In this document: positions 1-64,000 of the stretch, one piece after another
How positions within the stretch are numbered: the first letter of the stretch is position 1
Layout of the letters: each line of letters opens with the position of its first letter
NCBI GenBank assembly: GCA_041391245.1
Contig: JAWKOJ010000020.1
Span: 33,345 to 97,344 of the forward strand
DNA from: Caldilineales bacterium
Lineage (GTDB): Bacteria > Chloroflexota > Anaerolineae > JAAEKA01
DNA: 64,000 bases
Reading direction: 5' to 3'
The notes under the pieces: model-generated
Told to the model about the DNA's origin: nothing
The model's input: only the letters and a program-made list of their open reading frames with translations
The model's database searches: none
Position numbers and translations under genes: made by a program

Positions 1-1
1 C

Positions 2-517
2 AGCGGCACAGGCAAGGAAGTGCGCGTCCTGGTGTTCGCCGAAGGCGATGCAGCACGGGCCGCCGAAGAAGCAGGCGCTGACTTCGTCGGCAGCGACGAG
101 TTGGTGAACAAGATCAACGGCGGATGGACCGATTTCGACATGGCGGTAGCAACCCCGTCAATGATGAAGAAGGTCGGTCGCCTCGGCCGTGTGCTTGGCC
201 CGCGCGGGCTGATGCCCAGCCCCAAGGCCGGCACCATTGTTGAGGAAGACGATCTGGCGCGCGTCATCGCCGAGGCCCGGCAAGGCCGTGTCGAGTTCAA
301 GGTCGACAAGACCGCCAATCTGCACCTGCCCATCGGCAAGGTGAGCTTCACACAGGAACAACTCATGGCCAACATGGTGGCTGCTATGGACGCAATAGTC
401 CGCGCCAGGCCATCGGGCGCCAAGGGTGTCTATATCAAGCGCGTGACGGTGACATCGACCATGGGACCAGGCATCCGCGTGGATCCAAATCAGGCGTCCG
501 CGCTGAAGACGGCCTAG
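2..517 (+). CDS. rplA: 50S ribosomal protein L1, C-terminal portion (gene truncated by window start)
   Basis: The ORF track translation (20..517; frame continues to window edge) matches L1 by eye: ...[39 protein letters not shown]...; followed by rplJ-rplL in canonical order. Confidence 0.9.
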
Positions 518-844
518 CACCGAACGGAGTAAGTCCGTCAGCAGTTTCGCTGACGAGCAGCTACCCTGCTGCCCGTCGCATTAACAATTCAGGTCTATCC
601 AGACCGTTGCCAATGATAGCAGGCGCCAATCTGGCTTAATCGCTGGCCTGCCGAGGTGACAGGTTCGAGACAAACAACGCAACTGCGCTGCGTGCTGGTG
701 GTGCGCGTCAGTTGCGGTTCACGGCAGCCTGGCGTTGCCGGAACATCTTTGTGTCCTTGAGCCTTCGCCCCTGCCGGAGCGAAGGCTTTTTTGTTTGTCT
801 GCTTCGACGGCGGTCTGAGAATCTACGAAAAGGAGGTGAAAGGC
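518..844 (+). promoter_or_regulatory. rplJ 5' leader (candidate L10(L12)4 autoregulatory leader)
   Basis: A 327-nt untranslated gap between rplA stop and rplJ start. In many bacteria this position holds the L10 leader RNA. Structure not verified. Confidence 0.4.
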
Positions 845-1411
845 TTGGCAATCACCAAATCCAAGAAGGAACAGTTGATCGAGTCCTATCTCGAGCATCT
901 GACCACAAGCCGTGCCATCGTGTTCAGCGAGTATCGCGGCACCGGCGTACAGCAGATCCAGAAGCTGCGCGGACAGATGCGCGCCCATGACACGTCGATC
1001 GTTGTGGTCAAAAACACACTGATCGAAATAGCGCTGCAGCGGGCCAACATGCCTGTGCCGGCAGAGCACCTGACTGGCCCTACGGCTGTTGTGTTTCTCC
1101 CGGACGACACAGCAGCGGCCGCCAAGGCGCTTTTCGACGCCGCCAAGGATGTCGATACCTTCAGCATCAAGGGCGCGATTTTGGAAGGCCAGGTGCTGAG
1201 CGCCGAGGCTGCCAAGGAGCTGCGCAACCTGCCCAGTCGCTCCGATGTCCTGGGCCAACTGTTAGGCGTGCTGCAGGCACCGGCCAGTGAGCTGGTGCGC
1301 ACACTGGAAGCGCCTGCCAACGAGCTCTATCGGACGCTGCAAGCGCCTCTGCGTGAGTTGGCGCTTACCATTCAGTCCTATGCCGACAAGGGCGCACAAG
1401 CAAGCGCCTGA
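845..1411 (+). CDS. rplJ: 50S ribosomal protein L10
   Basis: Translation AITKSKKEQLIESYLEHLTTSRAIVFSEYRGTGVQQIQKLR... TTG start at 845 preceded by AGGAGGTG RBS (831-838). In frame with ORF 791..1411. Confidence 0.9.
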   Translation: MAITKSKKEQLIESYLEHLTTSRAIVFSEYRGTGVQQIQKLRGQMRAHDTSIVVVKNTLIEIALQRANMPVPAEHLTGPTAVVFLPDDTAAAAKALFDAAKDVDTFSIKGAILEGQVLSAEAAKELRNLPSRSDVLGQLLGVLQAPASELVRTLEAPANELYRTLQAPLRELALTIQSYADKGAQASA

Positions 1412-1483
1412 ACTGAGACGCTGGCTAATGCAGCCAGCACCAAATCAAACTCGTAAACAAACATTCCCTTTAGGAGGACTTTC

Positions 1484-1879
1484 ATGTCTGAGAAGATTGC
1501 ACAGGTTAAGGAACTGCTCAACTCACTGACGCTGCTCGAAGCCGCGCAGCTGGCCAAGGAACTTCAGGAGGACTGGGGCGTCAGCGCCGCCGCTCCTATG
1601 ATGGCTATGGCCGCTATGCCGGCTGCCGGCGGCGGCGCCGCGGCGGCTGCCGAAGAAGTTGAAGAGCAGACCGAGTTCGATGTCGTGTTGACGGAGATCG
1701 GCGACAACAAGATCAACGTCATCAAGGAAGTGCGCAAGCTCACCAACCTGGGCCTGAAAGAGGCCAAGGAACTGGTCGAGAGCGCCCCTTCGACCATCAT
1801 GACGGGCGTCGCCAAAGAGGCGGCCGCAGAGGGCAAGACAGCCCTGGAAGCCGCCGGCGCCAAGGCGCAGGTCAAATAA
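1484..1879 (+). CDS. rplL: 50S ribosomal protein L7/L12
   Basis: [38 protein letters not shown]...Ala/Gly hinge...[27 protein letters not shown], typical L7/L12. RBS GGAGGA upstream. Confidence 0.95.
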
Positions 1880-1902
1880 GCATTGCCTGTTCCGGGAAAT
1901 CA

Positions 1903-1939
1903 GAAGCCCCAACCGTCTCGGCGGTTGGGGCTTCTTTCG
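1903..1939 (+). terminator. rho-independent terminator after rplL
   Basis: GAAGCCCCAACCG-tctcg-GCGGTTGGGGCTTC followed by TTTCG: a 13-bp GC-rich stem then a T-tract. The next gene is on the opposite strand. Confidence 0.7.
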
Positions 1940-1993
1940 CGATAATCATCGGACGCTCGGCTCTTCCAGCGAAGTTGAACGTCTCTGACCGTG

Positions 1994-2850
1994 CTACCCG
2001 TCAGCGGGCGGGGCGGCCAACACCTGGTTGATCACGTCAACAAGCTGATCGTACTCCACAAAGCCAGGAATTCGTGTTCCCTGGCCGGTGGCCGGGCTGA
2101 AGATGAAGAAGGTGGGCGTCCCGGTCACGCCGGCGCTCTGGCCCAGCGCCTGGTCTTCCTGCCAGCGCTGACGGCCGCCGCCGCTGTCCAGGCAGGCGCG
2201 GAAAGCCGCAGTGTCAAGCCCCAGGTCCCCGGCGTATTCCTCAAACTTTCCGGGCAGGTCAGCCACGGCGCCCCAACTGGCGTTCTCCTCGAACAGCAGC
2301 TCCTTCATCTCCCAGAACTTGCCTTGCTGGGCCGCGCACTCAGCTGCCTCGGCGGCGTCATCGGCGCGGTCGTGACTGGGGAGCGGGTAGTGTTTGTAGA
2401 TCAGGCGGACGGTTCCATCGGCGACCAACGTTTCCTCCAGTTTCGGTTCTGTCTCCAGCACGTGGCGACGGCAGAACGGTCACTGAAAGTCTGAGAAGTC
2501 GATGATGATAATCGGCGCGTCGGCAGCTCCCAGCGTGGGAGAGCCGTCCAGCGTGAAACCGGGCCGGTCGGGGTCAACGCTCAGCGGGTCCGGTTCTTCG
2601 GCGGCTGTATCGCTGCCGGTGGACGCGTCGCTCTGGCTCGCGTCGCCCTGACCGGTGTCTGGCCCGCGTCGGTTGACACAGCGGTCGGTTCGGTGGGCGC
2701 TGTCGTTGCCGTCGGCGCCTCGGCGGGCGCTTGCTCGATGGTGGCCTCGACGTTGGACAACCCGGTGTCCACCGGCGCGGCTGGCGCTTGACAGGCCAAC
2801 AGCACAAGGCTCAGCGCGAGCAGCAGCCCCAGTACAGGAAGCTTGCGCAT
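1994..2850 (-). CDS. DsbA-like thiol:disulfide oxidoreductase lipoprotein, candidate selenoprotein (in-frame UGA at first Cys of CxxC; one apparent -1 frameshift near 2650-2670)
   Basis: N-terminus MRKLPVLGLLLALSLVLLAC (signal peptide with lipobox), then a Thr/Ala/Pro/Asp linker. Downstream in the -1 frame: ...GSPTLGAADAPIIIIDFSDFQ-[TGA at 2480-2482]-PFCRRH-VLETEPKLEETLVADGTVRLIYKHYPL...GVTGTPTFFI (cis-Pro loop). The TGA sits exactly where the DsbA family has FSDFQ-C-PFC. A possible imperfect stem-loop (GUUCUG..CCA-CGUGC-UGG..CAGAAC) starts about 3 nt 3' of the UGA. Confidence 0.55.
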
Positions 2851-2861
2851 GAAAGTTCTCC

Positions 2862-3995
2862 TCAGATCTCAGAATCGGTCATTGGATGCACAACGGCATC
2901 GACCAGATAAATGCTGTGGCCGCTTTGCTTGATCTGGTCCACGATCTCGCGCACGCCCTCAGCGCGCTCGCGCGGGCAGACCAGCACAGCGTCCTCGGTG
3001 TCGATGATGATCAGGTTTTCCACTCCCACCGTTGCCACCAGTCGGTCGGCGGCGGTATAGATCAGCGTGTTGCGCGTGTTGGGTGTGGCAGTGAGGCCAC
3101 GGCCGCGAACGACGTTGCCGTGGTCGTCTCCCTCCAGCACCTCCAGCAGCGTCGCCCAACTGCCGATGTCGGTCCAACCGATGTCAACCGGCAGCACGAC
3201 GATATCTTCGGCGCGCTCCATGATGCCATAGTCGATGGTCTGGTGCGGCAGCGTCGGGAAGACCCGCTGCACGGTCGCCTCCGCTTGCGGGGTGCCCAGG
3301 CTGGCCGAAATCTCACGCAACCCCGCGTGCAGTTCGGGCATATGGCGGGCAAACTCGGCCATGATACGGTCGACGCGCCAGGCAAACAATCCGGAGTTCC
3401 AACTGTGGCGGCCATCGGCCAGGAAGCGTTCCGCCGTCGGCTGGTCAGGCTTTTCTACGAAGCGCACCACCCGGTAAACCGGGTGGCCGGCGGCAGCCGG
3501 CAGCGCATCGCCCTGTTCCACGTACCCCAACCCGGTGTGGGCAAAGGTCGGCTTGATCCCCAGCGTCACCAGCGGGCCGCGTTCTGCAACTTCGGCAGCC
3601 GCCGCCAACGCGTCGCGGAAGGCCTGCGGCTTGAGGATCAGGTGATCGGCATGCACCGAGGCCATGATCGCGTCCGGCTGGATGTGGCCGGCCAGCGCCG
3701 CGCCCAGTCCGACAGCGGCAGCCGTGCCGCGCGGCAACGGTTCGCCGACCACGTGACCGGCCGGAAGTTCAGGCAACTGGCGACGGGCGATGTCCACGTA
3801 CTGCGCGTTGGTAACGACCAGTATCCTCTCCGGGGGCACCAGCGGCGTCAGCCGGCGAAAGGTCTCCTGTAGCATCGTTCCGTCGCCGGTGAAGTCGAGG
3901 AACTGCTTGGGGTATGCCTGACGGCTGCGCGGCCACAGTCTGGTTCCGCTGCCGCCGGCCAGGATAACGATGACGAGTCGGTCGGTGGTATTCAT
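2862..3995 (-). CDS. manC: mannose-1-phosphate guanylyltransferase (GDP-mannose pyrophosphorylase)
   Basis: MNTTDRLVIVILAGGSGTRLWPRSRQAYPKQFL... (nucleotidyltransferase G-rich loop). The ORF 2862..4742 has a spurious N-terminal extension; real ATG at 3993-3995. Confidence 0.85.
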   Translation of the reverse strand: MNTTDRLVIVILAGGSGTRLWPRSRQAYPKQFLDFTGDGTMLQETFRRLTPLVPPERILVVTNAQYVDIARRQLPELPAGHVVGEPLPRGTAAAVGLGAALAGHIQPDAIMASVHADHLILKPQAFRDALAAAAEVAERGPLVTLGIKPTFAHTGLGYVEQGDALPAAAGHPVYRVVRFVEKPDQPTAERFLADGRHSWNSGLFAWRVDRIMAEFARHMPELHAGLREISASLGTPQAEATVQRVFPTLPHQTIDYGIMERAEDIVVLPVDIGWTDIGSWATLLEVLEGDDHGNVVRGRGLTATPNTRNTLIYTAADRLVATVGVENLIIIDTEDAVLVCPRERAEGVREIVDQIKQSGHSIYLVDAVVHPMTDSEI

Positions 3996-4538
3996 TGCAC
4001 GAGAGTATAGCTTAAAGAACGGCAGGCAGCAAGTTGAACGGGGCGAAAGCCGCTCCGCAACCTGATAATAGTGCCTATTTCTGGCGGCAATGTTGCTCAA
4101 TTTCCTGCGAGCGCAAAATCTGGGTCGCGAACATGGCGCAATCATAGCGCATGTGAACGCTCCCATGATATGATGCCGATTGTCGCCTTGGTTTGACGCC
4201 GTGCGCTGCATTGTCTTCTCATCGATGCGGCATTGTGTGTTGTGCAGCGTTTGCACGGTTTCTGTGTTTTGCGAAATCCAAGCATTCATGCTAGACTTTG
4301 ACTGCGCAATACCACGCCCGGTTTGTTCGTTCGGCTCCTGCTGACCTTGCTGGCTCGCAACCAGCTCATGTGTCTCTCTTTTCAGTCCGGCATCTTTGCG
4401 TTGCAGTATTGGTTTCCTCTCCATCTTGTAAGTCGCTTCCGACGGCGAGTCGCCGCACGCTTGAAGAAAGGAGGTATCTCGCGCCAGGTAACTTTCTTCG
4501 TCCCATCGTCTTCGTGTGTTCTGCTTGAATATCGACCC

Positions 4539-4556
4539 TGTTACATCGACGTAACA
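4539..4556. promoter_or_regulatory. operator-like imperfect palindrome upstream of glpF
   Basis: TGTTACATCGACGTAACA (TGTTACaT / aCGTAACA) lies 44 bp upstream of the glpF ATG in an AT-richer leader. TGTT..AACA-type palindromes are characteristic of GlpR-like operators. Confidence 0.3.
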
Positions 4557-4599
4557 AAAATTCTTTGCATACCAATCATTCCATTCAAGGAGGAATAGA

Positions 4600-5310
4600 A
4601 TGGGTACCCAAATTCTTATCAGTGAGATCATCGGCACCATGTTGTTGCTGCTCTTGGGCGATGGCGTGGTGGCGAATGTGGTGTTGAAGGGAACCAAGGG
4701 CAACAGCTCAGGATGGATCGTGATCACCTGGGGATGGGGCATGGCGGTCTTCGTTGGCGCCTATGCGGCCGTGGCCATGGGCAGCGGCGCGCATCTGAAT
4801 CCTGCGGTTACCATCGGTCTCTTCGTTGCAGGCGTAACCCCGGCTGCTGAAGTTCCCTACTACCTGGTCGGCGAGTTTGTTGGCGCGTTTCTTGGCGCAT
4901 TCCTGGTTTGGCTGCACTACCATCAGCACTTTGCGGGCACCGACGATCCGGGCGCGAAGCTGGCCGTTTTCTGCACCGGTCCTGCGATCCGCGGCACTGC
5001 AATGAACCTGATCTCTGAAATCATCGGCACATTCGTGCTGATGTTCGCCATCCTGGCCATTCCGCAGGCGTTTAACCTGCCGGGGCCGTATACCGTTGGC
5101 TTGGCTGTGTTGGTCATCGGTCTCGCGCTTGGCGGTACCACGGGCTATGCCATCAACCCCGCCCGTGACCTGTCACCCCGCATCGCACACGCAATTCTGC
5201 CGATCCCTGGCAAGGGTGGCAGTGATTGGGGTTATTCATGGATACCGGTCGTCGGTCCGATCATCGGCGCCGTTATCGCCGCCCTGGTTGCTGGCGTGGT
5301 AATCCCTTAA
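4600..5310 (+). CDS. glpF: glycerol uptake facilitator (MIP/aquaglyceroporin)
   Basis: Two NPA motifs (HLNPAVT, INPARD), six TM segments, RBS AAGGAGGAA. Confidence 0.9.
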   Translation: MGTQILISEIIGTMLLLLLGDGVVANVVLKGTKGNSSGWIVITWGWGMAVFVGAYAAVAMGSGAHLNPAVTIGLFVAGVTPAAEVPYYLVGEFVGAFLGAFLVWLHYHQHFAGTDDPGAKLAVFCTGPAIRGTAMNLISEIIGTFVLMFAILAIPQAFNLPGPYTVGLAVLVIGLALGGTTGYAINPARDLSPRIAHAILPIPGKGGSDWGYSWIPVVGPIIGAVIAALVAGVVIP

Positions 5311-5497
5311 GTCCGTTGGCTGGTCGTGACGCCTGGTTCGCCTGCTTGCGTTGGGGCGCTACCAGACAAGCGCGACCATGACCTATCTTTCCGGGAGCCG
5401 GGTGAGTGGTGCGGCGATCATCAGACGCCTCATGACACGCCCGGCTCCTGACCCGGTATGTTCTAGCCGTTAGATTGCCGCATAGAGGAGCAATTCG

Positions 5498-6499
5498 ATG
5501 AAGAAACTAATCAACAACCCGGAAGATGTCGTCAAAGAAGAACTGATGGGCGTCGCGCTGGCCCATGAGGATCTGGTGCGCGTACATTTCGATCCAGATT
5601 ACGTGGTGCGCGTCGATGCGCCAATTGCAGACAAGGTCGGCATCGTCTCCGGCGGCGGCAGCGGCCACGAGCCGATGCACGGCGGCTTCGTCGGCATGGG
5701 CATGCTGGACGCGGCCTGTCCGGGCGCGGTCTTCACCTCACCAACGCCTGACCAGATGCTGGAAGCCACCAAGGCCGTCAACGGCGGCGCCGGCGTGCTG
5801 CACATCGTCAAGAACTACACCGGCGACGTGATGAACTTCGAGATGGCAGCCGAGATGGCAGCCGCAGAAGGCATCGAGGTCGCCAGCGTGGTCATCGACG
5901 ACGACGTGGCCGTCGAGAACAGCACCTGGACCGCAGGCCGCCGCGGCGTTGGCGCTACCGTGCTGGCAGAAAAGATCTGCGGCGCGGCGGCGGAAGAGGG
6001 CAAGAGTCTGCAGGATGTGGCCGAACTGTGCCGCAAGGTCAACAGCAACGCCCGCAGCATGGGCATGGCGCTGACCTCCTGCACCGTGCCGCATGCCGGC
6101 AAGCCGACCTTCGACCTGCCCGAGGACCAGATGGAGATCGGCATCGGCATTCACGGCGAGCCGGGCCGCACGCGCATGGACCTGAAGACGGCTGACGAGA
6201 TCACCGAGATGCTTACCAACGCGATCGTCAGCGACCTGCCCTTCGAGAAGGGCGATCACGTCATCGCCATGGTCAACGGCATGGGCGGCACTCCCTTGAT
6301 CGAGCTGTACATCGTGTACCAGCACATGATCAAGGTTCTGCAAGGGCATGGCATCTTCGTCGTTCGCCAGTTGATCGGCAACTACATCACCTCTCTGGAG
6401 ATGGCGGGCTGTTCTATCACCCTGCTCAAGGCGGACGATGAACTGCTGCGCTACTGGGACGCGCCGGTGAAGACGGCCGGGCTGCGCTGGGGCGTGTAA
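5498..6499 (+). CDS. dhaK: dihydroxyacetone kinase, DhaK subunit
   Basis: [30 protein letters not shown] (Dak1 domain signature). Confidence 0.9.
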
Positions 6500-6634
6500 G
6501 CGGCCGATAGCGTATGGCAGATGGCATATGGCATATAGCTGATAGCGTATTGCGGCATTCGTTGCATTCGCGTCAGACCATCCGCCGTCGGCCATCAGCT
6601 ATCAGCCACCAGCCAACACACGGAGAGACGACAA

Positions 6635-7267
6635 GTGATCAAGCGAGAAGACGTGGTCACCTGGCTGACGTGTTACCGCCAGGTGCTGAAGGACAACAAG
6701 GACTACCTGACCGAGCTGGACTCGGCCATCGGCGACGCCGACCACGGCGCTAACATGGATCGCGGCTTCAACGCCGTGCTGGCCAAGCTGCCCACGGTTG
6801 AGGACAAGGATATCGGCACGATCCTGAAGACCACCGGTATGACACTTGTGTCAACCGTCGGCGGCGCCGGCGGGCCGCTCTACGGCACTTTCTTCATGCG
6901 GGCCGGTATGGCGGTCGACGGCAAGGCGGAGTTGACGCCTGCTGAGCTGGCTGCCGCGCTCGATGCCGGCGTGGCCGGCGTGCAGCAGCGCGGCAAGGCA
7001 ACGCCCGGTGAAAAGACGATGCTGGATCTGCTGACGCCCGCCTGCGCGGCCCTGCACGAGGCGCTGGACGGCGGCGCTGACCTCAAGGTCTCGCTGGACG
7101 CGGCCGCTGCCGCTGCGGAGCAGGGCATGAAGGACACCATTCCCATGCTCGCGACCAAGGGGCGCGCCAGCTATCTGGGCGAGCGCAGCATCGGCCACCA
7201 GGACCCCGGCGCGACGTCGTCTTTCCTGCTTATCCAGTGTGCTGCCGATTGCCTTGGCGAGGAGTAA
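6635..7267 (+). CDS. dhaL: dihydroxyacetone kinase, DhaL (ADP-binding) subunit
   Basis: LTELDSAIGDADHGANMDRGF (Dak2 domain signature). No dhaM is recognisable downstream. Confidence 0.9.
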   Translation: MIKREDVVTWLTCYRQVLKDNKDYLTELDSAIGDADHGANMDRGFNAVLAKLPTVEDKDIGTILKTTGMTLVSTVGGAGGPLYGTFFMRAGMAVDGKAELTPAELAAALDAGVAGVQQRGKATPGEKTMLDLLTPACAALHEALDGGADLKVSLDAAAAAAEQGMKDTIPMLATKGRASYLGERSIGHQDPGATSSFLLIQCAADCLGEE

Positions 7268-7544
7268 CCATGGGACGTGTGCTGAGCTGGGCCAAAACGC
7301 TGACCGACCCCGACTCTGGCCGGTTTGACCTCCGCTCTCCTGGGCCTGATCGGTCAATCTCGGGCGGCAGTCAGCCTTCTCATCCACACCGCGCCGAACC
7401 GGCCGGGCACGTCTCGCCGGCACTGGCAACCCATGACCCGCGTTTTCCTGCTAGTTCGACCAAGCCAGCAAAGCCGCTGGCGTCACTACGGCTGCCGGGA
7501 TGGCAGCGCAACGTTTAACTGATGAACAAAGGAGTTCAATTCAA

Positions 7545-9038
7545 ATGACTAGGTATGTAGGTGCAGTAGACCAGGGTACCACCAGTACCCGATTCATGAT
7601 TTTCGACCACAGCGGCGGTGTCGTGGGAGTCCATCAACTTGAACACGAGCAGATCTACCCCAAGGCGGGTTGGGTCGAGCACGATGCGATGGAGATCTGG
7701 GCAAGGACCCAGGATGTCATCAAGGGCGCGATGGAGAAGGCTGGCATCACCGCCGCCGACCTGGCTGCTATCGGCGTCACCAACCAGCGCGAGACCACGC
7801 TGGTGTGGGACAAGAAGACGGGCAAGCCGTATTACAACGCCATCGTCTGGCAGGACACCCGCACCGACAAGATCTGCAACGAGCTGGGCAAGGACGGCGG
7901 GCAGAACCGCTTCCGCGACAAGGTTGGCCTGCCGCTGGCAACCTACTTCTCCGGCCCCAAGATCAAGTGGATCCTGGACAACGTTGAGGGCGTGCGCGCA
8001 GCGGCCGAGCGCGGCGATGCCATCTTCGGCAACATGGACACCTGGGTGATCTGGAACATGACCGGCGGCACTAACGGCGGCGCACACGTGACCGACGTTT
8101 CCAACGCCAGCCGTACCATGTTGATGGACCTGCGCACTCTGGACTGGGACAACGAGATCCTCGGCATCATGGGCATTCCGCGCTCGATGCTGCCCGAGAT
8201 CCGCCCCTCCAGCGATCCCAAGATCTACGGCTACTGGAGCAAGGTGCCGGTCTGCGGCGACCTGGGCGACCAACAGGCGGCCACCGTTGGCCAGACCTGT
8301 TTCGCCCCCGGCGAGGCCAAAAACACCTACGGCACCGGCTGCTTCATGATCATGAACACCGGCACCAAGATCGTCCCCAGCCCCAGCGGACTGCTGACGA
8401 CCCTGTGCTACAAGTTCGGCGATCAACCGGCTGTCTACGCGCTGGAAGGCTCCATCGCCATCACCGGCGCTCTGGTCCAGTGGCTGCGCGACAATCTCGA
8501 CTTCTTCGATTTCTCGATGCATGTCGAGGACTATGCCAAGAGGGTTCCGGACAGCGGCGGCATCTACTTCGTGCCTGCCTTCTCCGGCCTGTTCGCGCCG
8601 TACTGGCAGTCTGACGCCCGCGGCGTCATCGTTGGCCTGACCCGCTTCATCAACAAGAACCACATCTGCCGCGCCGCTCTGGAGGCAACCGCCTACCAGA
8701 CCCGCGAGGTTCTGGACGCCATGGAGAAGGACTCCGGCGTGACCCTGACCGCGCTGAAGGTTGACGGCGGCATGGTGTACAACGACACCCTGATGCAGTT
8801 CCAGTCCGACATCCTGGACGTACCGGTGGTGCGCCCGGTGGTGGCAGAGACGACGGCCCTGGGCGCAGCTTATGCAGCCGGCTACGCTGTCGGCTTCTGG
8901 AATAGCTTCGAGGAGATGAAGCAGAACTGGCAGATCGACCACACCTGGACGCCGACCATGGGCGCCGACGAGCGGGCCACCCTGTACAAGGGTTGGCTGA
9001 AGGCCGTCCAGCGCTCCATGAACTGGCTGGAAGAGTAA
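7545..9038 (+). CDS. glpK: glycerol kinase
   Basis: [27 protein letters not shown]...[11 protein letters not shown]...[25 protein letters not shown] (FGGY sugar kinase, GlpK). RBS AAAGGAG. The ORF begins at 7500 but the ATG at 7545 has the RBS. Confidence 0.92.
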
Positions 9039-9170
9039 GGCGATCCACTACCCAAGACTGACACTCGCAGGAAACAGAAATAGGCGTCTGCGCACCAAGC
9101 GAACACCGTTTCACGGCCAGGACTGTCAGTCGTAAGTTACTACTTTCCAACGTCTTCGCTGACAAACCTT

Positions 9171-9204
9171 GCGGGGCGTCTCTGCAACAGCAGGGGCGCC
9201 CCGC
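9171..9204 (+). terminator. GC-rich hairpin downstream of glpK (weak terminator candidate)
   Basis: GCGGGGCG...CGCCCCGC 8-bp perfect inverted repeat with a large loop, followed by TTGTGT. Confidence 0.25.
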
Positions 9205-9260
9205 TTGTGTCCAGGCTCTGGTGGCCTCCTCCTGTCGCAATCGTATCATCCCGACCCACG

Positions 9261-10427
9261 ATGCAAATCGCACCCTTTGAAACTGAGCACTTCTTCGCAC
9301 GCTACGAGTTCACGACCCCGTACCAGCTCTGTAACTCGGACTGCGAGACGCTGACTGTCCACGATCTGATGAAACTGGCCGGTGTTTCGCTGGGCACGCT
9401 TGGCCAACTGTCGCTGGGATATACCGAATCGCTGGGAAATCCGCAGCTGCGACAGATGATCGCGGCGATGTATGACCAGGTCAGAGCCGATGATGTGGTT
9501 GTACTCGCGACTCCGGTTGAAGGCATCTATCTTGCAGCGCGGGCGGCGCTCGATCCTGGCGATGAGGTCATCGTTCTGTCGCCGGCCTACGATGCGCTGT
9601 TGAATCTGTTCGAACACATGGTGGGCGTTGCAAACGTGCGCCGCTGGGAGTTTGTCGCCATCGATACGCAATGGCGCCTGGATATCGAGCGGTTGCGGGC
9701 GTTGATCACTCCCCGCACAAAGATGCTGGTCGTCAATTTCCCGCACAACCCAACCGGCTATCTTCCCAAGGAGCAACAACTGGCTGAACTGGCGACCATT
9801 GCCGACGAAAACAATCTGATTCTTTTCTGCGATGAGATGTATTTCGGTCTGGTTCACTCGGGAACAGCGCCGGTTCCGTCGGCGGCTGATCTTACCAAAC
9901 GAGCAGTCGTCCTGTCAGGCCTGTCCAAAACCTATGGATTGCCTGGACTGCGGACCGGTTGGTTGATCGTGCGCGACAGAGAGCTTCGCCAGGCCATCGT
10001 CAACTGGAAGTTCTACACCAGTATCTGTCCACCGGCGTCCTCTGAGTTCCTGGCAACGGTTGCCCTGACGGTGCGCGACCAACTGCGGGCAAGAAGCGTG
10101 GCCCAGATCGAACGGAACCTGCAACTGGCCGATGCCTTCTTTCACCAGTGGCCCGACCTGTTCACATGGCGCCGTCCCATGGCGGGTTCAGTGGCGCTGG
10201 TAGGCATGAACGTGCCGTCGGTGACGGAGTTTGCCCACCGACTGGCTGAAGAAGCTGGCGTCCTGATACTGCCGGCAGCTTCCATGGGTTCTGATGACCA
10301 ACACATGCGCATGGGTTTCGGTCGTCGCGCGTTCGGCGAGGCCTTGGCGACGTTCGAAGGATACCTATTCAAATTCAGGGAGACACAGGATGAACTCTGG
10401 CAGCACGCCCTCAACGCATCCGCTTGA
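9261..10427 (+). CDS. PLP-dependent aminotransferase (class I/II fold)
   Basis: MQIAPFETEHFFARYEFTTPYQLCNSDCE...LSGLSKTYGLPGLRTGWLIV (Lys in SK motif). Length and motifs fit aminotransferase class I/II. Confidence 0.75.
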   Translation: MQIAPFETEHFFARYEFTTPYQLCNSDCETLTVHDLMKLAGVSLGTLGQLSLGYTESLGNPQLRQMIAAMYDQVRADDVVVLATPVEGIYLAARAALDPGDEVIVLSPAYDALLNLFEHMVGVANVRRWEFVAIDTQWRLDIERLRALITPRTKMLVVNFPHNPTGYLPKEQQLAELATIADENNLILFCDEMYFGLVHSGTAPVPSAADLTKRAVVLSGLSKTYGLPGLRTGWLIVRDRELRQAIVNWKFYTSICPPASSEFLATVALTVRDQLRARSVAQIERNLQLADAFFHQWPDLFTWRRPMAGSVALVGMNVPSVTEFAHRLAEEAGVLILPAASMGSDDQHMRMGFGRRAFGEALATFEGYLFKFRETQDELWQHALNASA

Positions 10428-10759
10428 CATCTTCTTTCGCCACAATCGATGGGCGAATCTGCTGTTGTTCGATACAGCCATCGCTTGCGGTGCCGGCAGC
10501 GAGACCGCTGGCGTCAGCCTGGTGCAAAATCCGCCTTTGACACGAGTAGCCAACTTTGCTACACTATGAATGAGACAGGTCAGTGTTGGTGCCGCGTCGT
10601 TTGAGAATGAGGTACTTCTTATGATACAGCCGGCAGTTACAGCATGAGTTGGCAGGCTGCTGGTCGCTGGCAGGTCTGCTTCTACCACTGAACAAGGCCC
10701 TTGGTATTGACGGCGGTAGGACAAATAGTTATACTTCAGGATCGAAAGGGTATAACACA

Positions 10760-11017
10760 ATGACCAACATCAAGACTGCAATCTCACTCCAGGAATCACT
10801 GTTCGAGCAAGTCGATCGCCTCGCACAGGAAATGGAGGTGTCCCGTAGCCGTTTGTTTGTGCTGGCCATGGAAGACTTCATTCGCCACCATCGCGATCAG
10901 CAGCTGTTCGAGGCAATCAACCAGGCAAGCGCTGAGTTGGCCGACGACCCAGTTGACCACACCCGCCTTCGCCAAATCCGCCGGCAGCACAGGCGCACGG
11001 TGGAGGGCGAATGGTAA
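10760..11017 (+). CDS. type II antitoxin (ribbon-helix-helix/MazE-like)
   Basis: MTNIKTAISLQESLFEQVDRLAQEMEVSRSRLFVLAMEDFIRHH... Small size; overlaps the start of the downstream MazF-family toxin gene. Confidence 0.7.
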   Translation: MTNIKTAISLQESLFEQVDRLAQEMEVSRSRLFVLAMEDFIRHHRDQQLFEAINQASAELADDPVDHTRLRQIRRQHRRTVEGEW

Positions 11018-11493
11018 TCGGCCAGGGAGACGTGTTCTGGATCGAACTTGACGCACCGGAGGGATCCGAACCGGGCTACAGCCATCCGCACGTCATTATC
11101 CAGAACAATATGTTCAACGAGAGCAATCTCAACACGGTCGTCGTTTGTGTCCTGACCTCAAACCTGAAACGCGCGGCAGTGCCTGGCAATGTCCTGCTAG
11201 AGCCGGGCGAAGGCGGTTTGCCAAAGCAGAGTGTGGTGGTTGTTTCGCAGATCTTCACAGTTGACAAACAGCAATTGGAAGAATACATCGGAACCCTGTC
11301 GGGACGTCGTGTCAGGCAGATTCTCGACGGGTTAAGGCTATTGACCGAGCCGCGAAGCGCCCCGTTGAGCAAGAAAAGCGAATCGTGCGACGCCTGGCAA
11401 CCACTTTCCTTCCTTTTCCTCCTTTCCCCGTCTTCCCTCCGAAGACCGGGCCTGAACCAGAAAGCAGACACCCATGAAGCGCATCGACACTGA
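11011..11493 (+). CDS. mazF: MazF/PemK-family endoribonuclease toxin
   Basis: GDVFWIELDAPEGSEPGYSHPHVIIQNNMFNESNLNTVVVCVLTSNLKRAAVPGNVLLEPGEGGLPKQSVVVVSQIFTVDKQQL: classic MazF/PemK core. The C-terminal ~45 aa of the ORF may be read-through; the true stop is uncertain. Confidence 0.75.
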   Translation: MVIGQGDVFWIELDAPEGSEPGYSHPHVIIQNNMFNESNLNTVVVCVLTSNLKRAAVPGNVLLEPGEGGLPKQSVVVVSQIFTVDKQQLEEYIGTLSGRRVRQILDGLRLLTEPRSAPLSKKSESCDAWQPLSFLFLLSPSSLRRPGLNQKADTHEAHRH

Positions 11494-13228
11494 AATCCTG
11501 GTCATCGGCGGCGGCGCTACCGGCACCGGGGTCGCGTGGGACGCAGCGCTGCGGGGCTATCGGGTCGTGCTGGTCGAGAAGCGCGACCTGACCCACGGCA
11601 CCACGGGCCGTTACCACGGCTTGCTGCACAGCGGCGGCCGTTACGTGGTCAAGGACCCTGTCAGCGCCACCGAGTGCATCCACGAGAACCGCATTCTGCG
11701 CAAGACCCACACCCACTGCATCGAGGACACCGGCGGATTCTTCGTCGTCACGCCCGAGGACGAAGGCGACTACCCCGATAAGTTTGTCGAGGGCTGCGCC
11801 GCGACCGGCGTGCCCTGCAACGAAATATCCCTGAAGGAAGCTTTGCGCAAGGAGCCGCTGCTCAACCCGCGCATCAGCCGCGTCTTCGAGGTGCCCGACG
11901 GCAGCGCCGACAGCTTCCTTGCCACCCACGCCACCGCCCAGGCGGCCCGCATGGCCGGCGCACAGCTTCTCAACTACCACGAGGTGGTGGATCTGATCAT
12001 CGAGGGCGGCGACGGCGAGAAACGGGTAGCTGGCGCACACGTCCGCGATGTGGCGCGCGGCGAGGACGTGGAGATCCGCGCGCAGATGACCATCAGCGCC
12101 ACCGGTGCCTGGGCCAACGTGGTGGCGCACATGGCGGGCATTTCCATCAGCGTCATCCCCGGCAAGGGAACCATGGTCGCCATGAACCACCGGGTGTTGA
12201 ACACGGTGGTCAACCGCTGCAAGATGCCGGCCGACGGCGACATCATCGTCCCCGTACACACCGTGGCGGTCATCGGCACCACCGACGAGCGGGTGGCTGA
12301 CCCGGAGAACCTGCGCATCGAGCCGTGGGAGGTGCAGCTGATGCTGGACGAGGGCGAGAAGCTGGTGCCCGGCATCAGCAAAGCGCGCGTAGTGCGCGCC
12401 TGGGCTGGCGTTCGACCGCTCTACCAGGAGGACTACGCCGGGGCCAGCCGCGACGCAACGCGCAAGTTTGCCTTGCTGGACCATAAGGAACGCCACGACA
12501 TCGCCGGCTTCATCACCATCACCGGCGGCAAGTGGACCACCTTCCGCCTGATGGCCGAGAAGACGGTCGATCTGGCCACGAGCTATCTGGGCGAGCGCAA
12601 GCCGTGCATCACCGCCAGCACGTCGGTGCCGGGCGCCGATCAGGGCCCGTACTGGCTCGGCCACCGGCTGCACGAGATCGAAGAGAAGCACATGCAGGGC
12701 CAACTGGTCTGCGAGTGCGAGCTGGTGACACGGGCGATGCTGGAGAACGCCGTGCGCCAGAACCCCACGATTACCCTGGACGACCTGCGGCGCGATGTGC
12801 GCCTGGGCATGGGGCCGTGCCAGGGCGGCTGGTGTACCTACCGCGCCGTCGGCATCGTCCACGAGATGACAGCGCGCGACCCCGACACGGCAACCGGTGA
12901 CGGCGTGGCAAGCTGGGACGTGGCCTACATACAGTCGCCGGCGCGCAGCGTTGCCGACGGCGCCGCGGCCGGCGGACCGGCCATTCCGGCCGACGAGCGC
13001 GAGCTGTTCAACCCCAACCTGCTGCTGCGGGACTTCCTGCAGGAACGCTGGAAGGGGGTGACGCCGATCCTGTGGGGCCAACAGCTCAAACAGGAGCGGC
13101 TGGACGAACTCATCTACCTGAGTGTGATGAACGCCGACCACCTGCCCGACCGCGAGCTTAGCAGCCCGGTCACCGACTTCTACCACTTCGACACCACGCC
13201 CAACGACAACCTGGAGGTGCCGGAATGA
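11474..13228 (+). CDS. glpA: anaerobic glycerol-3-phosphate dehydrogenase subunit A
   Basis: FAD fold ILVIGGGATGTGVAWDAALRG; C-terminal BFD-like [2Fe-2S] domain CECELVT...GMGPCQGGWC. Confidence 0.92.
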   Translation: MKRIDTEILVIGGGATGTGVAWDAALRGYRVVLVEKRDLTHGTTGRYHGLLHSGGRYVVKDPVSATECIHENRILRKTHTHCIEDTGGFFVVTPEDEGDYPDKFVEGCAATGVPCNEISLKEALRKEPLLNPRISRVFEVPDGSADSFLATHATAQAARMAGAQLLNYHEVVDLIIEGGDGEKRVAGAHVRDVARGEDVEIRAQMTISATGAWANVVAHMAGISISVIPGKGTMVAMNHRVLNTVVNRCKMPADGDIIVPVHTVAVIGTTDERVADPENLRIEPWEVQLMLDEGEKLVPGISKARVVRAWAGVRPLYQEDYAGASRDATRKFALLDHKERHDIAGFITITGGKWTTFRLMAEKTVDLATSYLGERKPCITASTSVPGADQGPYWLGHRLHEIEEKHMQGQLVCECELVTRAMLENAVRQNPTITLDDLRRDVRLGMGPCQGGWCTYRAVGIVHEMTARDPDTATGDGVASWDVAYIQSPARSVADGAAAGGPAIPADERELFNPNLLLRDFLQERWKGVTPILWGQQLKQERLDELIYLSVMNADHLPDRELSSPVTDFYHFDTTPNDNLEVPE

Positions 13229-14529
13229 CAGCCAATCCCTCTCTCGATCTGCTGGTCATCGGCGCCGGCTGGAGCGGGCTGATGGCGGCGCACACCGCGG
13301 CCAGGGCCGGCCGCTCGGTCAAGGTGATCGCCAAGGGGCTGGGAGCGATGCACTGGGCGACCGGCTGCATCGACCTGTTCGGCTATGCACCGGACGCGCC
13401 TGAGACGGCCATCAAGCGGCCGCTCGATTTCATCACCGGCAAGCTGGCCAAGGATCAGCCGCAGCACCCCTACGCCCTGCTGGGCAGGGAGCGGCTGGTC
13501 GCGGCGCTGGACAGCTTCATCGGGTTGGCCAACGAGCTGGGGCTATCCTACGGCGGCGCGGCCCAGTCGGGCGAAAACCTGTTGCTGCCGACGGCTGTCG
13601 GCGCGGCGCGCCCGACCTATCTCGCGCCCCAGGCCCAGTTGGGCGGCGACCTGGCGCGCAGCGAGCCGATGGTGATCGTCGGGTTCGAGGGGCTGCGTGA
13701 CTTCTACCCGCAGTTGATCGCCGAGAATCTGGCCAAGCAGGGCTTGACAGCACGGGCGGCGTTCCTGCCCTTCGACGTGCTGACCGACCGCAAGGACAGC
13801 AACACGGTGCAGCAGGCGCACGGCATGGACGAGCCGGCCCGCCGCAGCCGGCTGATCAGCGAGCTAAAAAAGCTGGTCAAGCCGGGCGAGCGTATCGGCC
13901 TGCCGCCGATTCTGGGGCTCGACGACCACGCAGCGGTGCTTTTCGACATGCAGTCGCAGACCGGCGCCACCGTCTTCGAGATACCGACCTTGCCGCCCAG
14001 CGTGCCGGGAATGCGGCTCTTCAAGGCCTGGCGCAGCAAGCTAAACGCCTTGGGCGTGCGCGTCGACTCGAACATGGAGGTCATCAGCGCCGCCAGCGAG
14101 CCTTCGGGCAACGGTGCGGGCAGCAAGATTCGCTGGGTCGAGAGCGCGACCAGCTCGCGGCCGCTGAAGCACCGGGCCGGCGGGTTCGTGCTGGCCACCG
14201 GCGGCATCATGGGCGGCGGGTTCAACAGCGACCACACCGGCCAGGTCTGGGAGACCGTCTTCGATCTGCCGCTGACAACGCCGCAGGCGCGCAGCCAGTG
14301 GTTCAACCCCTCGTTCATCAACCCGGCCGGCCATCCTGTGTTCAGCGGCGGCGTCGCGGTCAACGAGGCGATGCAGCCGGTGGACGAAGAGGGCGCCCCG
14401 ATCTACGGCAACCTGTGGGCGGCCGACGACCTGCTGGCGCACGACAATCCAATCCTGCAGCGCAGCATGGAAGGCGCTGCTATCGCAACCAGGTTCGCAG
14501 CCGGGCAGGCTGCGGCAGCGGCAAGCTAG
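13225..14529 (+). CDS. glpB: anaerobic glycerol-3-phosphate dehydrogenase subunit B
   Basis: DLLVIGAGWSGLMAAHTAARAGRSVKVIAKG... Start overlaps glpA stop (ATGA). Confidence 0.88.
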   Translation: MTANPSLDLLVIGAGWSGLMAAHTAARAGRSVKVIAKGLGAMHWATGCIDLFGYAPDAPETAIKRPLDFITGKLAKDQPQHPYALLGRERLVAALDSFIGLANELGLSYGGAAQSGENLLLPTAVGAARPTYLAPQAQLGGDLARSEPMVIVGFEGLRDFYPQLIAENLAKQGLTARAAFLPFDVLTDRKDSNTVQQAHGMDEPARRSRLISELKKLVKPGERIGLPPILGLDDHAAVLFDMQSQTGATVFEIPTLPPSVPGMRLFKAWRSKLNALGVRVDSNMEVISAASEPSGNGAGSKIRWVESATSSRPLKHRAGGFVLATGGIMGGGFNSDHTGQVWETVFDLPLTTPQARSQWFNPSFINPAGHPVFSGGVAVNEAMQPVDEEGAPIYGNLWAADDLLAHDNPILQRSMEGAAIATRFAAGQAAAAAS

Positions 14530-14540
14530 AGGAGCAACCT

Positions 14541-15681
14541 ATGCACACCGACTCATGGCAATCTGTTGGTCCGACCCTGGACGAGTGCATCAAGTGCAAC
14601 ATCTGTGCCAGCTACTGCCCGGTGGCGGAGGTGACCGACCTGTTCCCCGGACCGAAGTACGTTGGACCGCAGGCGCAGCGCTTCCGCGAGAACGGCCAAC
14701 CGCGCACCCCCGACCACTCGGTGGACTACTGCTCCGGTTGCCGCGTCTGCAACGAGGTCTGTCCGACCGGCGTGCGCATCACCGAGATCAACACCCGGGC
14801 ACGCGCCCAGTTGGCCGCTGAGAACGGCATCCCGCTGCGCAACCGGATGCTCGGCCGCAACGACGTGCTGGCCAAGCTGGGGAGCATCGTCCCGGGGCTG
14901 GCCAACTTCGGCCTGCACAATGGGCTGAGCGCGCCCTGGCCGACTCGGTCATGGGCATCTCCAAGGGCGCGCAGCTGCCCCGCTGGAGCCGACGACACCT
15001 TCGCCAAGTGGATGAAGAAGAGCGCTGCCCGGCGGCTGCAGTCCGACAAGAAGGTGGTCTTCTACCACGGCTGCTCGACCCAATGCACGAGCCGTTCGTC
15101 AGCAAGGCGGCGGTGGCGGTCTTCGAGCACCACGGCTACGAGGTGGTGGTGCCGGAGCAGGGCTGCTGCGGGCTGCCGCTGCTGAACAACGCCGAGTTCC
15201 CGGCGGCCGCGAAGTATCACCAGCGCAACCTCGACTGGCTGGTGCCATACGCCCGCCAGGGCTACGCCATCGTCGGCACCAGCACCAGTTGCACGCTGAC
15301 GCTGAAGGAGGAGGCGCCGGAGATGCTGGACATGCACAGCCCGGAGGCCCACGACCTGACCATGGCCGTCTGGGACATGTTCGAATGGCTGATGGAGCTG
15401 CGCGACTCCGATCAGCTCAAGACCGATTTCCGTCCGCTGCCCATGGTGCTGCCCTACCACGCGCCCTGCCAGTACCGCGCTCACCGCATCGGCTCGCCCG
15501 CGCTGGAGATCATGCGCTTGATACCGGAGCTGGACATCCGCGAGCCATGCCCGCTGCTGCGGCGGCCGGCACCTACGTCTACAAGAAGGAGAAGTACCAG
15601 ATCGCGATGGACGTCGGTCAGGAGCTGTTCGACTTCGTCAAGGCGCAGGGTGCCGATGTCAATGACGTCGTGCAACTCTGA
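14541..15681 (+). pseudogene. glpC: anaerobic glycerol-3-phosphate dehydrogenase subunit C, reading frame broken by at least 4 frameshifts (sequencing indels or true pseudogene)
   Basis: N-terminus MHTDSWQSV...CIKCNICASYCP...CSGCRVCNEVCP (two 4Fe-4S motifs) in frame 0. The recognisable GlpC-like sequence then alternates between frames near 14940, 15000, 15085 and 15558 (LSAP | LADSVMGISKGAQLPRWSRR | TFAKWMKKSAARRLQSDKKVVFYHGC | PFVSKAAVAVFEHHGYEV...EPCPL | AAAGTYVYKKEKYQIAMDVGQELF). Confidence 0.75.
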
Positions 15682-15792
15682 GACGTGTCGCTGGCACATC
15701 GAGACCGGCACCGACCTCCCCTGCCGCCATCCCATCGAGATCCGCCGCGGCCTATGGGCTGTACGACCTGGACAAGCGGGATTTAGTAGCAC

Positions 15793-15975
15793 CGTAACAC
15801 AATTTTCAAATTGTGTCTGGCGTTGGCAAGAGAGCGGCAAGACAATTTGGAAAATCGTCCTGCGCGAGCTGCCTGCCGCCGCTGGTCGTAACACAATTTT
15901 CCAAATTGTGACTGGCGTCGACAAGAGAGCGGCATGACGATTTGGAAAATCGTCCTACGCATCCTGCTGGCCGCA
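15793..15975. repeat. tandem direct repeat (2 x ~94 bp, ~88% identity), each unit carrying AT-rich palindromic sites
   Basis: Unit 1 runs 15793-15886, unit 2 runs 15887-~15975. Each has ACACAATTTTCAAATTGTGT (perfect inverted repeat) and ACAATTTGGAAAATCG (its half-site in opposite orientation). Lies between the glpC stop and the fbp start. Confidence 0.8.
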
Positions 15976-16014
15976 ACGCTCACGCTGCGGCCTTCGTTTC
16001 CGAGGAGATAGCCG

Positions 16015-17962
16015 GTGGAGAACGACAACAACAACCTGCGCTACCTGGAACTGCTGGCGGCGGTATCCGACCATCCGGCGGCATCGACCGAGATCATCAA
16101 CCTGAGCGCCATCCTCAACCTGCCCAAGGGGACGGAGCACTTCCTGTCCGACATCACGGCGAGTACGAGGCGTTCCTGCACGTGCTGAAAAACGGATCAG
16201 GATCGCTGCGCCGCCGCATTGAGGAACTGTTCCGCGACAGCACGCTCGACACGGAACGGCGCATCCTGTGCTGCTGATCTACTACCCGGACGAGATGCTG
16301 TCATGGCTGCCTGCTTTGTTCGCCCCGAGGATGTGGACGACTGGTACCGCGTCACGCTGTTCCGCCTGACGCGGGTGTGCAAGTCGGTGTCGTCCAAGTA
16401 TACCCGCTCCAAGGTGCGCAAGGCGCTGCCGCCGGCCTTCGCCTACATCATCGAGGAGCTGCTGCACGAGAACGAGGCGTCGGAGAACAAGCACGAGTAC
16501 TACCTCAGCATCATCGACACCATCATCTCCACCAGGCGCGCGCCGGCCTTCATCGCTGCCATGGCCGAGCTGATCCAGCGCATGAACATCGACCACCTGC
16601 ACATCATCGGAGACGTGTACGACCGCGGACCAGGTGCGCACATCATCATGGATGCGCTGCTGGACTACCACTTCGCTGGACTTTCAGTGGGGCACCACGA
16701 CATCCTGTGGATGAAACGGCGGCCGGCAGCGACGCCACCATCGCCAACGTGATCCGCATCTGCCTGCGCTATTCAACATGGAAACCTGGAAGGCGGCTAC
16801 GGCATCCGCATGCTGCCGCTGGCGACCTTGCCATGAACGTCTGCGGATGATCCATGCCGCCAGTTCCGTCCCAAGCCGGGCGACGAAGTACACCGAGAAC
16901 GAGCAACTGTTGATGCGCATGCAGAAGGCCATCAGCATCATCCAGTTGAAGCTGGAAGCGCAGGTGATCCGACGTCATCGGGTTCAGAGATGGACGACCG
17001 GCTGCTGCTGGACAAGATCGACTACGCCCGCGGCGTGATCACGCTGGACGGGCAGGAATACGCGCTCAACGACACCAACTTCCCGACGGTCGATCCGAAC
17101 GATCCGTACCGGCTGACCGAAGAGGAGCAGGGGGTGGTAGACCGCCTGCGGCTGTCGTTTCCTGGAGAACGATGGCCTGCAGCAGCACAGTGGCGTTGCT
17201 GTTTCGCCGCGGCAGCATGTACCTGCGCTTCAACGGCAACCTGCTCTACCACGGCTGCATTCCCATGGACGGCGCTGGCGCGTTCCAGACGGTGACGCTG
17301 GACGGGCAGCCGGTGGCCGGCAAGGCGTACCTCGACCAGATCGATCGCCTGGTGCGGCAGGGCTACGTGTCACGTGCCCCTGAGCAGCGCGGTTCGGGCA
17401 GGACATGATGTGGTACCAATGGACCGGTCCCAAGTCGCCGCTTTTCGGCAAGCAGAAGATGGCGACGTTCGAGCGCTATTTCATCGACGACAAGGCCACC
17501 CATGCCGAGGGGCGCAACGCATACTACACCTTCCGCGACCAGGAGGAGACGGTCAGGCGCATCCTGGTAGAGTTCGACATGGACCCCGACACGTCGCACA
17601 TCGTCAACGGCCATGTACCCGTCAAGGTGCGCCGCGGCGAAAGCCCGGTCAAGGCCGGCGGCAGGCTGCTGGTGATCGACGGCGGCTTTGCGCGCGCCTA
17701 TCAAAACGAAACCGGCATCGCCGGCTACACGCTGATCTTCAACTCCTACGGCCTGCTGCTGGCCGCGCACGAGCCGTTCCAGTCGGTACAGAGCCTGATC
17801 GACAGCGGCACAGACATGCAGAGCAAGACGCAGATCCTGCAGGCCAACACCCGTCGCATCCGCGTGCGCGACACCGACCTGGGCCGCAACATTCAGGGTC
17901 AGATCGACGACCTGCAAGGGCTGCTGGCTGCCTACCGCGCCGGTCTCATCAAGGAGCGGTAG
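16015..17962 (+). pseudogene. fbp: fructose-1,6-bisphosphatase class III (Fbp/YydE-type), fragmented by at least 5 frameshifts
   Basis: GTG start after GAGGAG RBS: [16 protein letters not shown]...[30 protein letters not shown]; later [11 protein letters not shown] (metallophosphoesterase motif), ...[10 protein letters not shown]..., ...HIVNGHVPVKV...LLVIDGGFARAYQNETGIAGYTLIFNSYGL, spread over ORFs 15942..16277, 16219..16752, 16990..17295, 17172..17408, 17405..17962 in different frames. Confidence 0.7.
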
Positions 17963-18150
17963 GTCGTGCCCTCCGATGTAGTGCTGATCGGTCCCAGCGA
18001 GGCCGGAAAAACCACTCTGGCAAGGCTGCCCATTTCGTTCGCCACCCGTCCAACTATCTCCTCGCAAAGCACATTGTCTACACCGAGGGCAAGACGCCGC
18101 GGCAGACCGCCGATGAAATCATGGAGCGTCTCGACGGTCTGCCGCCGGTG

Positions 18151-20166
18151 TCATAGCGCGCTGTAGACGGGGCGTACTTCTATCCCGTAGCGCCCCCGGC
18201 TGTCCTGCGCTTCCCGGTTGTCCACGCGGACGATGATCACCAGCGCGCCGGCCAGTTGTTCGCCGGTTTCGTTCAGCAGAAGATTCGCGACCTGTCCGCG
18301 GCTGTCTGCGACCGGTATCCTGTCCGCCGCAGGCACGGTGCTGATGATGTTGCCGCCGGTATCGATCCCCAGCACCTGCACGTCGAACTCGGCTGGGCTG
18401 CCTGCGGCGCCACGCACTTCTATCTCAACGGGCATGCCCCGCACGCCCGGCTCAAACTCGATTTGCACGAAGTCGATGCCGTAGCTGCTGCCGATGCCGC
18501 GCGGCGCCGGCAGGTTCTGCGGATCGAAGCGGACGGCAGCGGGCGGAAAGCTGATGGTTTCCGAAGCCGGGCGGGCGAACTGCTGCCCGGGATCGTAGAG
18601 ACCGGTGCCATCCGGCGATCCGTAGATCGCACGGGCAAAGCTGCGCAGGCTCTCCTCGTATGTCCGAAACGGGCTGTTCGGCGTCCGCGCCAGGCCGCGG
18701 CCGACGATCTCCGGCAGGTACCTGACCAGGTCACTCGACATGTTGATGTCCACGACCTCGCCGCTGTACAGCGTTTGCAGGACGTTGCGCAGCACGGCCA
18801 TGCCAGCCGCCGGATCGTCCAGGCCCCCGGCTGCCTCGAACAGGAACCGCCAGTAGAGCGCGCCTTGGTACGGATTCAACTCAGCATAGCTGGCGTTCAG
18901 CGCCTCGTTTCCGTTCAGGAACGCGTTCGACCAGGAGTAAAACGCCCGGACCGCGCTGCCAGCCCCGTATTCCAGGTCTGGCCGCGCTACCGACTGCACT
19001 GCCACCGCCATACCCTCGGTGATGAACGCCCAGGCGCGGCCCGGCCCGTCCACGTCGCCCTCGCCTGCCAGATGCTGCCGCAGGTCGCGCTGCAGGTTGT
19101 GGAACAACTCGTGGTTGAACGTGCTCACGATGCCGTCGGCCAGGGTGGCGTACTCACTGCTCAACCCGCTGCTGACATTGATCGCGATGCTGGAGCTGGC
19201 GCCGGCCGGAGCGCCGCCGTGGAACCATGTCGAGCCGTCGCCCAGAGCCACGCTCAGCCGCTCGGCGTCTTCGCCGCCCCGCAGGCCCGTCCACGCCGCG
19301 TGCCAGGTGAAGCCCCACTCGTTGGACTGCACGCGGAACGCCTCGACCAGCTCCGGCAGCACCGTTGCGCCTACAAAGTCGTCGACCTCCGCACGCGCCA
19401 GCCGGGTATCAGGCTGGCCGGCCACCCGCTGGAATGGCACCATGTCGGTGTACCAGATGACCAGCGAGTCCGGCGCAGCGCCCGGCGTGTCTTCGGCGGC
19501 TGCCGGCAGTGACGTGAGCCACTGGCTTTCCAACAAGAAGGCGACTTGCGTTTCCATGATGGTCGAGCGGCCACTGCTGCTGGTGACGCTCAGCATCAGA
19601 CTGTAGTAGTCGGTGGGTGTCGCGATTTCGGGTGCAACGCCGCTACTGTCGTCGAACGTGACCGTGAGCGTCACTGCGTCTCCGGTGGTCCAGCTTGACA
19701 GGTCTTCGACCAGCAAAGGGCGGGCGTTTTCGCCGCCGTCGGGATCGGAATGAACAGTGGACAACTCCAGGCTCACCAGCGCGCCGGTCGGATCGACATC
19801 CAGACCGGTCACGACAACCGCCAGCGTCCGCTCGAGGGCGTCGGTCAGTTGTCCGTTGCGGCGCAACACCAGGCGTGGCAGGTTCAGCGGTTGTGACTTG
19901 ACGCCGTCGATCTCCTTGCCGTTCTGGGTCATGAACCAGATCATGTCGCCGTTCGCGGCGGCCAGAGCCAGCGAAGCGTCTCTTTCTGCCGGCGCTGCTT
20001 CAACTGCCGACGGAGCCGCGACCGGCGCCGCAGGCTGGCTGGCAACAGCAGCGCCGCTCCAAATCTGGGTCGTCGCCGCCAGCCCTGCCAGCAAGCCGAA
20101 AATGCGGTTGACACGGCCTGGTTTGCGTGATATTCTTTTGCCACTGAAAGTGTTTGGGATTGCCAT
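18151..20166 (-). CDS. secreted protein with HExxH zinc-metalloprotease-like motif (family unassigned)
   Basis: Signal peptide RIFGLLAGLAATTQIWSGAAVAS; motif FNHELFHNLQ; no further family-level match recognised by eye. Confidence 0.5.
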   Translation of the reverse strand: MAIPNTFSGKRISRKPGRVNRIFGLLAGLAATTQIWSGAAVASQPAAPVAAPSAVEAAPAERDASLALAAANGDMIWFMTQNGKEIDGVKSQPLNLPRLVLRRNGQLTDALERTLAVVVTGLDVDPTGALVSLELSTVHSDPDGGENARPLLVEDLSSWTTGDAVTLTVTFDDSSGVAPEIATPTDYYSLMLSVTSSSGRSTIMETQVAFLLESQWLTSLPAAAEDTPGAAPDSLVIWYTDMVPFQRVAGQPDTRLARAEVDDFVGATVLPELVEAFRVQSNEWGFTWHAAWTGLRGGEDAERLSVALGDGSTWFHGGAPAGASSSIAINVSSGLSSEYATLADGIVSTFNHELFHNLQRDLRQHLAGEGDVDGPGRAWAFITEGMAVAVQSVARPDLEYGAGSAVRAFYSWSNAFLNGNEALNASYAELNPYQGALYWRFLFEAAGGLDDPAAGMAVLRNVLQTLYSGEVVDINMSSDLVRYLPEIVGRGLARTPNSPFRTYEESLRSFARAIYGSPDGTGLYDPGQQFARPASETISFPPAAVRFDPQNLPAPRGIGSSYGIDFVQIEFEPGVRGMPVEIEVRGAAGSPAEFDVQVLGIDTGGNIISTVPAADRIPVADSRGQVANLLLNETGEQLAGALVIIVRVDNREAQDSRGRYGIEVRPVYSAL

Positions 20167-20247
20167 CTCGCTGCTCCTGTTGCCTGCCGGCAAACTGTGT
20201 CTGTCACAGTGCAGTCTAAGGAGCGCGAGTCGGACATATGTTGGCAG

Positions 20248-20270
20248 ACGCGTTGATTAACGCGTTGATT
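20248..20270. promoter_or_regulatory. tandem 11-bp direct repeats (ACGCGTTGATT x2) upstream of the SARP-family regulator
   Basis: ACGCGTTGATTA-ACGCGTTGATT sits ~185 bp upstream of the regulator start in the divergent promoter region. SARP regulators characteristically bind direct heptamer repeats with 11-bp periodicity. Confidence 0.3.
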
Positions 20271-20452
20271 CTTATGGACGCGCACGCTGTGCCGTGTCCG
20301 GATTTGCACCCCAACCCTCCGCTGCAACCGCAGAAGACTGACCTCGTGAACACCTTGATCGTACAGCGAATGGCGGCGTTTCGATATGAATGGTGTCACA
20401 GCTTTGCTATGAACCGCGTCACACTTGTTGGTAGCTTGGCGAGGGAGTTCCT

Positions 20453-23400
20453 ATGAATGGCGTTCGGCTGTTTGTCCTCGGGCCCCCACACCTGGAGCGC
20501 AACAAGGAGACAATTGACCTGCGGCGCCAGTCACTGACGCTGCTGGGGTATCTGGCTGTGTCCGGCGAGCGGCACCACCGCGACCGCCTGGCAGGGCTTT
20601 TCTGGCCCGACGCTGATCCGAAGCGCGCCTATGCCAACCTGCGCCACCTGTTATGGGAGCTGAACAAGGCGCTGGGAGACGGGATTCTGGACGCCGACCG
20701 CGAGACGGTGGCAGTGGCCGCGGAGGCAGGTCTGTGGACCGATCTGCACGCGTTCCGGGACCTGCTGGCTGCGACCCGCGCCCACGGCCACGCCGAGAAC
20801 GCCGTCTGTCCCCGCTGCATCGCGCCGCTGAGCGATGCAGTCGCGCTGGCCCGCGGGCGCCTGCTGGAGGGCGCTGCTGTGGCCGGCAGCGCGGAGTTCG
20901 ACGACTGGTTGTATTTCGCCGCCGATGAACAGCGAGTCGAACTGCAAAGCGCGCTGCGCAGGCTGGTGGCGATCTACGCCCGCAAGCGCGATCTGAGCGG
21001 GGCCATCGAGGCGGGGCGCCGCTGGCTGCAGCTGGACCCGCTGGACGAGGAAGCGCATCGCCAGGCAATGCTGGTGTACGCGCTGGCCGGCCAACGCAAC
21101 GCCGCACTGCGCCAGTACGAGGAGTGCAAGCGCATTCTGGACGAGGAGTTGGGCGTTGCGCCCGACGCGCGCACGCAGGCGCTGATGGAGAACATTCGTC
21201 GGGGCGCGCTCCAGGAGATGGCCGCTGAACGCGATGCGGTCGTCGTTCTAACCGAAACCGCCGAGCAGCCTGGCCGGCAGACCCCGGCGCCTACGCGGGC
21301 AAGACGACGCAATCTACCCGCGCAGGTGTCGCCGTTCGTCGGGCGGGACGCAGAACTGGCCGACCTGACCCGTCTGCTCGAAACACCCGACGTTCGCCTG
21401 GTCACCATCCTGGGCGTAGGCGGTATGGGCAAGACACAACTGGCCGTCGCCCTGGCTGCAGACGCCGAGTGCCACTTCGAGCACGGCGTCTGCTTCGTCG
21501 CGCTGGCGGCCGTGTCCTCGGATGAGGCGATCATGTCGGCCGTCTCAGACGCCTTCGAACTGCCGGCCCAGGAAGGCGTTGACCTGGCGCAAGTGGTAGG
21601 TGACTACCTGGCAGGAAAAGAGATACTGCTGGTGCTCGACAACGCCGAGCATCTGGCGGGAGCAGCTTCAGCGGTCAGCGCGCTGCTGGCCATGGGGGCG
21701 GGCATCAAGATCGTGGTGACGTCGCGCCAGCCGCTGCATCTGCAAAACGAAACAATCTACGCGCTGTCCGGGCTGGGACTGGCGGCCTCGGGCAGCGAAG
21801 AGGGCATCGCTATCTCCGACGCGGCGCGCCTGTTCGTGCAGTGCGCACGGCGTTTTCAGCCCGGTTTCCGGCTCTCAGCCGAGGACGCGCATCAGGTTGC
21901 GCGCATCTGCCAGGCGGTGGACGGGATGCCGCTGGGAATCCTGCTGGCTGCCGGCTGGATTGAGCTGCTCTCGCCGCGCGAGATCGCCGACGAGATCGAG
22001 CGCAGCATCGACCTTCTGGCGACCGAACTGAAGGATATCCCGGACCGGCAGCGCAGCCTGCGCACCGTCCTGTCGCAGACATGGGAGATGCTCAGCCGGC
22101 GGGAGCAGCAGATTCTGATGGCGCTGTCGCTGTGCCGCGGCGGATTCGACCGCGACGCGGCCGGGGAGATCGCCGGCGCGTCGCTGCGCGATCTGTTGGG
22201 TCTGGCCAACAAGTCACTGGTGCAGCGCAAGGCAGTCGGGCGGTTTGACATGCACGAGCTGCTGCGCCAGTTTGCCGGAGAGATGCTGGCGGCGGGCCAG
22301 GCAGCCTCCGAGGCCGCCCGCCGCGCCTACGGCGACTGGTATGGCACACGCGCCGCCCAGTGGGGACAGGCGCTTACCGGCCCGGATCAGCAACGGGCCG
22401 TCCAACTGTTTCGCGCAGACCTGGCCAACATCGAGGCCGCGCTGAAGTGGGCAGCCGACCACGGGCTGTCCGACTGGCTGAAGGAAGCATGTGAAGGCGT
22501 GGGGATCTACTACTTTCAGTATTACGAGCACTTCGAGCGCGCTGATGCACTTTTTCGCTCGGTCTGCGAGCGACTGGATCGTGTCTGGTCAACGCCGTCG
22601 ATGCACGAAAAGGACCTGCTGGCCTACGCTCTGGCCTGGCAAGCCTTCTTTCACGCCCGCTATACGCGCCAAAGCGACCTGGATGACATGTTGCGTCGCT
22701 GCCATGATCTCCTGCCGGCGCCGGACCAGGATACACCTGAGACCACATTTACGCGCGCGTTTGTTTACCTGGCAGAGGCGGACACGCCGTTGGACGTGCG
22801 TACGCGCGAGCCGTACTACTACCAGAGTCTTGTCCTCTTTCGGCAGGTCGGAGCGGATTGGTGGTCTGCAATGGTGCTGTTCGAGCTGGCAATCAACAAC
22901 TGGGCGATCGACGCGCCCACATCGGAGCGCGCGTTCCGAGAGTGTTTGGCGATCACAGAGCGATTGGGTGACCAGAGCGGGATGGCCGATTGCACGCTGG
23001 CGCTGGCGCGGCTGGCGGCGTTTCGTGACGGTGATATCGACCGTGCAACAGGACTATTTGCCCGTTCTGCCGTTATCAACCGCCAGCTCGGTGACCATGT
23101 CAGCCTGAGCAAGGCGCTGCAAGCTGACGAGGAGTTGGCCTTGATTCAAGGGCGTTTTCCGGATCTGGTTGAACTGCGCGAACGGCGGCTGGCCATGGCT
23201 GAGGATTTGGGATCGACCTATGGCATCGGTCTGTGCCAGATGCTGCTGAGTGAGGCATATCACATGGTTGGCAGATACCAGGACGCGCTGGCAATGGGGG
23301 AGCGTGCTGCGGCGACACAGGAGAAGCGCATCGAACATCATGGGCGGGGATGGCTGAGCTGGATCGTGGGGCTAGCGCTGCTGGCAGTGGAGCGACCGAG

Positions 23401-24400
23401 CGAAGCGTTGCACAAGTTTGAAAACAGCCTCGAAAGCTTTCGCGCCATTTCCGCTGAGTCATGGTATGCAAGCTCGTATCTTGGTCTTGCGCGCGCTTCA
23501 CTGGAGTTGGGAAACGCCGCGACCGCTCGTAGCTATCACTGCCAGACATTGGATTGGCTGCTGCGCCATCCCAACCCGTACTGGTTGGCCTACTGCTTCG
23601 GCAACGAGGCGCTGCGGCGGCTGGAGGCCGGCGATCCTGCGGGCGCGGTTGAGATCTACGCCCGGGCCGAGGCGTTCCCCTTTGTTGCCAACTCGATTTG
23701 GTTCACGGATGTCTACGGCGCGCGCGTCGGGGAGGCCGCCCGCAGCCTGCCCGATGCTGACGCCGATGCAGCGCGGTCACGGGGCGCGGCGCTGGACCTC
23801 TGGGAGACTGCGCCATCGCCGCCGCCTGCGAGGCTGCGGGCTAAGGTGGAACCCGGCCTCGACCCCTGGGAGGCGATGTGGGCGCCGTACGACGAGGCGA
23901 CCTACGCTTTTGTGCTCAGCCACATTCGCCCGGACGACGTGGTGCTGGACATCGGCGCCGGCGACCTGCGCCTGGCACGGCGCATGGCCGCGGTCGCCAG
24001 GCAGGTAATCGCGTGGGAGTCGCAGGCCGAGCTTTTTACGGGGAGCAACGTGCCGGGCAACTTGACTGTCAAATGCGCCGATGCGCGCGTTGAGCCGGCG
24101 CCGGAGGGCGTGACCGCGGCCGTGCTGCTGATGCGCCACTGCACGCACTACGCGTTGTATGTGAAGAAGCTGCGCGCCGCCGGCTGCCGCCAGCTGATCA
24201 CCAACGCGCGCTGGGGCATGGGGGTCGAGGTGGTCGATCTGGTGCCCGGCGCGCCGTTCTCCGCACTGGCGGTGGGCTGGTACGCCTGCCGGCGCTGCGG
24301 GGCCGTGGGCTTCGCCGGGGATGATCCGTCGGCCGTCACGCCGGAGAGATTCGACCAGACCGCGGACGTGGAAGGCTGCCCGCGCTGTCCGGTTGGTTGA
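20453..24400 (+). CDS. SARP (AfsR/DnrI)-family regulator: OmpR-type wHTH + BTAD + NB-ARC P-loop ATPase + TPR-like repeats + C-terminal class-I methyltransferase-like domain with Cys-rich zinc-ribbon
   Basis: N-terminus LFVLGPPHLERNKETIDLRRQSLTLLGYLAV...LWELNKALG (wHTH/BTAD). P-loop ILGVGGMGKTQLAVALA, LLVLDNAEHL (NB-ARC). C-terminus VVLDIGAGDLRLARRMA (SAM-MTase motif I-like) and CRRCGAVGF...CPRCPVG. Confidence 0.8.
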   Translation: MNGVRLFVLGPPHLERNKETIDLRRQSLTLLGYLAVSGERHHRDRLAGLFWPDADPKRAYANLRHLLWELNKALGDGILDADRETVAVAAEAGLWTDLHAFRDLLAATRAHGHAENAVCPRCIAPLSDAVALARGRLLEGAAVAGSAEFDDWLYFAADEQRVELQSALRRLVAIYARKRDLSGAIEAGRRWLQLDPLDEEAHRQAMLVYALAGQRNAALRQYEECKRILDEELGVAPDARTQALMENIRRGALQEMAAERDAVVVLTETAEQPGRQTPAPTRARRRNLPAQVSPFVGRDAELADLTRLLETPDVRLVTILGVGGMGKTQLAVALAADAECHFEHGVCFVALAAVSSDEAIMSAVSDAFELPAQEGVDLAQVVGDYLAGKEILLVLDNAEHLAGAASAVSALLAMGAGIKIVVTSRQPLHLQNETIYALSGLGLAASGSEEGIAISDAARLFVQCARRFQPGFRLSAEDAHQVARICQAVDGMPLGILLAAGWIELLSPREIADEIERSIDLLATELKDIPDRQRSLRTVLSQTWEMLSRREQQILMALSLCRGGFDRDAAGEIAGASLRDLLGLANKSLVQRKAVGRFDMHELLRQFAGEMLAAGQAASEAARRAYGDWYGTRAAQWGQALTGPDQQRAVQLFRADLANIEAALKWAADHGLSDWLKEACEGVGIYYFQYYEHFERADALFRSVCERLDRVWSTPSMHEKDLLAYALAWQAFFHARYTRQSDLDDMLRRCHDLLPAPDQDTPETTFTRAFVYLAEADTPLDVRTREPYYYQSLVLFRQVGADWWSAMVLFELAINNWAIDAPTSERAFRECLAITERLGDQSGMADCTLALARLAAFRDGDIDRATGLFARSAVINRQLGDHVSLSKALQADEELALIQGRFPDLVELRERRLAMAEDLGSTYGIGLCQMLLSEAYHMVGRYQDALAMGERAAATQEKRIEHHGRGWLSWIVGLALLAVERPSEALHKFENSLESFRAISAESWYASSYLGLARASLELGNAATARSYHCQTLDWLLRHPNPYWLAYCFGNEALRRLEAGDPAGAVEIYARAEAFPFVANSIWFTDVYGARVGEAARSLPDADADAARSRGAALDLWETAPSPPPARLRAKVEPGLDPWEAMWAPYDEATYAFVLSHIRPDDVVLDIGAGDLRLARRMAAVARQVIAWESQAELFTGSNVPGNLTVKCADARVEPAPEGVTAAVLLMRHCTHYALYVKKLRAAGCRQLITNARWGMGVEVVDLVPGAPFSALAVGWYACRRCGAVGFAGDDPSAVTPERFDQTADVEGCPRCPVG

Positions 24401-24402
24401 TC

Positions 24403-24440
24403 CTCGCAACCGAACAGTTGCAACAGTTGCGAGTTGTTTT
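24403..24440 (+). terminator. palindromic hairpin plus T-tract between regulator and XPB gene
   Basis: CTCGCAAC-cgaacagttgcaacag-GTTGCGAG followed by TTGTTTT; also contains the tandem AACAGTTGC x2. Confidence 0.35.
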
Positions 24441-24485
24441 CAGGTTCTCGTCACATGGGGTAAACTATCTTTTCGGAGACCGTTC

Positions 24486-26288
24486 ATGCCCGTCAACCCA
24501 CTCAATCCCATGGTCGTGCAGAGCGACCACACCGTGTTGCTGGAGGTGGACAACCCTCAGTACGCCGAGGCGCGCGACGCGTTGGCGCGCTTTGCCGAAC
24601 TGGAGAAGAGCCCGGAGCACATCCACACCTACCGGCTTTCACCGCTGTCCTTGTGGAACGCCGCAGCCAGCGGACTTAACGCCGAGGGCATCGTCGAGAG
24701 CCTGGTGCGCTTTAGCAGATATGATGTGCCGGGCAACATCCAGGCCGATGTGCGCGATTACGTCAGCCGCTTTGGCCGGCTCAAGCTGCGCAGCGGCGCG
24801 AGCGGCGAGCTGTTGCTGACTGCCGATGATCCCCTGTTGTTGCTGGAGGTCAGCCGCAACCGCAAGGTGCGCCCGTTTATCCGCGAGGAGATCGATCGGC
24901 TGACGCTGCGGGTCGATCCCGCCTTACGCGGCCACATCAAGAAGGCGCTGGTGGACATCGGCTTCCCGGCCGAGGACCTGGCAGGCTACGTGGAGGGCGC
25001 CGGCCTGGCGCTGCACTTGCTACCGGCTATGCGGATTAGCGGCGAGCCCTTTGCGCTGCGCCACTACCAGCAGGATGCAGTCGAGGTGTTCCATGCCAGC
25101 GGATCGGCGCGCGGCGGTTCTGGCGTGGTGGTGTTGCCCTGTGGCGCCGGCAAGACATTGGTCGGCATGGGTGTGATGGAGAAGCTACAAACAAACACGC
25201 TGGTGTTGACTACCAACACCGTGGCCGTGCGCCAGTGGATCAGCGAACTACTCGACAAGACCAGCCTCGACCCGGGCGAGATCGGCGAGTACACCGGCGA
25301 TCTGAAGGAGATCAGGCCGGTTACGGTCACCACCTACCAGATCCTGACCTATCGCGAGCGGCGCAAGCGCGGCGCTGCCGACGCCGACGGTCAAAGCTGG
25401 TTCGACAACGATTCCGACGGCGACGACGAGTTGAGCCAGCCGCTGACGCCGGCCAACTTCCCCCACTTTGGCCTGTTTCGTGAGCGCGACTGGGGGTTGG
25501 TGATCTACGACGAGGTGCATTTGCTGCCGGCGCCCGTGTTCCGCATGACGGCCGAGCTGCAAGCGCGCCGCAGGCTGGGACTGACTGCTACTCTGGTGCG
25601 CGAGGACGGCAAGGAGGACCACGTCTTTGCCCTGATCGGCCCCAAGAAACACGACGTGCCCTGGAAGGACCTGGAGCGCCAGGGATGGATTGCCACCGCA
25701 CACTGTCACGAGATTCGCCTGGACATGGACCGGGAACAGCGGCTGGCTTACGCCATGGCCGGCAACCGGGAGCAGGCCGTGTTGGCCGCCACCGACCCTG
25801 CCAAGCTGCCCGTGGTCGAGCAGATCATCGCCAGGCACCCGGACGATCAGGTGCTGGTCATCGGCACCTACCTGGCGCAGCTTGAGGCGATGGCAGACCA
25901 GCTCAACGCGCCGCTGCTGACCGGCAAGACGCCGACGCGCGAGCGCCAGAAGCTCTACGGGCAGATGCGCGAAGGGTCGTTGCGCCGGCTGGTGGTCTCC
26001 AAGGTAGCCAACTTCGCCGTTGACCTGCCGGACGTCAGCGTGGCCATCGAGGTCAGCGGCACATTTGGCTCGCGGCAGGAGGAGGCGCAGCGTCTGGGCC
26101 GCATTCTGCGCCCCAAACGCGACGGGCGCCCGGCCCACTTCTATGCAATCGTCATGCGCGACACCAAGGACCAGACCTTCGCCGCCAAGCGCCAGATGTT
26201 TCTCACCGAACAGGGCTACAAGTACGAGATACTCTACCGCGACGACTTGCCCTCCTACGACCCGGAGCGGGACCATGCCATCTGGTGA
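24486..26288 (+). CDS. XPB/Ssl2 (ERCC3/RAD25)-family superfamily-2 DNA helicase
   Basis: N-terminal damage-recognition-like domain; helicase motifs LPCGAGKT (Walker A), IYDEVHLLPA (DEVH box), GLTATLVRED, later motifs consistent with XPB. Confidence 0.85.
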   Translation: MPVNPLNPMVVQSDHTVLLEVDNPQYAEARDALARFAELEKSPEHIHTYRLSPLSLWNAAASGLNAEGIVESLVRFSRYDVPGNIQADVRDYVSRFGRLKLRSGASGELLLTADDPLLLLEVSRNRKVRPFIREEIDRLTLRVDPALRGHIKKALVDIGFPAEDLAGYVEGAGLALHLLPAMRISGEPFALRHYQQDAVEVFHASGSARGGSGVVVLPCGAGKTLVGMGVMEKLQTNTLVLTTNTVAVRQWISELLDKTSLDPGEIGEYTGDLKEIRPVTVTTYQILTYRERRKRGAADADGQSWFDNDSDGDDELSQPLTPANFPHFGLFRERDWGLVIYDEVHLLPAPVFRMTAELQARRRLGLTATLVREDGKEDHVFALIGPKKHDVPWKDLERQGWIATAHCHEIRLDMDREQRLAYAMAGNREQAVLAATDPAKLPVVEQIIARHPDDQVLVIGTYLAQLEAMADQLNAPLLTGKTPTRERQKLYGQMREGSLRRLVVSKVANFAVDLPDVSVAIEVSGTFGSRQEEAQRLGRILRPKRDGRPAHFYAIVMRDTKDQTFAAKRQMFLTEQGYKYEILYRDDLPSYDPERDHAIW

Positions 26289-28083
26289 AGCCACTGCGCC
26301 GGTCGTTGATCGCGGCCACGGCCTCATGCTGGCTGAGCTGCGCCGCATGCTGGAGAGGACCACCGTTCAGGTGATGCGTCAGGCCGCGCGCCAGTGGGGC
26401 TGGACGCTCAGGGGCACGGCCAAAAACGACCTGGTCGAGCAGATGGTCAGCTATCTTGGCGACCCGTCGGTGATGGCCGAGGCTGTTCGCACGTTGACCG
26501 AAGAGGAAATCAACGTGCTGGGTTGGCTTGTGGCAACGGGACTGCAAGGCCTCTCGAAAAAGCAGTTCCAGGCTGCAATTTTCGAGGGCAGCGGGCTGCG
26601 CATCTCGCAGAAGGCCATCGAGGCGCATCTGGTGAGCCTGTCCGAACGCTGCCTGCTTTTTTACAGCGAGGAAGAAGGATATGAACTTCCGACGCTCTAT
26701 CACCAGTGGTTGCCGCGCCTGGCCGCGCCCAAACTGCAGTTTGCGCCGGTCGAGCGGCTCCAGATACCTTCGCCGCTCACCATCGCCGGCATCACCCAGC
26801 ACGCCCAACATCTCCTGAGCATGCTGGCGTCCGAACAGCCGCCCGCCACAGTGGCGAAGAAGCATACACCGCGCTACGGATCCGGCAAGGTTGAGCCCAT
26901 TGACCCGCGTCGGCCCAGCCTGGTCGCCGAGGAGACCCTGACCCGCTGGGGCTACGAAGCGCCGGCAGATCAGCACCTGGCGCGTTTCCTGCTGGAGCAG
27001 TTGGCCAACGCCCGCGTGTGCCGCGTGAAGACCGAGCGAGACGCCACGCTCATGGAGGTGGACGACGCAAGAAACCGGGCCTGGGAGATCGCCACGGCCG
27101 CCGAGCGCCTGGAGCGGCTGCGTCGCGCCTATGTCAAGCTGTCCGGCGAGGGCGAAGCACGATTGAATTCCTGGAGCGAGTGGGACATGGTGTTCAGCCA
27201 GGATCGGGATGAGACACTGCAGTCGAAAGGTCCATGGGTCACTGCCGATATGGTGCTGCGGCAGATCCAGGTGTTGGGTGTCTGGTTCAGCACCCTGATT
27301 GCCGGCCTGCAAACCGATACCTGGTATGGCATCGAGCAGTTTTGCAAGCTGGTGTATCGGACGAAGAGCGACTTGATGACCGCGGCATCGGTGATCTCGC
27401 AGTTCTTTTGGGCTGTGGACGGCAAGGTACAGTATGCAGATCAACTGCCCTTCGACCGCTGGATGACAACCTACGGTCGTCTGGTGCAGGCCTGGCTGAC
27501 CGGCCCGGCCAGGTGGCTGCTGTTCGTGCAAATTGCGACCATCGGCGATCAGCCGGTTGCCTTTCGCCGCCCGGCGGCGCTGCCGGCCGGGGTCGCGTCG
27601 CCCGCGCCGCCCGGCTCGCTGCGGTTCATGGACAGCGGCAACATTGCCCTGATCAACGACTGGCGCGTCAGCGACCTGCGCCGCCTGCTGCAACTGATCA
27701 GCGTCGAGGTGGCACGCAATGATAAGACAACGCTGTTGCGGCTGGACACCGGCGCATTTCGCAACACGCTCGGATCAGGCATGAATGCGCAAGATGTCGG
27801 CAAGGCCTTTGCCGCGGCTGGGTTTCCCCTGCCGGTGGATGTACAGGCGACGCTGCAAACCTGGCAGGGCCGCGTCGGCCGCTATCAGCTTTACGATCAG
27901 GTGGCCGTGGTGGAGTTTGGCGAGGACGTCCTGCCGGAGGAGATGCGCGTCATCGGCCGGCTGACCAGCGCCGAGTACTACCAGACCGGGCCGCGCTGTC
28001 TGATTTTCCCCGATCCAGAGGCCGCTCCCGCGTTGGTTGAGGAGATGCGCCGCCGGGGCTACACGCCGCAGGTGATGCCGTGA
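26275..28083 (+). CDS. uncharacterised protein, translationally coupled to XPB helicase (partner 1, 602 aa)
   Basis: ATG at 26275 overlaps the XPB stop by 14 nt. Long ORF with no internal stops in a high-GC context, and the antisense ORFs are shorter. No recognisable catalytic motif. Confidence 0.7.
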   Translation: MPSGEATAPVVDRGHGLMLAELRRMLERTTVQVMRQAARQWGWTLRGTAKNDLVEQMVSYLGDPSVMAEAVRTLTEEEINVLGWLVATGLQGLSKKQFQAAIFEGSGLRISQKAIEAHLVSLSERCLLFYSEEEGYELPTLYHQWLPRLAAPKLQFAPVERLQIPSPLTIAGITQHAQHLLSMLASEQPPATVAKKHTPRYGSGKVEPIDPRRPSLVAEETLTRWGYEAPADQHLARFLLEQLANARVCRVKTERDATLMEVDDARNRAWEIATAAERLERLRRAYVKLSGEGEARLNSWSEWDMVFSQDRDETLQSKGPWVTADMVLRQIQVLGVWFSTLIAGLQTDTWYGIEQFCKLVYRTKSDLMTAASVISQFFWAVDGKVQYADQLPFDRWMTTYGRLVQAWLTGPARWLLFVQIATIGDQPVAFRRPAALPAGVASPAPPGSLRFMDSGNIALINDWRVSDLRRLLQLISVEVARNDKTTLLRLDTGAFRNTLGSGMNAQDVGKAFAAAGFPLPVDVQATLQTWQGRVGRYQLYDQVAVVEFGEDVLPEEMRVIGRLTSAEYYQTGPRCLIFPDPEAAPALVEEMRRRGYTPQVMP

Positions 28084-30461
28084 CGCCGCCGCCCCTCGCT
28101 GCCGCACTGGACCAATTCAACAGCAATGTTCTGGGCAGCGTGCTTTACGCAGCCGGTGTGTCCGATGTGCCAAAGGCGAAGAACGCCAAGGTGCGTCTTT
28201 GGCTGACGCTGGTTGGCGACCCGGACCGCATCCACCGCTCGCTGGCCCAACTGACACCGGTCGCCCGCCGGTCGCTGGAGCTGTTGCAGAGCGCAGGCGG
28301 CGAGATGCGCACGAATCGCTTCCAAGGCCTGCTGGCGCGGTTGGGTGTCGTGTCCCAGCAAACGGAGTCGCCTTACGACAGTTACGGCTCTCGTCGATTG
28401 AGCCAGACATCGGCCCGGCAAGACAAGTCGGGCAAGCCACTCTTTTCAGCGGTGCTGGAGGATCTCCTGCGTTCGGGCCTGATCTGGACGCACACGCTGC
28501 GTCCAGGCTTGCCTGGCAATGCCAAGATCGGCTTCGAGGGCGGGTGGTACGTCTACATTCCCGACGAAGTCGCGGGACATCTGCCGCCTCTTCCTGTCAA
28601 AGACTATGCCGTGCCCGAACTGGTGCAAACGCTGGAAGGCTCCGCGCGCACCTGCCAGCGCGACCTGTACCTGGTATGGAGCGCGGCCCGCGAAGCACCG
28701 TTGCAGCTTGTGAACACCGGCCTGCTGCGGGTCAGCGATCTCAAGCGCGTGGCCGGCCAACTATTGCTGACCGAAACCATCGCCACCGGCACAAAAGAGA
28801 ACGACTATCGTCGCATCTTCTTCCTGCGCCGGTTGGCCGCTTCGCTGGGGCTGCTGGCCTACGACGCGATCGGCAATCAGCTTCAGGCGAACGCCTCGCC
28901 TGCCTTCATCTCCCAGACGCCGACGGAGCGAGTGCGGCTGAGCTTCAACCATTGGCGTGACGGCGACTGGTACAATGAGCTCGTCGCCACAGTAACCGGT
29001 TCCCAAGCGCAACCAGGGAGCTTGCTGGCCAACCCGGCGCCTCCCCAGCTTGCATCGGCGCGGCGGACGGTGCTGGATACGCTGGCGACCCTGGTGCAAC
29101 GGGCCGAACGCAAACATCGCACTACGGCGCCCTGGGTGCCATTGGAGGGCATCAGTGACTACCTGCGGGAACGCAAGGATGAGTTTCTGGTGGACCGGAC
29201 CACTGCCGAGGAGCGCGCGGCCAGCTACCGCTACTACTACGGCGCGGGCTTCTATTCGCCCTACGAGCACAACCGTCTGGGCTGGTCATGGCCGGCGTAT
29301 ACACGCAACGAGGAAGCTGGATGGAACGGGGTGGAGCGGGTCTTCATCGAGACCGTCCTGACCGAGGGCGCATACTGGTTGGGACTGGTCGATCTCGGCT
29401 ACGCGGAGCCGGTGACGCCGGCAAGCGGCCCAGCGCCGGGCGGCGTGGCGGCCGTGCGGTTGACCGACATGGGCCGCTGGCTGCTGCTGAATGGTCCGGC
29501 GCCCGAAGTCCCGGAGGAAAGCGGCCGGGTCGTGGTGCAGCCCAATTTTCGTATCTTCGCCTTCGACCCCATCGCCGACACGGTGCTGGCACGGCTCGAC
29601 AGCTTTGCCAGCCGGCAAAACGTCGAACGGGCCATCGAGTACGAACTGACGAGGGAAACGCTCTACCGCGCCCAACTGAATGGACAGAGCGCCGGTCAGG
29701 TTGATGCCTGGCTGCAGGAGGTGACCGGCGCGCCGCTGCCGCAGAACGTGGCGCGCAGCCTGGAGGAGTGGCAGGCTGCCTACGAGCGGATCACCGTGCG
29801 CAGCCGCGTCGGCTGGGTGGAGGCGGCCGCGCCTGAGCTGGTTGAGGCGCTGCTCAACGATCCTCGCTGGGACCAGGCAGTCGTCAAGCGCGCTACGCCA
29901 ACGGGCTTGATCGTGCGGGCCGACCGCATCGAGGAGATGGAGCGCGCCTTGCTGAAGGCTGGCGAGTTGCCGGTGCGCAACAACGACCCGGAGGCCGCTC
30001 GCCGGAGAAGCATCACGGTGGACGAGGAGGGCCGGATCGGCTTTCTCCACGCCATCCCCAGCCTGTACGTCTGCGGCTATCTGCGCCCCTTCAGTGAGGA
30101 GCGGGCGACTGGCTGGCAGATCACGGCGCGCAGCGTGACGCAGGCCGGCGCGGCGGGGCTGGATGCCGCCGCCATCCTGAGCCGTTTGAACGCAATGGCG
30201 GTCGGCGGTGTGCCGCCGGCCTTGCAAACCCGGATCAAGGCCTGGAGCCAGCACTACGGCGCCGCTGTTGTGCAGACCCTTACCCTGGTGCAGTTCCGCG
30301 ATCAGGATGCCCTGGATGAGTTGCGCACCGATCCGATGCTGGCGCGCTGTTTGACACCCTTCAAACCCGAAGCAAGGCTCGGGCTGGCCGTGGTCGCGCC
30401 GGACGACCTGGCGTCGCTGGAAGCGCTGCTCGAGGAACGCGGCGTGGAGGTACGCCGGTAG
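28080..30461 (+). CDS. uncharacterised protein, translationally coupled (GTGA overlap) to partner 1 (partner 2, 793 aa)
   Basis: GTG start at 28080 overlaps the TGA of the upstream gene. 793-aa ORF; no recognisable family by eye. Confidence 0.7.
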   Translation: MTPPPLAAALDQFNSNVLGSVLYAAGVSDVPKAKNAKVRLWLTLVGDPDRIHRSLAQLTPVARRSLELLQSAGGEMRTNRFQGLLARLGVVSQQTESPYDSYGSRRLSQTSARQDKSGKPLFSAVLEDLLRSGLIWTHTLRPGLPGNAKIGFEGGWYVYIPDEVAGHLPPLPVKDYAVPELVQTLEGSARTCQRDLYLVWSAAREAPLQLVNTGLLRVSDLKRVAGQLLLTETIATGTKENDYRRIFFLRRLAASLGLLAYDAIGNQLQANASPAFISQTPTERVRLSFNHWRDGDWYNELVATVTGSQAQPGSLLANPAPPQLASARRTVLDTLATLVQRAERKHRTTAPWVPLEGISDYLRERKDEFLVDRTTAEERAASYRYYYGAGFYSPYEHNRLGWSWPAYTRNEEAGWNGVERVFIETVLTEGAYWLGLVDLGYAEPVTPASGPAPGGVAAVRLTDMGRWLLLNGPAPEVPEESGRVVVQPNFRIFAFDPIADTVLARLDSFASRQNVERAIEYELTRETLYRAQLNGQSAGQVDAWLQEVTGAPLPQNVARSLEEWQAAYERITVRSRVGWVEAAAPELVEALLNDPRWDQAVVKRATPTGLIVRADRIEEMERALLKAGELPVRNNDPEAARRRSITVDEEGRIGFLHAIPSLYVCGYLRPFSEERATGWQITARSVTQAGAAGLDAAAILSRLNAMAVGGVPPALQTRIKAWSQHYGAAVVQTLTLVQFRDQDALDELRTDPMLARCLTPFKPEARLGLAVVAPDDLASLEALLEERGVEVRR

Positions 30462-30506
30462 TATCCGGCTGAAACGTGTCACGAGTCCCGTGCCTGACAG
30501 CGGTCG

Positions 30507-31031
30507 TCAGGAGGGTGATGGAACTCTTGCCGGCTTCAACGCCATGATCAGATCGGGATCGGTCTGTGCGCCTGATACTACCTCAAAAGCGCGATGACCG
30601 ACAACCTTGAAGCCAAAGCGTTCATAGAACCGCCGCGCAGCGTGGTTGCGCTCCCACACGTCGAGCACGATGCGGTCCGCGGCAAGTGCCGCCGGATGCG
30701 CCAGCGCAGCCTGCATCAGCCGGCCTCCGATGCCGCGGTTCTGAAAGTCGCCCGCCACGTATAGCCGACGGAGTTCCACCGCGTCGCCGGCCGGCCCGAG
30801 CTGGACAAACCCCACCAGACGCTCACCGGCTTCGGCCAGCAACACCGCGTCGAGTTCGATCCACGTTCTCACATGGGTAGGGGACAAATGCCGCTCGAGG
30901 TGTGCCGCCAGATCGCCGGGCGCGAAGGAGTGCCCGAACGCGGCCACGTACGTCTCCTGCGCCAGTTCCGCAAGCTCGTCGATGTCGCGCGGCTCGGCGG
31001 GGCGAATCCGAACCGTATCGAGGGAGACCAT
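30507..31031 (-). CDS. GNAT family N-acetyltransferase
   Basis: MVSLDTVRIRPAEPRDIDELAELAQETY...RLYVAGDFQNRGIGGRLMQAAL (acetyl-CoA binding motif A). Confidence 0.8.
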   Translation of the reverse strand: MVSLDTVRIRPAEPRDIDELAELAQETYVAAFGHSFAPGDLAAHLERHLSPTHVRTWIELDAVLLAEAGERLVGFVQLGPAGDAVELRRLYVAGDFQNRGIGGRLMQAALAHPAALAADRIVLDVWERNHAARRFYERFGFKVVGHRAFEVVSGAQTDPDLIMALKPARVPSPS

Positions 31032-31584
31032 CACGGCTGGGGAACCACCTCCACCACAAAGGTCAACTGGCTGTCCGCAGCTGTAGCCGCTACCCGCCAG
31101 CAGCCGGGCTCTGGAAAGTCGATGCCGCTGGCCTGGAAGCGGGTCGGGTAGCAGCAGGGCACATGGCTGCCCAGCGGCGGGGCGTCGCCGTCGATGCGCT
31201 GTCCCGTGATCGTCAGCGTCGCGCCGGCCGGGCGGAACCAGCCGACCTTGACGCCATCCTCGCCAGCCTGCAAAGGAAGCGCGCCGTCCTGCGACCACCA
31301 GGCGGACGCCCACATGGAGCGGTCGGCGTTGACGTAGTAGTAGCCGAACGCCGGCTCGCTGAGCACGGCAGGATCGTCGGGCGCCAGAAGCCACTCAGGC
31401 TCTGTGACCGGGCACGTGGCCGGTGTGTCTGTCGCGATCGGGGCAGGCTTCTGGCGCAGGCAGGTCCTGCCCGTTCCACAAGCAGCGGTGCAGAACAGGC
31501 GCTCAGGACGATGGCCAACAACACGCAAATTGTCACTGCAAGTTTCCCTCCCACCAGATTTGGTCCTCGTAGCTCGTGTTTCAT
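31031..31584 (-). CDS. hypothetical lipoprotein (one apparent frameshift)
   Basis: MKHELRGPNLVGGKLAVTICVLLAIVLSAC (signal plus lipobox) in one frame; the remainder (..TDTPATCPVTEPEWLLAPDDP...GYYYVNADRSMWASAWW...) continues in another frame. Confidence 0.45.
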
Positions 31585-31689
31585 AGGGGCCATCTCCTTA
31601 GGCGGCAAGGTGGGCGTCCCGTCGTTCGCCGCAAGCCTTCAGACCTGTTCCAAGGAGTCTACACCGGTGACCGGTCAATGGTTCCAGAA

Positions 31690-31825
31690 TCGCGAATCAG
31701 GATTCTAAAGGGGCGTTCAGTAGAAACGTAGAGAAACGGTTTTGACAGGATTAACAGGATGTACAGGATTTGGCACAGTGCTGAGGAAGAGAGAAATCCT
31801 GTTAATCATGTCAATCCTGTCCAAT
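31690..31825. promoter_or_regulatory. AT-rich array of direct and inverted ACAGGAT repeats (candidate multi-site operator or small RNA)
   Basis: GAATCAGGATTC (31694-31705); GACAGGATTAACAGGATGTACAGGATT (31744-31770); inverted copies AAATCCTGTTAATCATGTCAATCCTGTCC (31794-31822). Lies upstream of the lipoprotein gene on the minus strand. Confidence 0.35.
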
Positions 31826-31863
31826 CTCCGGTTGCAAACTCTCGATCCCGCTGCAACATCGTC

Positions 31864-32865
31864 TTAGTTATTGCCCGTTTTGTACGCTAGTTCCAGCGTG
31901 CCGCCGGGCGCGAAGTTCGCGCGCAGCCAGTGCAGCGCCTGCAGCCGGTCGCCCCCGCCCTCGTCGGCCAGGAGAAGCTGCTGGCAAAAGGCAGCGATGT
32001 CCGCCACGATGCGCTCGCAGCGATAGTAAGCAAGCGCAGATCGGTCGATCTGGACAGCGCCGTAGCCGTCGAAAAAGAGCCGCTCTTCCTCGTCCGGATG
32101 CTGCCATCCACCCAGCAGCCCGGCGCCGGGGTACATCAAGTCCCGCTCGCCGGCGCCAGGATCGGCTCGTCCCAGTCCACGATGAACAGCCGGCCGTCGC
32201 CGGCCATCAGCAGGTTGCCGGCGTGCAGATCCGAGTGGCAGAGCACGCAGGGCAGCGGATCGGTCCGCAGACGCCGCGCCAGCACCTCCGTCCGGTCGAC
32301 CAGCTCGCCGACCCGCGTCCGCTGTCCATGCAGGAAGGCTGCCGTCTGCGCAGCGACCGGTTCGGCGAACGTCTTGTGCTCGATCTGGCGCAGGAAGCCG
32401 CACACGCGTCGCGCTGGCCGGATGAGTACGCCTCGCGGGATGCGGTCGCGCAGCGCGGCCGGCAGCGTCTTATCGTGGATGCGGCGTAGCGGCGCCGAAG
32501 TCACGCCACTGCCGCTCGCTCAGAGTTTGCTGATAGCCGTTCACGCCGGAGATGAACGGGTAGAGGACGGCGGTGAAGCGGTCGAGAGGGGCGAACACCT
32601 CTCCCGACGCAGCCGTCAGCGGCGGAATGATAACGTCCACACCCTGGTCGGCCAGGAAGCGCGCCAGCGTTAGTGCTGTGTCATCGAACGGGCCGGCGCG
32701 CAGCTTGAGAAAGTACGCCCGGCCATCCGACCCAGCGACGCGAAAGACGGCGGTGTTGACGTCTGCGCCCAGCGGGAGGAAGACGATCTCCTGCGCCTCC
32801 AGCCGCCACCGGTCGCGCAGGCAATCGGCGATGGCCGCGCGCGGTAGATCGGGGGCAACCAGCAC
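31864..32865 (-). pseudogene. aminoglycoside/choline-kinase-type phosphotransferase (APH family), 2 frameshifts
   Basis: Three consecutive ORFs in different frames together give an APH-fold protein: ...LYPFISGVNGYQQ... | ...VLCHSDLHAGNLLMAGDGRLFIVDWDEPILA (Brenner motif HxDxxxxN and DWD) | ...C-terminal helix. Confidence 0.65.
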
Positions 32866-32878
32866 TGCGCACGCTGCC

Positions 32879-34063
32879 TCAGCCGCCGGCCGGCAGTCGC
32901 CGGATCACCTGGGTGTAGAACCGGCAGGCATCGACGATCTGCTGCACCGGGCAGGCTTCGTTGGGCATGTGGGCCAGCTTCTGGTCGCCCGGTCCGAAGC
33001 CGATGGTCGGGATGCCCAGGCTGGTCGGCGTCACCGCGTTGGTGCTGAAGTCCCAGAAGATGAACTCGGGCTGCTGCCCGGCGAAGGTGTCCCGGTAAGC
33101 GGCGGCGCAGGCCTGCGCCAGCGTGTGCCCGGGGTCGATCTGCCAGGCCATGTGGAAGGGTTCGTAGGTGATGGGCAGGCCGGTCCAGCTTGTGCGGTGG
33201 AGGGTGCCGATCTGCCATTCGGCGCGCTTGCCGGCCACCAGCCGGTCCATCTCGCCGCGGATGTCGTCCTCGGTCTCGCCGGGCGCGATGCGCCGGTCGA
33301 GATACGCCTCGCATTCGGATGGCACGGCGTTCAGCGAGGCGGCAGTGCTGGCGATGCGTGACATGACCAGCGTTCCTTTTTGCCCGCCACTGGCCATCAG
33401 TTGGGCGTTGGTCGCCTCCACCCGCTGGATGATCTCCGCCATCTCGTAGATGGCGTTGACGCCCTTCTCGGGCGCGGAACCGTGGGCCGAAACGCCGTGA
33501 GTTCGAATGGCAATCTGCGCCTTGCCGCGGTGGCCGAGGCTGATGCGGTTGTTGGACGGCTCGCAGATGACCACGTTGTCCGGCCGCAGGTCCAACTCAC
33601 GGAACATGTGTCGCAGGTTCTCGCCGTCGCAGTCCTCCTCGAACACCGTGGCCGACACGTAGACAGTCTTGCCGGCCGTATAGCCGAGCCGGTGGGCGGC
33701 CGCCGCCGCGTAGAGCGAGGCCGCGGCCGACGACTTCATGTCCACCGAGCCGCGGCCGTAGAGCAGCCCGCCGGCAATGACGCCGCCGAAGGGCGGGTGG
33801 TCCCAGGCCGCCTCGTCGTTGACGGCCACGGTATCGACGTGCGAGTCGAACAGGATGGACGGACCGTGGTCGCCGATGCGTCCGAGCACGTTGCCCATCG
33901 CGTCGACGATCACCTCGTCGAAGCCGAGGTCGTGCATCTTCTGCTCGACCAGCCGGATCGCCTGCTCCTCCTGCCCGGACAGGCTCTGGATTCTGACAAG
34001 GTCCTGGGCGAAGCTGATCAGGTCCGCCTTTTCTTGTGGTGTGATAAGATCGGTTGTGTTCAT
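32879..34063 (-). CDS. M20-family metallopeptidase, YgeY-like (family named 'putative selenium metabolism hydrolase')
   Basis: VIVDAMGNVLGRIG, VFEEDCDGENL, GVSAHGSAPEKGVNAI, RTSWTGL, FWDFSTNAV, GIPTIGFGPG, AHMPNE: closely parallel to conserved blocks of E. coli YgeY as recalled. Confidence 0.7.
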   Translation of the reverse strand: MNTTDLITPQEKADLISFAQDLVRIQSLSGQEEQAIRLVEQKMHDLGFDEVIVDAMGNVLGRIGDHGPSILFDSHVDTVAVNDEAAWDHPPFGGVIAGGLLYGRGSVDMKSSAAASLYAAAAAHRLGYTAGKTVYVSATVFEEDCDGENLRHMFRELDLRPDNVVICEPSNNRISLGHRGKAQIAIRTHGVSAHGSAPEKGVNAIYEMAEIIQRVEATNAQLMASGGQKGTLVMSRIASTAASLNAVPSECEAYLDRRIAPGETEDDIRGEMDRLVAGKRAEWQIGTLHRTSWTGLPITYEPFHMAWQIDPGHTLAQACAAAYRDTFAGQQPEFIFWDFSTNAVTPTSLGIPTIGFGPGDQKLAHMPNEACPVQQIVDACRFYTQVIRRLPAGG

Positions 34064-34107
34064 GGTGTTTGTTGATTCCTTTGATGATCGGGAACCGCAA
34101 TATCACC

Positions 34108-35037
34108 TCAATCGGCAATCGCCAATGTGCGCCGGGCGGTCGCTTCGAGGTCGTCCCAGTGGCCGGCATAGGCCTGATAGGCCATGCCGGCCAATCCTAT
34201 ATGCAACTGGCAGCAGCGCAGCCGCTGGTCGAAACCAGGCACGTCGAGACCGATGGCTGCGTAGTGACGACGAGCCTCGGCCACGAAGTCGATACGCTGC
34301 CAGGCTGGATACCACGGCTGCCAGAACGAGATCAGCGCCAGGTCGTAGAGAAAATCGCCGGCCATCGCGCAGCCCCAGTCCAGCACGCCGCTGATCCGGT
34401 CGCCCTGCACCAGGACGTTGAAGTGCAGCAGGTCGTTGTGGATCAGATGGCGGGCAGCGGGCAGGTCTCCTGCCAGCGCCTCCAGGCGCGCATAGGCCAG
34501 GTCGAAAGGCTCGCTGCCGACCGCAGAGGTCGCCAGCCGGGCGCGCCAGCCGCCGGTGCGGTCCTCGGGGCTGTCCTCAGCCACCGAAAGCAGCATCTCC
34601 TGCCACGTGCTGCACCACGCGTTGCCCGCGCCGTCCACGCCGCCGTAGCCGCGGGTCTGCGACAGGTCGGCCGACCGCATGGCGTCCAGCATCGCGAACA
34701 GCGCCGGCAGCAGCGCCCGCATCTGTGCCTCGTCTGCCATGTCGATGTAGCCGCCGGGCATGCGTTCCGAGATCGCGTAGTAGCCGCCCAATGCTTCGCC
34801 CAGATCGACCACCTGTGGAACAGGCAGGGCAGGACCGGCAAAGCGCGCTGCAAACCGGTCGCGCTCGAAGTCATCGCGATGCGCACCGAAACGGACCACG
34901 TAGCCGCGGCCCTGGTGGTCAAACGCAAACGCCTGCGACCACTCGCCACGGCCGACAGACGTTAGGGCGCTAACCTCAGCACCGTAGCGATCGGCCAGAA
35001 ACGCTTCAACCTGCCAGATGTCAAGCGTCTTTGTCAT
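34108..35037 (-). CDS. phosphotransferase enzyme family protein (APH-like)
   Basis: HNDLLHFNVLV...VLDWG motifs typical of the aminoglycoside phosphotransferase fold. Confidence 0.75.
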   Translation of the reverse strand: MTKTLDIWQVEAFLADRYGAEVSALTSVGRGEWSQAFAFDHQGRGYVVRFGAHRDDFERDRFAARFAGPALPVPQVVDLGEALGGYYAISERMPGGYIDMADEAQMRALLPALFAMLDAMRSADLSQTRGYGGVDGAGNAWCSTWQEMLLSVAEDSPEDRTGGWRARLATSAVGSEPFDLAYARLEALAGDLPAARHLIHNDLLHFNVLVQGDRISGVLDWGCAMAGDFLYDLALISFWQPWYPAWQRIDFVAEARRHYAAIGLDVPGFDQRLRCCQLHIGLAGMAYQAYAGHWDDLEATARRTLAIAD

Positions 35038-35998
35038 TAAGGGTGATCACCAGCTTGCCGTTGACGCGGCCCGCGCCAAGGTCTTCCAGCGCGTCCGGGA
35101 CGGCATCCAGCGAGACGCGGGTCTCGATGGCAGGCACCAGGGTGCCCGCGGCGCACAACTCCGCCACCTGCAACAGATCATCGCGGTTCGGCTGGACTGC
35201 CAGCATGCCGATGCGCTTGTCCCCCGACCTGCCGGCCAGCGGCCCCAGCAACAAAGCCTGAAAGAGCGATGCCATGGAACCGCCAACGAAGAAGTAGCGG
35301 CCGTTGGGCCGCAGCGCGCGCCGGTAGGCGAACACTGAGCGGTGGGCCACGAGATCGAGAATGAGGTCGTATTGCCTGCCGGTAGCCGTGAAGTCCTCGC
35401 GGGTGTAGTCGATGACGTGGTCGGCGCCCAGCGAGCGCATGAAGTCCTGCTTGCCGCCGTTGTCCACGCCGGTTACCTCCGCGCCGTGGAGCTTGGCCAG
35501 CTGCACGGCAAAAACGCCCGTGCTGCCGCCGGCGCCGTTGATCAGCACCTGCTGGCCGGGCCGGACCTGTCCCTTGCTGACGATTCCCTGCCACGCGATC
35601 ACGCCGGCCTGGGGGATGGCCGCGGCCTGCTCGAAGGTCAGGCCGGCCGGCTTGAGCGCCATCACCTTGCCCCGCGTGCAGACGTACTCGGCGAACCCGC
35701 CCATGGTGTCCAGGATGTCGGCAAACACCTCGTCGCCCGGACGAAACTGTGTCTGGTTGCTGCCGACAGCCTCGACTCGCCCGGCAATGTCGGAGCCGAG
35801 GGTTCTCCTCCCCGGCCTGAAGAGTCCGCCTGCGCGGGCATACAACGGTGTGCCGATCAGCGTTTCCCAGTCGGACCGGTTGAGCGACACCGCGTGGATC
35901 TTGACCAGGACTTGGTCGTCCACCGGGACCGGCTTCTCGACTTCTTCCAGCCGCAGGTTGGCAGGCGGGCCGTAGCGGTCGTAGACGATAGCTTTCAT
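35021..35998 (-). CDS. zinc-binding alcohol dehydrogenase / NADPH:quinone oxidoreductase (MDR superfamily)
   Basis: MKAIVYDRYGPPANLRLEEVEKPVP...VLINGAGGSTGVFAVQLAKLHGAEV (Rossmann GxGxxG). Confidence 0.8.
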   Translation of the reverse strand: MKAIVYDRYGPPANLRLEEVEKPVPVDDQVLVKIHAVSLNRSDWETLIGTPLYARAGGLFRPGRRTLGSDIAGRVEAVGSNQTQFRPGDEVFADILDTMGGFAEYVCTRGKVMALKPAGLTFEQAAAIPQAGVIAWQGIVSKGQVRPGQQVLINGAGGSTGVFAVQLAKLHGAEVTGVDNGGKQDFMRSLGADHVIDYTREDFTATGRQYDLILDLVAHRSVFAYRRALRPNGRYFFVGGSMASLFQALLLGPLAGRSGDKRIGMLAVQPNRDDLLQVAELCAAGTLVPAIETRVSLDAVPDALEDLGAGRVNGKLVITLNDKDA

Positions 35999-36510
35999 GG
36001 GCTTTTCTCTTGAGCTGCAATTTGGAGCACGCGCATAATCACGACGTCCAGCGGCGCGCTGGTGTCGATCTCATGATCGGCAGCGCGGCGCAGCAGCGGT
36101 TCGACGCTCTCCATCAGCTCCAGCACGCGGGCTGCTTCCTCAGGGCGCTGGCCGTATGAATTGCCGGTTCGTTCGGCCAGCCGCTGGAGGATGACATCGG
36201 CCGGCGCACTGAGCAGCACGACATGGTCGAACTGCGGCAGGAAGCGGCCCATATTGCTGGCGCAGCCGCTGAGGAACAGCATGTCACCGGCCTCATCGGA
36301 CAGCAGTTCCTGAATGCGGTCCTCGCGCCACACCCAGTCCCTGTCCGGCTCCACCGGCGTGCCGGGCACGTCGGAACCGGCGCTGACCTCGATCCACTGC
36401 GAGTAGGCATCACAGTCGGCGTCCACGGCCGCGTAGCCGAGCGCGGCCAGTGCATCGACCAACGTTGATTTGCCGGCGCCCGACATGCCGGTTAGCAGGA
36501 TACGTTTCAC
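35995..36510 (-). CDS. P-loop kinase-like protein
   Basis: ILLTGMSGAGKSTL Walker A; ~170 aa, size of shikimate/adenylate-kinase-like NTPases. Confidence 0.6.
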   Translation of the reverse strand: MKRILLTGMSGAGKSTLVDALAALGYAAVDADCDAYSQWIEVSAGSDVPGTPVEPDRDWVWREDRIQELLSDEAGDMLFLSGCASNMGRFLPQFDHVVLLSAPADVILQRLAERTGNSYGQRPEEAARVLELMESVEPLLRRAADHEIDTSAPLDVVIMRVLQIAAQEKSP

Positions 36511-37078
36511 AGGTCGTCGCCAGAATGATCGGCCGGTCGGGCGAGGTCAAGCCACCGGTCGCGCGCCAGCCCATACTTCCAGTATTGTGTGTCGTAGCGC
36601 GCGAACCCGGGCAGGCGCTGCATGCCGATCTTCTCCGCCACGCGCTGCGATGCACCGTTGCCGGCGCGGATCAGGCTGATCAGTTGAGGCAGACCGAGCA
36701 CCCCGAATGCGAAGTCGCGCACGGCAGTCGCGGCTTCAGTCGCCAGGCCGCGGTTCCAATGGTCGCTGCGGAAGTCGTAGCCCAGCTCAGCCACCTGGGC
36801 GCCTTCCACCTCCATGATCTCCAGGCCGCAATCGCCGATCAGCTGCCCGCTGGCCTTGAGGATCACCGAGAAGAGGCCGTAGCCGTGTTGCGCCTGGTGG
36901 TCCAGGTTGCGCTGCAGCCAGCCCTGCATCTGCCCGCGGCTGAATGGGGGGCTGTCAAAGGCGGCCATCACCATCGGGTCGCCGAAGATGCCCAGCAGCG
37001 CGTCAAGGTCGCTTTCCTCCATCGGGCGCAGCAGCAAGCGCGCCGTCTCGATGTGTGGGTGGCTGATGGGACTCACGC
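36507..37078 (-). CDS. GNAT family N-acetyltransferase (RimJ/RimL-like)
   Basis: GTG start at 37076-37078 (VSPISHPHIETARLLLRPMEESDLDAL...); C-terminal YWKYGLARDRW typical of the RimL-like group. Confidence 0.7.
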
Positions 37079-37570
37079 GGAGGTTTCGCTGTCCGGCAGC
37101 ACCACGAACAGCAGGGTGATGCCGAGGATCGTGATCAGGCGAGACGCGGCCGCAATGCCGTTCCAGGTGCTGGACTGCCACATCAGAAACCATTCGCCGC
37201 CGACCGTCATGAAGCCGGTGAACCAGAGGACAATGCCCAGCGTCAGGCCGGCCACCACGACACCTTTGGTCCCGTTGAAGCGGATCGGGTCGTTGATCGA
37301 TCGCAGTAGACGCCAGCCGCCCAGCCAGCACAGGATGGCAATCACGGCTTCCGTCGCGATGATCAGCCAGTAGAAGGCGTGGTGCAGCGCCGGGGCGTCG
37401 ATGGCGCGCCACATGCCGTTGTTGCCCGGGAACGTGGTATCCATGGCCAGCACGTGGGAGACGAAATCGAAGTTCGAGTTGTAATCGGTGAGGTTGTTGA
37501 ACACCACCAGCGTGACGTACAACGCGACCGCCCAGACGAGAACTACTTTTGCCGACCTTGTGATCACCTG
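37073..37570 (-). CDS. small integral membrane protein (DUF-type, unassigned)
   Basis: 4-5 predicted TM helices (VVLVWAVALYVTLVVF; AFYWLIIATEAVIAILCWLGGW; VVVAGLTLGIVLWFTGFMTVGG...). Confidence 0.45.
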   Translation of the reverse strand, partial: QVITRSAKVVLVWAVALYVTLVVFNNLTDYNSNFDFVSHVLAMDTTFPGNNGMWRAIDAPALHHAFYWLIIATEAVIAILCWLGGWRLLRSINDPIRFNGTKGVVVAGLTLGIVLWFTGFMTVGGEWFLMWQSSTWNGIAAASRLITILGITLLFVVLPDSETSA

Positions 37571-37660
37571 TGACCTCCGATGGGTGTTGGCGCTGTCATA
37601 GCCACTGCCAGGGCCGACAGGCTGTTTGTGCAGCGATGGTAACACCGTTCCGGTGTGCGG

Positions 37661-38245
37661 TCAAACGTTACAGCGTTGTCTGGCCGTCCTTCCCAGCAGG
37701 TCGCGGACATCTTCCCATCCCAGCAGGAGTTCCTCGGTTTGATAGCCTTCCCAGTCATACGGGCGTTTCCCCAGTTCGACCGCGCCCAGTCTCTCGTAAA
37801 ACGCCAGGTTGGGATTATCGACCAGCACGCGCACCAGCAGGCGGGCCGCATTGGCCTCGTCCACCTGCGCGGCGACGCGCGCCACCAGGCGACGGCCGAC
37901 GCCTTGCCGCTGCCAGGCCGGAGCGACCTGGAGGACCCGCAGTTCGTGGGCATAGCGCCCGGCGATGGGCGGCTCGTATCCGTCGTCTGGCGTGATCCCG
38001 CCCAACATCGCCAGGCCGATGACCTCGCCGTCCGTCTCTGCCACGAAAAGAAAGTTTCCCGGTTCCAGGCTTTGGGGAGAGGTGAAGTTCCTGGCCCAGT
38101 TGGCCGCGCTTTCCTCAGGTGTGATCCAAGTCAAACACTTTTCAGGCACGCGCCCATGAAATGCGCCGTGCGTCGCGCTGATGAGAACCCGCGCCAGCGC
38201 AGGGCAGTCGTCGATGTGAGCGTGCCGGACGATTACTTCTGGCAT
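37661..38245 (-). CDS. GNAT family N-acetyltransferase
   Basis: LRVLQVAPAWQRQGVGRRLV (motif A). Confidence 0.75.
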   Translation of the reverse strand: MPEVIVRHAHIDDCPALARVLISATHGAFHGRVPEKCLTWITPEESAANWARNFTSPQSLEPGNFLFVAETDGEVIGLAMLGGITPDDGYEPPIAGRYAHELRVLQVAPAWQRQGVGRRLVARVAAQVDEANAARLLVRVLVDNPNLAFYERLGAVELGKRPYDWEGYQTEELLLGWEDVRDLLGRTARQRCNV

Positions 38246-38293
38246 TGCCGGCTCGCTACTGCGCCGCGCACCGGGGCTGGACGCGCAGCCAAT

Positions 38294-39379
38294 CTAGCGC
38301 AGCCTCAGCACAGCGTCGGGATCGCCGTCGTCCACAACCTCGTCCGGCGCGATAGGTCCATCGTACACCACGCCTGCCCGGTCAGCAAAATAAACCTCGG
38401 CCAGCAAGAGCATACCGCCGTCCGACATCTCGCGGGAGGCGACGCCAGTCGTCAGTCCACCAGTTGGCTGGCCGAAGCTGTGGGTGTCGGGCCGTCCGCG
38501 GAAGGCCACGACGACGGTCTCTCCGGCGCTGGCGGTGCGCCTGGAGGTAAGAACCGCAACCGGCGGCGCCGGATGGCTCAGTTCATACGGCTCGCTGGCC
38601 GTTGTGAGAACTTTATCGTCGACCAGCGCCTGGCCGGCGGCGTAGGACCAGGTGTAGGTTTCACCGTCGGGATCGACAAACGCCCCCACGACGCCTTCGC
38701 CCAAGATCGGCCCGACACCGGCTTGCATCGGCCCCGAACTGCCTCCCGTGTTGGTCGTGAGATCGACAACCCAGCCGCACGGCGACCCGGCGTCCACAGC
38801 CCGGATCAACGCTTGCACCGAGGAGGCGAACTGGTTGGCAGTCTCGGCATCCAGGGCGCTGAAGGCCGGCAGGAGCAGGTAGCCGAACTGGCCTTCGATG
38901 AGGCGCGCCTCAGGCGGCGGCCCGGGATTGCGGCTTATCCGTGTTGTGTAATCTTCGAATTGGCTGGGGGTCATGAAGTGGGTGTGCGGGTCGTCGATCC
39001 ACATCAGCGCCAGCTGGATTACCTGGTGCGCATCTGCCAGACTCTTGGCGTTGCGGCCCACGTTGGTCACGCGCGCCCGGAAGGCTGGCCAGTCCATCTC
39101 GTTGCGATAGACAGCATGGGCTTGCATGACATCCAGAACCTCATCGAGGTAAGCCGCCACCTCGGGAACGAGTGTCGGGACGGGCGTTTCATCAGCGGCC
39201 GTTGGGGATGTGGTTGTTAGCTCTGGTGATGGCAACAGCGTCGCCGTTGGCTCCGGAGTCGGCAGCGGCGTGGCCGTCGGCCTCGGGGTCGCCACGGCGG
39301 GAGCGGACGGTGGCGCTTGAGTACATGCTGCCACAAGCAACAGAGCGAAAAGCAATCCGGCCGACACGGCGGACTTCAT
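38294..39379 (-). CDS. S41-family (C-terminal processing / tail-specific) peptidase lipoprotein
   Basis: Signal LLFALLLVAAC plus Pro/Thr linker; core ...GWVVDLTTNTGGSSGPM...TSRRTASAGE (S41 catalytic Ser/Lys region). Confidence 0.7.
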   Translation of the reverse strand: MKSAVSAGLLFALLLVAACTQAPPSAPAVATPRPTATPLPTPEPTATLLPSPELTTTSPTAADETPVPTLVPEVAAYLDEVLDVMQAHAVYRNEMDWPAFRARVTNVGRNAKSLADAHQVIQLALMWIDDPHTHFMTPSQFEDYTTRISRNPGPPPEARLIEGQFGYLLLPAFSALDAETANQFASSVQALIRAVDAGSPCGWVVDLTTNTGGSSGPMQAGVGPILGEGVVGAFVDPDGETYTWSYAAGQALVDDKVLTTASEPYELSHPAPPVAVLTSRRTASAGETVVVAFRGRPDTHSFGQPTGGLTTGVASREMSDGGMLLLAEVYFADRAGVVYDGPIAPDEVVDDGDPDAVLRLR

Positions 39380-39394
39380 AGCAGCATCACCGGG

Positions 39395-39967
39395 TTATCC
39401 GGATCGCTTCTGCACCTGGTAGTGCAGCCGGACAAATGTCCCGCCGCTCCACGGTGCTGCGGAGAAGAGGCGCAGCGGCGGAGAGGCGATGGGCCGCGGC
39501 AGCAGGGGCGCGCCGCCGCCCAGGGTCACCGGTGCGACAGTGATGATTAGCTCGTCCAGCAACCCATGGTCGTAGAACTGACCCGCCAGATCGCCGCCGC
39601 CCACGATCCAGATGTTCTTGCCCGCCGCGGCTCGCACCATCTCAGCGTGGACAGGGCGTACGTCGCCGCGCACGAAGCGGATGTCCGCACCGTTGATGGC
39701 GGGCAGGTCGCGCGACGAGAAAACCCAGGCCGGTTGGGTGTAGGGCCACGGCTGCTCCTCAGGCGTGCCCGGTCGGACGTGGTTGTCCAGCACCCATTGA
39801 TAAGTGGTGGAACCCATGGCAAGCGCGCCGATGTCATCAATGAACTGGCCGTAGTCGTTGCCCTCGACGTCCTCGAACTGGTGCAGCCAGTCCAGCGAGT
39901 TCGCCGCGTCGGCGATGAAACCGTCCAGGCTGGCGGCGGTGTAGAAGATGGTCTTCGTCATGAGCAT
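39395..39967 (-). CDS. dihydrofolate reductase family protein (RibD C-terminal-like)
   Basis: TIFYTAASLDGFIADAANSLDWL...IWIVGGGDLAGQF. Confidence 0.75.
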   Translation of the reverse strand: MLMTKTIFYTAASLDGFIADAANSLDWLHQFEDVEGNDYGQFIDDIGALAMGSTTYQWVLDNHVRPGTPEEQPWPYTQPAWVFSSRDLPAINGADIRFVRGDVRPVHAEMVRAAAGKNIWIVGGGDLAGQFYDHGLLDELIITVAPVTLGGGAPLLPRPIASPPLRLFSAAPWSGGTFVRLHYQVQKRSG

Positions 39968-40316
39968 GCTCCGCGGGCAGGCAATGTAGTGCCGGTCTCC
40001 CAGCCAGCGCTGAAGCCGGCGAACAGTGATTTAGCCAGTCCTCGAGCGATGGTTGTAGGTTGTCAGACGGCGGTGTCGTGGCATGGACGCCTGCCACAAC
40101 TGGACGCCCATTACCGGTCCCTGATCGCTTTCGTTCAGCGGGATTGTATCACCTTTGGCAGGATGCGCCCAAGTATCCAAGCATGCGGATTAAGTTGTGG
40201 CTCGGTCGAGATGCCTTTGTTTCCACTTCCCGTACCGAGAGAGGGGTGAAAAACGGAACGCCAGCCGGCATCAAAGTGATGCCGGCTGGCGAGTCACGGT
40301 GTGATCCAGCAACCAG

Positions 40317-41345
40317 TCAATGGAATCTGCCGTAGGGCGGACCTGCTACATCGGTGATCTCCAGGACATCTCCCGGAAGAGTGACCACGTATGCCGTGTT
40401 CCCGATGAACTCCATCGACGTGGGCTGGTCGAGTCCATCGGTGATAACGGTGAATGTGCCGTCGCGATTAACCTCCACCAGGGCGCCGGTGTCATGATCC
40501 GCAGGAGTTCCCGGACCGCCAGTTGTATGGATCCCTTGCGACAGTCCATAGAGACGGAGCCCGCGGCCAAACTCGACGTCTACGAGGAGGCTGGCGCCGG
40601 AAGCTACCAGCGCTTCATTGGGAGACTGCAAATTGAACGACACAATCTGTCCGTCCTGAGGGTTATGGGGGATAGGGCCCGCTTCGGCCATGTAGACGGT
40701 GTTGCCCAGTGTCGCCAGACCGGTCGGAACGATGTCTCCAAACGCGATCACCTCGCTAACGTCACCGTCGAGCGTAACCCGCAGCACCCGATTGTGATGT
40801 CCGTCGGTGACCAGGAACCCGCCACGATAGGTCTGCAGCGCGTACTGGACCCCAGTCGGAATCTCGTAGGAGGTACTCGGTGGATTCGCCGTAGAGAATG
40901 CACCGATATCCGCGATGACGGTGTAGCTATCCGGACCGTCAATTCGGTAGATGCCGTCGATGTCGCTGCCGCCTACATCGGGGCTGACCAGCGTCACCAA
41001 CGCGTACGCCTTTCCGCCAAGGAATGCCACGTCCATGACACCGCCGATGCCAACGCCGGGGATCTGTTGCGGCAAACCGCTGGCGAACAGGGTCTTGGCG
41101 CCGGTGCGGGGATCGATGCGCCAGATTTTCCCGGTGTTGGTTTCAGGTACGTACAGGGCATTGCCGGGGCCGATGGCGCTGCCCGAGCCGCCATCCAAAC
41201 CAGTGACCAGCCGGGTTACGTTGCTCTGCACGCATGAAACGTTCTCGAGCCCTCGGCAGTCGCTATCCATTGCATAGGCACTGCCGCTGCTGAGGATGAT
41301 CAAACAGGACAGAGCCAGACTTGATACGAGACTTTTGATTCTCAT
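40317..41345 (-). CDS. secreted beta-propeller protein (NHL/SGL-like repeats)
   Basis: Signal peptide; repeated G-x-x-V motifs, strand-rich; ~340 aa. Confidence 0.5.
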   Translation of the reverse strand: MRIKSLVSSLALSCLIILSSGSAYAMDSDCRGLENVSCVQSNVTRLVTGLDGGSGSAIGPGNALYVPETNTGKIWRIDPRTGAKTLFASGLPQQIPGVGIGGVMDVAFLGGKAYALVTLVSPDVGGSDIDGIYRIDGPDSYTVIADIGAFSTANPPSTSYEIPTGVQYALQTYRGGFLVTDGHHNRVLRVTLDGDVSEVIAFGDIVPTGLATLGNTVYMAEAGPIPHNPQDGQIVSFNLQSPNEALVASGASLLVDVEFGRGLRLYGLSQGIHTTGGPGTPADHDTGALVEVNRDGTFTVITDGLDQPTSMEFIGNTAYVVTLPGDVLEITDVAGPPYGRFH

Positions 41346-41375
41346 CGCGTTACTCCTTTAGAATCTTTCCATCCC

Positions 41376-41648
41376 CTACTGATAGAAATAGGGGTCCAAC
41401 ACAGTCACGGCTGTAATACTGTCGACAGGCAGGTTGTTCCGCCGGGCGGCCTCGCGAATCGCCTCGGGTGATGGCGCATCGTAGATACAGAATGTCTTCT
41501 TCTTATCGCCAGTCACGTAGGAGTGCAGCCATGTCACGTCGCCCTGCAGATTGTTGCCCACCACCGTCATGCAGACTTGCGCCCCCTGCTCGCTCACCGG
41601 GATGGCCAAGCCGTCGGGAAATGTGCGTTCGACCAGATACCGAGCCAC
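41376..41648 (-). CDS. small conserved protein (DUF4242-like)
   Basis: VARYLVERTFPDGLAIPVSEQGAQVCMTVVGNNLQGDVTWLHSYVTGDKKKTFCIYDAPSPEAIREAARRNNLP; GTG start. Confidence 0.5.
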   Translation of the reverse strand: MARYLVERTFPDGLAIPVSEQGAQVCMTVVGNNLQGDVTWLHSYVTGDKKKTFCIYDAPSPEAIREAARRNNLPVDSITAVTVLDPYFYQ

Positions 41649-41843
41649 GATTATTCTCCTTTTGGTGTGAATTGAGCTGTTTGGCTGCAAACCAGCCACA
41701 GACGAACCCGAACTAACCGAAGCATATCATATCGTCGCCTCGCTGTCGTCAGGGAAAACTCTACAGCAGGTTTGATCGCCCCTCTACAAAAAACGGTACG
41801 GGGCGTCAGAGGATGAGGTGGGGAAGCACTGAGGATGGACGCT

Positions 41844-44375
41844 TCAACTGTCCGATTGGTGCGATGAACTCGCCAATCCCGTTTCCAGCGCCCAGGTGGC
41901 AACTTGCACCCTTGAGTCGAAGTTGAGTTTGCTGAGGATACGTGTGACGTACGTTTCGACCGTCTTTACGCGGACTGTCATTGCCTCAGCGATTTCACGG
42001 TTAGATTTGCCCTGTGCAATCAGGACAGCTACCTCGCGCTCGCGGGCGGTCAGACCGCCGAATCCTTCAGCAGCAGGATTCGGCCGCGCCGGTTGGGAAT
42101 CGGCAGCCGGGGCCGGTTCAGCCAGGGCACGAGCGACAGCTGTCTCGATTGACATCACGGCGCCTTCCGCCCAGGCATCGGCAAACGCCGTGTCACCCAA
42201 AGCCGCGCGCAGGGCTGCAAGTACGCGCAGATGGGCAGGATGATCCGCCGGATCGATCACAGACTCGATGGGAGCACGTATGGCCGCCGCCGTTGCCAGG
42301 GCGCGGGTCGCAGTCTGATAGCGCTCAATACGGGCGGAGGCAGGGGCAGTCTCCGCCTGGATCAGCGCAGCTTCCGCCAGCTTTTCCAGGCACCAGGCGA
42401 TACCGCCCCGATCACCGATTTCCATGCGTATCGAGAGACTTTCGCCCAGGGTCGCCTTCATGCGTTTGAGGTCGTGCTGGGCCAGCGCAACCCAGCCAAG
42501 CGACCCCAGCACTGTAGCGATGCCCCAGCTATGGCCGATTTCACGATTTAGCCGCAGGCTTTCTTCGAGCAATGTGAGGCTCGCTCGTATCGGCCCTGAC
42601 GCACTGCGATCTCGCCCAGGCCTGACAGGGCGAACGCAATACCCAGATTATCTCCGGACTGGCGCCCCAAGTGGAGGTAGTCATTCAAATGCACCTCTGC
42701 CTGGTTGTAATCTCCGGTTCGCATCGCGGCCCAGCCAAACAGCATCAGAACGCTGCCGACACCTTGAACATCATTCAGTTCCCGGTAGATTTCCAAGGCC
42801 TCTTGAAGTAACCCCAACGCCCGTTCGTACCTCGCCTCTTCAATCGCCAGATCGCCCAGTTTGAGCAGCGTAGCAGCAAGCCCGGAACGTCCATCCTGCC
42901 CCAGTCCGCGCCAGATTGCCAGCGCTTCTTCAGCATAACCCTGCATCGCGGGATAATCGCTGCTCATGAAGAGCAAGTTCGCGAGATCTGTCAATGCCCG
43001 AGCCCGCAGCATGGCCGGAGCGTGCGTCCCGGTCTGGGAAAGCGCTGTGACGAGATGAGCGGCGCCTCGCTGTTGTAAGCGTGAAGGAACCAGAAGTGCG
43101 CACATGCGACAGCAAGTCGCAGGCCCGGCACAGCTCTGCTTTGATCGCTGCGGCACCACTGCAATGCAGCGCAGGTTGTCATGTTCTGCCTCATATCGGC
43201 CAAGCCAGGCAACTGGCTGGCGCCACTCAAGTTCGCTTCCGTTTGCTCGGCCCATTCGACAAAGAAGGCGCAATGCCGTTCCTGTATTCGATCTGCCTCA
43301 CCGGATTCCGATAGCTTTTCTCGTGCATACTGGCGGATTGTCTCAAGCAGCCTGTAGCGTGTCTCGTCATCCCTTGGCTCGGCCACTGCCAGCGACTTGT
43401 CTACGAGATGCGCCAACAGATTGAGGGTCTCGTCAGAGCCTGTCGCTTCATCTGAACAGACGGCTTCGGCAGCCGCCAGTGTCCAACCGCCTGCAAACAC
43501 AGCCAGACGGCGCAATACCACCTGCTCGGTCTCCGTCAGCAACTTGTAGCTCCAGTCAAGCGTCGCAGTCAGGCCTGCTGGCGCGGCGGATCGCGGCTGC
43601 CTGCCGTGAGCAGCAAAGCGATCGTCGAGTCGCTTTGCAATCTCGCGCACCGACAATACCCGCCACGCGCTGCCGCCAGTTCAATAGCCAGCGGCATCCC
43701 ATCCAGGCGCCGGCAGATTTCTGCCACCCATGGGCCATTTTCAATCGAGAGGGCAAATGCCGGCGCAACGGTTAGCGCGCGCAATGAACAGCTGCACCGC
43801 CTCGGACTGTTCGTATACCAGCAGTGCGGCCTGGCCGCTGGCCGGATCATGCCAGGGCTGGTACTCAGGCAAGGTGAGTGGCGGTACGCTCCAGGTTACC
43901 TCTCCGGTAATCCTCAGGGTTCACGACTGGTAGCAAGAATGCGCACTTCGGGACATGCCTGGAGCAGAGCTGTCGCGAGGTGTGCACGCGGCTACCAGAT
44001 GTTCACAGTTGTCGAACAACAGCAACGCTTGTTGGTGCCGCATGTGGTTGGTCAGCGACTCCAGGAGCGGTTGCGCCGGTTGTTCACGAACATCCAAGAC
44101 TTTGGCGGCCGCCCGCACGACGAGCGCCGGATCGCTGAGAGGCGAAAATCTACCAACCAGGCCCCGCTGGCAAACTGCGGCAGCAAACCTCTTGCCGTTT
44201 GAACGGCCAATCGTGTCTTGCCGCACCCCCCTGGACCGGTCAGCGTTACCAGGCGGTGAGTCGCAAGCTGCTGGGTGACTCCGGCGATCTCCTGTTCCCG
44301 CCCGATAAAGCTGCTCAAATACAATGGTAAGTTGTGGGCTTCAACTTCTGGCATCGCCTCTGGCCCTCCATGCAT
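41844..44375 (-). pseudogene. LuxR-family NB-ARC/TPR transcriptional regulator, decayed paralog (at least 4 frameshifts)
   Basis: Fragments in different frames: P-loop [18 protein letters not shown] (44052..44375); LLLFDNCEHLVAAC (43921..44226); TPR segments; C-terminal LuxR HTH LTAREREVAVLIAQGKSNREIAEAMTVRVKTVETYVTRILSKL (41844..42572). Colinear with the intact 831-aa regulator at 57349..59844. Confidence 0.7.
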
Positions 44376-44623
44376 GGAGCGCGGCGGCAGGACTGGCGAC
44401 CTATGACCGATGGTTAGGACGCTGCCGGATGCTCAACTGATGCGACCTCAGATAAACGAAGTGCATATGTTCCCACCGTGGTCGTTGACGCTGTTACTAC
44501 CAGTTCATCGCCATCGCGCAGCTCAGATTCCGAATCACGCAGGGTACAGCGGCACGGCAATAGTGGAGAAGGTTATCCTATCACCCATGCTACCACCGTT
44601 TTTGTCACGCGTCAATCACAATT

Positions 44624-45286
44624 TTAGTGTCCAATACCCGGTGACGCGCAGACGCCCCCGAACAGCGCCAGCTCCAGCCACTTCCAGTAGCAGTCCACAT
44701 CGTCGAAGCCGATGGCTCGCAGCCAGTCGAGTTGGGTGAACACGTCCAGCAGGATGTTGCTCCGGTCTTCGTCCGCTTCATCCGCGCCGAGCTCGTCCAG
44801 GAAACGGGCGTGGAGCGCGGGCGTCGGTGATGCGACGTGCTCCAGGTTGCAGAAGACCCCACCCGGCGTCAAGAGATCGTAGATTTCAGCGTACAGCGAG
44901 CGCTTGCGTTCGTCCGGGCAGTGATGGATCGCAAAGCTGGAGACGACTGCGTCCAACGGCCCGATGGCCGGAAGGGGGTAGTTCAGATCGTGCTCGAGGA
45001 TTGAGACACGTTCGTCGCCCGCGAAGCGCCCCGCTGCGTCCAGCATGGTCACGGAGAAGTCGACGCCAATCAGCGCCGCGTCGGGGCAATGTGCATGCAG
45101 CAGCGCCAGCAGTCGTCCATCGCCGGTACCCAGGTCCAGGATGCGCCGTCGCCTGTGATGAACGACAACAGCACCGCCTCGCCTTCGCTGCGGTGCGGAA
45201 TCGAACGGCTTTGCCAGGTAGGCCTGGGCGTGCTCAGGGTTTGATATTCGCTGAGAGTCAAAGGAGCGCCTCTCCCAAAGCACCAC
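44624..45286 (-). CDS. class I SAM-dependent methyltransferase
   Basis: ILDLGTGDGRLL (motif I), DAVVSSFAIHH, LLTPGGVF. Confidence 0.75.
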   Translation of the reverse strand: MVLWERRSFDSQRISNPEHAQAYLAKPFDSAPQRRRGGAVVVHHRRRRILDLGTGDGRLLALLHAHCPDAALIGVDFSVTMLDAAGRFAGDERVSILEHDLNYPLPAIGPLDAVVSSFAIHHCPDERKRSLYAEIYDLLTPGGVFCNLEHVASPTPALHARFLDELGADEADEDRSNILLDVFTQLDWLRAIGFDDVDCYWKWLELALFGGVCASPGIGH

Positions 45287-45461
45287 ACGGTGCAGTCAGG
45301 TCACAGGGTTGGCCTCGTCGGTGATGAAACCGACGAGGCTCGTAGGGTGTACTCCGGTGCCTATTGACATATGCCTGTTGCTCCACGTATGTCGTGGATG
45401 GCTGAAGTCGTTTCGGAGTCTCAATTCACGGAGAGATCGTTGCATGTTCGAATGAAGTTTG

Positions 45462-45812
45462 CTACTCGCCTAATCTTTTCGGCCAAATCGATCTGTCTAG
45501 CGGCGGATCAAGATTGACGACTCGTCTTGCCAGTTTGACTTTGTCAACGCTCTTGTTAGGTTCATCGCTCACGCCATCGATGTAATAGTAGCATTGTTCA
45601 TAGCGATCAAAGGAGAACAAACCCCTCGCTGACGAATACAGTTGCTTGACAGCGGCTTCTATTAATTCTGGTGGAACATAATTCTCGATTTCTCGACCGG
45701 CCGTAACCCACGCAAAACCAGGACCTTTGTCGAATTCGTCTCGAATCCGCCGCTTCGTTGGATTTATAGGCTGACCTTTTCTCCTTTTGTCGCTGTCAAT
45801 CACAATTGCCAA
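45462..45812 (-). pseudogene. 3' fragment of IS-disrupted OLD-family (TOPRIM) nuclease gene
   Basis: Begins (L)AIVIDSDKRRKG (DxD TOPRIM-like motif) immediately at the IS left inverted repeat. AT-richer than the genome. Confidence 0.5.
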
Positions 45813-47012
45813 GTCTAGCTACCCGACAGTTTGATGGTGCGTGCGGAAGGACAGAGTTTGATCCGCACGGACAGAGAGTTGACAAGCCGTCGCTTGATCC
45901 ATCGTAAGCCGATCTGAAAGATGGATAGATCTCGGCGATCGGCTCGATCAACCAGGTGTCTTTGGCCGTTCTTGATTACCGCAGCGCCGGTGGTAACGAG
46001 CCAGGTGTAAAGCAGAGAAACAGCCAAGGTCACGGGACAAGCGCATGAAGTGGCGCAGATGGGTACTCTCAAGATCGAAGCCATGGCCTTTGAAGTCACC
46101 GAACATCTCCTCGATCCACATGTGCCGCTCGTATGCACGAGTGCTATCCGGCAATGAGCCAGGTTGGTGGCGATGAGCCAGGATCTGGCTTCACCTGGCT
46201 TCAGTAGCCGAGCAGATTGGTGCGATAGGCATGTTTGAGCGTTAACAAGCTTGCTGGCCACCACACGGTCTGTCGCTCTGTTTCCAGACCAGAGCGCCGA
46301 AATTCTGCCAACTGCTGGCTTGATTGAACAGCACTTGGTTGTTCGCCTTTTGGCGCAGAGCATAGTGCCAACCATGTCCATCGAGAAAACGCAGCACCTC
46401 AACAGCGCCGAATTCGCTGTCGCCGACCACCAAGACGGTGCTATCCGGTGGCAAGAGGCTTCGAACGCATGACAGCAGCGCTAGTTGGGTCTTGGCTGAA
46501 CTGTGACCTCGGGCGCCTTTGATCCAGGTCCAGGCAATCGGGATCGACCGGCGCCGATAGGCAACAGCTATCATCAAGAGTTGATGACCGAACCCGACCT
46601 TGCTGCCATCGACAATCAAACGTATCTCGCCTGATGCTGCGGCCGATTGTAGCCAAGATCGAGCCATGGTTCCGTACCATGGTCGAACCCGCAAAGCTGG
46701 ATTGTCGAGCAAGCGTCCTAGCCGTCGAACAACGCTTAACAACTTGGCTTGACCGGTATCTCCGAGCAATGGCACTCAATTGCACCGATCTGCTTTGGTA
46801 GATCCCTACCACTAGCCATGCCAGAGTGCGTATCCGTGTGATCCGTTCATTGGGCCGAAGTTGCATTAGCTGCGACCCAGCTATGATACAGGCGGTTGAT
46901 CGACATTGAGTAGCTCCTTGTTCCGTGATCTGGTTGCTTCAAATCACTTTACTTGGATCTGCTCAGTCGATCAACTTCTCACTTTCCAAAACTGTCAGGT
47001 AGCTAGTTGCCA
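45813..47012 (-). mobile_element. IS element (IS4/IS701-like DDE transposase, itself fragmented) with terminal inverted repeats and 9-bp target-site duplication
   Basis: IRs: CTAGCTACCCGACAGTTTG (45813-) and rc of CAAAACTGTCAGGTAGCTAG (-47012). TSD TTGCCAAGT on both flanks. Transposase pieces 46242..46775 and 45948..46154 (…HMWIEEMFGDFKGHGFDLESTHL). Confidence 0.8.
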
Positions 47013-48428
47013 AGTTTTGGTTGATTTTTCTGCAAGGAGATGAATTCATCGATCTCTGCATCGTCGGCTGATAGGTGGCTTAGAAGCCTGCCTCCGTAAA
47101 ACATGATGGAAAACTGTATCCCCTCGTCTAATTCTGGAGCGATTGTTCTTAGCCAGTGTTTCAGGTAAATCCGATCCTGATGGGCCTTCGACCCAAATAA
47201 TACAGTTGGCTTGCAAGATATCCGACGCTCGATATCCGAGATCGACTGAAATGGCATAACGCTGACTTGGTGACAGAGCTGGCGTGACGATGGATTGTTC
47301 ACCATCATGCCGAACATGAAACACTGCAGCTCGAGGAATATCAATCATTGATGCTGAATGGGTTGCCATGAAGTACTGATTGGTTGTGTGTTCTTCCAGA
47401 TACTTGATCAGCTTTTTCTGTAAGGTTGGATGAAGATGGATCTCTGGTTCCTCAATACAGACTATCTGATCTTGGAGGAGGGTGCCTGCAATGGCCATCA
47501 TGATTACTTCGTGAATTCCTGTTCCAAGATTCTCGATCGGAAGTGTTTTGCCGCCTAACTCAACTTGAATGGTCGTGCGAGACGCGGGTATCTCAATCTG
47601 AACATTGGGTTCTCCGACCACCTCACTCACGAATTGGTTGATCTTTGCGAATTTGGATTTTGCCTCGTAATAGCCTTCGCCGATGTCTGGGCGCTCAAGC
47701 CTCACCAACTCTTGAATTATGTTTAGACCACTGTAGTTGTATTCCTGCGTAGCTGGGTCAGCCTTAATTTCCCTGACAGCATCGATGATTGAGATCTGAG
47801 GCATTCCACTTTGTACAGGACTCAATGCCTGTAAAATATGGGGAATAGCATCTTTCACCATTCTTCGCGTGGCTTCAGACGGTCGCCGAGTTGTTATGCC
47901 TTGCAAGAGTAATCCCCAATCCCTAATAGTTAGACCGTCTGGTGAACTCTTGCTATCGCTTATCCGATTCTCTGAGATCTTGTGGATCAAGCTCTCGGAT
48001 AGAATCAAGACTTGACCATAAGTCGCTCCATAGACAAACCACGACAATTCAGTATTCAGAGTAATCTCTGAGAACCGAAGCACATAGTCGATGAGTTTCT
48101 GCACGTGGGCGCTATCAGACGATGCAGAACTTGTGCTCTGTAGAATTGTGTTTAGAGATGATCCGTCTCTCCTCAAGCCGAACGCAATCTGTATTTGTCC
48201 CGAATTCACCCCGATATGTTGCTCAAGTTCCCCAACGTTAAACGCATTTCGTGTACTACTTGCCGAGAACCTTGCACTCTGATAGCGATTGCCAAGGAAC
48301 TTCAATATGTTTGATTTGCCAGAGTTGTTTTGTCCAATAAACAAGTTGATCTTGTTCAGTGGACCAATCAGCTGAAGATCATCTCCAAAGCTTCGATAGG
48401 ATGATAGACCAAATCCATCGATAAACAT
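47013..48428 (-). pseudogene. OLD-family ATP-dependent endonuclease (ABC-type ATPase + TOPRIM; class-1 OLD/GajA-like), frameshifted and interrupted by IS
   Basis: MFIDGFGLSSYRSFGDDLQLIGPLNKINLFIGQNNSGKSNILKFL (Walker A), ...ATHSASMID, IHLHPTLQKKL; TOPRIM start IIWVEGPS then continues in another frame (..DRIYLKHWLRTIAPELDEGIQFSIMFYGG). The stop is supplied by the IS inverted repeat. Confidence 0.65.
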
Positions 48429-48665
48429 CGGATCTCTTTCCTTTCACTTCCTGGCTTTCGACCGTCGTATGTAGCTCGCACTGCAACCAGCTACATCTCC
48501 AACGAATTCTGATTTCACTACTCTATTTTCAATGGATATTTCAGTGACCAATTCTGTGTCCACACGATTTCATTACGGCACCATTCGTGCGACTGCTTCC
48601 GTTGTCCATGCCTCAGTGTTCCCCTCAACCGTACTCTGGTCAAGGCAAGTACAGTGATTAGCAAG

Positions 48666-48722
48666 AACCAAGCGCCTGCTGACTTGGTATCCAGCAGGCG
48701 CTTGTTGGTTCAACTCAGATAG
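48666..48722 (-). terminator. strong hairpin downstream of ABC-transporter substrate-binding gene
   Basis: GAACCAAGCGCCTGCTG...CAGCAGGCGCTTGTTGGTTC, a ~17-bp near-perfect inverted repeat. Confidence 0.45.
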
Positions 48723-48738
48723 TCCGCAGACCGGACGA

Positions 48739-50220
48739 TCACATGGTTTCCTGGATCGCCTCGGCGGCCTTGGCATTCAGGTCTTCCAGCAGGGTTGGGA
48801 TGTCGTCCGGGCTGCCTTGCAGGATGGCGTTGAAGGTGTCACCAACGTCGCGGCGGACGGTGGTCCAGGAGGCCCAGGCCGGCTCGGCCTTGCCGGAGTC
48901 GAGGAAGGTCAGCCCCAGCGACCAGATCGGGTTGTCGGCGCCGTAGGACTCGATGAGCGGCAGGGTGTCGCTGCGGGTCGGATAGTAGGCGCTGCCTCGA
49001 TCCACTTGGCCTGCACCTCGGGCGAGGTCAGGTACTTCATGAACAGCCAGGTGGCCATCATGCGTTCGGGGTTGGTGTTGGCCATGGCGACGTACTGGCC
49101 GAACAGGTCCACGGAGCTGCCGCCGTCCTTGCCCATGAACGGGATGATCGTCCACTCGTCCTTGATCGCGTCCTCGGCGTCGAAGGCGGAGATCTGGTAG
49201 GGCAGGCCCGCCGTGGAGCTCATGGTGAAGAGCGCCTTGCGGGTGGCGAACTCCGGGTTCGGGTAAGACTCGGTGGCAAAGGCGCAGCCGCTGTCCCACA
49301 GGTCCTTCCACATGGCGGCCACGTCTGACACGGTGGGGTCGGTGAAGTCGTAGCCATCGCCGGCCGCGTGCTCAGCATGTTGCCGCCGTTGGCGAATGTG
49401 AAGGAGGCCACGTTGGAGGCGCCGGCGTAGAGCACCAGGCCGCCCGTGCCGTCGTTGTCGGGATTGTCGTCGCTGTTGTTGGCTTCAGCAGCGGCGCAGG
49501 CCTGCGCCTTGAACTCCTCGTAGTTGGTGGGAGCGTTCTCGAAGCCCAGTTCCTTGGCCCAGCCGGCGTTGTAGAACAGGACGTTCTCGGACTGGCTGAT
49601 GGGGAAGGCGAAGAGCGAGCCGCCGGCAGCCTTACCGCCATCCAGCGATCCCTGGAAGAAGGCAGCCTGCTCGTCGGCAGACAGGCCGAAGTCGGCATCG
49701 TTGACGTAGGGGTCAAATCGACGATAGAGTCCACGGCGTACCAGTTGGCCATGGCGTTGGTGTAGCCGGTGACCATGTCAGGCAAGTCGCCCGACTGGAC
49801 GGCGGCGTTGAATGCGTCTTCCAGGTTGTTGTACTGGCCCTGCTCCAGCGACTCCACGGTGATGCCGTACTCGTTGCTGGCGTTGAACTCATCCACGATG
49901 GCCTGCAGCGCCTCGCTGGGGCCGCCCGTGCCCCAGACGTGCCAGAAAACGATGTTCTGGCCGGTGGGATCTACGGCGGGCATGGCCGCTTCCTCAGCCG
50001 GCGCTGCGGTAGGCTCCTCCATCGGTGCTTCGGTCGGTTCCTCGGCTGCGGTTGGCTCGGCGGCCGGTGGTTCGGTCGGGGCAACGGTAGGTGCTTCGGT
50101 CGCCGCCGCGGGCGGGGCTTCCTGGGCGGGGGCTGGTGTTTCGGCGGGGCCGCATGCGCTCAGCAGCATGGCAGTGACGACTGCCAGCGCCAGAAGAATC
50201 TTGATGGTTTTGCTCGACAT
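48739..50220 (-). pseudogene. sugar ABC transporter substrate-binding lipoprotein (family 1 SBP), at least 2 frameshifts
   Basis: MSSKTIKILLALAVVTAMLLSACG... (lipobox) plus Pro/Ala/Glu linker and NIVFWHVWGTGGPSEALQAIVDEFN; the rest spreads over ORFs 48909..49331 and 48739..49311. Confidence 0.65.
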
Positions 50221-50314
50221 GGTTGCTTCTTACTCCTTGTAGGCTACACTAAGAACAGATAGATAGACGACACGGCAGCGTTTGTTGTGAGGTTGGCACC
50301 TCCTTCACTTCGGA

Positions 50315-51187
50315 TCAGCCTTTCAATCCACTGCGGGAAATGCTCTCGGTGAACTGCTTCTGCGTGAAGAAGTATAGCACCAGAACCGGGATGATGACAA
50401 TGAACGCCCCGGCCATCATCAGGTTGATCATCTGGCCCGCTTCGTCGATGAAGCTGTAGAGGCCCACCGAGACCGGCCGCCAGTCGGGGGAGTTGGTCAC
50501 CAGCAGCGGCCACGCCAGCGCGTTCCAGGTGCCGATGAAGGACAGGACGATGATGACCATCAGCGGCGCCTTGGAGAGGGGCAGGACCACGCTCCACAGG
50601 AAGCGCAGATGGCCCGCGCCGTCGATCTGCGCCGAGTCGAACAGCTCGTCCGGTATCTGGATAAAGAACTGGCGCAGCAGGAAGATCGAGAAGATGTTGC
50701 CCATGAACGGTATCGTCAGCGCCGGCCAGTTGTTGATCCATCGGATCGGCCCGATGCGCCCCAGCCAGGTCACGGTCAGAAAGTTTGGGATGATCGTCAC
50801 CATGGCCGGGATCATCAGCGTGGCGAGCAGCAGGGCAAAGATCACGTCGCGGCCGGGAAACTTAATGCGGGCAAAGGCATACGCTGCCAGGATGCTGACC
50901 ACCATCTCGCCGGCCAGGGTAATGACCGTGATGCGCACGCTGTTCCACATGTACAGCGAGAACCTGGCTTCCTTCCAGGCCTCGGCGTAGTTCTCGAAGT
51001 GCAGCGCCGATGGAATCAGCCGGGTGCCCTGCGCGTCGGGCAGCGACATGACCGAAGTCGAGATCATCCAGAAGAAGGGGAAGATGGCGACGATGGCGCC
51101 CAGCACCAGCACCGTGTAGGTGAAGATCTTGCGCGTCGGCACGCGGGCAGCCAGGCTCTCGCGGTTGGAAGGGGTCATCTCAGCCAT
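50315..51187 (-). CDS. ABC transporter permease (MalG-like, carbohydrate)
   Basis: Six TM helices, EAA-like loop ...[19 protein letters not shown]. Confidence 0.8.
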
Positions 51188-52771
51188 AGAACACTCGCGA
51201 TCCCTGCAGTCTGTTGTTGATGAAGGTAAGTCCCAGAATGATGGCAAACAGGATGAAGGCCATGGCTGAGGCGTAGCCATAGCGCAGTTTCTCGAAGAAC
51301 TCGGTGAAGATAACCACGCTGAAGGTGTCGGTGGTGCCCAACGCCGCGTCGAGGCGCATGACCCAGATGTGGTTGAACGCCTTGAACGTGCCGATCACCG
51401 AGATCAGGGTCAGGAAGTAGGTGGTAGGCGACAGCAGAGGGAAGGTGATGTGCCGGAAGACCTGCCAGCGGCCGGCGCCGTCTACCTCGGCGGCTTCGCC
51501 CAGCTCCCGAGGGATGTTGCCCAGCCCGGCCATGTAGATGACAGTGTCGTAGCCCACGAAGACCCAGATCGAGAACGTCATAATCACGACCAGCGCCAGG
51601 CTGGGACCGGCAGCCCACTCAGGCCAGTTCCCCAGGCCAAGCTTCAGCGCCATCAACTCGAAGATGCCCTTGGGTTCCCACAGCCACTGCAGCGGCTCCA
51701 GCCCCAGCAGCCGCATCCCGGCGTTGACCGGCGCCTGCAGGCGGTTCGAGAAAAGCTGGCGGAAGACCGCGGCGCTGGCTACCACCGGCGTCACGTAGGG
51801 CATGAAGTACATCACGCGGAACAGTCCTGAGCCGCGCAGGTTCTGGAAGAGCAGCACGGCCAGAAACATCGAAATGCCCAGTTGGAAAGGAATCGTGCCC
51901 AGGGCGTAGAACAGCGGGGCCCGCAGCCCCACCCACAGGTCCGGGTCGCCGGCCGCCACGACCACCGGAATCTCGCCGATCATGATCCAGCCGCCGATGA
52001 TGAACACCGTCGCCGCCGCCAGCCGCAGGATGAAGTGCAGGTTGCTGGGCTGGTCGTTGGAGCGCTGCCACAGCTTCCAGCCGATGAACAGCAGGATCAA
52101 CCCCGTGGCGATACTGACGAACTGCGGCAAGAACCCAGGGTCCTCGCCGGTTTGAACGGCGGTGTTGTAGGCAGCCATCATCTGGCCGTACACGTAGACC
52201 AGCAGGATCGTCCCGGCTCCGATCAAAAACCAGATGACGGCCAGTTCGAACTGGCGCTGCACGGTCTTGGGCGAGGGCCACAGGTACAGCGTGACAGCGA
52301 CCGCCAGCAGCGCTCCCAGGATCAGCCAGAACATGGTCGCGCGGCCGCCAACACGGGATCGGCGGTGGCCGCCTCGCGCAGCAACTGCATGAACAGCTCG
52401 CGCGTCTTCTCCACCCCGCGGATCTTGTCGGCAATGTCCAGCACGTTGGGCAGCAGGACGACCGTCCAACGGATGAAGCTCAGCGCCACGCCTGCCAGCA
52501 GGATGCCGGGTACCGTGAGCACCCAGAACCTCAGCCGCTCCCCCTCGAAGCTCCGGTACATCTTCAGCAACCTGACGAAGGCAAAGACCAGCAGACCAAC
52601 GCCCAACCCGAAGGCCAGCAGATACGCCACCGGCCCGATCGCGTTGGTGTAGTTTTCCATGCCGATGATGTCGCCGCGCTTGAGCCGCCACTTGTGCAGG
52701 CTGACGAAGAGGGCAAAACCGACGGGAAAAATGCCAAAGGTGAAGATGAGGAGGACGGCCGGCGCGATCAT
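51180..52771 (-). CDS. ABC transporter permease (MalF-like), one apparent frameshift near 52330
   Basis: N-terminus [22 protein letters not shown]... (ORF 52322..52771) continues in another frame as [12 protein letters not shown]...[22 protein letters not shown] (EAA motif). Confidence 0.65.
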
Positions 52772-53007
52772 CGCGTAGCCGGTCAGATATTCGCCACTGG
52801 CGCACGCTGCGGCGTCAGCCAGGCAGCCAGGCGGCTCCTGCCCGGCTGGACTGCCTCGACGAACTCAGTGGCCAGGGTCTGTTTTCTTCGTGTTCCATTC
52901 TGTCTTGGAACTGCGTGTGAACGGCGGTGCGCCGCGTGGAAACGAACTGTCGCCCCTAAGTATATCCGATTTTGCCGACCCTGCCAGTTCTGCGTTCCTG
53001 CGCGCTT

Positions 53008-53454
53008 CTATTCGCTGCCTTCGGCCAGCCGCTTGAGAACAGGCAGAATCGTCGCGCCCGTCTTGCGGGCGCCGCGGGCGGCGTAGAGTCCGATGAGCTT
53101 GCCAAAGGGACCGTACGGAAACTCGATGTGGTCGTTGAAGCTGAACCTGCTCCCCGAAGCGGTCGGTTCGATTTCCCACCGCTCATCGTAGCTCTTGAAG
53201 AAATCGCCGGAAGTCATCCGGTAGACGAACAACCGGTTCTCAACCCATTCGGTCGTCTCAAAGTGCAGCTTGTAGAGGTTGCTCCCAACCAGTTCCTCCC
53301 AGTAGAAGGTCGATCCCGGACCGCCTGGCGGGTCGCTGGTCCACTCATAGACCTTCAAGGCGGTGAACCATTGCTTCGCCTTCTCCGGCTCGACCAGATA
53401 GGGCCAGACCTTCTCAGGCGGAGCATTGATATCGACAGACATTTGGACAAGCAT
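53008..53454 (-). CDS. SRPBCC (Bet v1-like/polyketide cyclase) family protein
   Basis: MLVQMSVDINAPPEKVWPYLVEPEKAKQWF... Confidence 0.6.
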   Translation of the reverse strand: MLVQMSVDINAPPEKVWPYLVEPEKAKQWFTALKVYEWTSDPPGGPGSTFYWEELVGSNLYKLHFETTEWVENRLFVYRMTSGDFFKSYDERWEIEPTASGSRFSFNDHIEFPYGPFGKLIGLYAARGARKTGATILPVLKRLAEGSE

Positions 53455-53714
53455 CCCGTTCCTCCAGTTCTGATCGCAGACACGCGATCTCATTCGTTTG
53501 TTGGCTGTCCGGCGCAAGTATAGCACCCCACCTGCACAAGGTCAAGGCAAACACGAAAGTCCTCGTATCTCATGTGTCAGCTTGTCGTGCCAACAGTTCA
53601 CCTGAAGCCATCTTGTCAAATACGGACGGGCGCTGCCTTGCTTTCCAGACTGCTGTCAGCAGCTGGGCGTTCTCCGCGGCAGGTAGTTCTGAAGGAGTCA
53701 CTCATCGTGCCGAT

Positions 53715-54518
53715 TTACCCTTTCCTTGCGGTGACGATATGGGCGGACAACCTAAACGTCATTTTGCCGTCGTCGGCGACATATGAACTGAGCGACTGCT
53801 CAGCCTGCTGCAGGATGTGGTCGATCTGATCTTCGGGCAGGACGACACCCATCACCGGCAGCCAACCGCGCAGATCCGCCTCTACCATGGTACGAACACT
53901 GGGGAACCGGGCAGTGCCGTGCCGAGTGGTGATCTCGATCGAGGCGGCGCTTGTATCCGTGAACAAAGCGGCCAACTCTTCCCGGTTGCCAAGTGCGAAG
54001 GGTATGCGCAAAGCATTGGCAGCCTGTTGCCCGGCGGTTTGCTCAAGAAGCGCCACCTCTGCGGCGTAGGCGGGCATGCTGGCAAGCGAATCCCAGACGA
54101 CGACGGCCAGACGACCTCCGGGTGTCAGGACGCGCAGCATCTCTTGAATGGCCCGCCGTCGATCTGCGAAGAGCATCAGGCCAAACTGGCTTACCACGGC
54201 CTCGAACGATTGATCCGCAAACGGCAGCGACTCGGCGACTCCCTCCCGCCACTGGACGGCCGGAGCAAGCTGCCTGCCTACGACAACCATGCCAGGGCCC
54301 GGGTCGATTGCCACCACCCGCCCGTCCGGCCCCAGGCGCGCCGCGATCTCGCGCGCCAGCACACCGGTGCCGGCAGCAACATCCAGCACTCGCTGGCCAC
54401 GTTGGACCTGCACCGCGTCGGCAACCATGGCCGCCCATTGCCCGAAGATCGCCGGAACGAACAGCGATTCGTAGGCGTTGGCTGCATCGATCTGATCTTG
54501 CAACGTTGTTTCACTCAT
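53715..54518 (-). CDS. class I SAM-dependent methyltransferase
   Basis: VLDVAAGTGVLAREIA (motif I), VVSQFGLMLF, LTPGGRLAVVVW. Confidence 0.8.
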   Translation of the reverse strand: MSETTLQDQIDAANAYESLFVPAIFGQWAAMVADAVQVQRGQRVLDVAAGTGVLAREIAARLGPDGRVVAIDPGPGMVVVGRQLAPAVQWREGVAESLPFADQSFEAVVSQFGLMLFADRRRAIQEMLRVLTPGGRLAVVVWDSLASMPAYAAEVALLEQTAGQQAANALRIPFALGNREELAALFTDTSAASIEITTRHGTARFPSVRTMVEADLRGWLPVMGVVLPEDQIDHILQQAEQSLSSYVADDGKMTFRLSAHIVTARKG

Positions 54519-54637
54519 GAGTTTGCTCCTTTCACTCCAGTTATCGACGACACCCCCGTTGGTCACATGAACGCAACAGCCGTCGACTTTTCCCCAGGTG
54601 TTCTATTCAACCACGATTCGGGAGCAGAATCAACCGT

Positions 54638-55045
54638 TCATTGCAGGGCCGGCCAGTTGAGAAGAATCAGAACCGTCCACACCAGGGCGAAGATCGGCGG
54701 GATCGGCAGGGCGAACCCCCACCAGAAGATCGCGCCCGCCGGAAGCAACACGAGCGAGAGAACGGCGCCGGACCGGTGACCACCCCAGAGCAGCACGCCG
54801 GCAACAAACTCAAGAATGCAGACAAGGAGAAAGGCGGCCAGCAGCGGGACGGTGGTTGGGATGCCGGCACGCTCGAAGGGCCCGTGCCCGTAGGCGGGAA
54901 ACCCCATGACCATCGGGATATCGCGGCCGGCCAGCAGGTTGCGTATGGCCGGGATGCAGAACACGCCGATGCCAACGGCGATGAACAACTGGAGAACGGC
55001 TGCCACCCGAATTGAGGTTGGAACCGTCGTTTCACCTGCGAGCAT
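54638..55045 (-). CDS. small membrane protein
   Basis: Four hydrophobic helices; no family assigned. Confidence 0.4.
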   Translation of the reverse strand: MLAGETTVPTSIRVAAVLQLFIAVGIGVFCIPAIRNLLAGRDIPMVMGFPAYGHGPFERAGIPTTVPLLAAFLLVCILEFVAGVLLWGGHRSGAVLSLVLLPAGAIFWWGFALPIPPIFALVWTVLILLNWPALQ

Positions 55046-55072
55046 GGGTCGTTTCCTCCGGTTCCCCGGCGC

Positions 55073-55633
55073 CTACACACGCATCAGCAGCGCCACACCG
55101 ATCAACACGGGCGCGACGTGGTGCAGCACCGGATAGTAGATGTCGTCCGGGCGAAGGACGGCGAACAGCGCCAGCCAGCCAAGATTCCAAACGATGGTCA
55201 GCCAGGCAGCCCACGCCGGCACGATCCCGGTGCGCAACAGCGCTACGCCGAACGCCGCTTGAACAAGAAACGCCAGCGCCACGTAGATCACGACCTGTGC
55301 GGTGACCCACTGGCGGTCGTGGAGGAACGTGCCCTCCGCCGCCAGCAGCACGGCCGTGCCGATCACGTAGACCGTCAGCGCCAGCCGGGCAATGATAAGG
55401 TCGCCGGAGTTCTGCAAGAGGTCGGCCAGCACCACAAAGCCGAGTACGTTGACCAGCGCGGCGGCGATCACCCAGCCGCGCTCCCACAGCAGATAGGTGT
55501 CTGTCTGCGCCGCGGGCCACTTCAGAATCGCCCGGCCGGTATAGAGCAGGCCGCCCACAACAAAGACAAGGAAGCAACCGATCAGCAGGAAGCCTGCCAG
55601 TCTGCGTTCAAGCAACAACGTCTGCGCATCCAT
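55073..55633 (-). CDS. integral membrane protein
   Basis: Five or six TM helices; no family assigned. Confidence 0.45.
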   Translation of the reverse strand: MDAQTLLLERRLAGFLLIGCFLVFVVGGLLYTGRAILKWPAAQTDTYLLWERGWVIAAALVNVLGFVVLADLLQNSGDLIIARLALTVYVIGTAVLLAAEGTFLHDRQWVTAQVVIYVALAFLVQAAFGVALLRTGIVPAWAAWLTIVWNLGWLALFAVLRPDDIYYPVLHHVAPVLIGVALLMRV

Positions 55634-55650
55634 GGATTCTGCTCCTCAAA

Positions 55651-56651
55651 CTACTTTGTCGGACTATCCACAGGCGCCAGGCCGTGCAGATAGGCGTACA
55701 TCGCGCTCAGCTCATCGTCGCTGGCAGCGGCGCGCACCATGGGCCACGGCATCAGCGGCTCGGTGAATCCACTGGGAAGCGTCAAGGTCGGCACGGTCGA
55801 GCCATCGGGCAGCGTGCCCGAGTTGAAGAACGCCATGAACTGCCCCTCGGTCCACTGCGGCACGATCCGGGTGAGATTGGGGCCGGGCGGCGGGCCGGGC
55901 TGGTTGCTGGCCACCTTGCCTTGCAGGTGATCGCCGTGGCAATCGCTGCAGCCGAGGATGTCCACCATGTACTTGCCATAGGCTGCAGTCCCGGGCGGCG
56001 GCGCGGTCACGTGGCTCACCGGCTGTTGCGCGGTACGGAAGTCCGACAGATTCGTAAAGACCGCGCCGAGCAGATTGAAGCGATTGCTCGGGGTTGGGCC
56101 GCCCGTGGCGGGCTGCGAGCGCAGGTACGCGACAAGCGCCTGCACGTCGTCGTCGCTCAGGTTGCGGAAATCCTCCGACGGCATGACGAGCAGCGACCGG
56201 CCGTCCTTGTGCACCCCCTCGCGGATGGCGCGGATGACCTCGCCGTCGGTCCAGCCGTCGATGTCGCCGCCGGGCGTGAGGTTAGGAGCATACAGCGTGC
56301 CCAGGGGCGGAAAAGCGAACTTGTGGACGAAGTTCGTCCCGGAGAGCGGCAGGTGGTTGTCGGTGGTGTGGCAGTTCACGCAGACCTGTGCCAACTGTTG
56401 GCCGCGCTGATTTGTGCTGCTGTTCCCGCTACCTTGATATCCGCTACGGGATTGTCGTGCCGCTGGTTCAATTTGGCGAACCCGCTCAGCCCCAGGACGA
56501 GCAGCACTGCCGGTATCAACGTCAACAGTCCGCAGGCGGCCACGCCGAACCACTTCAAAAGAGGTCTCTTCAGTTTCCAGGCGCGCGTGGCCAGGAATCC
56601 GAAGAGCGCAATGAGCGCGATCAGAATGATGACTCCTGCAATGTCAAACAT
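55651..56651 (-). CDS. membrane-anchored diheme c-type cytochrome (one apparent frameshift near 56400)
   Basis: N-terminal TM anchor MFDIAGVIILIALIALFGFLA (ORF 56376..56711), then in another frame two CxxCH motifs: CVNCHT and CSDCHG. Confidence 0.6.
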
Positions 56652-56676
56652 GGACGTGTCTCCTCGTGAGTACCAA

Positions 56677-57105
56677 TCAGGCGTTAGGGCGCGGCGGCGG
56701 CATGAGGCCAAGCTGCTGCATCAGGCCCAGCATGTCGGATTCCACCCACAGTTCCGCCAGCTTGCCGTCGGCGATCCGCCAGATCTCGACAAACGACGAC
56801 CTGACACGTTTCCCTGTCGGCGCCATGCCCAGGAACATGCCCTGGTGGGTTCCTTCGCCGGTCACCCGACGCACCACTTTGTCGCCTTCGGCAATGGTGT
56901 CCACGGCGGTCCAGCGTCCATCCGGGAACGCGGCAAACTGCATGGTGAAAAACATCCGCACGCCTTCGATGCCCGGCGGCAGCCCGGCAGGCGGCGTGTG
57001 ATCAACAAAATCCGGGCTGAGCAGAGCCAGCGCTGCATCCAACTGGCGGGCGTTGATGCGCGCTTCCCATTCACTGGCCAAGGCTTTGTTTGTTTCGACA
57101 GACAT
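56677..57105 (-). CDS. SnoaL-like/ester cyclase (NTF2-fold) protein
   Basis: MSVETNKALASEWEARINARQLDAALALLSPDFVDHTPP... Confidence 0.6.
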   Translation of the reverse strand: MSVETNKALASEWEARINARQLDAALALLSPDFVDHTPPAGLPPGIEGVRMFFTMQFAAFPDGRWTAVDTIAEGDKVVRRVTGEGTHQGMFLGMAPTGKRVRSSFVEIWRIADGKLAELWVESDMLGLMQQLGLMPPPRPNA

Positions 57106-57348
57106 GGCGTTGCACTCCTTATGTGTCTTTTCGGGCGAACGTACTGAACGACTCCCGGTCGTGTCCAGTATGTCAGAGATGGTGGCCGCCGTCATGGGTG
57201 CATGCACCTATCCGCGCACCTATTCCTGATTGCTGCACGCATAAAAAAGCGGCTGATCATAACGACCAACCGCTGCGCATCGATCAAAGGTCTGAATTCT
57301 CCTGCGAAGTCGGACTTCTACAGCCTTCGTCTTCTGCCGTACTACAAG

Positions 57349-59844
57349 TTACCCGGTATCTCTTGCGATGCCGTTTTCGATGGCCCAGAGCACGATCTCT
57401 GTCCGCTTTGTGACTCCCAGCTTTCCCAGGATGTTGGCGACGTGGTGTTCCACCGTCCGTTTGCTGAGCACCAGGCGGTCGGCGATCTCGCCGTTGGACA
57501 GACCGCTGGCGATCAGCCCGGCCACTTCCAGCTCGCGCGCGGTCAATGGTTGATCGGTCTCCTCCGAGCGCGGCGTGGTGGTCGTCGCCGGACGGAGCGC
57601 CTCGACGGCCGCGGCTTCCAGCGAAAGTTCGGCGCCGGCTGTCTGCTCCGTTTGCCATGTTTCCCCAGTGCATTGCGCCCGGGCCAGTTCCAGGGTCCGC
57701 TCGTACTCCTGGCGGGTCGCCGGCCATTTGGCGATGTGACTTTCCCAACCGCCCGCGGCCACGGCTGCCAACCAACGCGCCGCGTCGCCAGGCCTGCCGC
57801 GGGTGACCGCCAGCGCGGCAAACCCGGCCAGGCACTCAGCCATGCCGGCCATGTTGTGCTGTGCCTGCTGGATCGTCAGCGCTTCGCGAAAACAAGAATC
57901 CGCACTGTTGATGTCGCCGAGACGCAGGTGTGCGTAGCCCAGGTTGTACAGCAGGCTGGCTACATCACGGGCTGCGCCGATCTGGCGCAGCAACGCTACA
58001 CCCTCAAGGTAGGCAGACCGCGCGCCGGCGAAGTTCCCCTGGCAGCGCGCCAGATCGCCCAGAACGTTGAGGGTCATGGCAATCCTGTAGGGATCGCCGG
58101 CAGCGCGTGCCACCGGCAGGGCCTCTTCCAGAGCGCTGCGGGCCGCGTCATACCTGCCAAGCGCCAGTGCGGTTTCACCCTTGATGATCAGACCCATGTT
58201 CAGGTAGTAGACATACTCGTCGCCCAAGGCTCGGAATGTCTCGATGTACTGCTCGCCCAGCGCATACATGGCCTGGATCTCGCCCGTCGCCCGCAGACCG
58301 GAGGCCAGTCCGGCCAGGGCAAAGCCGAGGATGTGCCTGCCCTCTTCGCCCATCGCTTCGCCAATGGCGACCGCCCGGCGTCCGTAGACCAGCGCTGCCT
58401 GGCCGTCGCCGAGAAATTCCGACAGGAAGGCAGCGTAGTTGCAGGCGCCGGCGTGGACATCCGGCGCCACGCTATCGTCCGCCTGCGCCAACAGTTGCTC
58501 AAACCATGCCAGACCCTCACGCCGGTAGTTGCGAATCTCCCAGAACAGGTAAAGCGCAGACGCGATGCGCAACCCCGATTCGATTCGCCCACTCTCCAAC
58601 GCCCAGGCCAGCGCGGCGCGGATGTTGTCGTGTTCGCCGTCAAGCCAGCTGAACCAGATCTGTTGGTAGGGGCCGATGAGTTTTTGCGCCGTTTCCTCGG
58701 CCCGCCAGACAAACAGGTCGAGGTGACGATCGCGCAGGCGGACAGTTTCGCCTGCTTCGTCCAGCTTCTCGCGGGCGTAGGCCCGGATCGTAGCCAGCAG
58801 GCGATAGCGGGCTTCCGCACGCGCCAACGTTTCGGCCACCACCAGGGACCTGGCAACCAGCGCAGAAAGCAGATCGAGGACCTGGCTGCGCGCAAGATCA
58901 TCGCCCGTACAAACCTCCTCGACCATGTCCAGTGAAAAGCCCGCCTCGAAAACGGCCAGCCGGCGCAGCAGGATCTGCTCGGAAGGGGTCAGCAGGTCGT
59001 AGCTCCAGTCCATCGCGGCTTGCAGGGTCTGGTGGTGCGGCGCCTGGCCGACGCGCTGTCCTGAGACCAGCAGCGAAAAGCGATCGGCGAGGCGCGCTGC
59101 GATCTGCTCGAGGCTGAGCACCCGCACCCGTGCGCTGGCCAGCTCGATGGCCAGCGGTATCCCGTCCAGACGGCGGCAGATGTCCACGACCAGCGCAGCG
59201 TTGTCCGGCGTCAGCGCAAAGCCGGGCCGGATCGCCTGCGCCCGGTCCACGAACAGCCGGATAGCATCGTAGCTGAGGCAATCGGCGGTGGATGGCGACG
59301 GGTCGACGCCGGTGTCCAAAATCGGCGGAAGAGCCAGCGGCGGCACGTAGTAGCTGACTTCGCCCAGCAGGTCGAGGGGCGCGCGGCTGGTAGCCAGGAT
59401 GTGCATCTGCGGCGCGTGCGAAAGCAGCGACTGTACCAGCGCTGCACAGGCATCGGCCAGGTGTTCGCAGTTGTCCAGGACGAGCAGCATCTGGCGGGAC
59501 TGCACGGCAAGCAGGAGGGTCTGCGTCAGCGGTCGGTTGGGCGTTTCGTAGATGTCCAGCGCCTGCGCCACCAGTTGCGGCACCAGAGTCGGCTCGTGCA
59601 GCAGCGCCAGATCGACAAGCGCAACCCCGTCTGCATAGTGGTCGCGCACCTCGCTGGCTGCCTGCAGGGCGAGGCGCGTCTTGCCGCAGCCCCCGGCGCC
59701 GGTCAACGTCACCAGGCGCGACGCAGCCATCAACGGGCGCACCTCTGCCAGCTCGCGCTCGCGTCCGATGAAGCGGGTCAACTGTCCGAACAGATCACCT
59801 GGTGCCATCGCAATTACCGCCAAGGTTCCCCGATTATACTCCAA
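57349..59844 (-). CDS. LuxR-family transcriptional regulator with NB-ARC P-loop NTPase and TPR repeats (intact paralog)
   Basis: [28 protein letters not shown], multiple TPR-like segments, C-terminal [43 protein letters not shown] (GerE/LuxR HTH). Confidence 0.8.
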
Positions 59845-59876
59845 TCTGGCGTGGGTTCAACCCCAACTCGTACGGC

Positions 59877-60773
59877 TTAACCGGGCGGGTGTTCACGCAG
59901 CCAGTGCCGCGCGATCTCCTCCCGCCGGCAGATCCAAACGGCTTCGCGCTCCTGCACGTAATCCAGGAAGCGCGCCAACGCCATCGCGCGAGCCGGCTGT
60001 CCGCTGATACGCGGGTGCAGGCCGACGCTCATCATCTTCGGCTGGCGCGCGCCCTCCTGCCACAGCAGGTCGAAAGCGTCCTTGAGCAGTTGCAGGAAAT
60101 CCGCGCCGGAGGCAAACCCGTTGGCCATCAGGTAGCGGGCGTCGTTGTTGACCAGCGTGTAGGGGATCGCCAGCAGCGGCGGCGATCCGGCGAGCCAGTA
60201 GGGCAGGTCATCGTTGTAGGCGTCGGAGGTGTAGAGGAACCCGCCCTCCTCGCGCACCAGCCGGCGCGTGTTGGGGCTTATCCGCCCGGTGTACCAACCG
60301 ACGGGACGCCGGCCGCAGATGCGCTCGATGACCTCGACGGTCAGGCGGATGTGGCGCCGTTCTTCCTCCTCGGGAACGGCGCGGTAGTCGATCCAGCGGT
60401 AGCCGTGGCCGGCGATCTCATGGCCGGCCGCGCCCAGCGCCTGTCCGATCTCGGGGGTCAGCTCCAGCGCCCGTCCGACCGCGAAAGCCGTCAGAGGCAG
60501 GCCGCGCGCCCGGAACAGCTCCAGGATGCGCCACACGCCCGCCCGCGAGCCGTACTCGAACAGCCCTTCCACGCTCAGGTCGCGTTCCCCGGCGCGCGCC
60601 GGCCGACCCGGCATCTCGTGCAGGTAGTCCTCCGACTGCGTATCGCCGTTGAGAATGCTGCGCTCGCCGCCTTCCTCGACGTTGAGCACGAACTGCACCG
60701 CGACGCGTGCTCCGCCAGGCCAGCGCGGATCGGGCGGCCGGCCGCCGTAGCCGAGGAGGTCCCGCTCGGCCAT
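59877..60773 (-). CDS. puuE: polysaccharide-deacetylase-fold allantoinase (PuuE-like)
   Basis: LLGYGGRPPDPRWPGGARVAVQFVLNVEEGGE...HGYRWIDY...: characteristic PuuE/chitin-deacetylase-like blocks. Confidence 0.7.
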   Translation of the reverse strand: MAERDLLGYGGRPPDPRWPGGARVAVQFVLNVEEGGERSILNGDTQSEDYLHEMPGRPARAGERDLSVEGLFEYGSRAGVWRILELFRARGLPLTAFAVGRALELTPEIGQALGAAGHEIAGHGYRWIDYRAVPEEEERRHIRLTVEVIERICGRRPVGWYTGRISPNTRRLVREEGGFLYTSDAYNDDLPYWLAGSPPLLAIPYTLVNNDARYLMANGFASGADFLQLLKDAFDLLWQEGARQPKMMSVGLHPRISGQPARAMALARFLDYVQEREAVWICRREEIARHWLREHPPG

Positions 60774-61645
60774 CAGCCCAACTCAAACGTAGTCACGCCG
60801 AAGATGCGCTCGTCGGCAACGGCGGGTGGCTGCCCCAGATACATGCGCGCACAGCCGAACACCTCGACCATCTCGTGCCGCCTGACCAGTTCCATGGCGG
60901 CCGGGTTGTTCTCCGGTGCGTCGAGGAACAGCGGGCCGCCTGCCGCGAACCCCGCCAGCCGCCCGTACAGCGCCTCGGCAACTCGAGCGTCGTCTGCAAA
61001 CAGCGGACCGACCTTGCAGCCCTCGCCGCAGCGCCGCACCACGCCATATCCGCTCAGCCTGCCGTCGCGCAGATAGCCAAGGGCGAGCGCGTCAGGCTGC
61101 GCTATCCAACCTTCAAGGAAAGCGGGTCGCGGCGCCGGGAAGCAGGTGCGGTCGTAGGCCAGCACCTGATCGAACGGCACACCGGCCAGCGGAACAATGT
61201 CTTCGTCTTCGTCGGGCGACGTTGAGGGTGGCTCCTTGATCTCGGCGCGGAAACGCAGGTTGCGATGCGAGAACACGAACCCGCCCCTGGCGTAGTAATG
61301 CTGCATGTCGAACACGCCGTCCATGCCGACCGCGGCGCCCGGCTGCAGGCGGTCCAGCAGGCGCTGGCGGCGGGCGTGCCACAGCGTGTTGCCCAGCCCG
61401 CGGCCGCGGAACTCGGGGCGGACGATGAACAGGCCCATGAAGCCGTACTCGCCGCCGTACGAGGTGATCGCGCCGCCGCCGATCATCTGGCCGTCCAGCT
61501 CGGCGGCGATGAACGCCTCCGGGTCGGTGGCCCAGAACAGCCCGGCGTCGTGCAAGCCGGGGTTCCACCCCTCGCGCGCCGCCCAGCCTACCAGGTCGTG
61601 CACCTCATGCTGCGTCATGCGGCGTATCTGAAGTTCTTGAGTCAT
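60773..61645 (-). CDS. tandem-GNAT N-acetyltransferase
   Basis: Two GNAT halves; GFMGLFIVRPEFRGRGLGNTLW motif A; stop overlaps the puuE-like start. Confidence 0.75.
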   Translation of the reverse strand: MTQELQIRRMTQHEVHDLVGWAAREGWNPGLHDAGLFWATDPEAFIAAELDGQMIGGGAITSYGGEYGFMGLFIVRPEFRGRGLGNTLWHARRQRLLDRLQPGAAVGMDGVFDMQHYYARGGFVFSHRNLRFRAEIKEPPSTSPDEDEDIVPLAGVPFDQVLAYDRTCFPAPRPAFLEGWIAQPDALALGYLRDGRLSGYGVVRRCGEGCKVGPLFADDARVAEALYGRLAGFAAGGPLFLDAPENNPAAMELVRRHEMVEVFGCARMYLGQPPAVADERIFGVTTFELG

Positions 61646-61652
61646 AGATTGA

Positions 61653-62024
61653 TCAAACGTGCTGGTCGATCAGAATCGGGTTGCCGTCGGGGTCCGTCAA
61701 CATGATGCTGGCCGGCCCCGTGGTGGTCTCGTCCGCCTCCATCGCCAACGCTACCCCTTCTGCCTTCAGACGCCGCTGAAGCTCGCGGACGTCGGTGAAG
61801 CTTGCCAGCGGCTGGGCGTTCTGGTCCCAGCCGGGGTTGAAGGTGAGGATGTTGCGCTCGAACATGCCCTGGAACAGGCCGATGACGTGATCGCCGTTCT
61901 TCAGGATCATCCAGTCGTCGGCCCCGCTGTCGCCCATGGATCGGAAGCCGAGCTTCTCGTAGAAAGCCCTGGACGCCTGGATGTCCTTGACGGCCAGGCT
62001 GATTGAAAACGCGCCGAGTTGCAT
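61653..62024 (-). CDS. VOC (glyoxalase/bleomycin-resistance) family protein
   Basis: [27 protein letters not shown]... Confidence 0.7.
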
Positions 62025-62237
62025 AGGTTGTTCTCCTTTCGGCTGTGAAGGGGTCGAGTCTCGCCTGCGCGCCCGGCCGCTGTTGTTCGCAAGCCCGCGT
62101 ATGGCCGGTGTCAAAAGGCACCGGCGCGGCCCAAGGTGGGCAAGTGCGGCGATGATAACATCCCTCCGGCCCTCAGTCAAGCGCCGCGGATAGACTTCGG
62201 AAGTCGCCGATTGGCTGTCACACCTGGCCTGCAACGG

Positions 62238-62884
62238 CTAGACAGGCCACGTTTGTTGACTCGGCGACTTCTCAAACAGCTTCTCAGGCTGCGCTATCCA
62301 GCCCTTCAGAAAAGTTGGACGCGCGACCGGGAAGCAGGTGCGGTCGTAGGCCAGCACCTGGTCGAACGGCACGGCGGCTAGCGGGACCACGTTGTCATCC
62401 CCGTCCGGCGACCTTGCAGGTGGCAACGTGATCTCGGCGCGGGAACGCATGTTGCGATGCGAGAACACAAACCCGCCCTTAGCGTAGTAAGGCTGCATGT
62501 CGAAGACCCCGTCCATGCCGACCGCGGCGCCCGGCTGCAGGCGGTCCAGCAGGCGCTGGCGGCGGGCGTGCCACAGCGCGTTGCCCAGCCCGCGGCCGCG
62601 GAACTCGGGCTGGACGATGAACTGGCCATGAAGCCAAACTCGCCGCCGTAGGACGTGATCGCGCCGCCGCCGATCATCTGGCCGTCCAACTCCGCGGCGA
62701 CAAACGTCTCGGGGTCGGTGGCCCAGAACAGCCCGGCGTCGTGCAGGCCGGGGCTCCAGCCCTCGCGCGCCGCCCAGCCCACCAGTTCATCGACCTCCGG
62801 GCGCGTCATACTGCGAATCTCTAGCGCCATGTGACTCGACGGGTTCGTGGGAGCGACTTTGGTCGGCCGGACCGGATCAACCAC
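62238..62884 (-). pseudogene. truncated, frameshifted duplicate of the 5' half of the GNAT gene at 60773..61645
   Basis: ~555 bp (62285-62840) is ~90% identical at DNA level to 61085-61640. The protein copy (…IRSMTRPEVDELVGWAAREGWSPGLHDAGLFWATDPETFVAAELDGQMIGGGAITSYGGEFGFM…) then loses frame. Confidence 0.7.
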
Positions 62885-63962
62885 CCAACAACTTCCCCAA
62901 GGCGAGCTGAATGAGATAGAGAATGATTGGCACCAATGCTACCGTGATAAAGCCGGCAAACAGGCCTGGGCGCCAGGGCCAGGTGGCGATCTTCACCACT
63001 ATCTCACGTTCGCTGTTCAGTGCTGTCAGGACGTTGTTGAGGTCGGTGATCTCGTGAAATACGTTCTGATCGACGCATCGGTGGAGGCTCGCCAGAGTAC
63101 TCTTGAAGCGTTGATCGAGCTCTGCCAGTTGCTTTCGTTTCTCCTGCACCAGTGCCTGGTGGACAGATCTGAGGGGCAGGATGAAGGCTGCCACGGCCAG
63201 CGCAATCTGCAAACTTAACGTGGCAATCACGGGGATAAACGCGACCTGGACCTGAAGGATGAGCAAAGTGCAGGTGAGCATTAATACCCAGAAGAGACCG
63301 GTTTGCGACGTGAGAACCGAGAAAGAATACACCGGGTCAAGCCGGAATAGGTCGAAGCGATCGACCATCCGTACGGTCCGAGTCACCAGGCGCAACTGGC
63401 GAATGGTATGGTAGTAAAACACACTGCCAATGAAGTATGAGACGAATCCCGCAAGGATCGTGAGAACAAACATGAAAGGACCGAACCCATAGGCGGCAGC
63501 GATGCTGTCATAGGCCAGGTACCAAGTTAGCGCGTATAATGCGGACCAAATGATGCCTGTCACGATCACGGCCCTGGAGGGCATGGTCGTGAACTCGTAA
63601 TCCAGCCGGCGCGCCTTATCCGAAGTGATGTCCAGAAGTGAGGAAAAGTCGGCCAGGACCTCGTGCGCTACGTTATCGAGGTAGACGACAATGGCGAGGG
63701 AGCCCCACATCCACAGGGGAAACAGGAGGTTGACCGGAGCAAACGTGTAGGCCGGAAGCCAGCCGTCGACCCAGGATACGATCTGGAAGACGGCGACCTG
63801 AAGAAGGAAAAGGAGCAGAAACGTCAGACCATAGTGAACCGGCAGACGCTGGATGAAATCAATGAGCCTGTTGACGTAACTGGGCGGGTAGGGAAGGTCT
63901 GCATATTCCGCGAACGTGGCGGGATGAGGGTTCACGGTGGGGTTTTCATGAGCACTGTTCAC
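62877..63962 (-). CDS. polytopic integral membrane protein (unassigned)
   Basis: ~8 TM helices; no family recognised. Confidence 0.5.
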   Translation of the reverse strand: MNSAHENPTVNPHPATFAEYADLPYPPSYVNRLIDFIQRLPVHYGLTFLLLFLLQVAVFQIVSWVDGWLPAYTFAPVNLLFPLWMWGSLAIVVYLDNVAHEVLADFSSLLDITSDKARRLDYEFTTMPSRAVIVTGIIWSALYALTWYLAYDSIAAAYGFGPFMFVLTILAGFVSYFIGSVFYYHTIRQLRLVTRTVRMVDRFDLFRLDPVYSFSVLTSQTGLFWVLMLTCTLLILQVQVAFIPVIATLSLQIALAVAAFILPLRSVHQALVQEKRKQLAELDQRFKSTLASLHRCVDQNVFHEITDLNNVLTALNSEREIVVKIATWPWRPGLFAGFITVALVPIILYLIQLALGKLLGG

Positions 63963-64000
63963 AGGAGAGGCGCTCCTTCCTGGGCATCGGTGATGCGCAA

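Follow-up and report, generated by a model that had tools for sequence, protein, structure and literature searches.

Within this locus a DsbA-like domain on the minus strand is interrupted by a TGA codon, and the question is whether that codon ends translation, marks a damaged gene, or is decoded as selenocysteine (Sec). The locus lies in a stretch of 64,000 nucleotides, which is called the window here and was analysed as a whole. A sequence-only reading of it had placed the TGA exactly on the first Cys of the DsbA CxxC motif and had proposed a Sec-containing, DsbA-like lipoprotein whose two parts lie in different frames.

Layout of the locus and its reading frames

Translation of the minus strand gives GAADAPIIIIDFSDFQ, then the TGA at 2482-2480, and then PFCRRHVLETEPKLEETLVADGTVRLIYKHYPL up to the terminal TAG at 1996-1994. 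In the context IIIIDFSDFQ-U-PFC, the TGA stands where a CxxC motif of the DsbA type has its first Cys. Two frames are involved. The first is that of a lipoprotein ORF, which begins at ATG 2850 on the minus strand with a Shine-Dalgarno sequence, GAGGAG, 8 nt upstream, encodes a signal peptide with the lipobox LLAC (Cys20), and runs to a stop at 2581 in a frame other than that of the DsbA domain. The second frame, open from the upstream stop at 2881, reads DTGQGDASQSDASTGSDTAAEEPDPLSVDPDRPGFTLDGSPTLGAADAPIIIIDFSDFQ-TGA-PFCRRHVLETEPKL and continues to the TAG at 1996-1994. No ATG, GTG or TTG was found in this DsbA frame between 2881 and the TGA; the sequence-only reading had stated this for about 2483-2659. 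The features of the locus are as follows.

2791..2850, minus strand: lipoprotein signal peptide MRKLPVLGLLLALSLVLLAC, with lipobox L-L-A-C, starting at ATG 2850
2660..2790, minus strand: Ala/Pro/Thr-rich linker in the signal-peptide frame (the frame of 2850)
2659..2660, minus strand: junction at which 4 nt (GGCG/GCGG) present in the contig L009 are missing, so that the DsbA domain leaves the signal-peptide frame
2483..2659, minus strand: last part of the linker, then the first beta-strand of the thioredoxin fold (DPLSVDPDRPGFTLDGSPTLGAADAPIIIIDFSDFQ); DsbA frame, no start codon
2471..2482, minus strand: active-site motif U-P-F-C, with UGA 2482-2480 as the predicted Sec codon at the nucleophilic Cys position
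2451..2469, minus strand: candidate SECIS core, the conserved upper hairpin GUC-G-CCA[CGUGC]UGG-A-GAC, as obtained by folding
2446..2477, minus strand: extended stem-loop of the sequence-only reading, including the outer helix GUUCU/AGAAC, which is not conserved
1994..2470, minus strand: rest of the DsbA/Thioredoxin_4 domain, with the helical insert, the cis-Pro loop GTPTFF (2105-2122) and the TAG at 1996-1994
1903..1956, no strand assigned: hairpin AAGCCCCAACCG…CGGTTGGGGCTT in the intergenic stretch towards which rplL and the dsbA-like gene converge

The last of these is probably a bidirectional intrinsic terminator, and a weak Rfam match to 'sar' corresponds just to this hairpin. Farther away in the window, a YgeY-like 'selenium metabolism hydrolase' had been pointed out as a circumstantial sign of selenium use. 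The assignment of this gene (32882-34063, minus strand) to the YgeY family of hydrolases holds, with a score of 380 bits (cutoff 321). The link to selenium does not, because the neighbours, an APH-like kinase and a quinone reductase, are not selenium-related, and the gene therefore says nothing about Sec.

Fold and family of the encoded protein

Domain searches, which were run with the TGA read as Cys, matched the protein to two Pfam families at scores well above the gathering thresholds: Thioredoxin_4 (PF13462; 2.9e-24, 86.6 bits against a cutoff of 23.2) and DSBA (PF01323; 2.5e-16, 60.5 bits against 25.6). In the alignment with the solved DsbA structures 7unn and 4pwo (E=7e-20), which at the level of sequence spans the CPFC motif, the helical insert and the cis-Pro loop, FSDFQ-C-PFC is matched with FSDFECPFC, and GVTGTP with the GVSGTP of the cis-Pro loop. 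Translation, Pfam and the sequence alignment to solved structures thus agree with the earlier placement of the TGA at the first Cys of CxxC. With good confidence, the protein can be predicted to adopt a thioredoxin fold of the DsbA/BdbD type in which the nucleophilic active-site residue would be Sec (U-P-F-C).

When the window protein, with its frame repaired and U replaced by C, was compared with NCBIfam, the only match was NF041057, the 'Rcas_1661 family thioredoxin-like (seleno)lipoprotein'. The match covers positions 2-246 of the 247 in the profile and begins at residue 10 of the protein, and its score, 168.2 bits, lies below the equivalog cutoff of 190. Scores of the orthologues described below range from 164.4 to 184.9 bits, and 190 is exceeded by just two proteins, the L006 form (197.9) and the two-domain P0002 (335.9). 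Because NF041057 is the sole NCBIfam match and is full length, yet scores 168 bits against a cutoff of 190, the clade that contains the window protein, as judged from these profile scores, either extends an already catalogued kind by a new member or stands beside it as a borderline or sister clade.

Conservation of the TGA among orthologues

A search with the repaired protein returned full-length Cys forms, P0001 (79% identity, CPFC) and P0006 (67% identity, CPYC), together with four 'proteins' of only 156-159 aa (P0007, P0008, P0032 and P0087; 62-88% identity), all of which begin with MLETEP. These short proteins had been called from a GTG six codons past a TGA, at the equivalent of position 2461 in the window. 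The contigs that carry them come from separate runs (ENA ERZ27280341; Logan SRR28430727, SRR17578869, SRR30350717 and SRR22452307), and in each contig an unbroken frame leads from a signal peptide through the linker and TGA-CC(N)-T(T/A)C-TG(C/T) to the end of the domain. The TGA is present at the homologous codon in seven other distinct assemblies: L001, L002, L003 (=L004/L005), L006, L009, L010 and the distant L090. Amino acid identities are 44-89%, and L009 stands for a strain with 99.6% identical DNA. In every Sec-form orthologue found, the TGA sits within an uninterrupted lipoprotein frame, and the sequences derive from various samples and assemblers. L010, found in a scan of GTDB representatives, belongs to the MAG 'uncultured Chloroflexia bacterium MFD09779.bin.2.73'. 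L090, a two-domain fusion with 44% identity whose second domain has TGA-CCA-TAC-TGC, came from a scan of JGI metagenomes, in which no close relatives were found.

The context of the codon is conserved as well. The gene order of L001 is that of the window (manC, the dsbA-like gene, and rplL-rplJ-rplA-rplK-nusG-secE), the signal peptide is kept in L001, L002, L003, L010 and P0001, and the orthologues retain both the lipobox and the UxxC/CxxC domain. The linker between the two differs in length, always by multiples of 3. Decay of the locus among orthologues, which the sequence-only reading had named as a possible refutation, was not observed: their frames are single and intact. In the window copy no second lesion accompanies the 4-nt deletion.

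The TGA aligns with the first Cys of CPFC or CPYC in P0001, P0006, approximately 180 Cys-form loci and the solved DsbA structures, so the comparison with Cys-containing orthologues that had been suggested earlier gives a clear correspondence. The codon is TGC in P0001 (locus L007) and in P0006 (locus L008). The nearest Sec form differs for each of these two Cys forms, and therefore two Sec/Cys switches are indicated. In L007, whose identity with the Sec form L010 is 91%, the hairpin downstream of the codon is intact. The more distant L008 has 4 changes in the 24 nt that follow the motif, including loss of the GU in the loop; the pattern would fit two switches, one of them recent. Clustering at 50% identity places the whole Sec clade in one representative (P0007) inside a very large DsbA-like superfamily, and an exhaustive search of representatives with the C-terminal fragment gave mostly multi-domain DsbA repeats, which carry no information on the prevalence of Sec.

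Coding constraint on the two sides of the TGA

Pairwise comparison of the window gene with its orthologues gave dN/dS values near 0.1 on either side of the TGA: 0.06-0.21 for the 40 codons that precede it and 0.08-0.24 for the part that follows. Synonymous sites in these pairs are heavily diverged (dS 0.55-1.4). Purifying selection thus acts on both sides of the TGA, in a single frame.

These values bear on a rival account of the TGA, namely that it arose as a nonsense mutation or a base-call error (TGC to TGA) in a decayed DsbA pseudogene in which no recoding takes place. A single base separates TGC from TGA, and the window gene has two lesions if the stop is counted along with the frameshift. 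However, the same TGA recurs in the seven other distinct assemblies at 44-89% identity under strong purifying selection on both sides, and a neutral lesion would be neither shared in this manner nor paired with the frozen synonymous sites that lie downstream. These comparisons make it untenable to explain the TGA by a nonsense lesion or a base-call error common to all these sequences, and the account can be regarded as largely refuted; the probability that we would leave to it is almost negligible.

Another account takes the TGA at face value, either as a true stop followed by independent translation of the domain from GTG 2461, or as a UGA read as Trp, Cys or Gly without selenium. The public gene calls P0007, P0008, P0032 and P0087 split the gene in exactly this way, and no Sec machinery was found within the window. 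A product that starts at GTG 2461 would, however, have neither signal peptide nor beta-strand 1 and would lack the entire CxxC motif, and no Shine-Dalgarno sequence precedes this GTG. In addition, the six codons from the TGA to the GTG evolve as coding sequence, PxC codons included: the changes are synonymous in Pro (CCG/CCC/CCA) and Cys (TGC/TGT) and conservative in the case of Phe/Tyr, which argues that these codons are translated. As for readthrough by another amino acid, genuine stops in the window are most often TGA, which ends 13 of the 22 confident genes, so the genetic code is not reassigned, and the position of the codon is that of the catalytic Cys/Sec. We therefore consider this account very improbable, if slightly less so than a lesion. 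A scan of the window for other in-frame TGAs with a coding signal on both sides gave no further candidate, and only that at 2482-2480 looks genuine.

A conserved, predicted hairpin downstream of the UGA

If the UGA is decoded as Sec, an mRNA element that permits this is expected nearby, and the 24 nt that follow the UxxC codons, CGU CGC CAC GUG YUG GAG ACA GAA, are identical in all six distinct Sec forms of the clade except for one position in the loop. When invariance was scored at codons that are degenerate and encode an invariant amino acid, 7 of 8 codons at +4 to +11 after Sec proved invariant, and the corresponding figure elsewhere was 19 of 97 (Fisher p=2e-4, for a region picked post hoc); the same test over codons +1 to +11 gave p=0.002. 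The hairpin region is under constraint at the nucleotide level.

The core of the hairpin, 2469-2451, starts 10 nt after the UGA, and the spacing from the UGA to the apical loop is 17 nt; for bacterial SECIS elements a range of 16-37 nt has been reported (PMC10778597), into which this value falls. The apical loop, CGUGC, carries G22 and U23, counted from the U of UGA, and a G17·A29 mismatch is located three pairs below it. A small apical loop containing G is a feature of the SECIS consensus (PMC1088965), and the loop here is of this kind. In L090 the hairpin is tighter, CUCCAC-GUU-GUGGAG, and keeps the same register. Of the larger stem-loop in the sequence-only reading, the upper 19 nt are conserved. 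The outer GUUCU/AGAAC helix is not: in the Tyr variants and L090, pairing is lost at 6-37, 8-35 and 10-33 (L003, L006 and L090).

Tests that address the pairing itself gave less distinct results. Compensatory changes were found at 0 of 13 pairs among the six distinct sequences, folding energies have z-scores of -0.4 to +1.3 and are no better than those of shuffled sequences, and over the same 26-nt stretch the fold of 44% of the GC-rich Cys homologues is as good or better. Rfam returned neither a SECIS nor any other match at the hairpin site at E<=10.

Selenocysteine as the most probable reading

Conservation of the UGA in frame, the existence of Cys sisters, purifying selection on both sides, the frozen sites in the hairpin and the match to a (seleno)lipoprotein family, NF041057, together lead us to support the proposal of Sec made in the sequence-only reading. 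On this comparative evidence, TGA 2482-2480 is very probably a Sec codon in the gene for a DsbA-like lipoprotein, which would be anchored to the membrane and act outside the cytoplasm as a thiol-disulfide oxidoreductase.

Expression of such a gene might proceed along the lines known from E. coli fdhF. A ribosome would arrive at UGA 2482-2480, where the mRNA hairpin 10 nt downstream (2469-2451), displaying G22U23 in its apical loop, might recruit SelB·GTP·Sec-tRNASec; Sec would then be inserted and translation would go on to the TAG at 1996-1994. The product would presumably be exported, lipidated at Cys20 and anchored on the outer face of the membrane, where the Sec-Cys pair could exchange with disulfides of substrates. 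Recognition of the SECIS by SelB, incorporation of selenium, lipidation and the redox role are all predictions drawn from these likenesses. Among the 30 ORFs scanned within the 64-kb window there was no match to selA, selB or selD, and the window contains 0 tRNA genes.

The frameshift in the window copy

The window copy differs from its orthologues in that its catalytic domain is not in the frame of its signal peptide. A nearly identical contig, L009 (Logan SRR32022564, 1,063 nt), is 99.6% identical to positions 1702-2760 of the window and differs from it by four SNPs, three of which are inside the gene and all synonymous in the DsbA frame, and by GGCG inserted at window position 2659/2660. 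With these extra 4 nt, L009 has a single frame from the linker to the end, retains the TGA and reads AVSTDAGQADTGQGDASQ. Relative to L009, then, the window copy has a 4-nt deletion (GGCG) at 2659/2660, and as assembled its signal peptide and catalytic domain are consequently out of frame. The sequence at the break is GGGCCAGACACC, and the deletion shows a 1-nt microhomology and lies outside any homopolymer.

The frame break had been located earlier at 2650-2670, which agrees with this position. The accompanying explanation, a homopolymer indel in GGCCC, is rejected from the local sequence and from the size of the difference, 4 nt. Entry into the DsbA frame through a -1 shift, insofar as a programmed shift is meant, is rejected as well: the upstream ORF contains no slippery heptamer of the X XXY YYZ type, and the orthologues are encoded in one frame.

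The deletion could be a very recent, strain-specific inactivation or an error of assembly, and we consider the two about equally probable. Should it be real, the window copy would be a recently inactivated selenoprotein pseudogene from which no functional protein is made. A deletion with 1-nt microhomology outside homopolymers is atypical of consensus errors and looks biological, neither an in-frame start nor a slippery site is present to rescue the frame, and the replacement of Sec by Cys twice among close relatives suggests that the family is evolutionarily labile. On the other side, a second lesion is absent, and none of the three SNPs that separate the coding sequence from that of L009 changes an amino acid in the DsbA frame. 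Moreover, GlpC in the same window (14540-15940) has at least three frameshifts beside intact GlpA, GlpB and GlpK, which hints at local indel errors in the assembly. Weighing these points, we give a pseudogene slightly less than an even chance. GlpB and L7/L12 of the window were looked up for further contigs of the same strain, and neither was recorded.

Significance for annotation and for the evolution of Sec usage

The main value of these findings lies in annotation. All public assemblies examined split the gene into two ORFs at the UGA, and as a result the selenoprotein is invisible in protein databases. General knowledge of selenoproteins is left unchanged, since DsbA/DsbG-like selenoproteins with UxxC have been catalogued since 2005-2006 and an NCBI model already exists. 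Within the clade, nevertheless, Sec and Cys forms of one extracytoplasmic oxidoreductase can be compared in a small natural set, in which one Cys form keeps the hairpin and another has lost it.

A bolder possibility is that the clade, with its scores under the NF041057 cutoff and its single cluster at 50% identity, constitutes a distinct subfamily, as yet without a name, of seleno-lipoproteins that Chloroflexota of soil and wastewater export; it would have an unusually minimal 19-nt SECIS and be in flux between Sec, Cys and loss. The flux is suggested by the two independent switches, one with the hairpin kept, and by the frameshifted copy. We put this forward tentatively and consider it rather unlikely; if true, the clade would provide a natural series on the gain and loss of Sec and on the minimal needs of a SelB-binding element.

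Comparison with known systems

The SECIS of E. coli fdhF, with a sequence that was checked against 5,419 genomes before the two were compared, is likewise a hairpin inside the ORF just after the UGA, as in the window gene. Work from the Böck laboratory reportedly established the structure of the fdhF element and the role of G23/U24 and of the bulged U17. GU is found in both apical loops, at nt 22-23 in the window and at nt 23-24 in fdhF, and both helices are irregular three pairs below the loop, by the G17·A29 mismatch in the window and by the bulged U17 in fdhF. The two hairpins, however, share no sequence similarity, and their loops differ in size, 4 nt in fdhF against 5 nt in the window (3 nt in L090). 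The helix in the window is also shorter and weaker than that of fdhF.

With respect to the protein, the closest known structures are the DsbA/BdbD proteins 7unn, 4pwo, 3eu3 and 3gyk from Gram-positive and actinobacterial sources, which match the window protein at E=7e-20 to 9e-13 and share with it the fold, FSDF-x-CPFC and GTP. Like the predicted window protein, these bacterial disulfide oxidoreductases work outside the cytoplasm and are anchored as lipoproteins or in the membrane, but all of them have Cys and none has Sec, and their identity with the window domain is about 35-40%.

Selenoproteins of a related kind have been described as well. UxxC 'DsbA-like' selenoproteins (PF01323/COG2761) were described in the Sargasso Sea survey (PMC1088965) and in surveys of genomes, and they resemble the window protein in their DsbA-type fold, with Sec as the first residue of CxxC, and in their predicted SECIS hairpins, which have G in a small apical loop (PMC1088965, PMC13188914). 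They form another subgroup of DsbA, however, that is similar to FrnE/COG2761, whereas the best Pfam match of the window protein is Thioredoxin_4 (BdbD-like) and its match to FrnE structures is weak. The closest known family is NF041057, which corresponds to the UxxC 'DsbG-like' selenoprotein first reported by Zhang et al. in 2006 (2026 review, PMC13188914; PMC1794560); Chloroflexi were credited with selenoproteins already in that year (PMC1794560). The window clade differs from this family in its longer Ala/Pro/Thr linker and its mostly sub-cutoff scores, and shares with it the lipoprotein signal peptide, the thioredoxin fold, UxxC/CxxC with alternation of Sec and Cys, and an origin in Chloroflexota, the phylum of the family's name-giver.

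Sec and Cys forms among relatives of the DsbA-like lipoprotein

Among the orthologues of the DsbA-like lipoprotein, L007 (642-720) is a Cys form, with TGC at the first CxxC position, and has 91% identity to L010, a Sec form with TGA at that position; the SECIS-like hairpin of L007 is unchanged. In L008 (725-800), which is also a Cys form, the hairpin has been lost, and the nearest Sec form is L006 (69%). The pattern points to two independent Sec/Cys switches within a narrow clade.

The distant relative L090 (FWPU01006136.1, 1554-3204) is a lipoprotein fusion of two DsbA-like domains, the first carrying CPFC and the second U-PYC, with TGA at 2736 and its own, tighter hairpin. An exhaustive search revealed many proteins with three to six DsbA-like domains in tandem.

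Genomic surroundings and assembly quality

The dsbA-like gene and the convergent rplL are separated by a strong hairpin, which is probably a bidirectional terminator.

1903-1956, hairpin AAGCCCCAACCG…CGGTTGGGGCTT between rplL and the dsbA-like gene

The Rfam “sar RNA” match to this interval was weak (29.6 bits versus 43) and reflects nothing more than this hairpin. An interval of approximately 600 nt (3995-4600), bounded by the manC start on the minus strand (ATG 3995) and by glpF on the plus strand (4600), has a GC content of 42-55%, versus 63% for the window, and an Rfam search of this stretch gave no match at E<=10. A mechanically called ORF, 2862-4742, crosses it spuriously; the real manC start is ATG 3995.

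Relevant to the interpretation of the frameshift in the dsbA-like gene is GlpC, the anaerobic glycerol-3-phosphate dehydrogenase subunit (14540-15940, plus strand), which is spread over three reading frames by at least three frameshifts. The adjoining GlpK, GlpA, and GlpB are intact.

Frame of 14540, plus strand, GlpC N-terminus
ORF 14951-15934, plus strand, GlpC profile positions 134-327
Two other frames, plus strand, GlpC C-terminal pieces

The broken GlpC is either a decayed gene or the product of clustered assembly indel errors.

Other genes in the window

The YgeY-like M20 peptidase proposed in the sequence-only reading was borne out: the “selenium metabolism-linked” YgeY-family hydrolase at 32882-34063 (minus strand) scores 380 bits against an NCBIfam cutoff of 321. 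Its neighbors encode a phosphotransferase resembling APH(4) and a quinone oxidoreductase of the PIG3 type; no selenium-dependent molybdenum hydroxylase genes lie beside it.

An XPB/Rad25-type repair helicase (829 bits) has very large ORFs on both sides.

20453-24400, plus strand, 1315-aa ORF flanking the helicase
24321-26288, plus strand, XPB/Rad25-type helicase
26020-28083 and 28080-30461, large ORFs, no NCBIfam match at E<=1e-20

The region 20453-30461 (plus strand) could be an uncharacterized helicase-associated cluster. A 460-aa ORF at 47049-48428 (minus strand) may encode an ABC/AAA-type defense ATPase, with weak N- and C-terminal matches to the retron-associated effector ATPases (Eco8 effector, 1.6e-12; PtuA, 1.4e-8).

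Follow-up and report, generated by a model that had tools for sequence, protein, structure and literature searches.

The window analysed here is the whole stretch of 64,000 nucleotides from a Chloroflexota (Caldilineales) MAG. At 20453-24400 (+) it contains an open frame of 1315 codons running from ATG to TGA with no interruption, in the same direction as the XPB gene downstream. As in the original prediction, which described it as an AfsR-type regulator fused to a methyltransferase-like and zinc-ribbon domain, the ORF could be found together with all the quoted motifs, namely GVGGMGKTQLAV (Walker A), LLVLDNAEHL (Walker B), VVLDIGAGDLRLARRMA and CRRC...CPRC. NCBI, too, annotates the whole ORF as one protein of 1315 aa, called "BTAD domain-containing regulator" (MEZ4770156.1). 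Comparison with related loci, referred to below as L007, L008, L009 and L012, led to a different list of features, in which the ORF is divided into a regulator gene and a second gene (gene 2):

18151..20193, minus strand: orf680, whose product looks secreted, has an HELFH (HExxH) motif and matches nothing in Pfam
20194..20452, intergenic: divergent region between orf680 (minus) and the regulator gene (plus), 88% identical to L012
20453..23844, plus strand: large SARP (AfsR-type) regulator gene, from Pfam, the NCBIfam AfsR model, the AfsR 8k60 alignment and the orthologue P0253
about 20453-21200, plus strand: winged-helix and BTAD part of the regulator
about 21330-22280, plus strand: NB-ARC part of the regulator
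about 22370-23810, plus strand: TPR region of the regulator
23806..23814, plus strand: site of a 4-bp deletion, from DNA alignment with L007, L008 and L009 and the indel list against L012
23812..23844, plus strand: remnant of the regulator's 3' end, read in the ancestral frame, from translations
23846..24400, plus strand: gene 2, a stand-alone methyltransferase-like gene, 184 codons long and starting at GTG, from homologues, family alignment, AlphaFold2, Foldseek and a PDB profile match
24401..24485, plus strand: gap of 85 bp before the XPB gene, which starts at ATG 24486

The AfsR-type N-terminus was borne out for residues 1-1131, in which Pfam recognized BTAD (residues 96-249, E = 2.5e-18), NB-ARC (residues 306-426, E = 4.1e-07) and TPR_12 (E = 3.1e-10). 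The NCBIfam AfsR model covers residues 3-426 (profile positions 28-436), with residues 3-95 aligned to its DNA-binding part, and residues 4-609 align to AfsR itself (PDB 8k60), starting from residue 25 of that structure. Since no match to Pfam Trans_reg_C was reported for the N-terminus, the winged helix is less well supported than BTAD. The NB-ARC domain has both its Walker A (GVGGMGKT) and Walker B (LLVLDN) motifs and can also be aligned with plant NLR NB-ARC domains. The domain characters of a large SARP were all found in the regulator, i.e. a DNA-binding domain with BTAD, a central NB-ARC/STAND NTPase, and a TPR array with a length of ~1000 aa. Against the AfsR equivalog NF053617 (NCBIfam), however, it scores 86.1 bits for a curated cut-off of 1430, and it is therefore not an AfsR orthologue. 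Its own orthologue P0253 has 1129 aa and an identity of 88%, and belongs to a cluster of 27 members from several independent assemblies in which every full-length member has 1129 aa. The next homologues (~40% identity) have 1122-1129 aa and adjoin neither a methyltransferase nor an XPB gene; most homologues measure 950-1290 aa, apart from a few multidomain proteins of ~1900-1980 aa. By its sequence, the part up to residue 1131 is a large AfsR-type regulator of the ordinary kind.

The methyltransferase-like part corresponds to residues 1132-1315 of the fused ORF, and here too the prediction of a SAM-methyltransferase-like domain with a cysteine cluster proved genuine, in the last ~184 residues. 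Homologous proteins numbered 1903, with identities up to 76%, and every one of the best 120 of them is 182-260 aa long. When 1.84 billion cluster representatives were searched exhaustively, 131 matched, none of them longer than 309 aa. A homologue with 51% identity is carried by L077 (Anaerolinea thermophila). The core carries motif I (LDIGAGD) and the acidic residues E58 and D79, followed by a zinc ribbon (C148, C151, C178 and C181). The four cysteines are invariant across the family alignment, as are LDIGAGD and W57-E58, and the domain in the window keeps every family-invariant residue. The AlphaFold2 model of the C-terminal part has a mean pLDDT of 89.6. By Foldseek it has the class-I methyltransferase Rossmann fold, matching ErmE, Dim1, CbiT and TrmI, and ErmE and Dim1 were superposed over ~115 residues with an rmsd of 2.3-3.0. 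Dim1 was also found by profile search of the PDB (E = 4e-06), its glutamate being aligned with E58. The marks of a class-I methyltransferase fold are therefore all present, namely a Rossmann-like core, a motif I rich in glycine and, after strand 2, an acidic residue, and the gene 2 product is, on the modelled structure, a SAM-methyltransferase-like protein with a zinc ribbon. The possibility that the C-terminus is degenerate TPR or a chance motif was ruled out by this well-folded and strongly conserved domain.

The family has no Pfam or NCBIfam model. The Pfam RrnaAD profile reached 19.8 bits, below its gathering threshold of 24, and matched only profile positions 26-66 of 263, which does not allow classification as an rRNA adenine dimethylase. 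Some sources give family members the name KsgA/Dim1/Erm rRNA adenine dimethylase.

In Chloroflexota gene 2 belongs to glycerol/dihydroxyacetone gene clusters. At the loci of 80 species it lies after glpC or fbp and before a DJ-1/PfpI or DhaM-like PTS gene, with glp and/or DhaM-like PTS genes adjoining it in nearly all of them, and the order of the cluster is glpK-glpABC-(fbp)-X-(DJ-1/PfpI)-DhaM-like PTS protein, where X is gene 2. Among these 80 loci the regulator gene is found upstream of gene 2 only in L012, and only in the window and L012 do orf680 and the regulator gene stand as a joint insertion between fbp and gene 2.

The domain combination had been regarded as unusual, but in the nearest relative the regulator and gene 2 are distinct genes, with a single nucleotide between the stop of the one and the start of the other (TAA-g-GTG). 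The window retains both the TAA of the regulator's ancestral frame (23842-23844) and the GTG of gene 2 (23846). What it lacks is 4 bp (GCGC) in the GCGCGCGC GC run ~30 nt upstream of the TAA, where it reads ACT-GCGCC and its relatives ACT-GCGCGCGCC. Across the junction L007, L008, L009 and L012 read ...ACTGCGCGCGCCATC...GCGGACTAAgGTGAAG, and the window ...ACTGCGCCATC...GCGGGCTAAgGTGGAA. The deletion is a -1 frame shift in the regulator; with 4 bp missing, the regulator frame slides into the frame of gene 2 and the TAA is read through. The old frame can still be read behind the deletion, ending in AIAAACEAAG plus TAA in the window and AIAAACEAAD plus TAA in L007, whereas in the fused frame 23812-23844 becomes a linker, ...SPPPARLRAK. 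Three nucleotides differ from L007 in this linker; each of them alters the amino acid in the fused frame, but two are silent in the old one. The junction is thus not free of relics, as that of an evolved fusion should be: the stop, the start and the old-frame tail are all kept. Apart from the deletion, 3.9 kb of the ORF are intact and 89% identical to the orthologue, which speaks against an error in the assembly. An indel in the relatives rather than in the window was ruled out by the uniform full-length regulator orthologues from independent assemblies and by the stand-alone gene 2 family.

No other fused regulator-methyltransferase protein was found in the best 120 of the 1903 homologues, among the 131 cluster-representative matches or at the 80 species loci, and the 1315-aa protein of the window is a singleton in the databases, so recurrence of a SARP-STAND::methyltransferase architecture was not observed. 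Neither the metagenome scan nor the genome scan gave a closer relative or another assembly of the species in question, and an exact look-up of the 1315-aa protein returned no contig.

The quality of the assembly also bears on the junction. In the window glpC and the class-III FBPase gene (fbp) carry ~28 frame-changing indels of 1-3 nt relative to L012, mostly deletions and several in GC/CG runs. At codon positions 1/2/3, glpC is nevertheless 93/95/69% identical and fbp 90/92/67%, which is also the pattern of the intact neighbouring genes, and this mark of purifying selection despite the indels indicates assembly indel errors. The idea of old pseudogenes was ruled out, as positions 1 and 2 keep at least 90% identity with about 68% at position 3. 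One STAND-TPR-LuxR gene and one solute-binding-protein gene are also split across frames, which brings the genes of the window broken by error-like indels, beside the fused ORF, to at least four. Outside glpC and fbp, the 7.3 kb aligned to L012 contain one uncompensated frameshift, the junction itself, 5.8 kb away from the dense indel cluster, and the 6.3 kb around the junction contain no other. Errors are therefore dense only locally, a point against an error at the junction. A hidden Markov model of GC by codon position, run over the whole window, was used only to pick regions for Pfam checks, being too coarse for frameshift counts.

These facts suggest that the 1315-codon ORF consists of two neighbouring genes joined by a frameshift, the missing 4 bp being most probably an assembly or sequencing error, a reading to which we give a probability of about 0.75. 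An error is favoured because dozens of similar deletion-biased indels lie in genes under purifying selection. In the ancestor of the window and L012 species, the divergent pair orf680/regulator would have been inserted between fbp and gene 2, which would have left the regulator TAA one base before the gene 2 GTG. In the window, 4 bp of the GC run are missing, and the regulator frame enters that of gene 2. Because two neighbours have been merged by a 4-bp deletion in an indel-rich assembly, it is very unlikely that the ORF represents a new protein architecture. Whether error or mutation, gene 2 should still be translatable from its own GTG.

A real and very recent fusion, in which two GC units were lost by slippage and the regulator became tethered to a methyltransferase-like domain not yet under selection, is the unlikely but strongest competitor. 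The deletion falls within a dinucleotide repeat, and the (GC)n run is a natural slippage hot spot, so a genuine mutation keeps some weight. The junction is moreover the only such frameshift in its surroundings, the downstream domain retains all its conserved residues, and NCBI annotates one protein. Against it stand the singleton status and lack of recurrence of the protein, the kept stop, start and old-frame peptide with linker substitutions mostly synonymous in the old frame only, and the other broken genes of the window. If the loss of 4 bp is real, it would be a very recent one-off mutation.

It had further been proposed that the ORF encodes an evolved signal-gated switch, with the methyltransferase-like/zinc-ribbon domain as sensor of a STAND regulator controlling the XPB cassette. 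The shared direction and 85-bp spacing of the regulator ORF and XPB are consistent with this, and STAND homologues with extra C-terminal domains do exist, such as P0257 with its solute-binding-protein domains. However, in 80/80 species-level loci no XPB, orf687 or orf793 occurs at a distance of up to 9 kb from the methyltransferase-like gene, so a conserved regulator-XPB neighbourhood was seen in 0/80, and none of the three lies beside the orthologue of the regulator in L012. Synteny with L012 ends at 24387 and breaks exactly after the gene 2 stop codon. Downstream of gene 2, L012 and L007 have ADH/CBS, acyl-CoA dehydrogenase and DUF6986 genes, and the sole other lineage in which the regulator adjoins gene 2 has an ADH/CBS gene there, not XPB. 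The gap, given as 86 bp with a hairpin, is 85 bp long, while the hairpin does occur, as an 8-bp inverted repeat CTCGCAAC/GTTGCGAG at 24403-24433 followed by a T-rich run TTGTTTTC, and these elements separate the two units. The gap also contains a 9-nt tandem repeat, AACAGTTGC x2 at 24413-24430. The terminator scan did not call the hairpin because its loop is 15 nt, and its folding was no better than that of shuffled sequence (z = 0.0).

Nor were SARP-type repeats shared by the two units. The motif TATGAANNGNGTCACA has two copies, both upstream of the regulator gene, and one site with 2 mismatches at 30350-30365 within orf793, near its 3' end; it was not found upstream of XPB, where the one GTCACA hexamer, at 24450, is no more than would be expected by chance. 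A common operator of the regulator and XPB was ruled out on these two grounds. With a domain combination that appears in no other protein retrieved, such an XPB switch is very improbable. Large SARPs activate transcription from promoters in which they bind direct repeats in or close to the -35 region. The region 20194-20452 is a candidate operator of the regulator. There, upstream of the regulator gene, a conserved direct repeat of 21 nt occupies 20380-20400 and 20403-20423, and an 11-nt unit, ACGCGTTGATT, is repeated in tandem over 20248-20270. The more likely regulatory partner is orf680, and the regulator would act most plausibly on the conserved divergent promoter which it shares with orf680, not on XPB.

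An antiviral, Avs-like STAND defence protein with a C-terminal sensor is hardly credible at all, since its general likeness (NTPase, repeats and an extra domain) is opposed by a SARP DNA-binding/BTAD module as in AfsR at the N-terminus, by a "sensor" that is a separate gene of a housekeeping cluster, and by PADLOC, in which no Avs/NLR model matches the protein and the sole match is the generic methyltransferase-region model mad2 (3.6e-06) on the C-terminal part.

Taken at face value, the ORF would have provided a new effector or sensor domain for SARP/STAND proteins and a regulator for a bacterial XPB cassette, and both ideas fall. If the deletion is genuine and the 1315-aa protein is made, it would capture the process by which STAND regulators gain C-terminal modules. 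MEZ4770156.1 is a warning that domain-architecture surveys which include MAG proteins will pick up such chimeras, and the small methyltransferase-like zinc-ribbon family is a side product possibly worth follow-up.

With annotation chimeras in draft or long-read MAGs the window has in common an indel near the upstream stop, a kept stop and start, a database singleton and nearby frameshifted genes, and on present evidence no feature distinguishes it from them. With the KsgA/Dim1/Erm enzymes the gene 2 product shares its Rossmann core, including motif I (LDIGAGD) and the acid after strand 2 (E58). However, it is short (~184 aa), and the C-terminal helical RNA-binding domain of KsgA/Erm is absent, the protein ending instead in the four-cysteine zinc ribbon. 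An N-L/I-P-Y-type motif IV is expected after strand 4 in KsgA/Dim1/Erm-type methyltransferases, where the gene 2 product has MRHC(T)H, and its family is found in the context of glycerol/dihydroxyacetone catabolism, not among ribosome genes.

The large SARPs of AfsR type, including AfsR, PolY and RslR3, form a class of 'about 1000 residues' (PMC10972967), which the regulator fits with ~1130 aa when the appended gene is left out, and their domain order (SARP DNA-binding and BTAD, NB-ARC with Walker A/B, TPR) is also that of the regulator. This one comes from Chloroflexota, not Streptomyces. Unlike them, it lies outside any biosynthetic gene cluster and has a secreted HExxH protein as its divergent partner, and while classical SARP sites are heptamers with an 11-nt period, its candidate repeat is a 21-mer with a 23-nt spacing.

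The uninterrupted ORF of 1315 codons in the window consists of two ordinary genes that a frameshift has merged into one reading frame, namely a large SARP (AfsR-type) regulator and a small methyltransferase-like, zinc-ribbon gene. The features around the junction are:

14535-15787, + strand, glpC
16021-17960, + strand, class-III fbp (Firmicute-type fructose-1,6-bisphosphatase)
18151-20193, - strand, orf680, secreted-looking, with a signal-peptide-like N-terminus and an HELFH (HExxH) motif
20194-20452, intergenic region common to orf680 and the regulator, 88% conserved
20248-20270, 11-nt tandem repeat ACGCGTTGATT within this intergenic region
20380-20400 and 20403-20423, 21-nt direct repeat within the same region
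20453-24400, + strand, the uninterrupted ORF (regulator 20453-23844, small gene 23846-24400)
24486-30461, + strand, XPB cassette of three genes

The original prediction described the sequence of the ORF accurately and its domain identifications were right; the quoted Walker A, Walker B, motif-I-like and cysteine motifs were all found. Pfam matched BTAD at residues 96-249 (2.5e-18), NB-ARC at residues 306-426 (4.1e-07) and TPR_12 (3.1e-10). Residues 3-426 aligned with the NCBIfam AfsR model, scoring 86 bits where 1430 is the cut-off, and residues 4-609, plus more TPR stretches, with AfsR (PDB 8k60).

For the last ~235 residues, only sub-threshold matches to RrnaAD and Methyltransf_25 were obtained from Pfam and NCBIfam, neither of which has a dedicated family for the small protein. 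Residues 1081-1315 retrieved 1903 proteins, and the best 120 of these (182-260 aa each, 55-76% identity) covered only the last ~180 query residues. HMMER, run exhaustively with residues 1132-1315 against 1.84 billion cluster representatives, produced 131 matches of at most 309 aa. The residues invariant in the family alignment (W8, E9, W12, P14, Y15, the G37-A-G-D40 motif, W57-E58, D79-A-R81, M96-R-H-C99, T119-N and cysteines C148, C151, C178 and C181) were all retained in the window's small protein. Its AlphaFold2 model had a mean pLDDT of 89.6, ~115 residues superposed on the class-I SAM-methyltransferase cores of ErmE, Dim1, CbiT and TrmI (Foldseek), a PDB profile search matched Dim1 at 4e-06 over strands 1-3, and 28 of 28 aligned family members matched RrnaAD only weakly. 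These results show the C-terminal part to be a genuine methyltransferase-like domain of minimal size that carries a four-cysteine zinc ribbon, in line with the original prediction. Its SAM-binding motifs are intact. The family is uncharacterised and strongly conserved (50-76% identity). The name 'rRNA adenine methyltransferase', used by some sources, is not supported by the evidence.

The fused protein of the window (NCBI MEZ4770156.1, from a MAG of Caldilineales bacterium) formed a singleton cluster. The orthologue cluster of the regulator (88% identical) had 27 members from NCBI, ENA and JGI assemblies, and all full-length members were 1129 aa. The next regulator homologues (~40% identical, 1129 and 1122 aa) adjoined ABC-transporter genes, and no methyltransferase or XPB gene was found near them. 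The closest homologue of the small protein (76% identical) was encoded directly after a TPR gene at four related loci, L007-L010, the TPR gene ending at 1977 and the small gene beginning at 1979. The junction DNA was GAAACTGCGCGCGCCATCGCTGCCGCTTGCGAGGCTGCGGACTAAgGTGAAGCCC in these relatives and GAGACTGCGCCATCGCCGCCGCCTGCGAGGCTGCGGGCTAAgGTGGAACCC in the window, where four bases (GCGC) were missing from a GC run at about 23810; the TAA of the regulator (23842-23844) and the GTG of the small gene (23846) were still present. In the relatives the frames of the two genes differ by +1, so the loss of 4 bp brings the regulator into frame with the small gene and bypasses the TAA. The old-frame tail reads AIAAACEAAG then stop in the window versus AIAAACEAAD then stop in L007. 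Of the three nucleotide changes that separate these two tails, two leave the amino acid of the old frame unaltered and every one replaces the residue read in the fused frame, a pattern that, though weak at n = 3, also points to two genes.

The deletion is most probably an assembly artefact (about 75%). Compared with the related locus L012, glpC and fbp carried ~28 frame-changing indels of 1-3 nt, mostly deletions, and were both broken into several ORFs. Several of these indels lay in GC/CG runs, such as GGCG[cg]GCGG and ATG[gcg]CGC, the same type of event as at the junction. Codon-position identities to L012 were 93/95/69% for glpC and 90/92/67% for fbp, indistinguishable from those of the intact glpB (88/94/69%) and regulator (93/94/74%). 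Because long drift would erase this pattern, the indels either arose as errors of assembly or sequencing or are implausibly recent, and the damage points to local assembly indel errors. Two more window genes were split across frames:

44375-41847, - strand, STAND P-loop/TPR/LuxR (GerE) regulator, in at least four ORFs across frames
50220-48912, - strand, solute-binding protein SBP_bac_8, with profile positions 1-84 in one ORF and 158-263 in another

A real one-off mutation would agree with GC repeats being natural slippage sites and with the lack of any other uncompensated frameshift versus L012 in the 7.3 kb around the junction; however, it is unlikely in view of the glpC/fbp indels with their preserved codon-position pattern and of these two split genes. 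The originally proposed fusion shares the very small remaining likelihood with all other readings. Separately, window positions 40000-48700 had a G+C of 0.50-0.58 versus ~0.65 elsewhere, much of this segment was non-coding or atypical in a codon-position GC model, and the segment may be of foreign origin or badly assembled.

The genomic context was compared across 80 species-representative Chloroflexota genomes and loci L001-L006. The small gene comes after glpA-glpB-glpC, in some cases with class-III FBPase intervening, and is followed by DJ-1/PfpI and/or a DhaM-like EIIA-HPr-EI protein; further upstream are DhaK/DhaL and glycerol kinase. The order of this glycerol/dihydroxyacetone cluster is glpK-glpABC-(fbp)-X-(DJ-1/PfpI)-DhaM-like PTS, X being the small gene, and glp and/or DhaM-like PTS genes adjoined it in nearly all of the 80 species loci. 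The small protein probably works with this pathway. Among the 80 loci the regulator was upstream of the small gene only in L012, a conspecific of L007-L010. The divergent pair of orf680 (no Pfam match) and regulator, co-inserted in the window and L012 only, separates fbp from the small gene in both, and in L037, the next closest genome, fbp directly abuts the small gene. It follows that regulator and small gene became neighbours when a metabolic cluster received an insertion; their adjacency is not a conserved functional pairing.

Neither the suggested link to the XPB cassette nor the proposed new SARP-STAND::methyltransferase architecture was supported. The cassette encodes an XPB/ERCC3-type helicase (Helicase_C_3, ResIII, ERCC3_RAD25_C), a ~600-690-aa ORF with no Pfam match and a 793-aa ORF with a Helicase_C_3 (XPB N-terminal-like) domain. 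In none of the 80 loci did a homologue of the helicase, orf687 or orf793 lie 9 kb or less from the small gene; L012 and L007 had ADH/CBS, acyl-CoA dehydrogenase and DUF6986 genes downstream. Nucleotide synteny with L012 spanned 13695 to 24387 and broke off where the small gene ends. The 85-bp gap before XPB, found in no relative, has an unexceptional fold; it contains an 8-bp inverted repeat CTCGCAAC/GTTGCGAG, within which lies a perfect 9-nt tandem repeat (AACAGTTGC x2, 24413-24430), and then a T-rich run TTGTTTTC. As for the suggested likeness to Avs proteins, no Avs-type model was found by PADLOC, where the sole similarity of the cassette was a weak one to PbeA, confined to the helicase core.

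A check for SARP-type direct repeats near the XPB promoter had also been suggested. The repeat upstream of the regulator (TATGAA-N2-G-N-GTCACA, present twice with a 23-nt spacing and conserved in L012) was absent upstream of XPB. The regulator would activate transcription from direct repeats, and its best candidate site would be the intergenic region shared with orf680, which is better conserved than third codon positions in the genes on either side. Another NB-ARC/TPR STAND paralogue (58588-59754, - strand) is ~31% identical to the NB-ARC region of the regulator, so this genome has more than one regulator of this type. The regulator itself has the complete set of a DNA-binding domain with BTAD, an NB-ARC nucleotide switch and TPR repeats, the same full domain set as known for the large SARPs of Streptomyces (PMC10972967).
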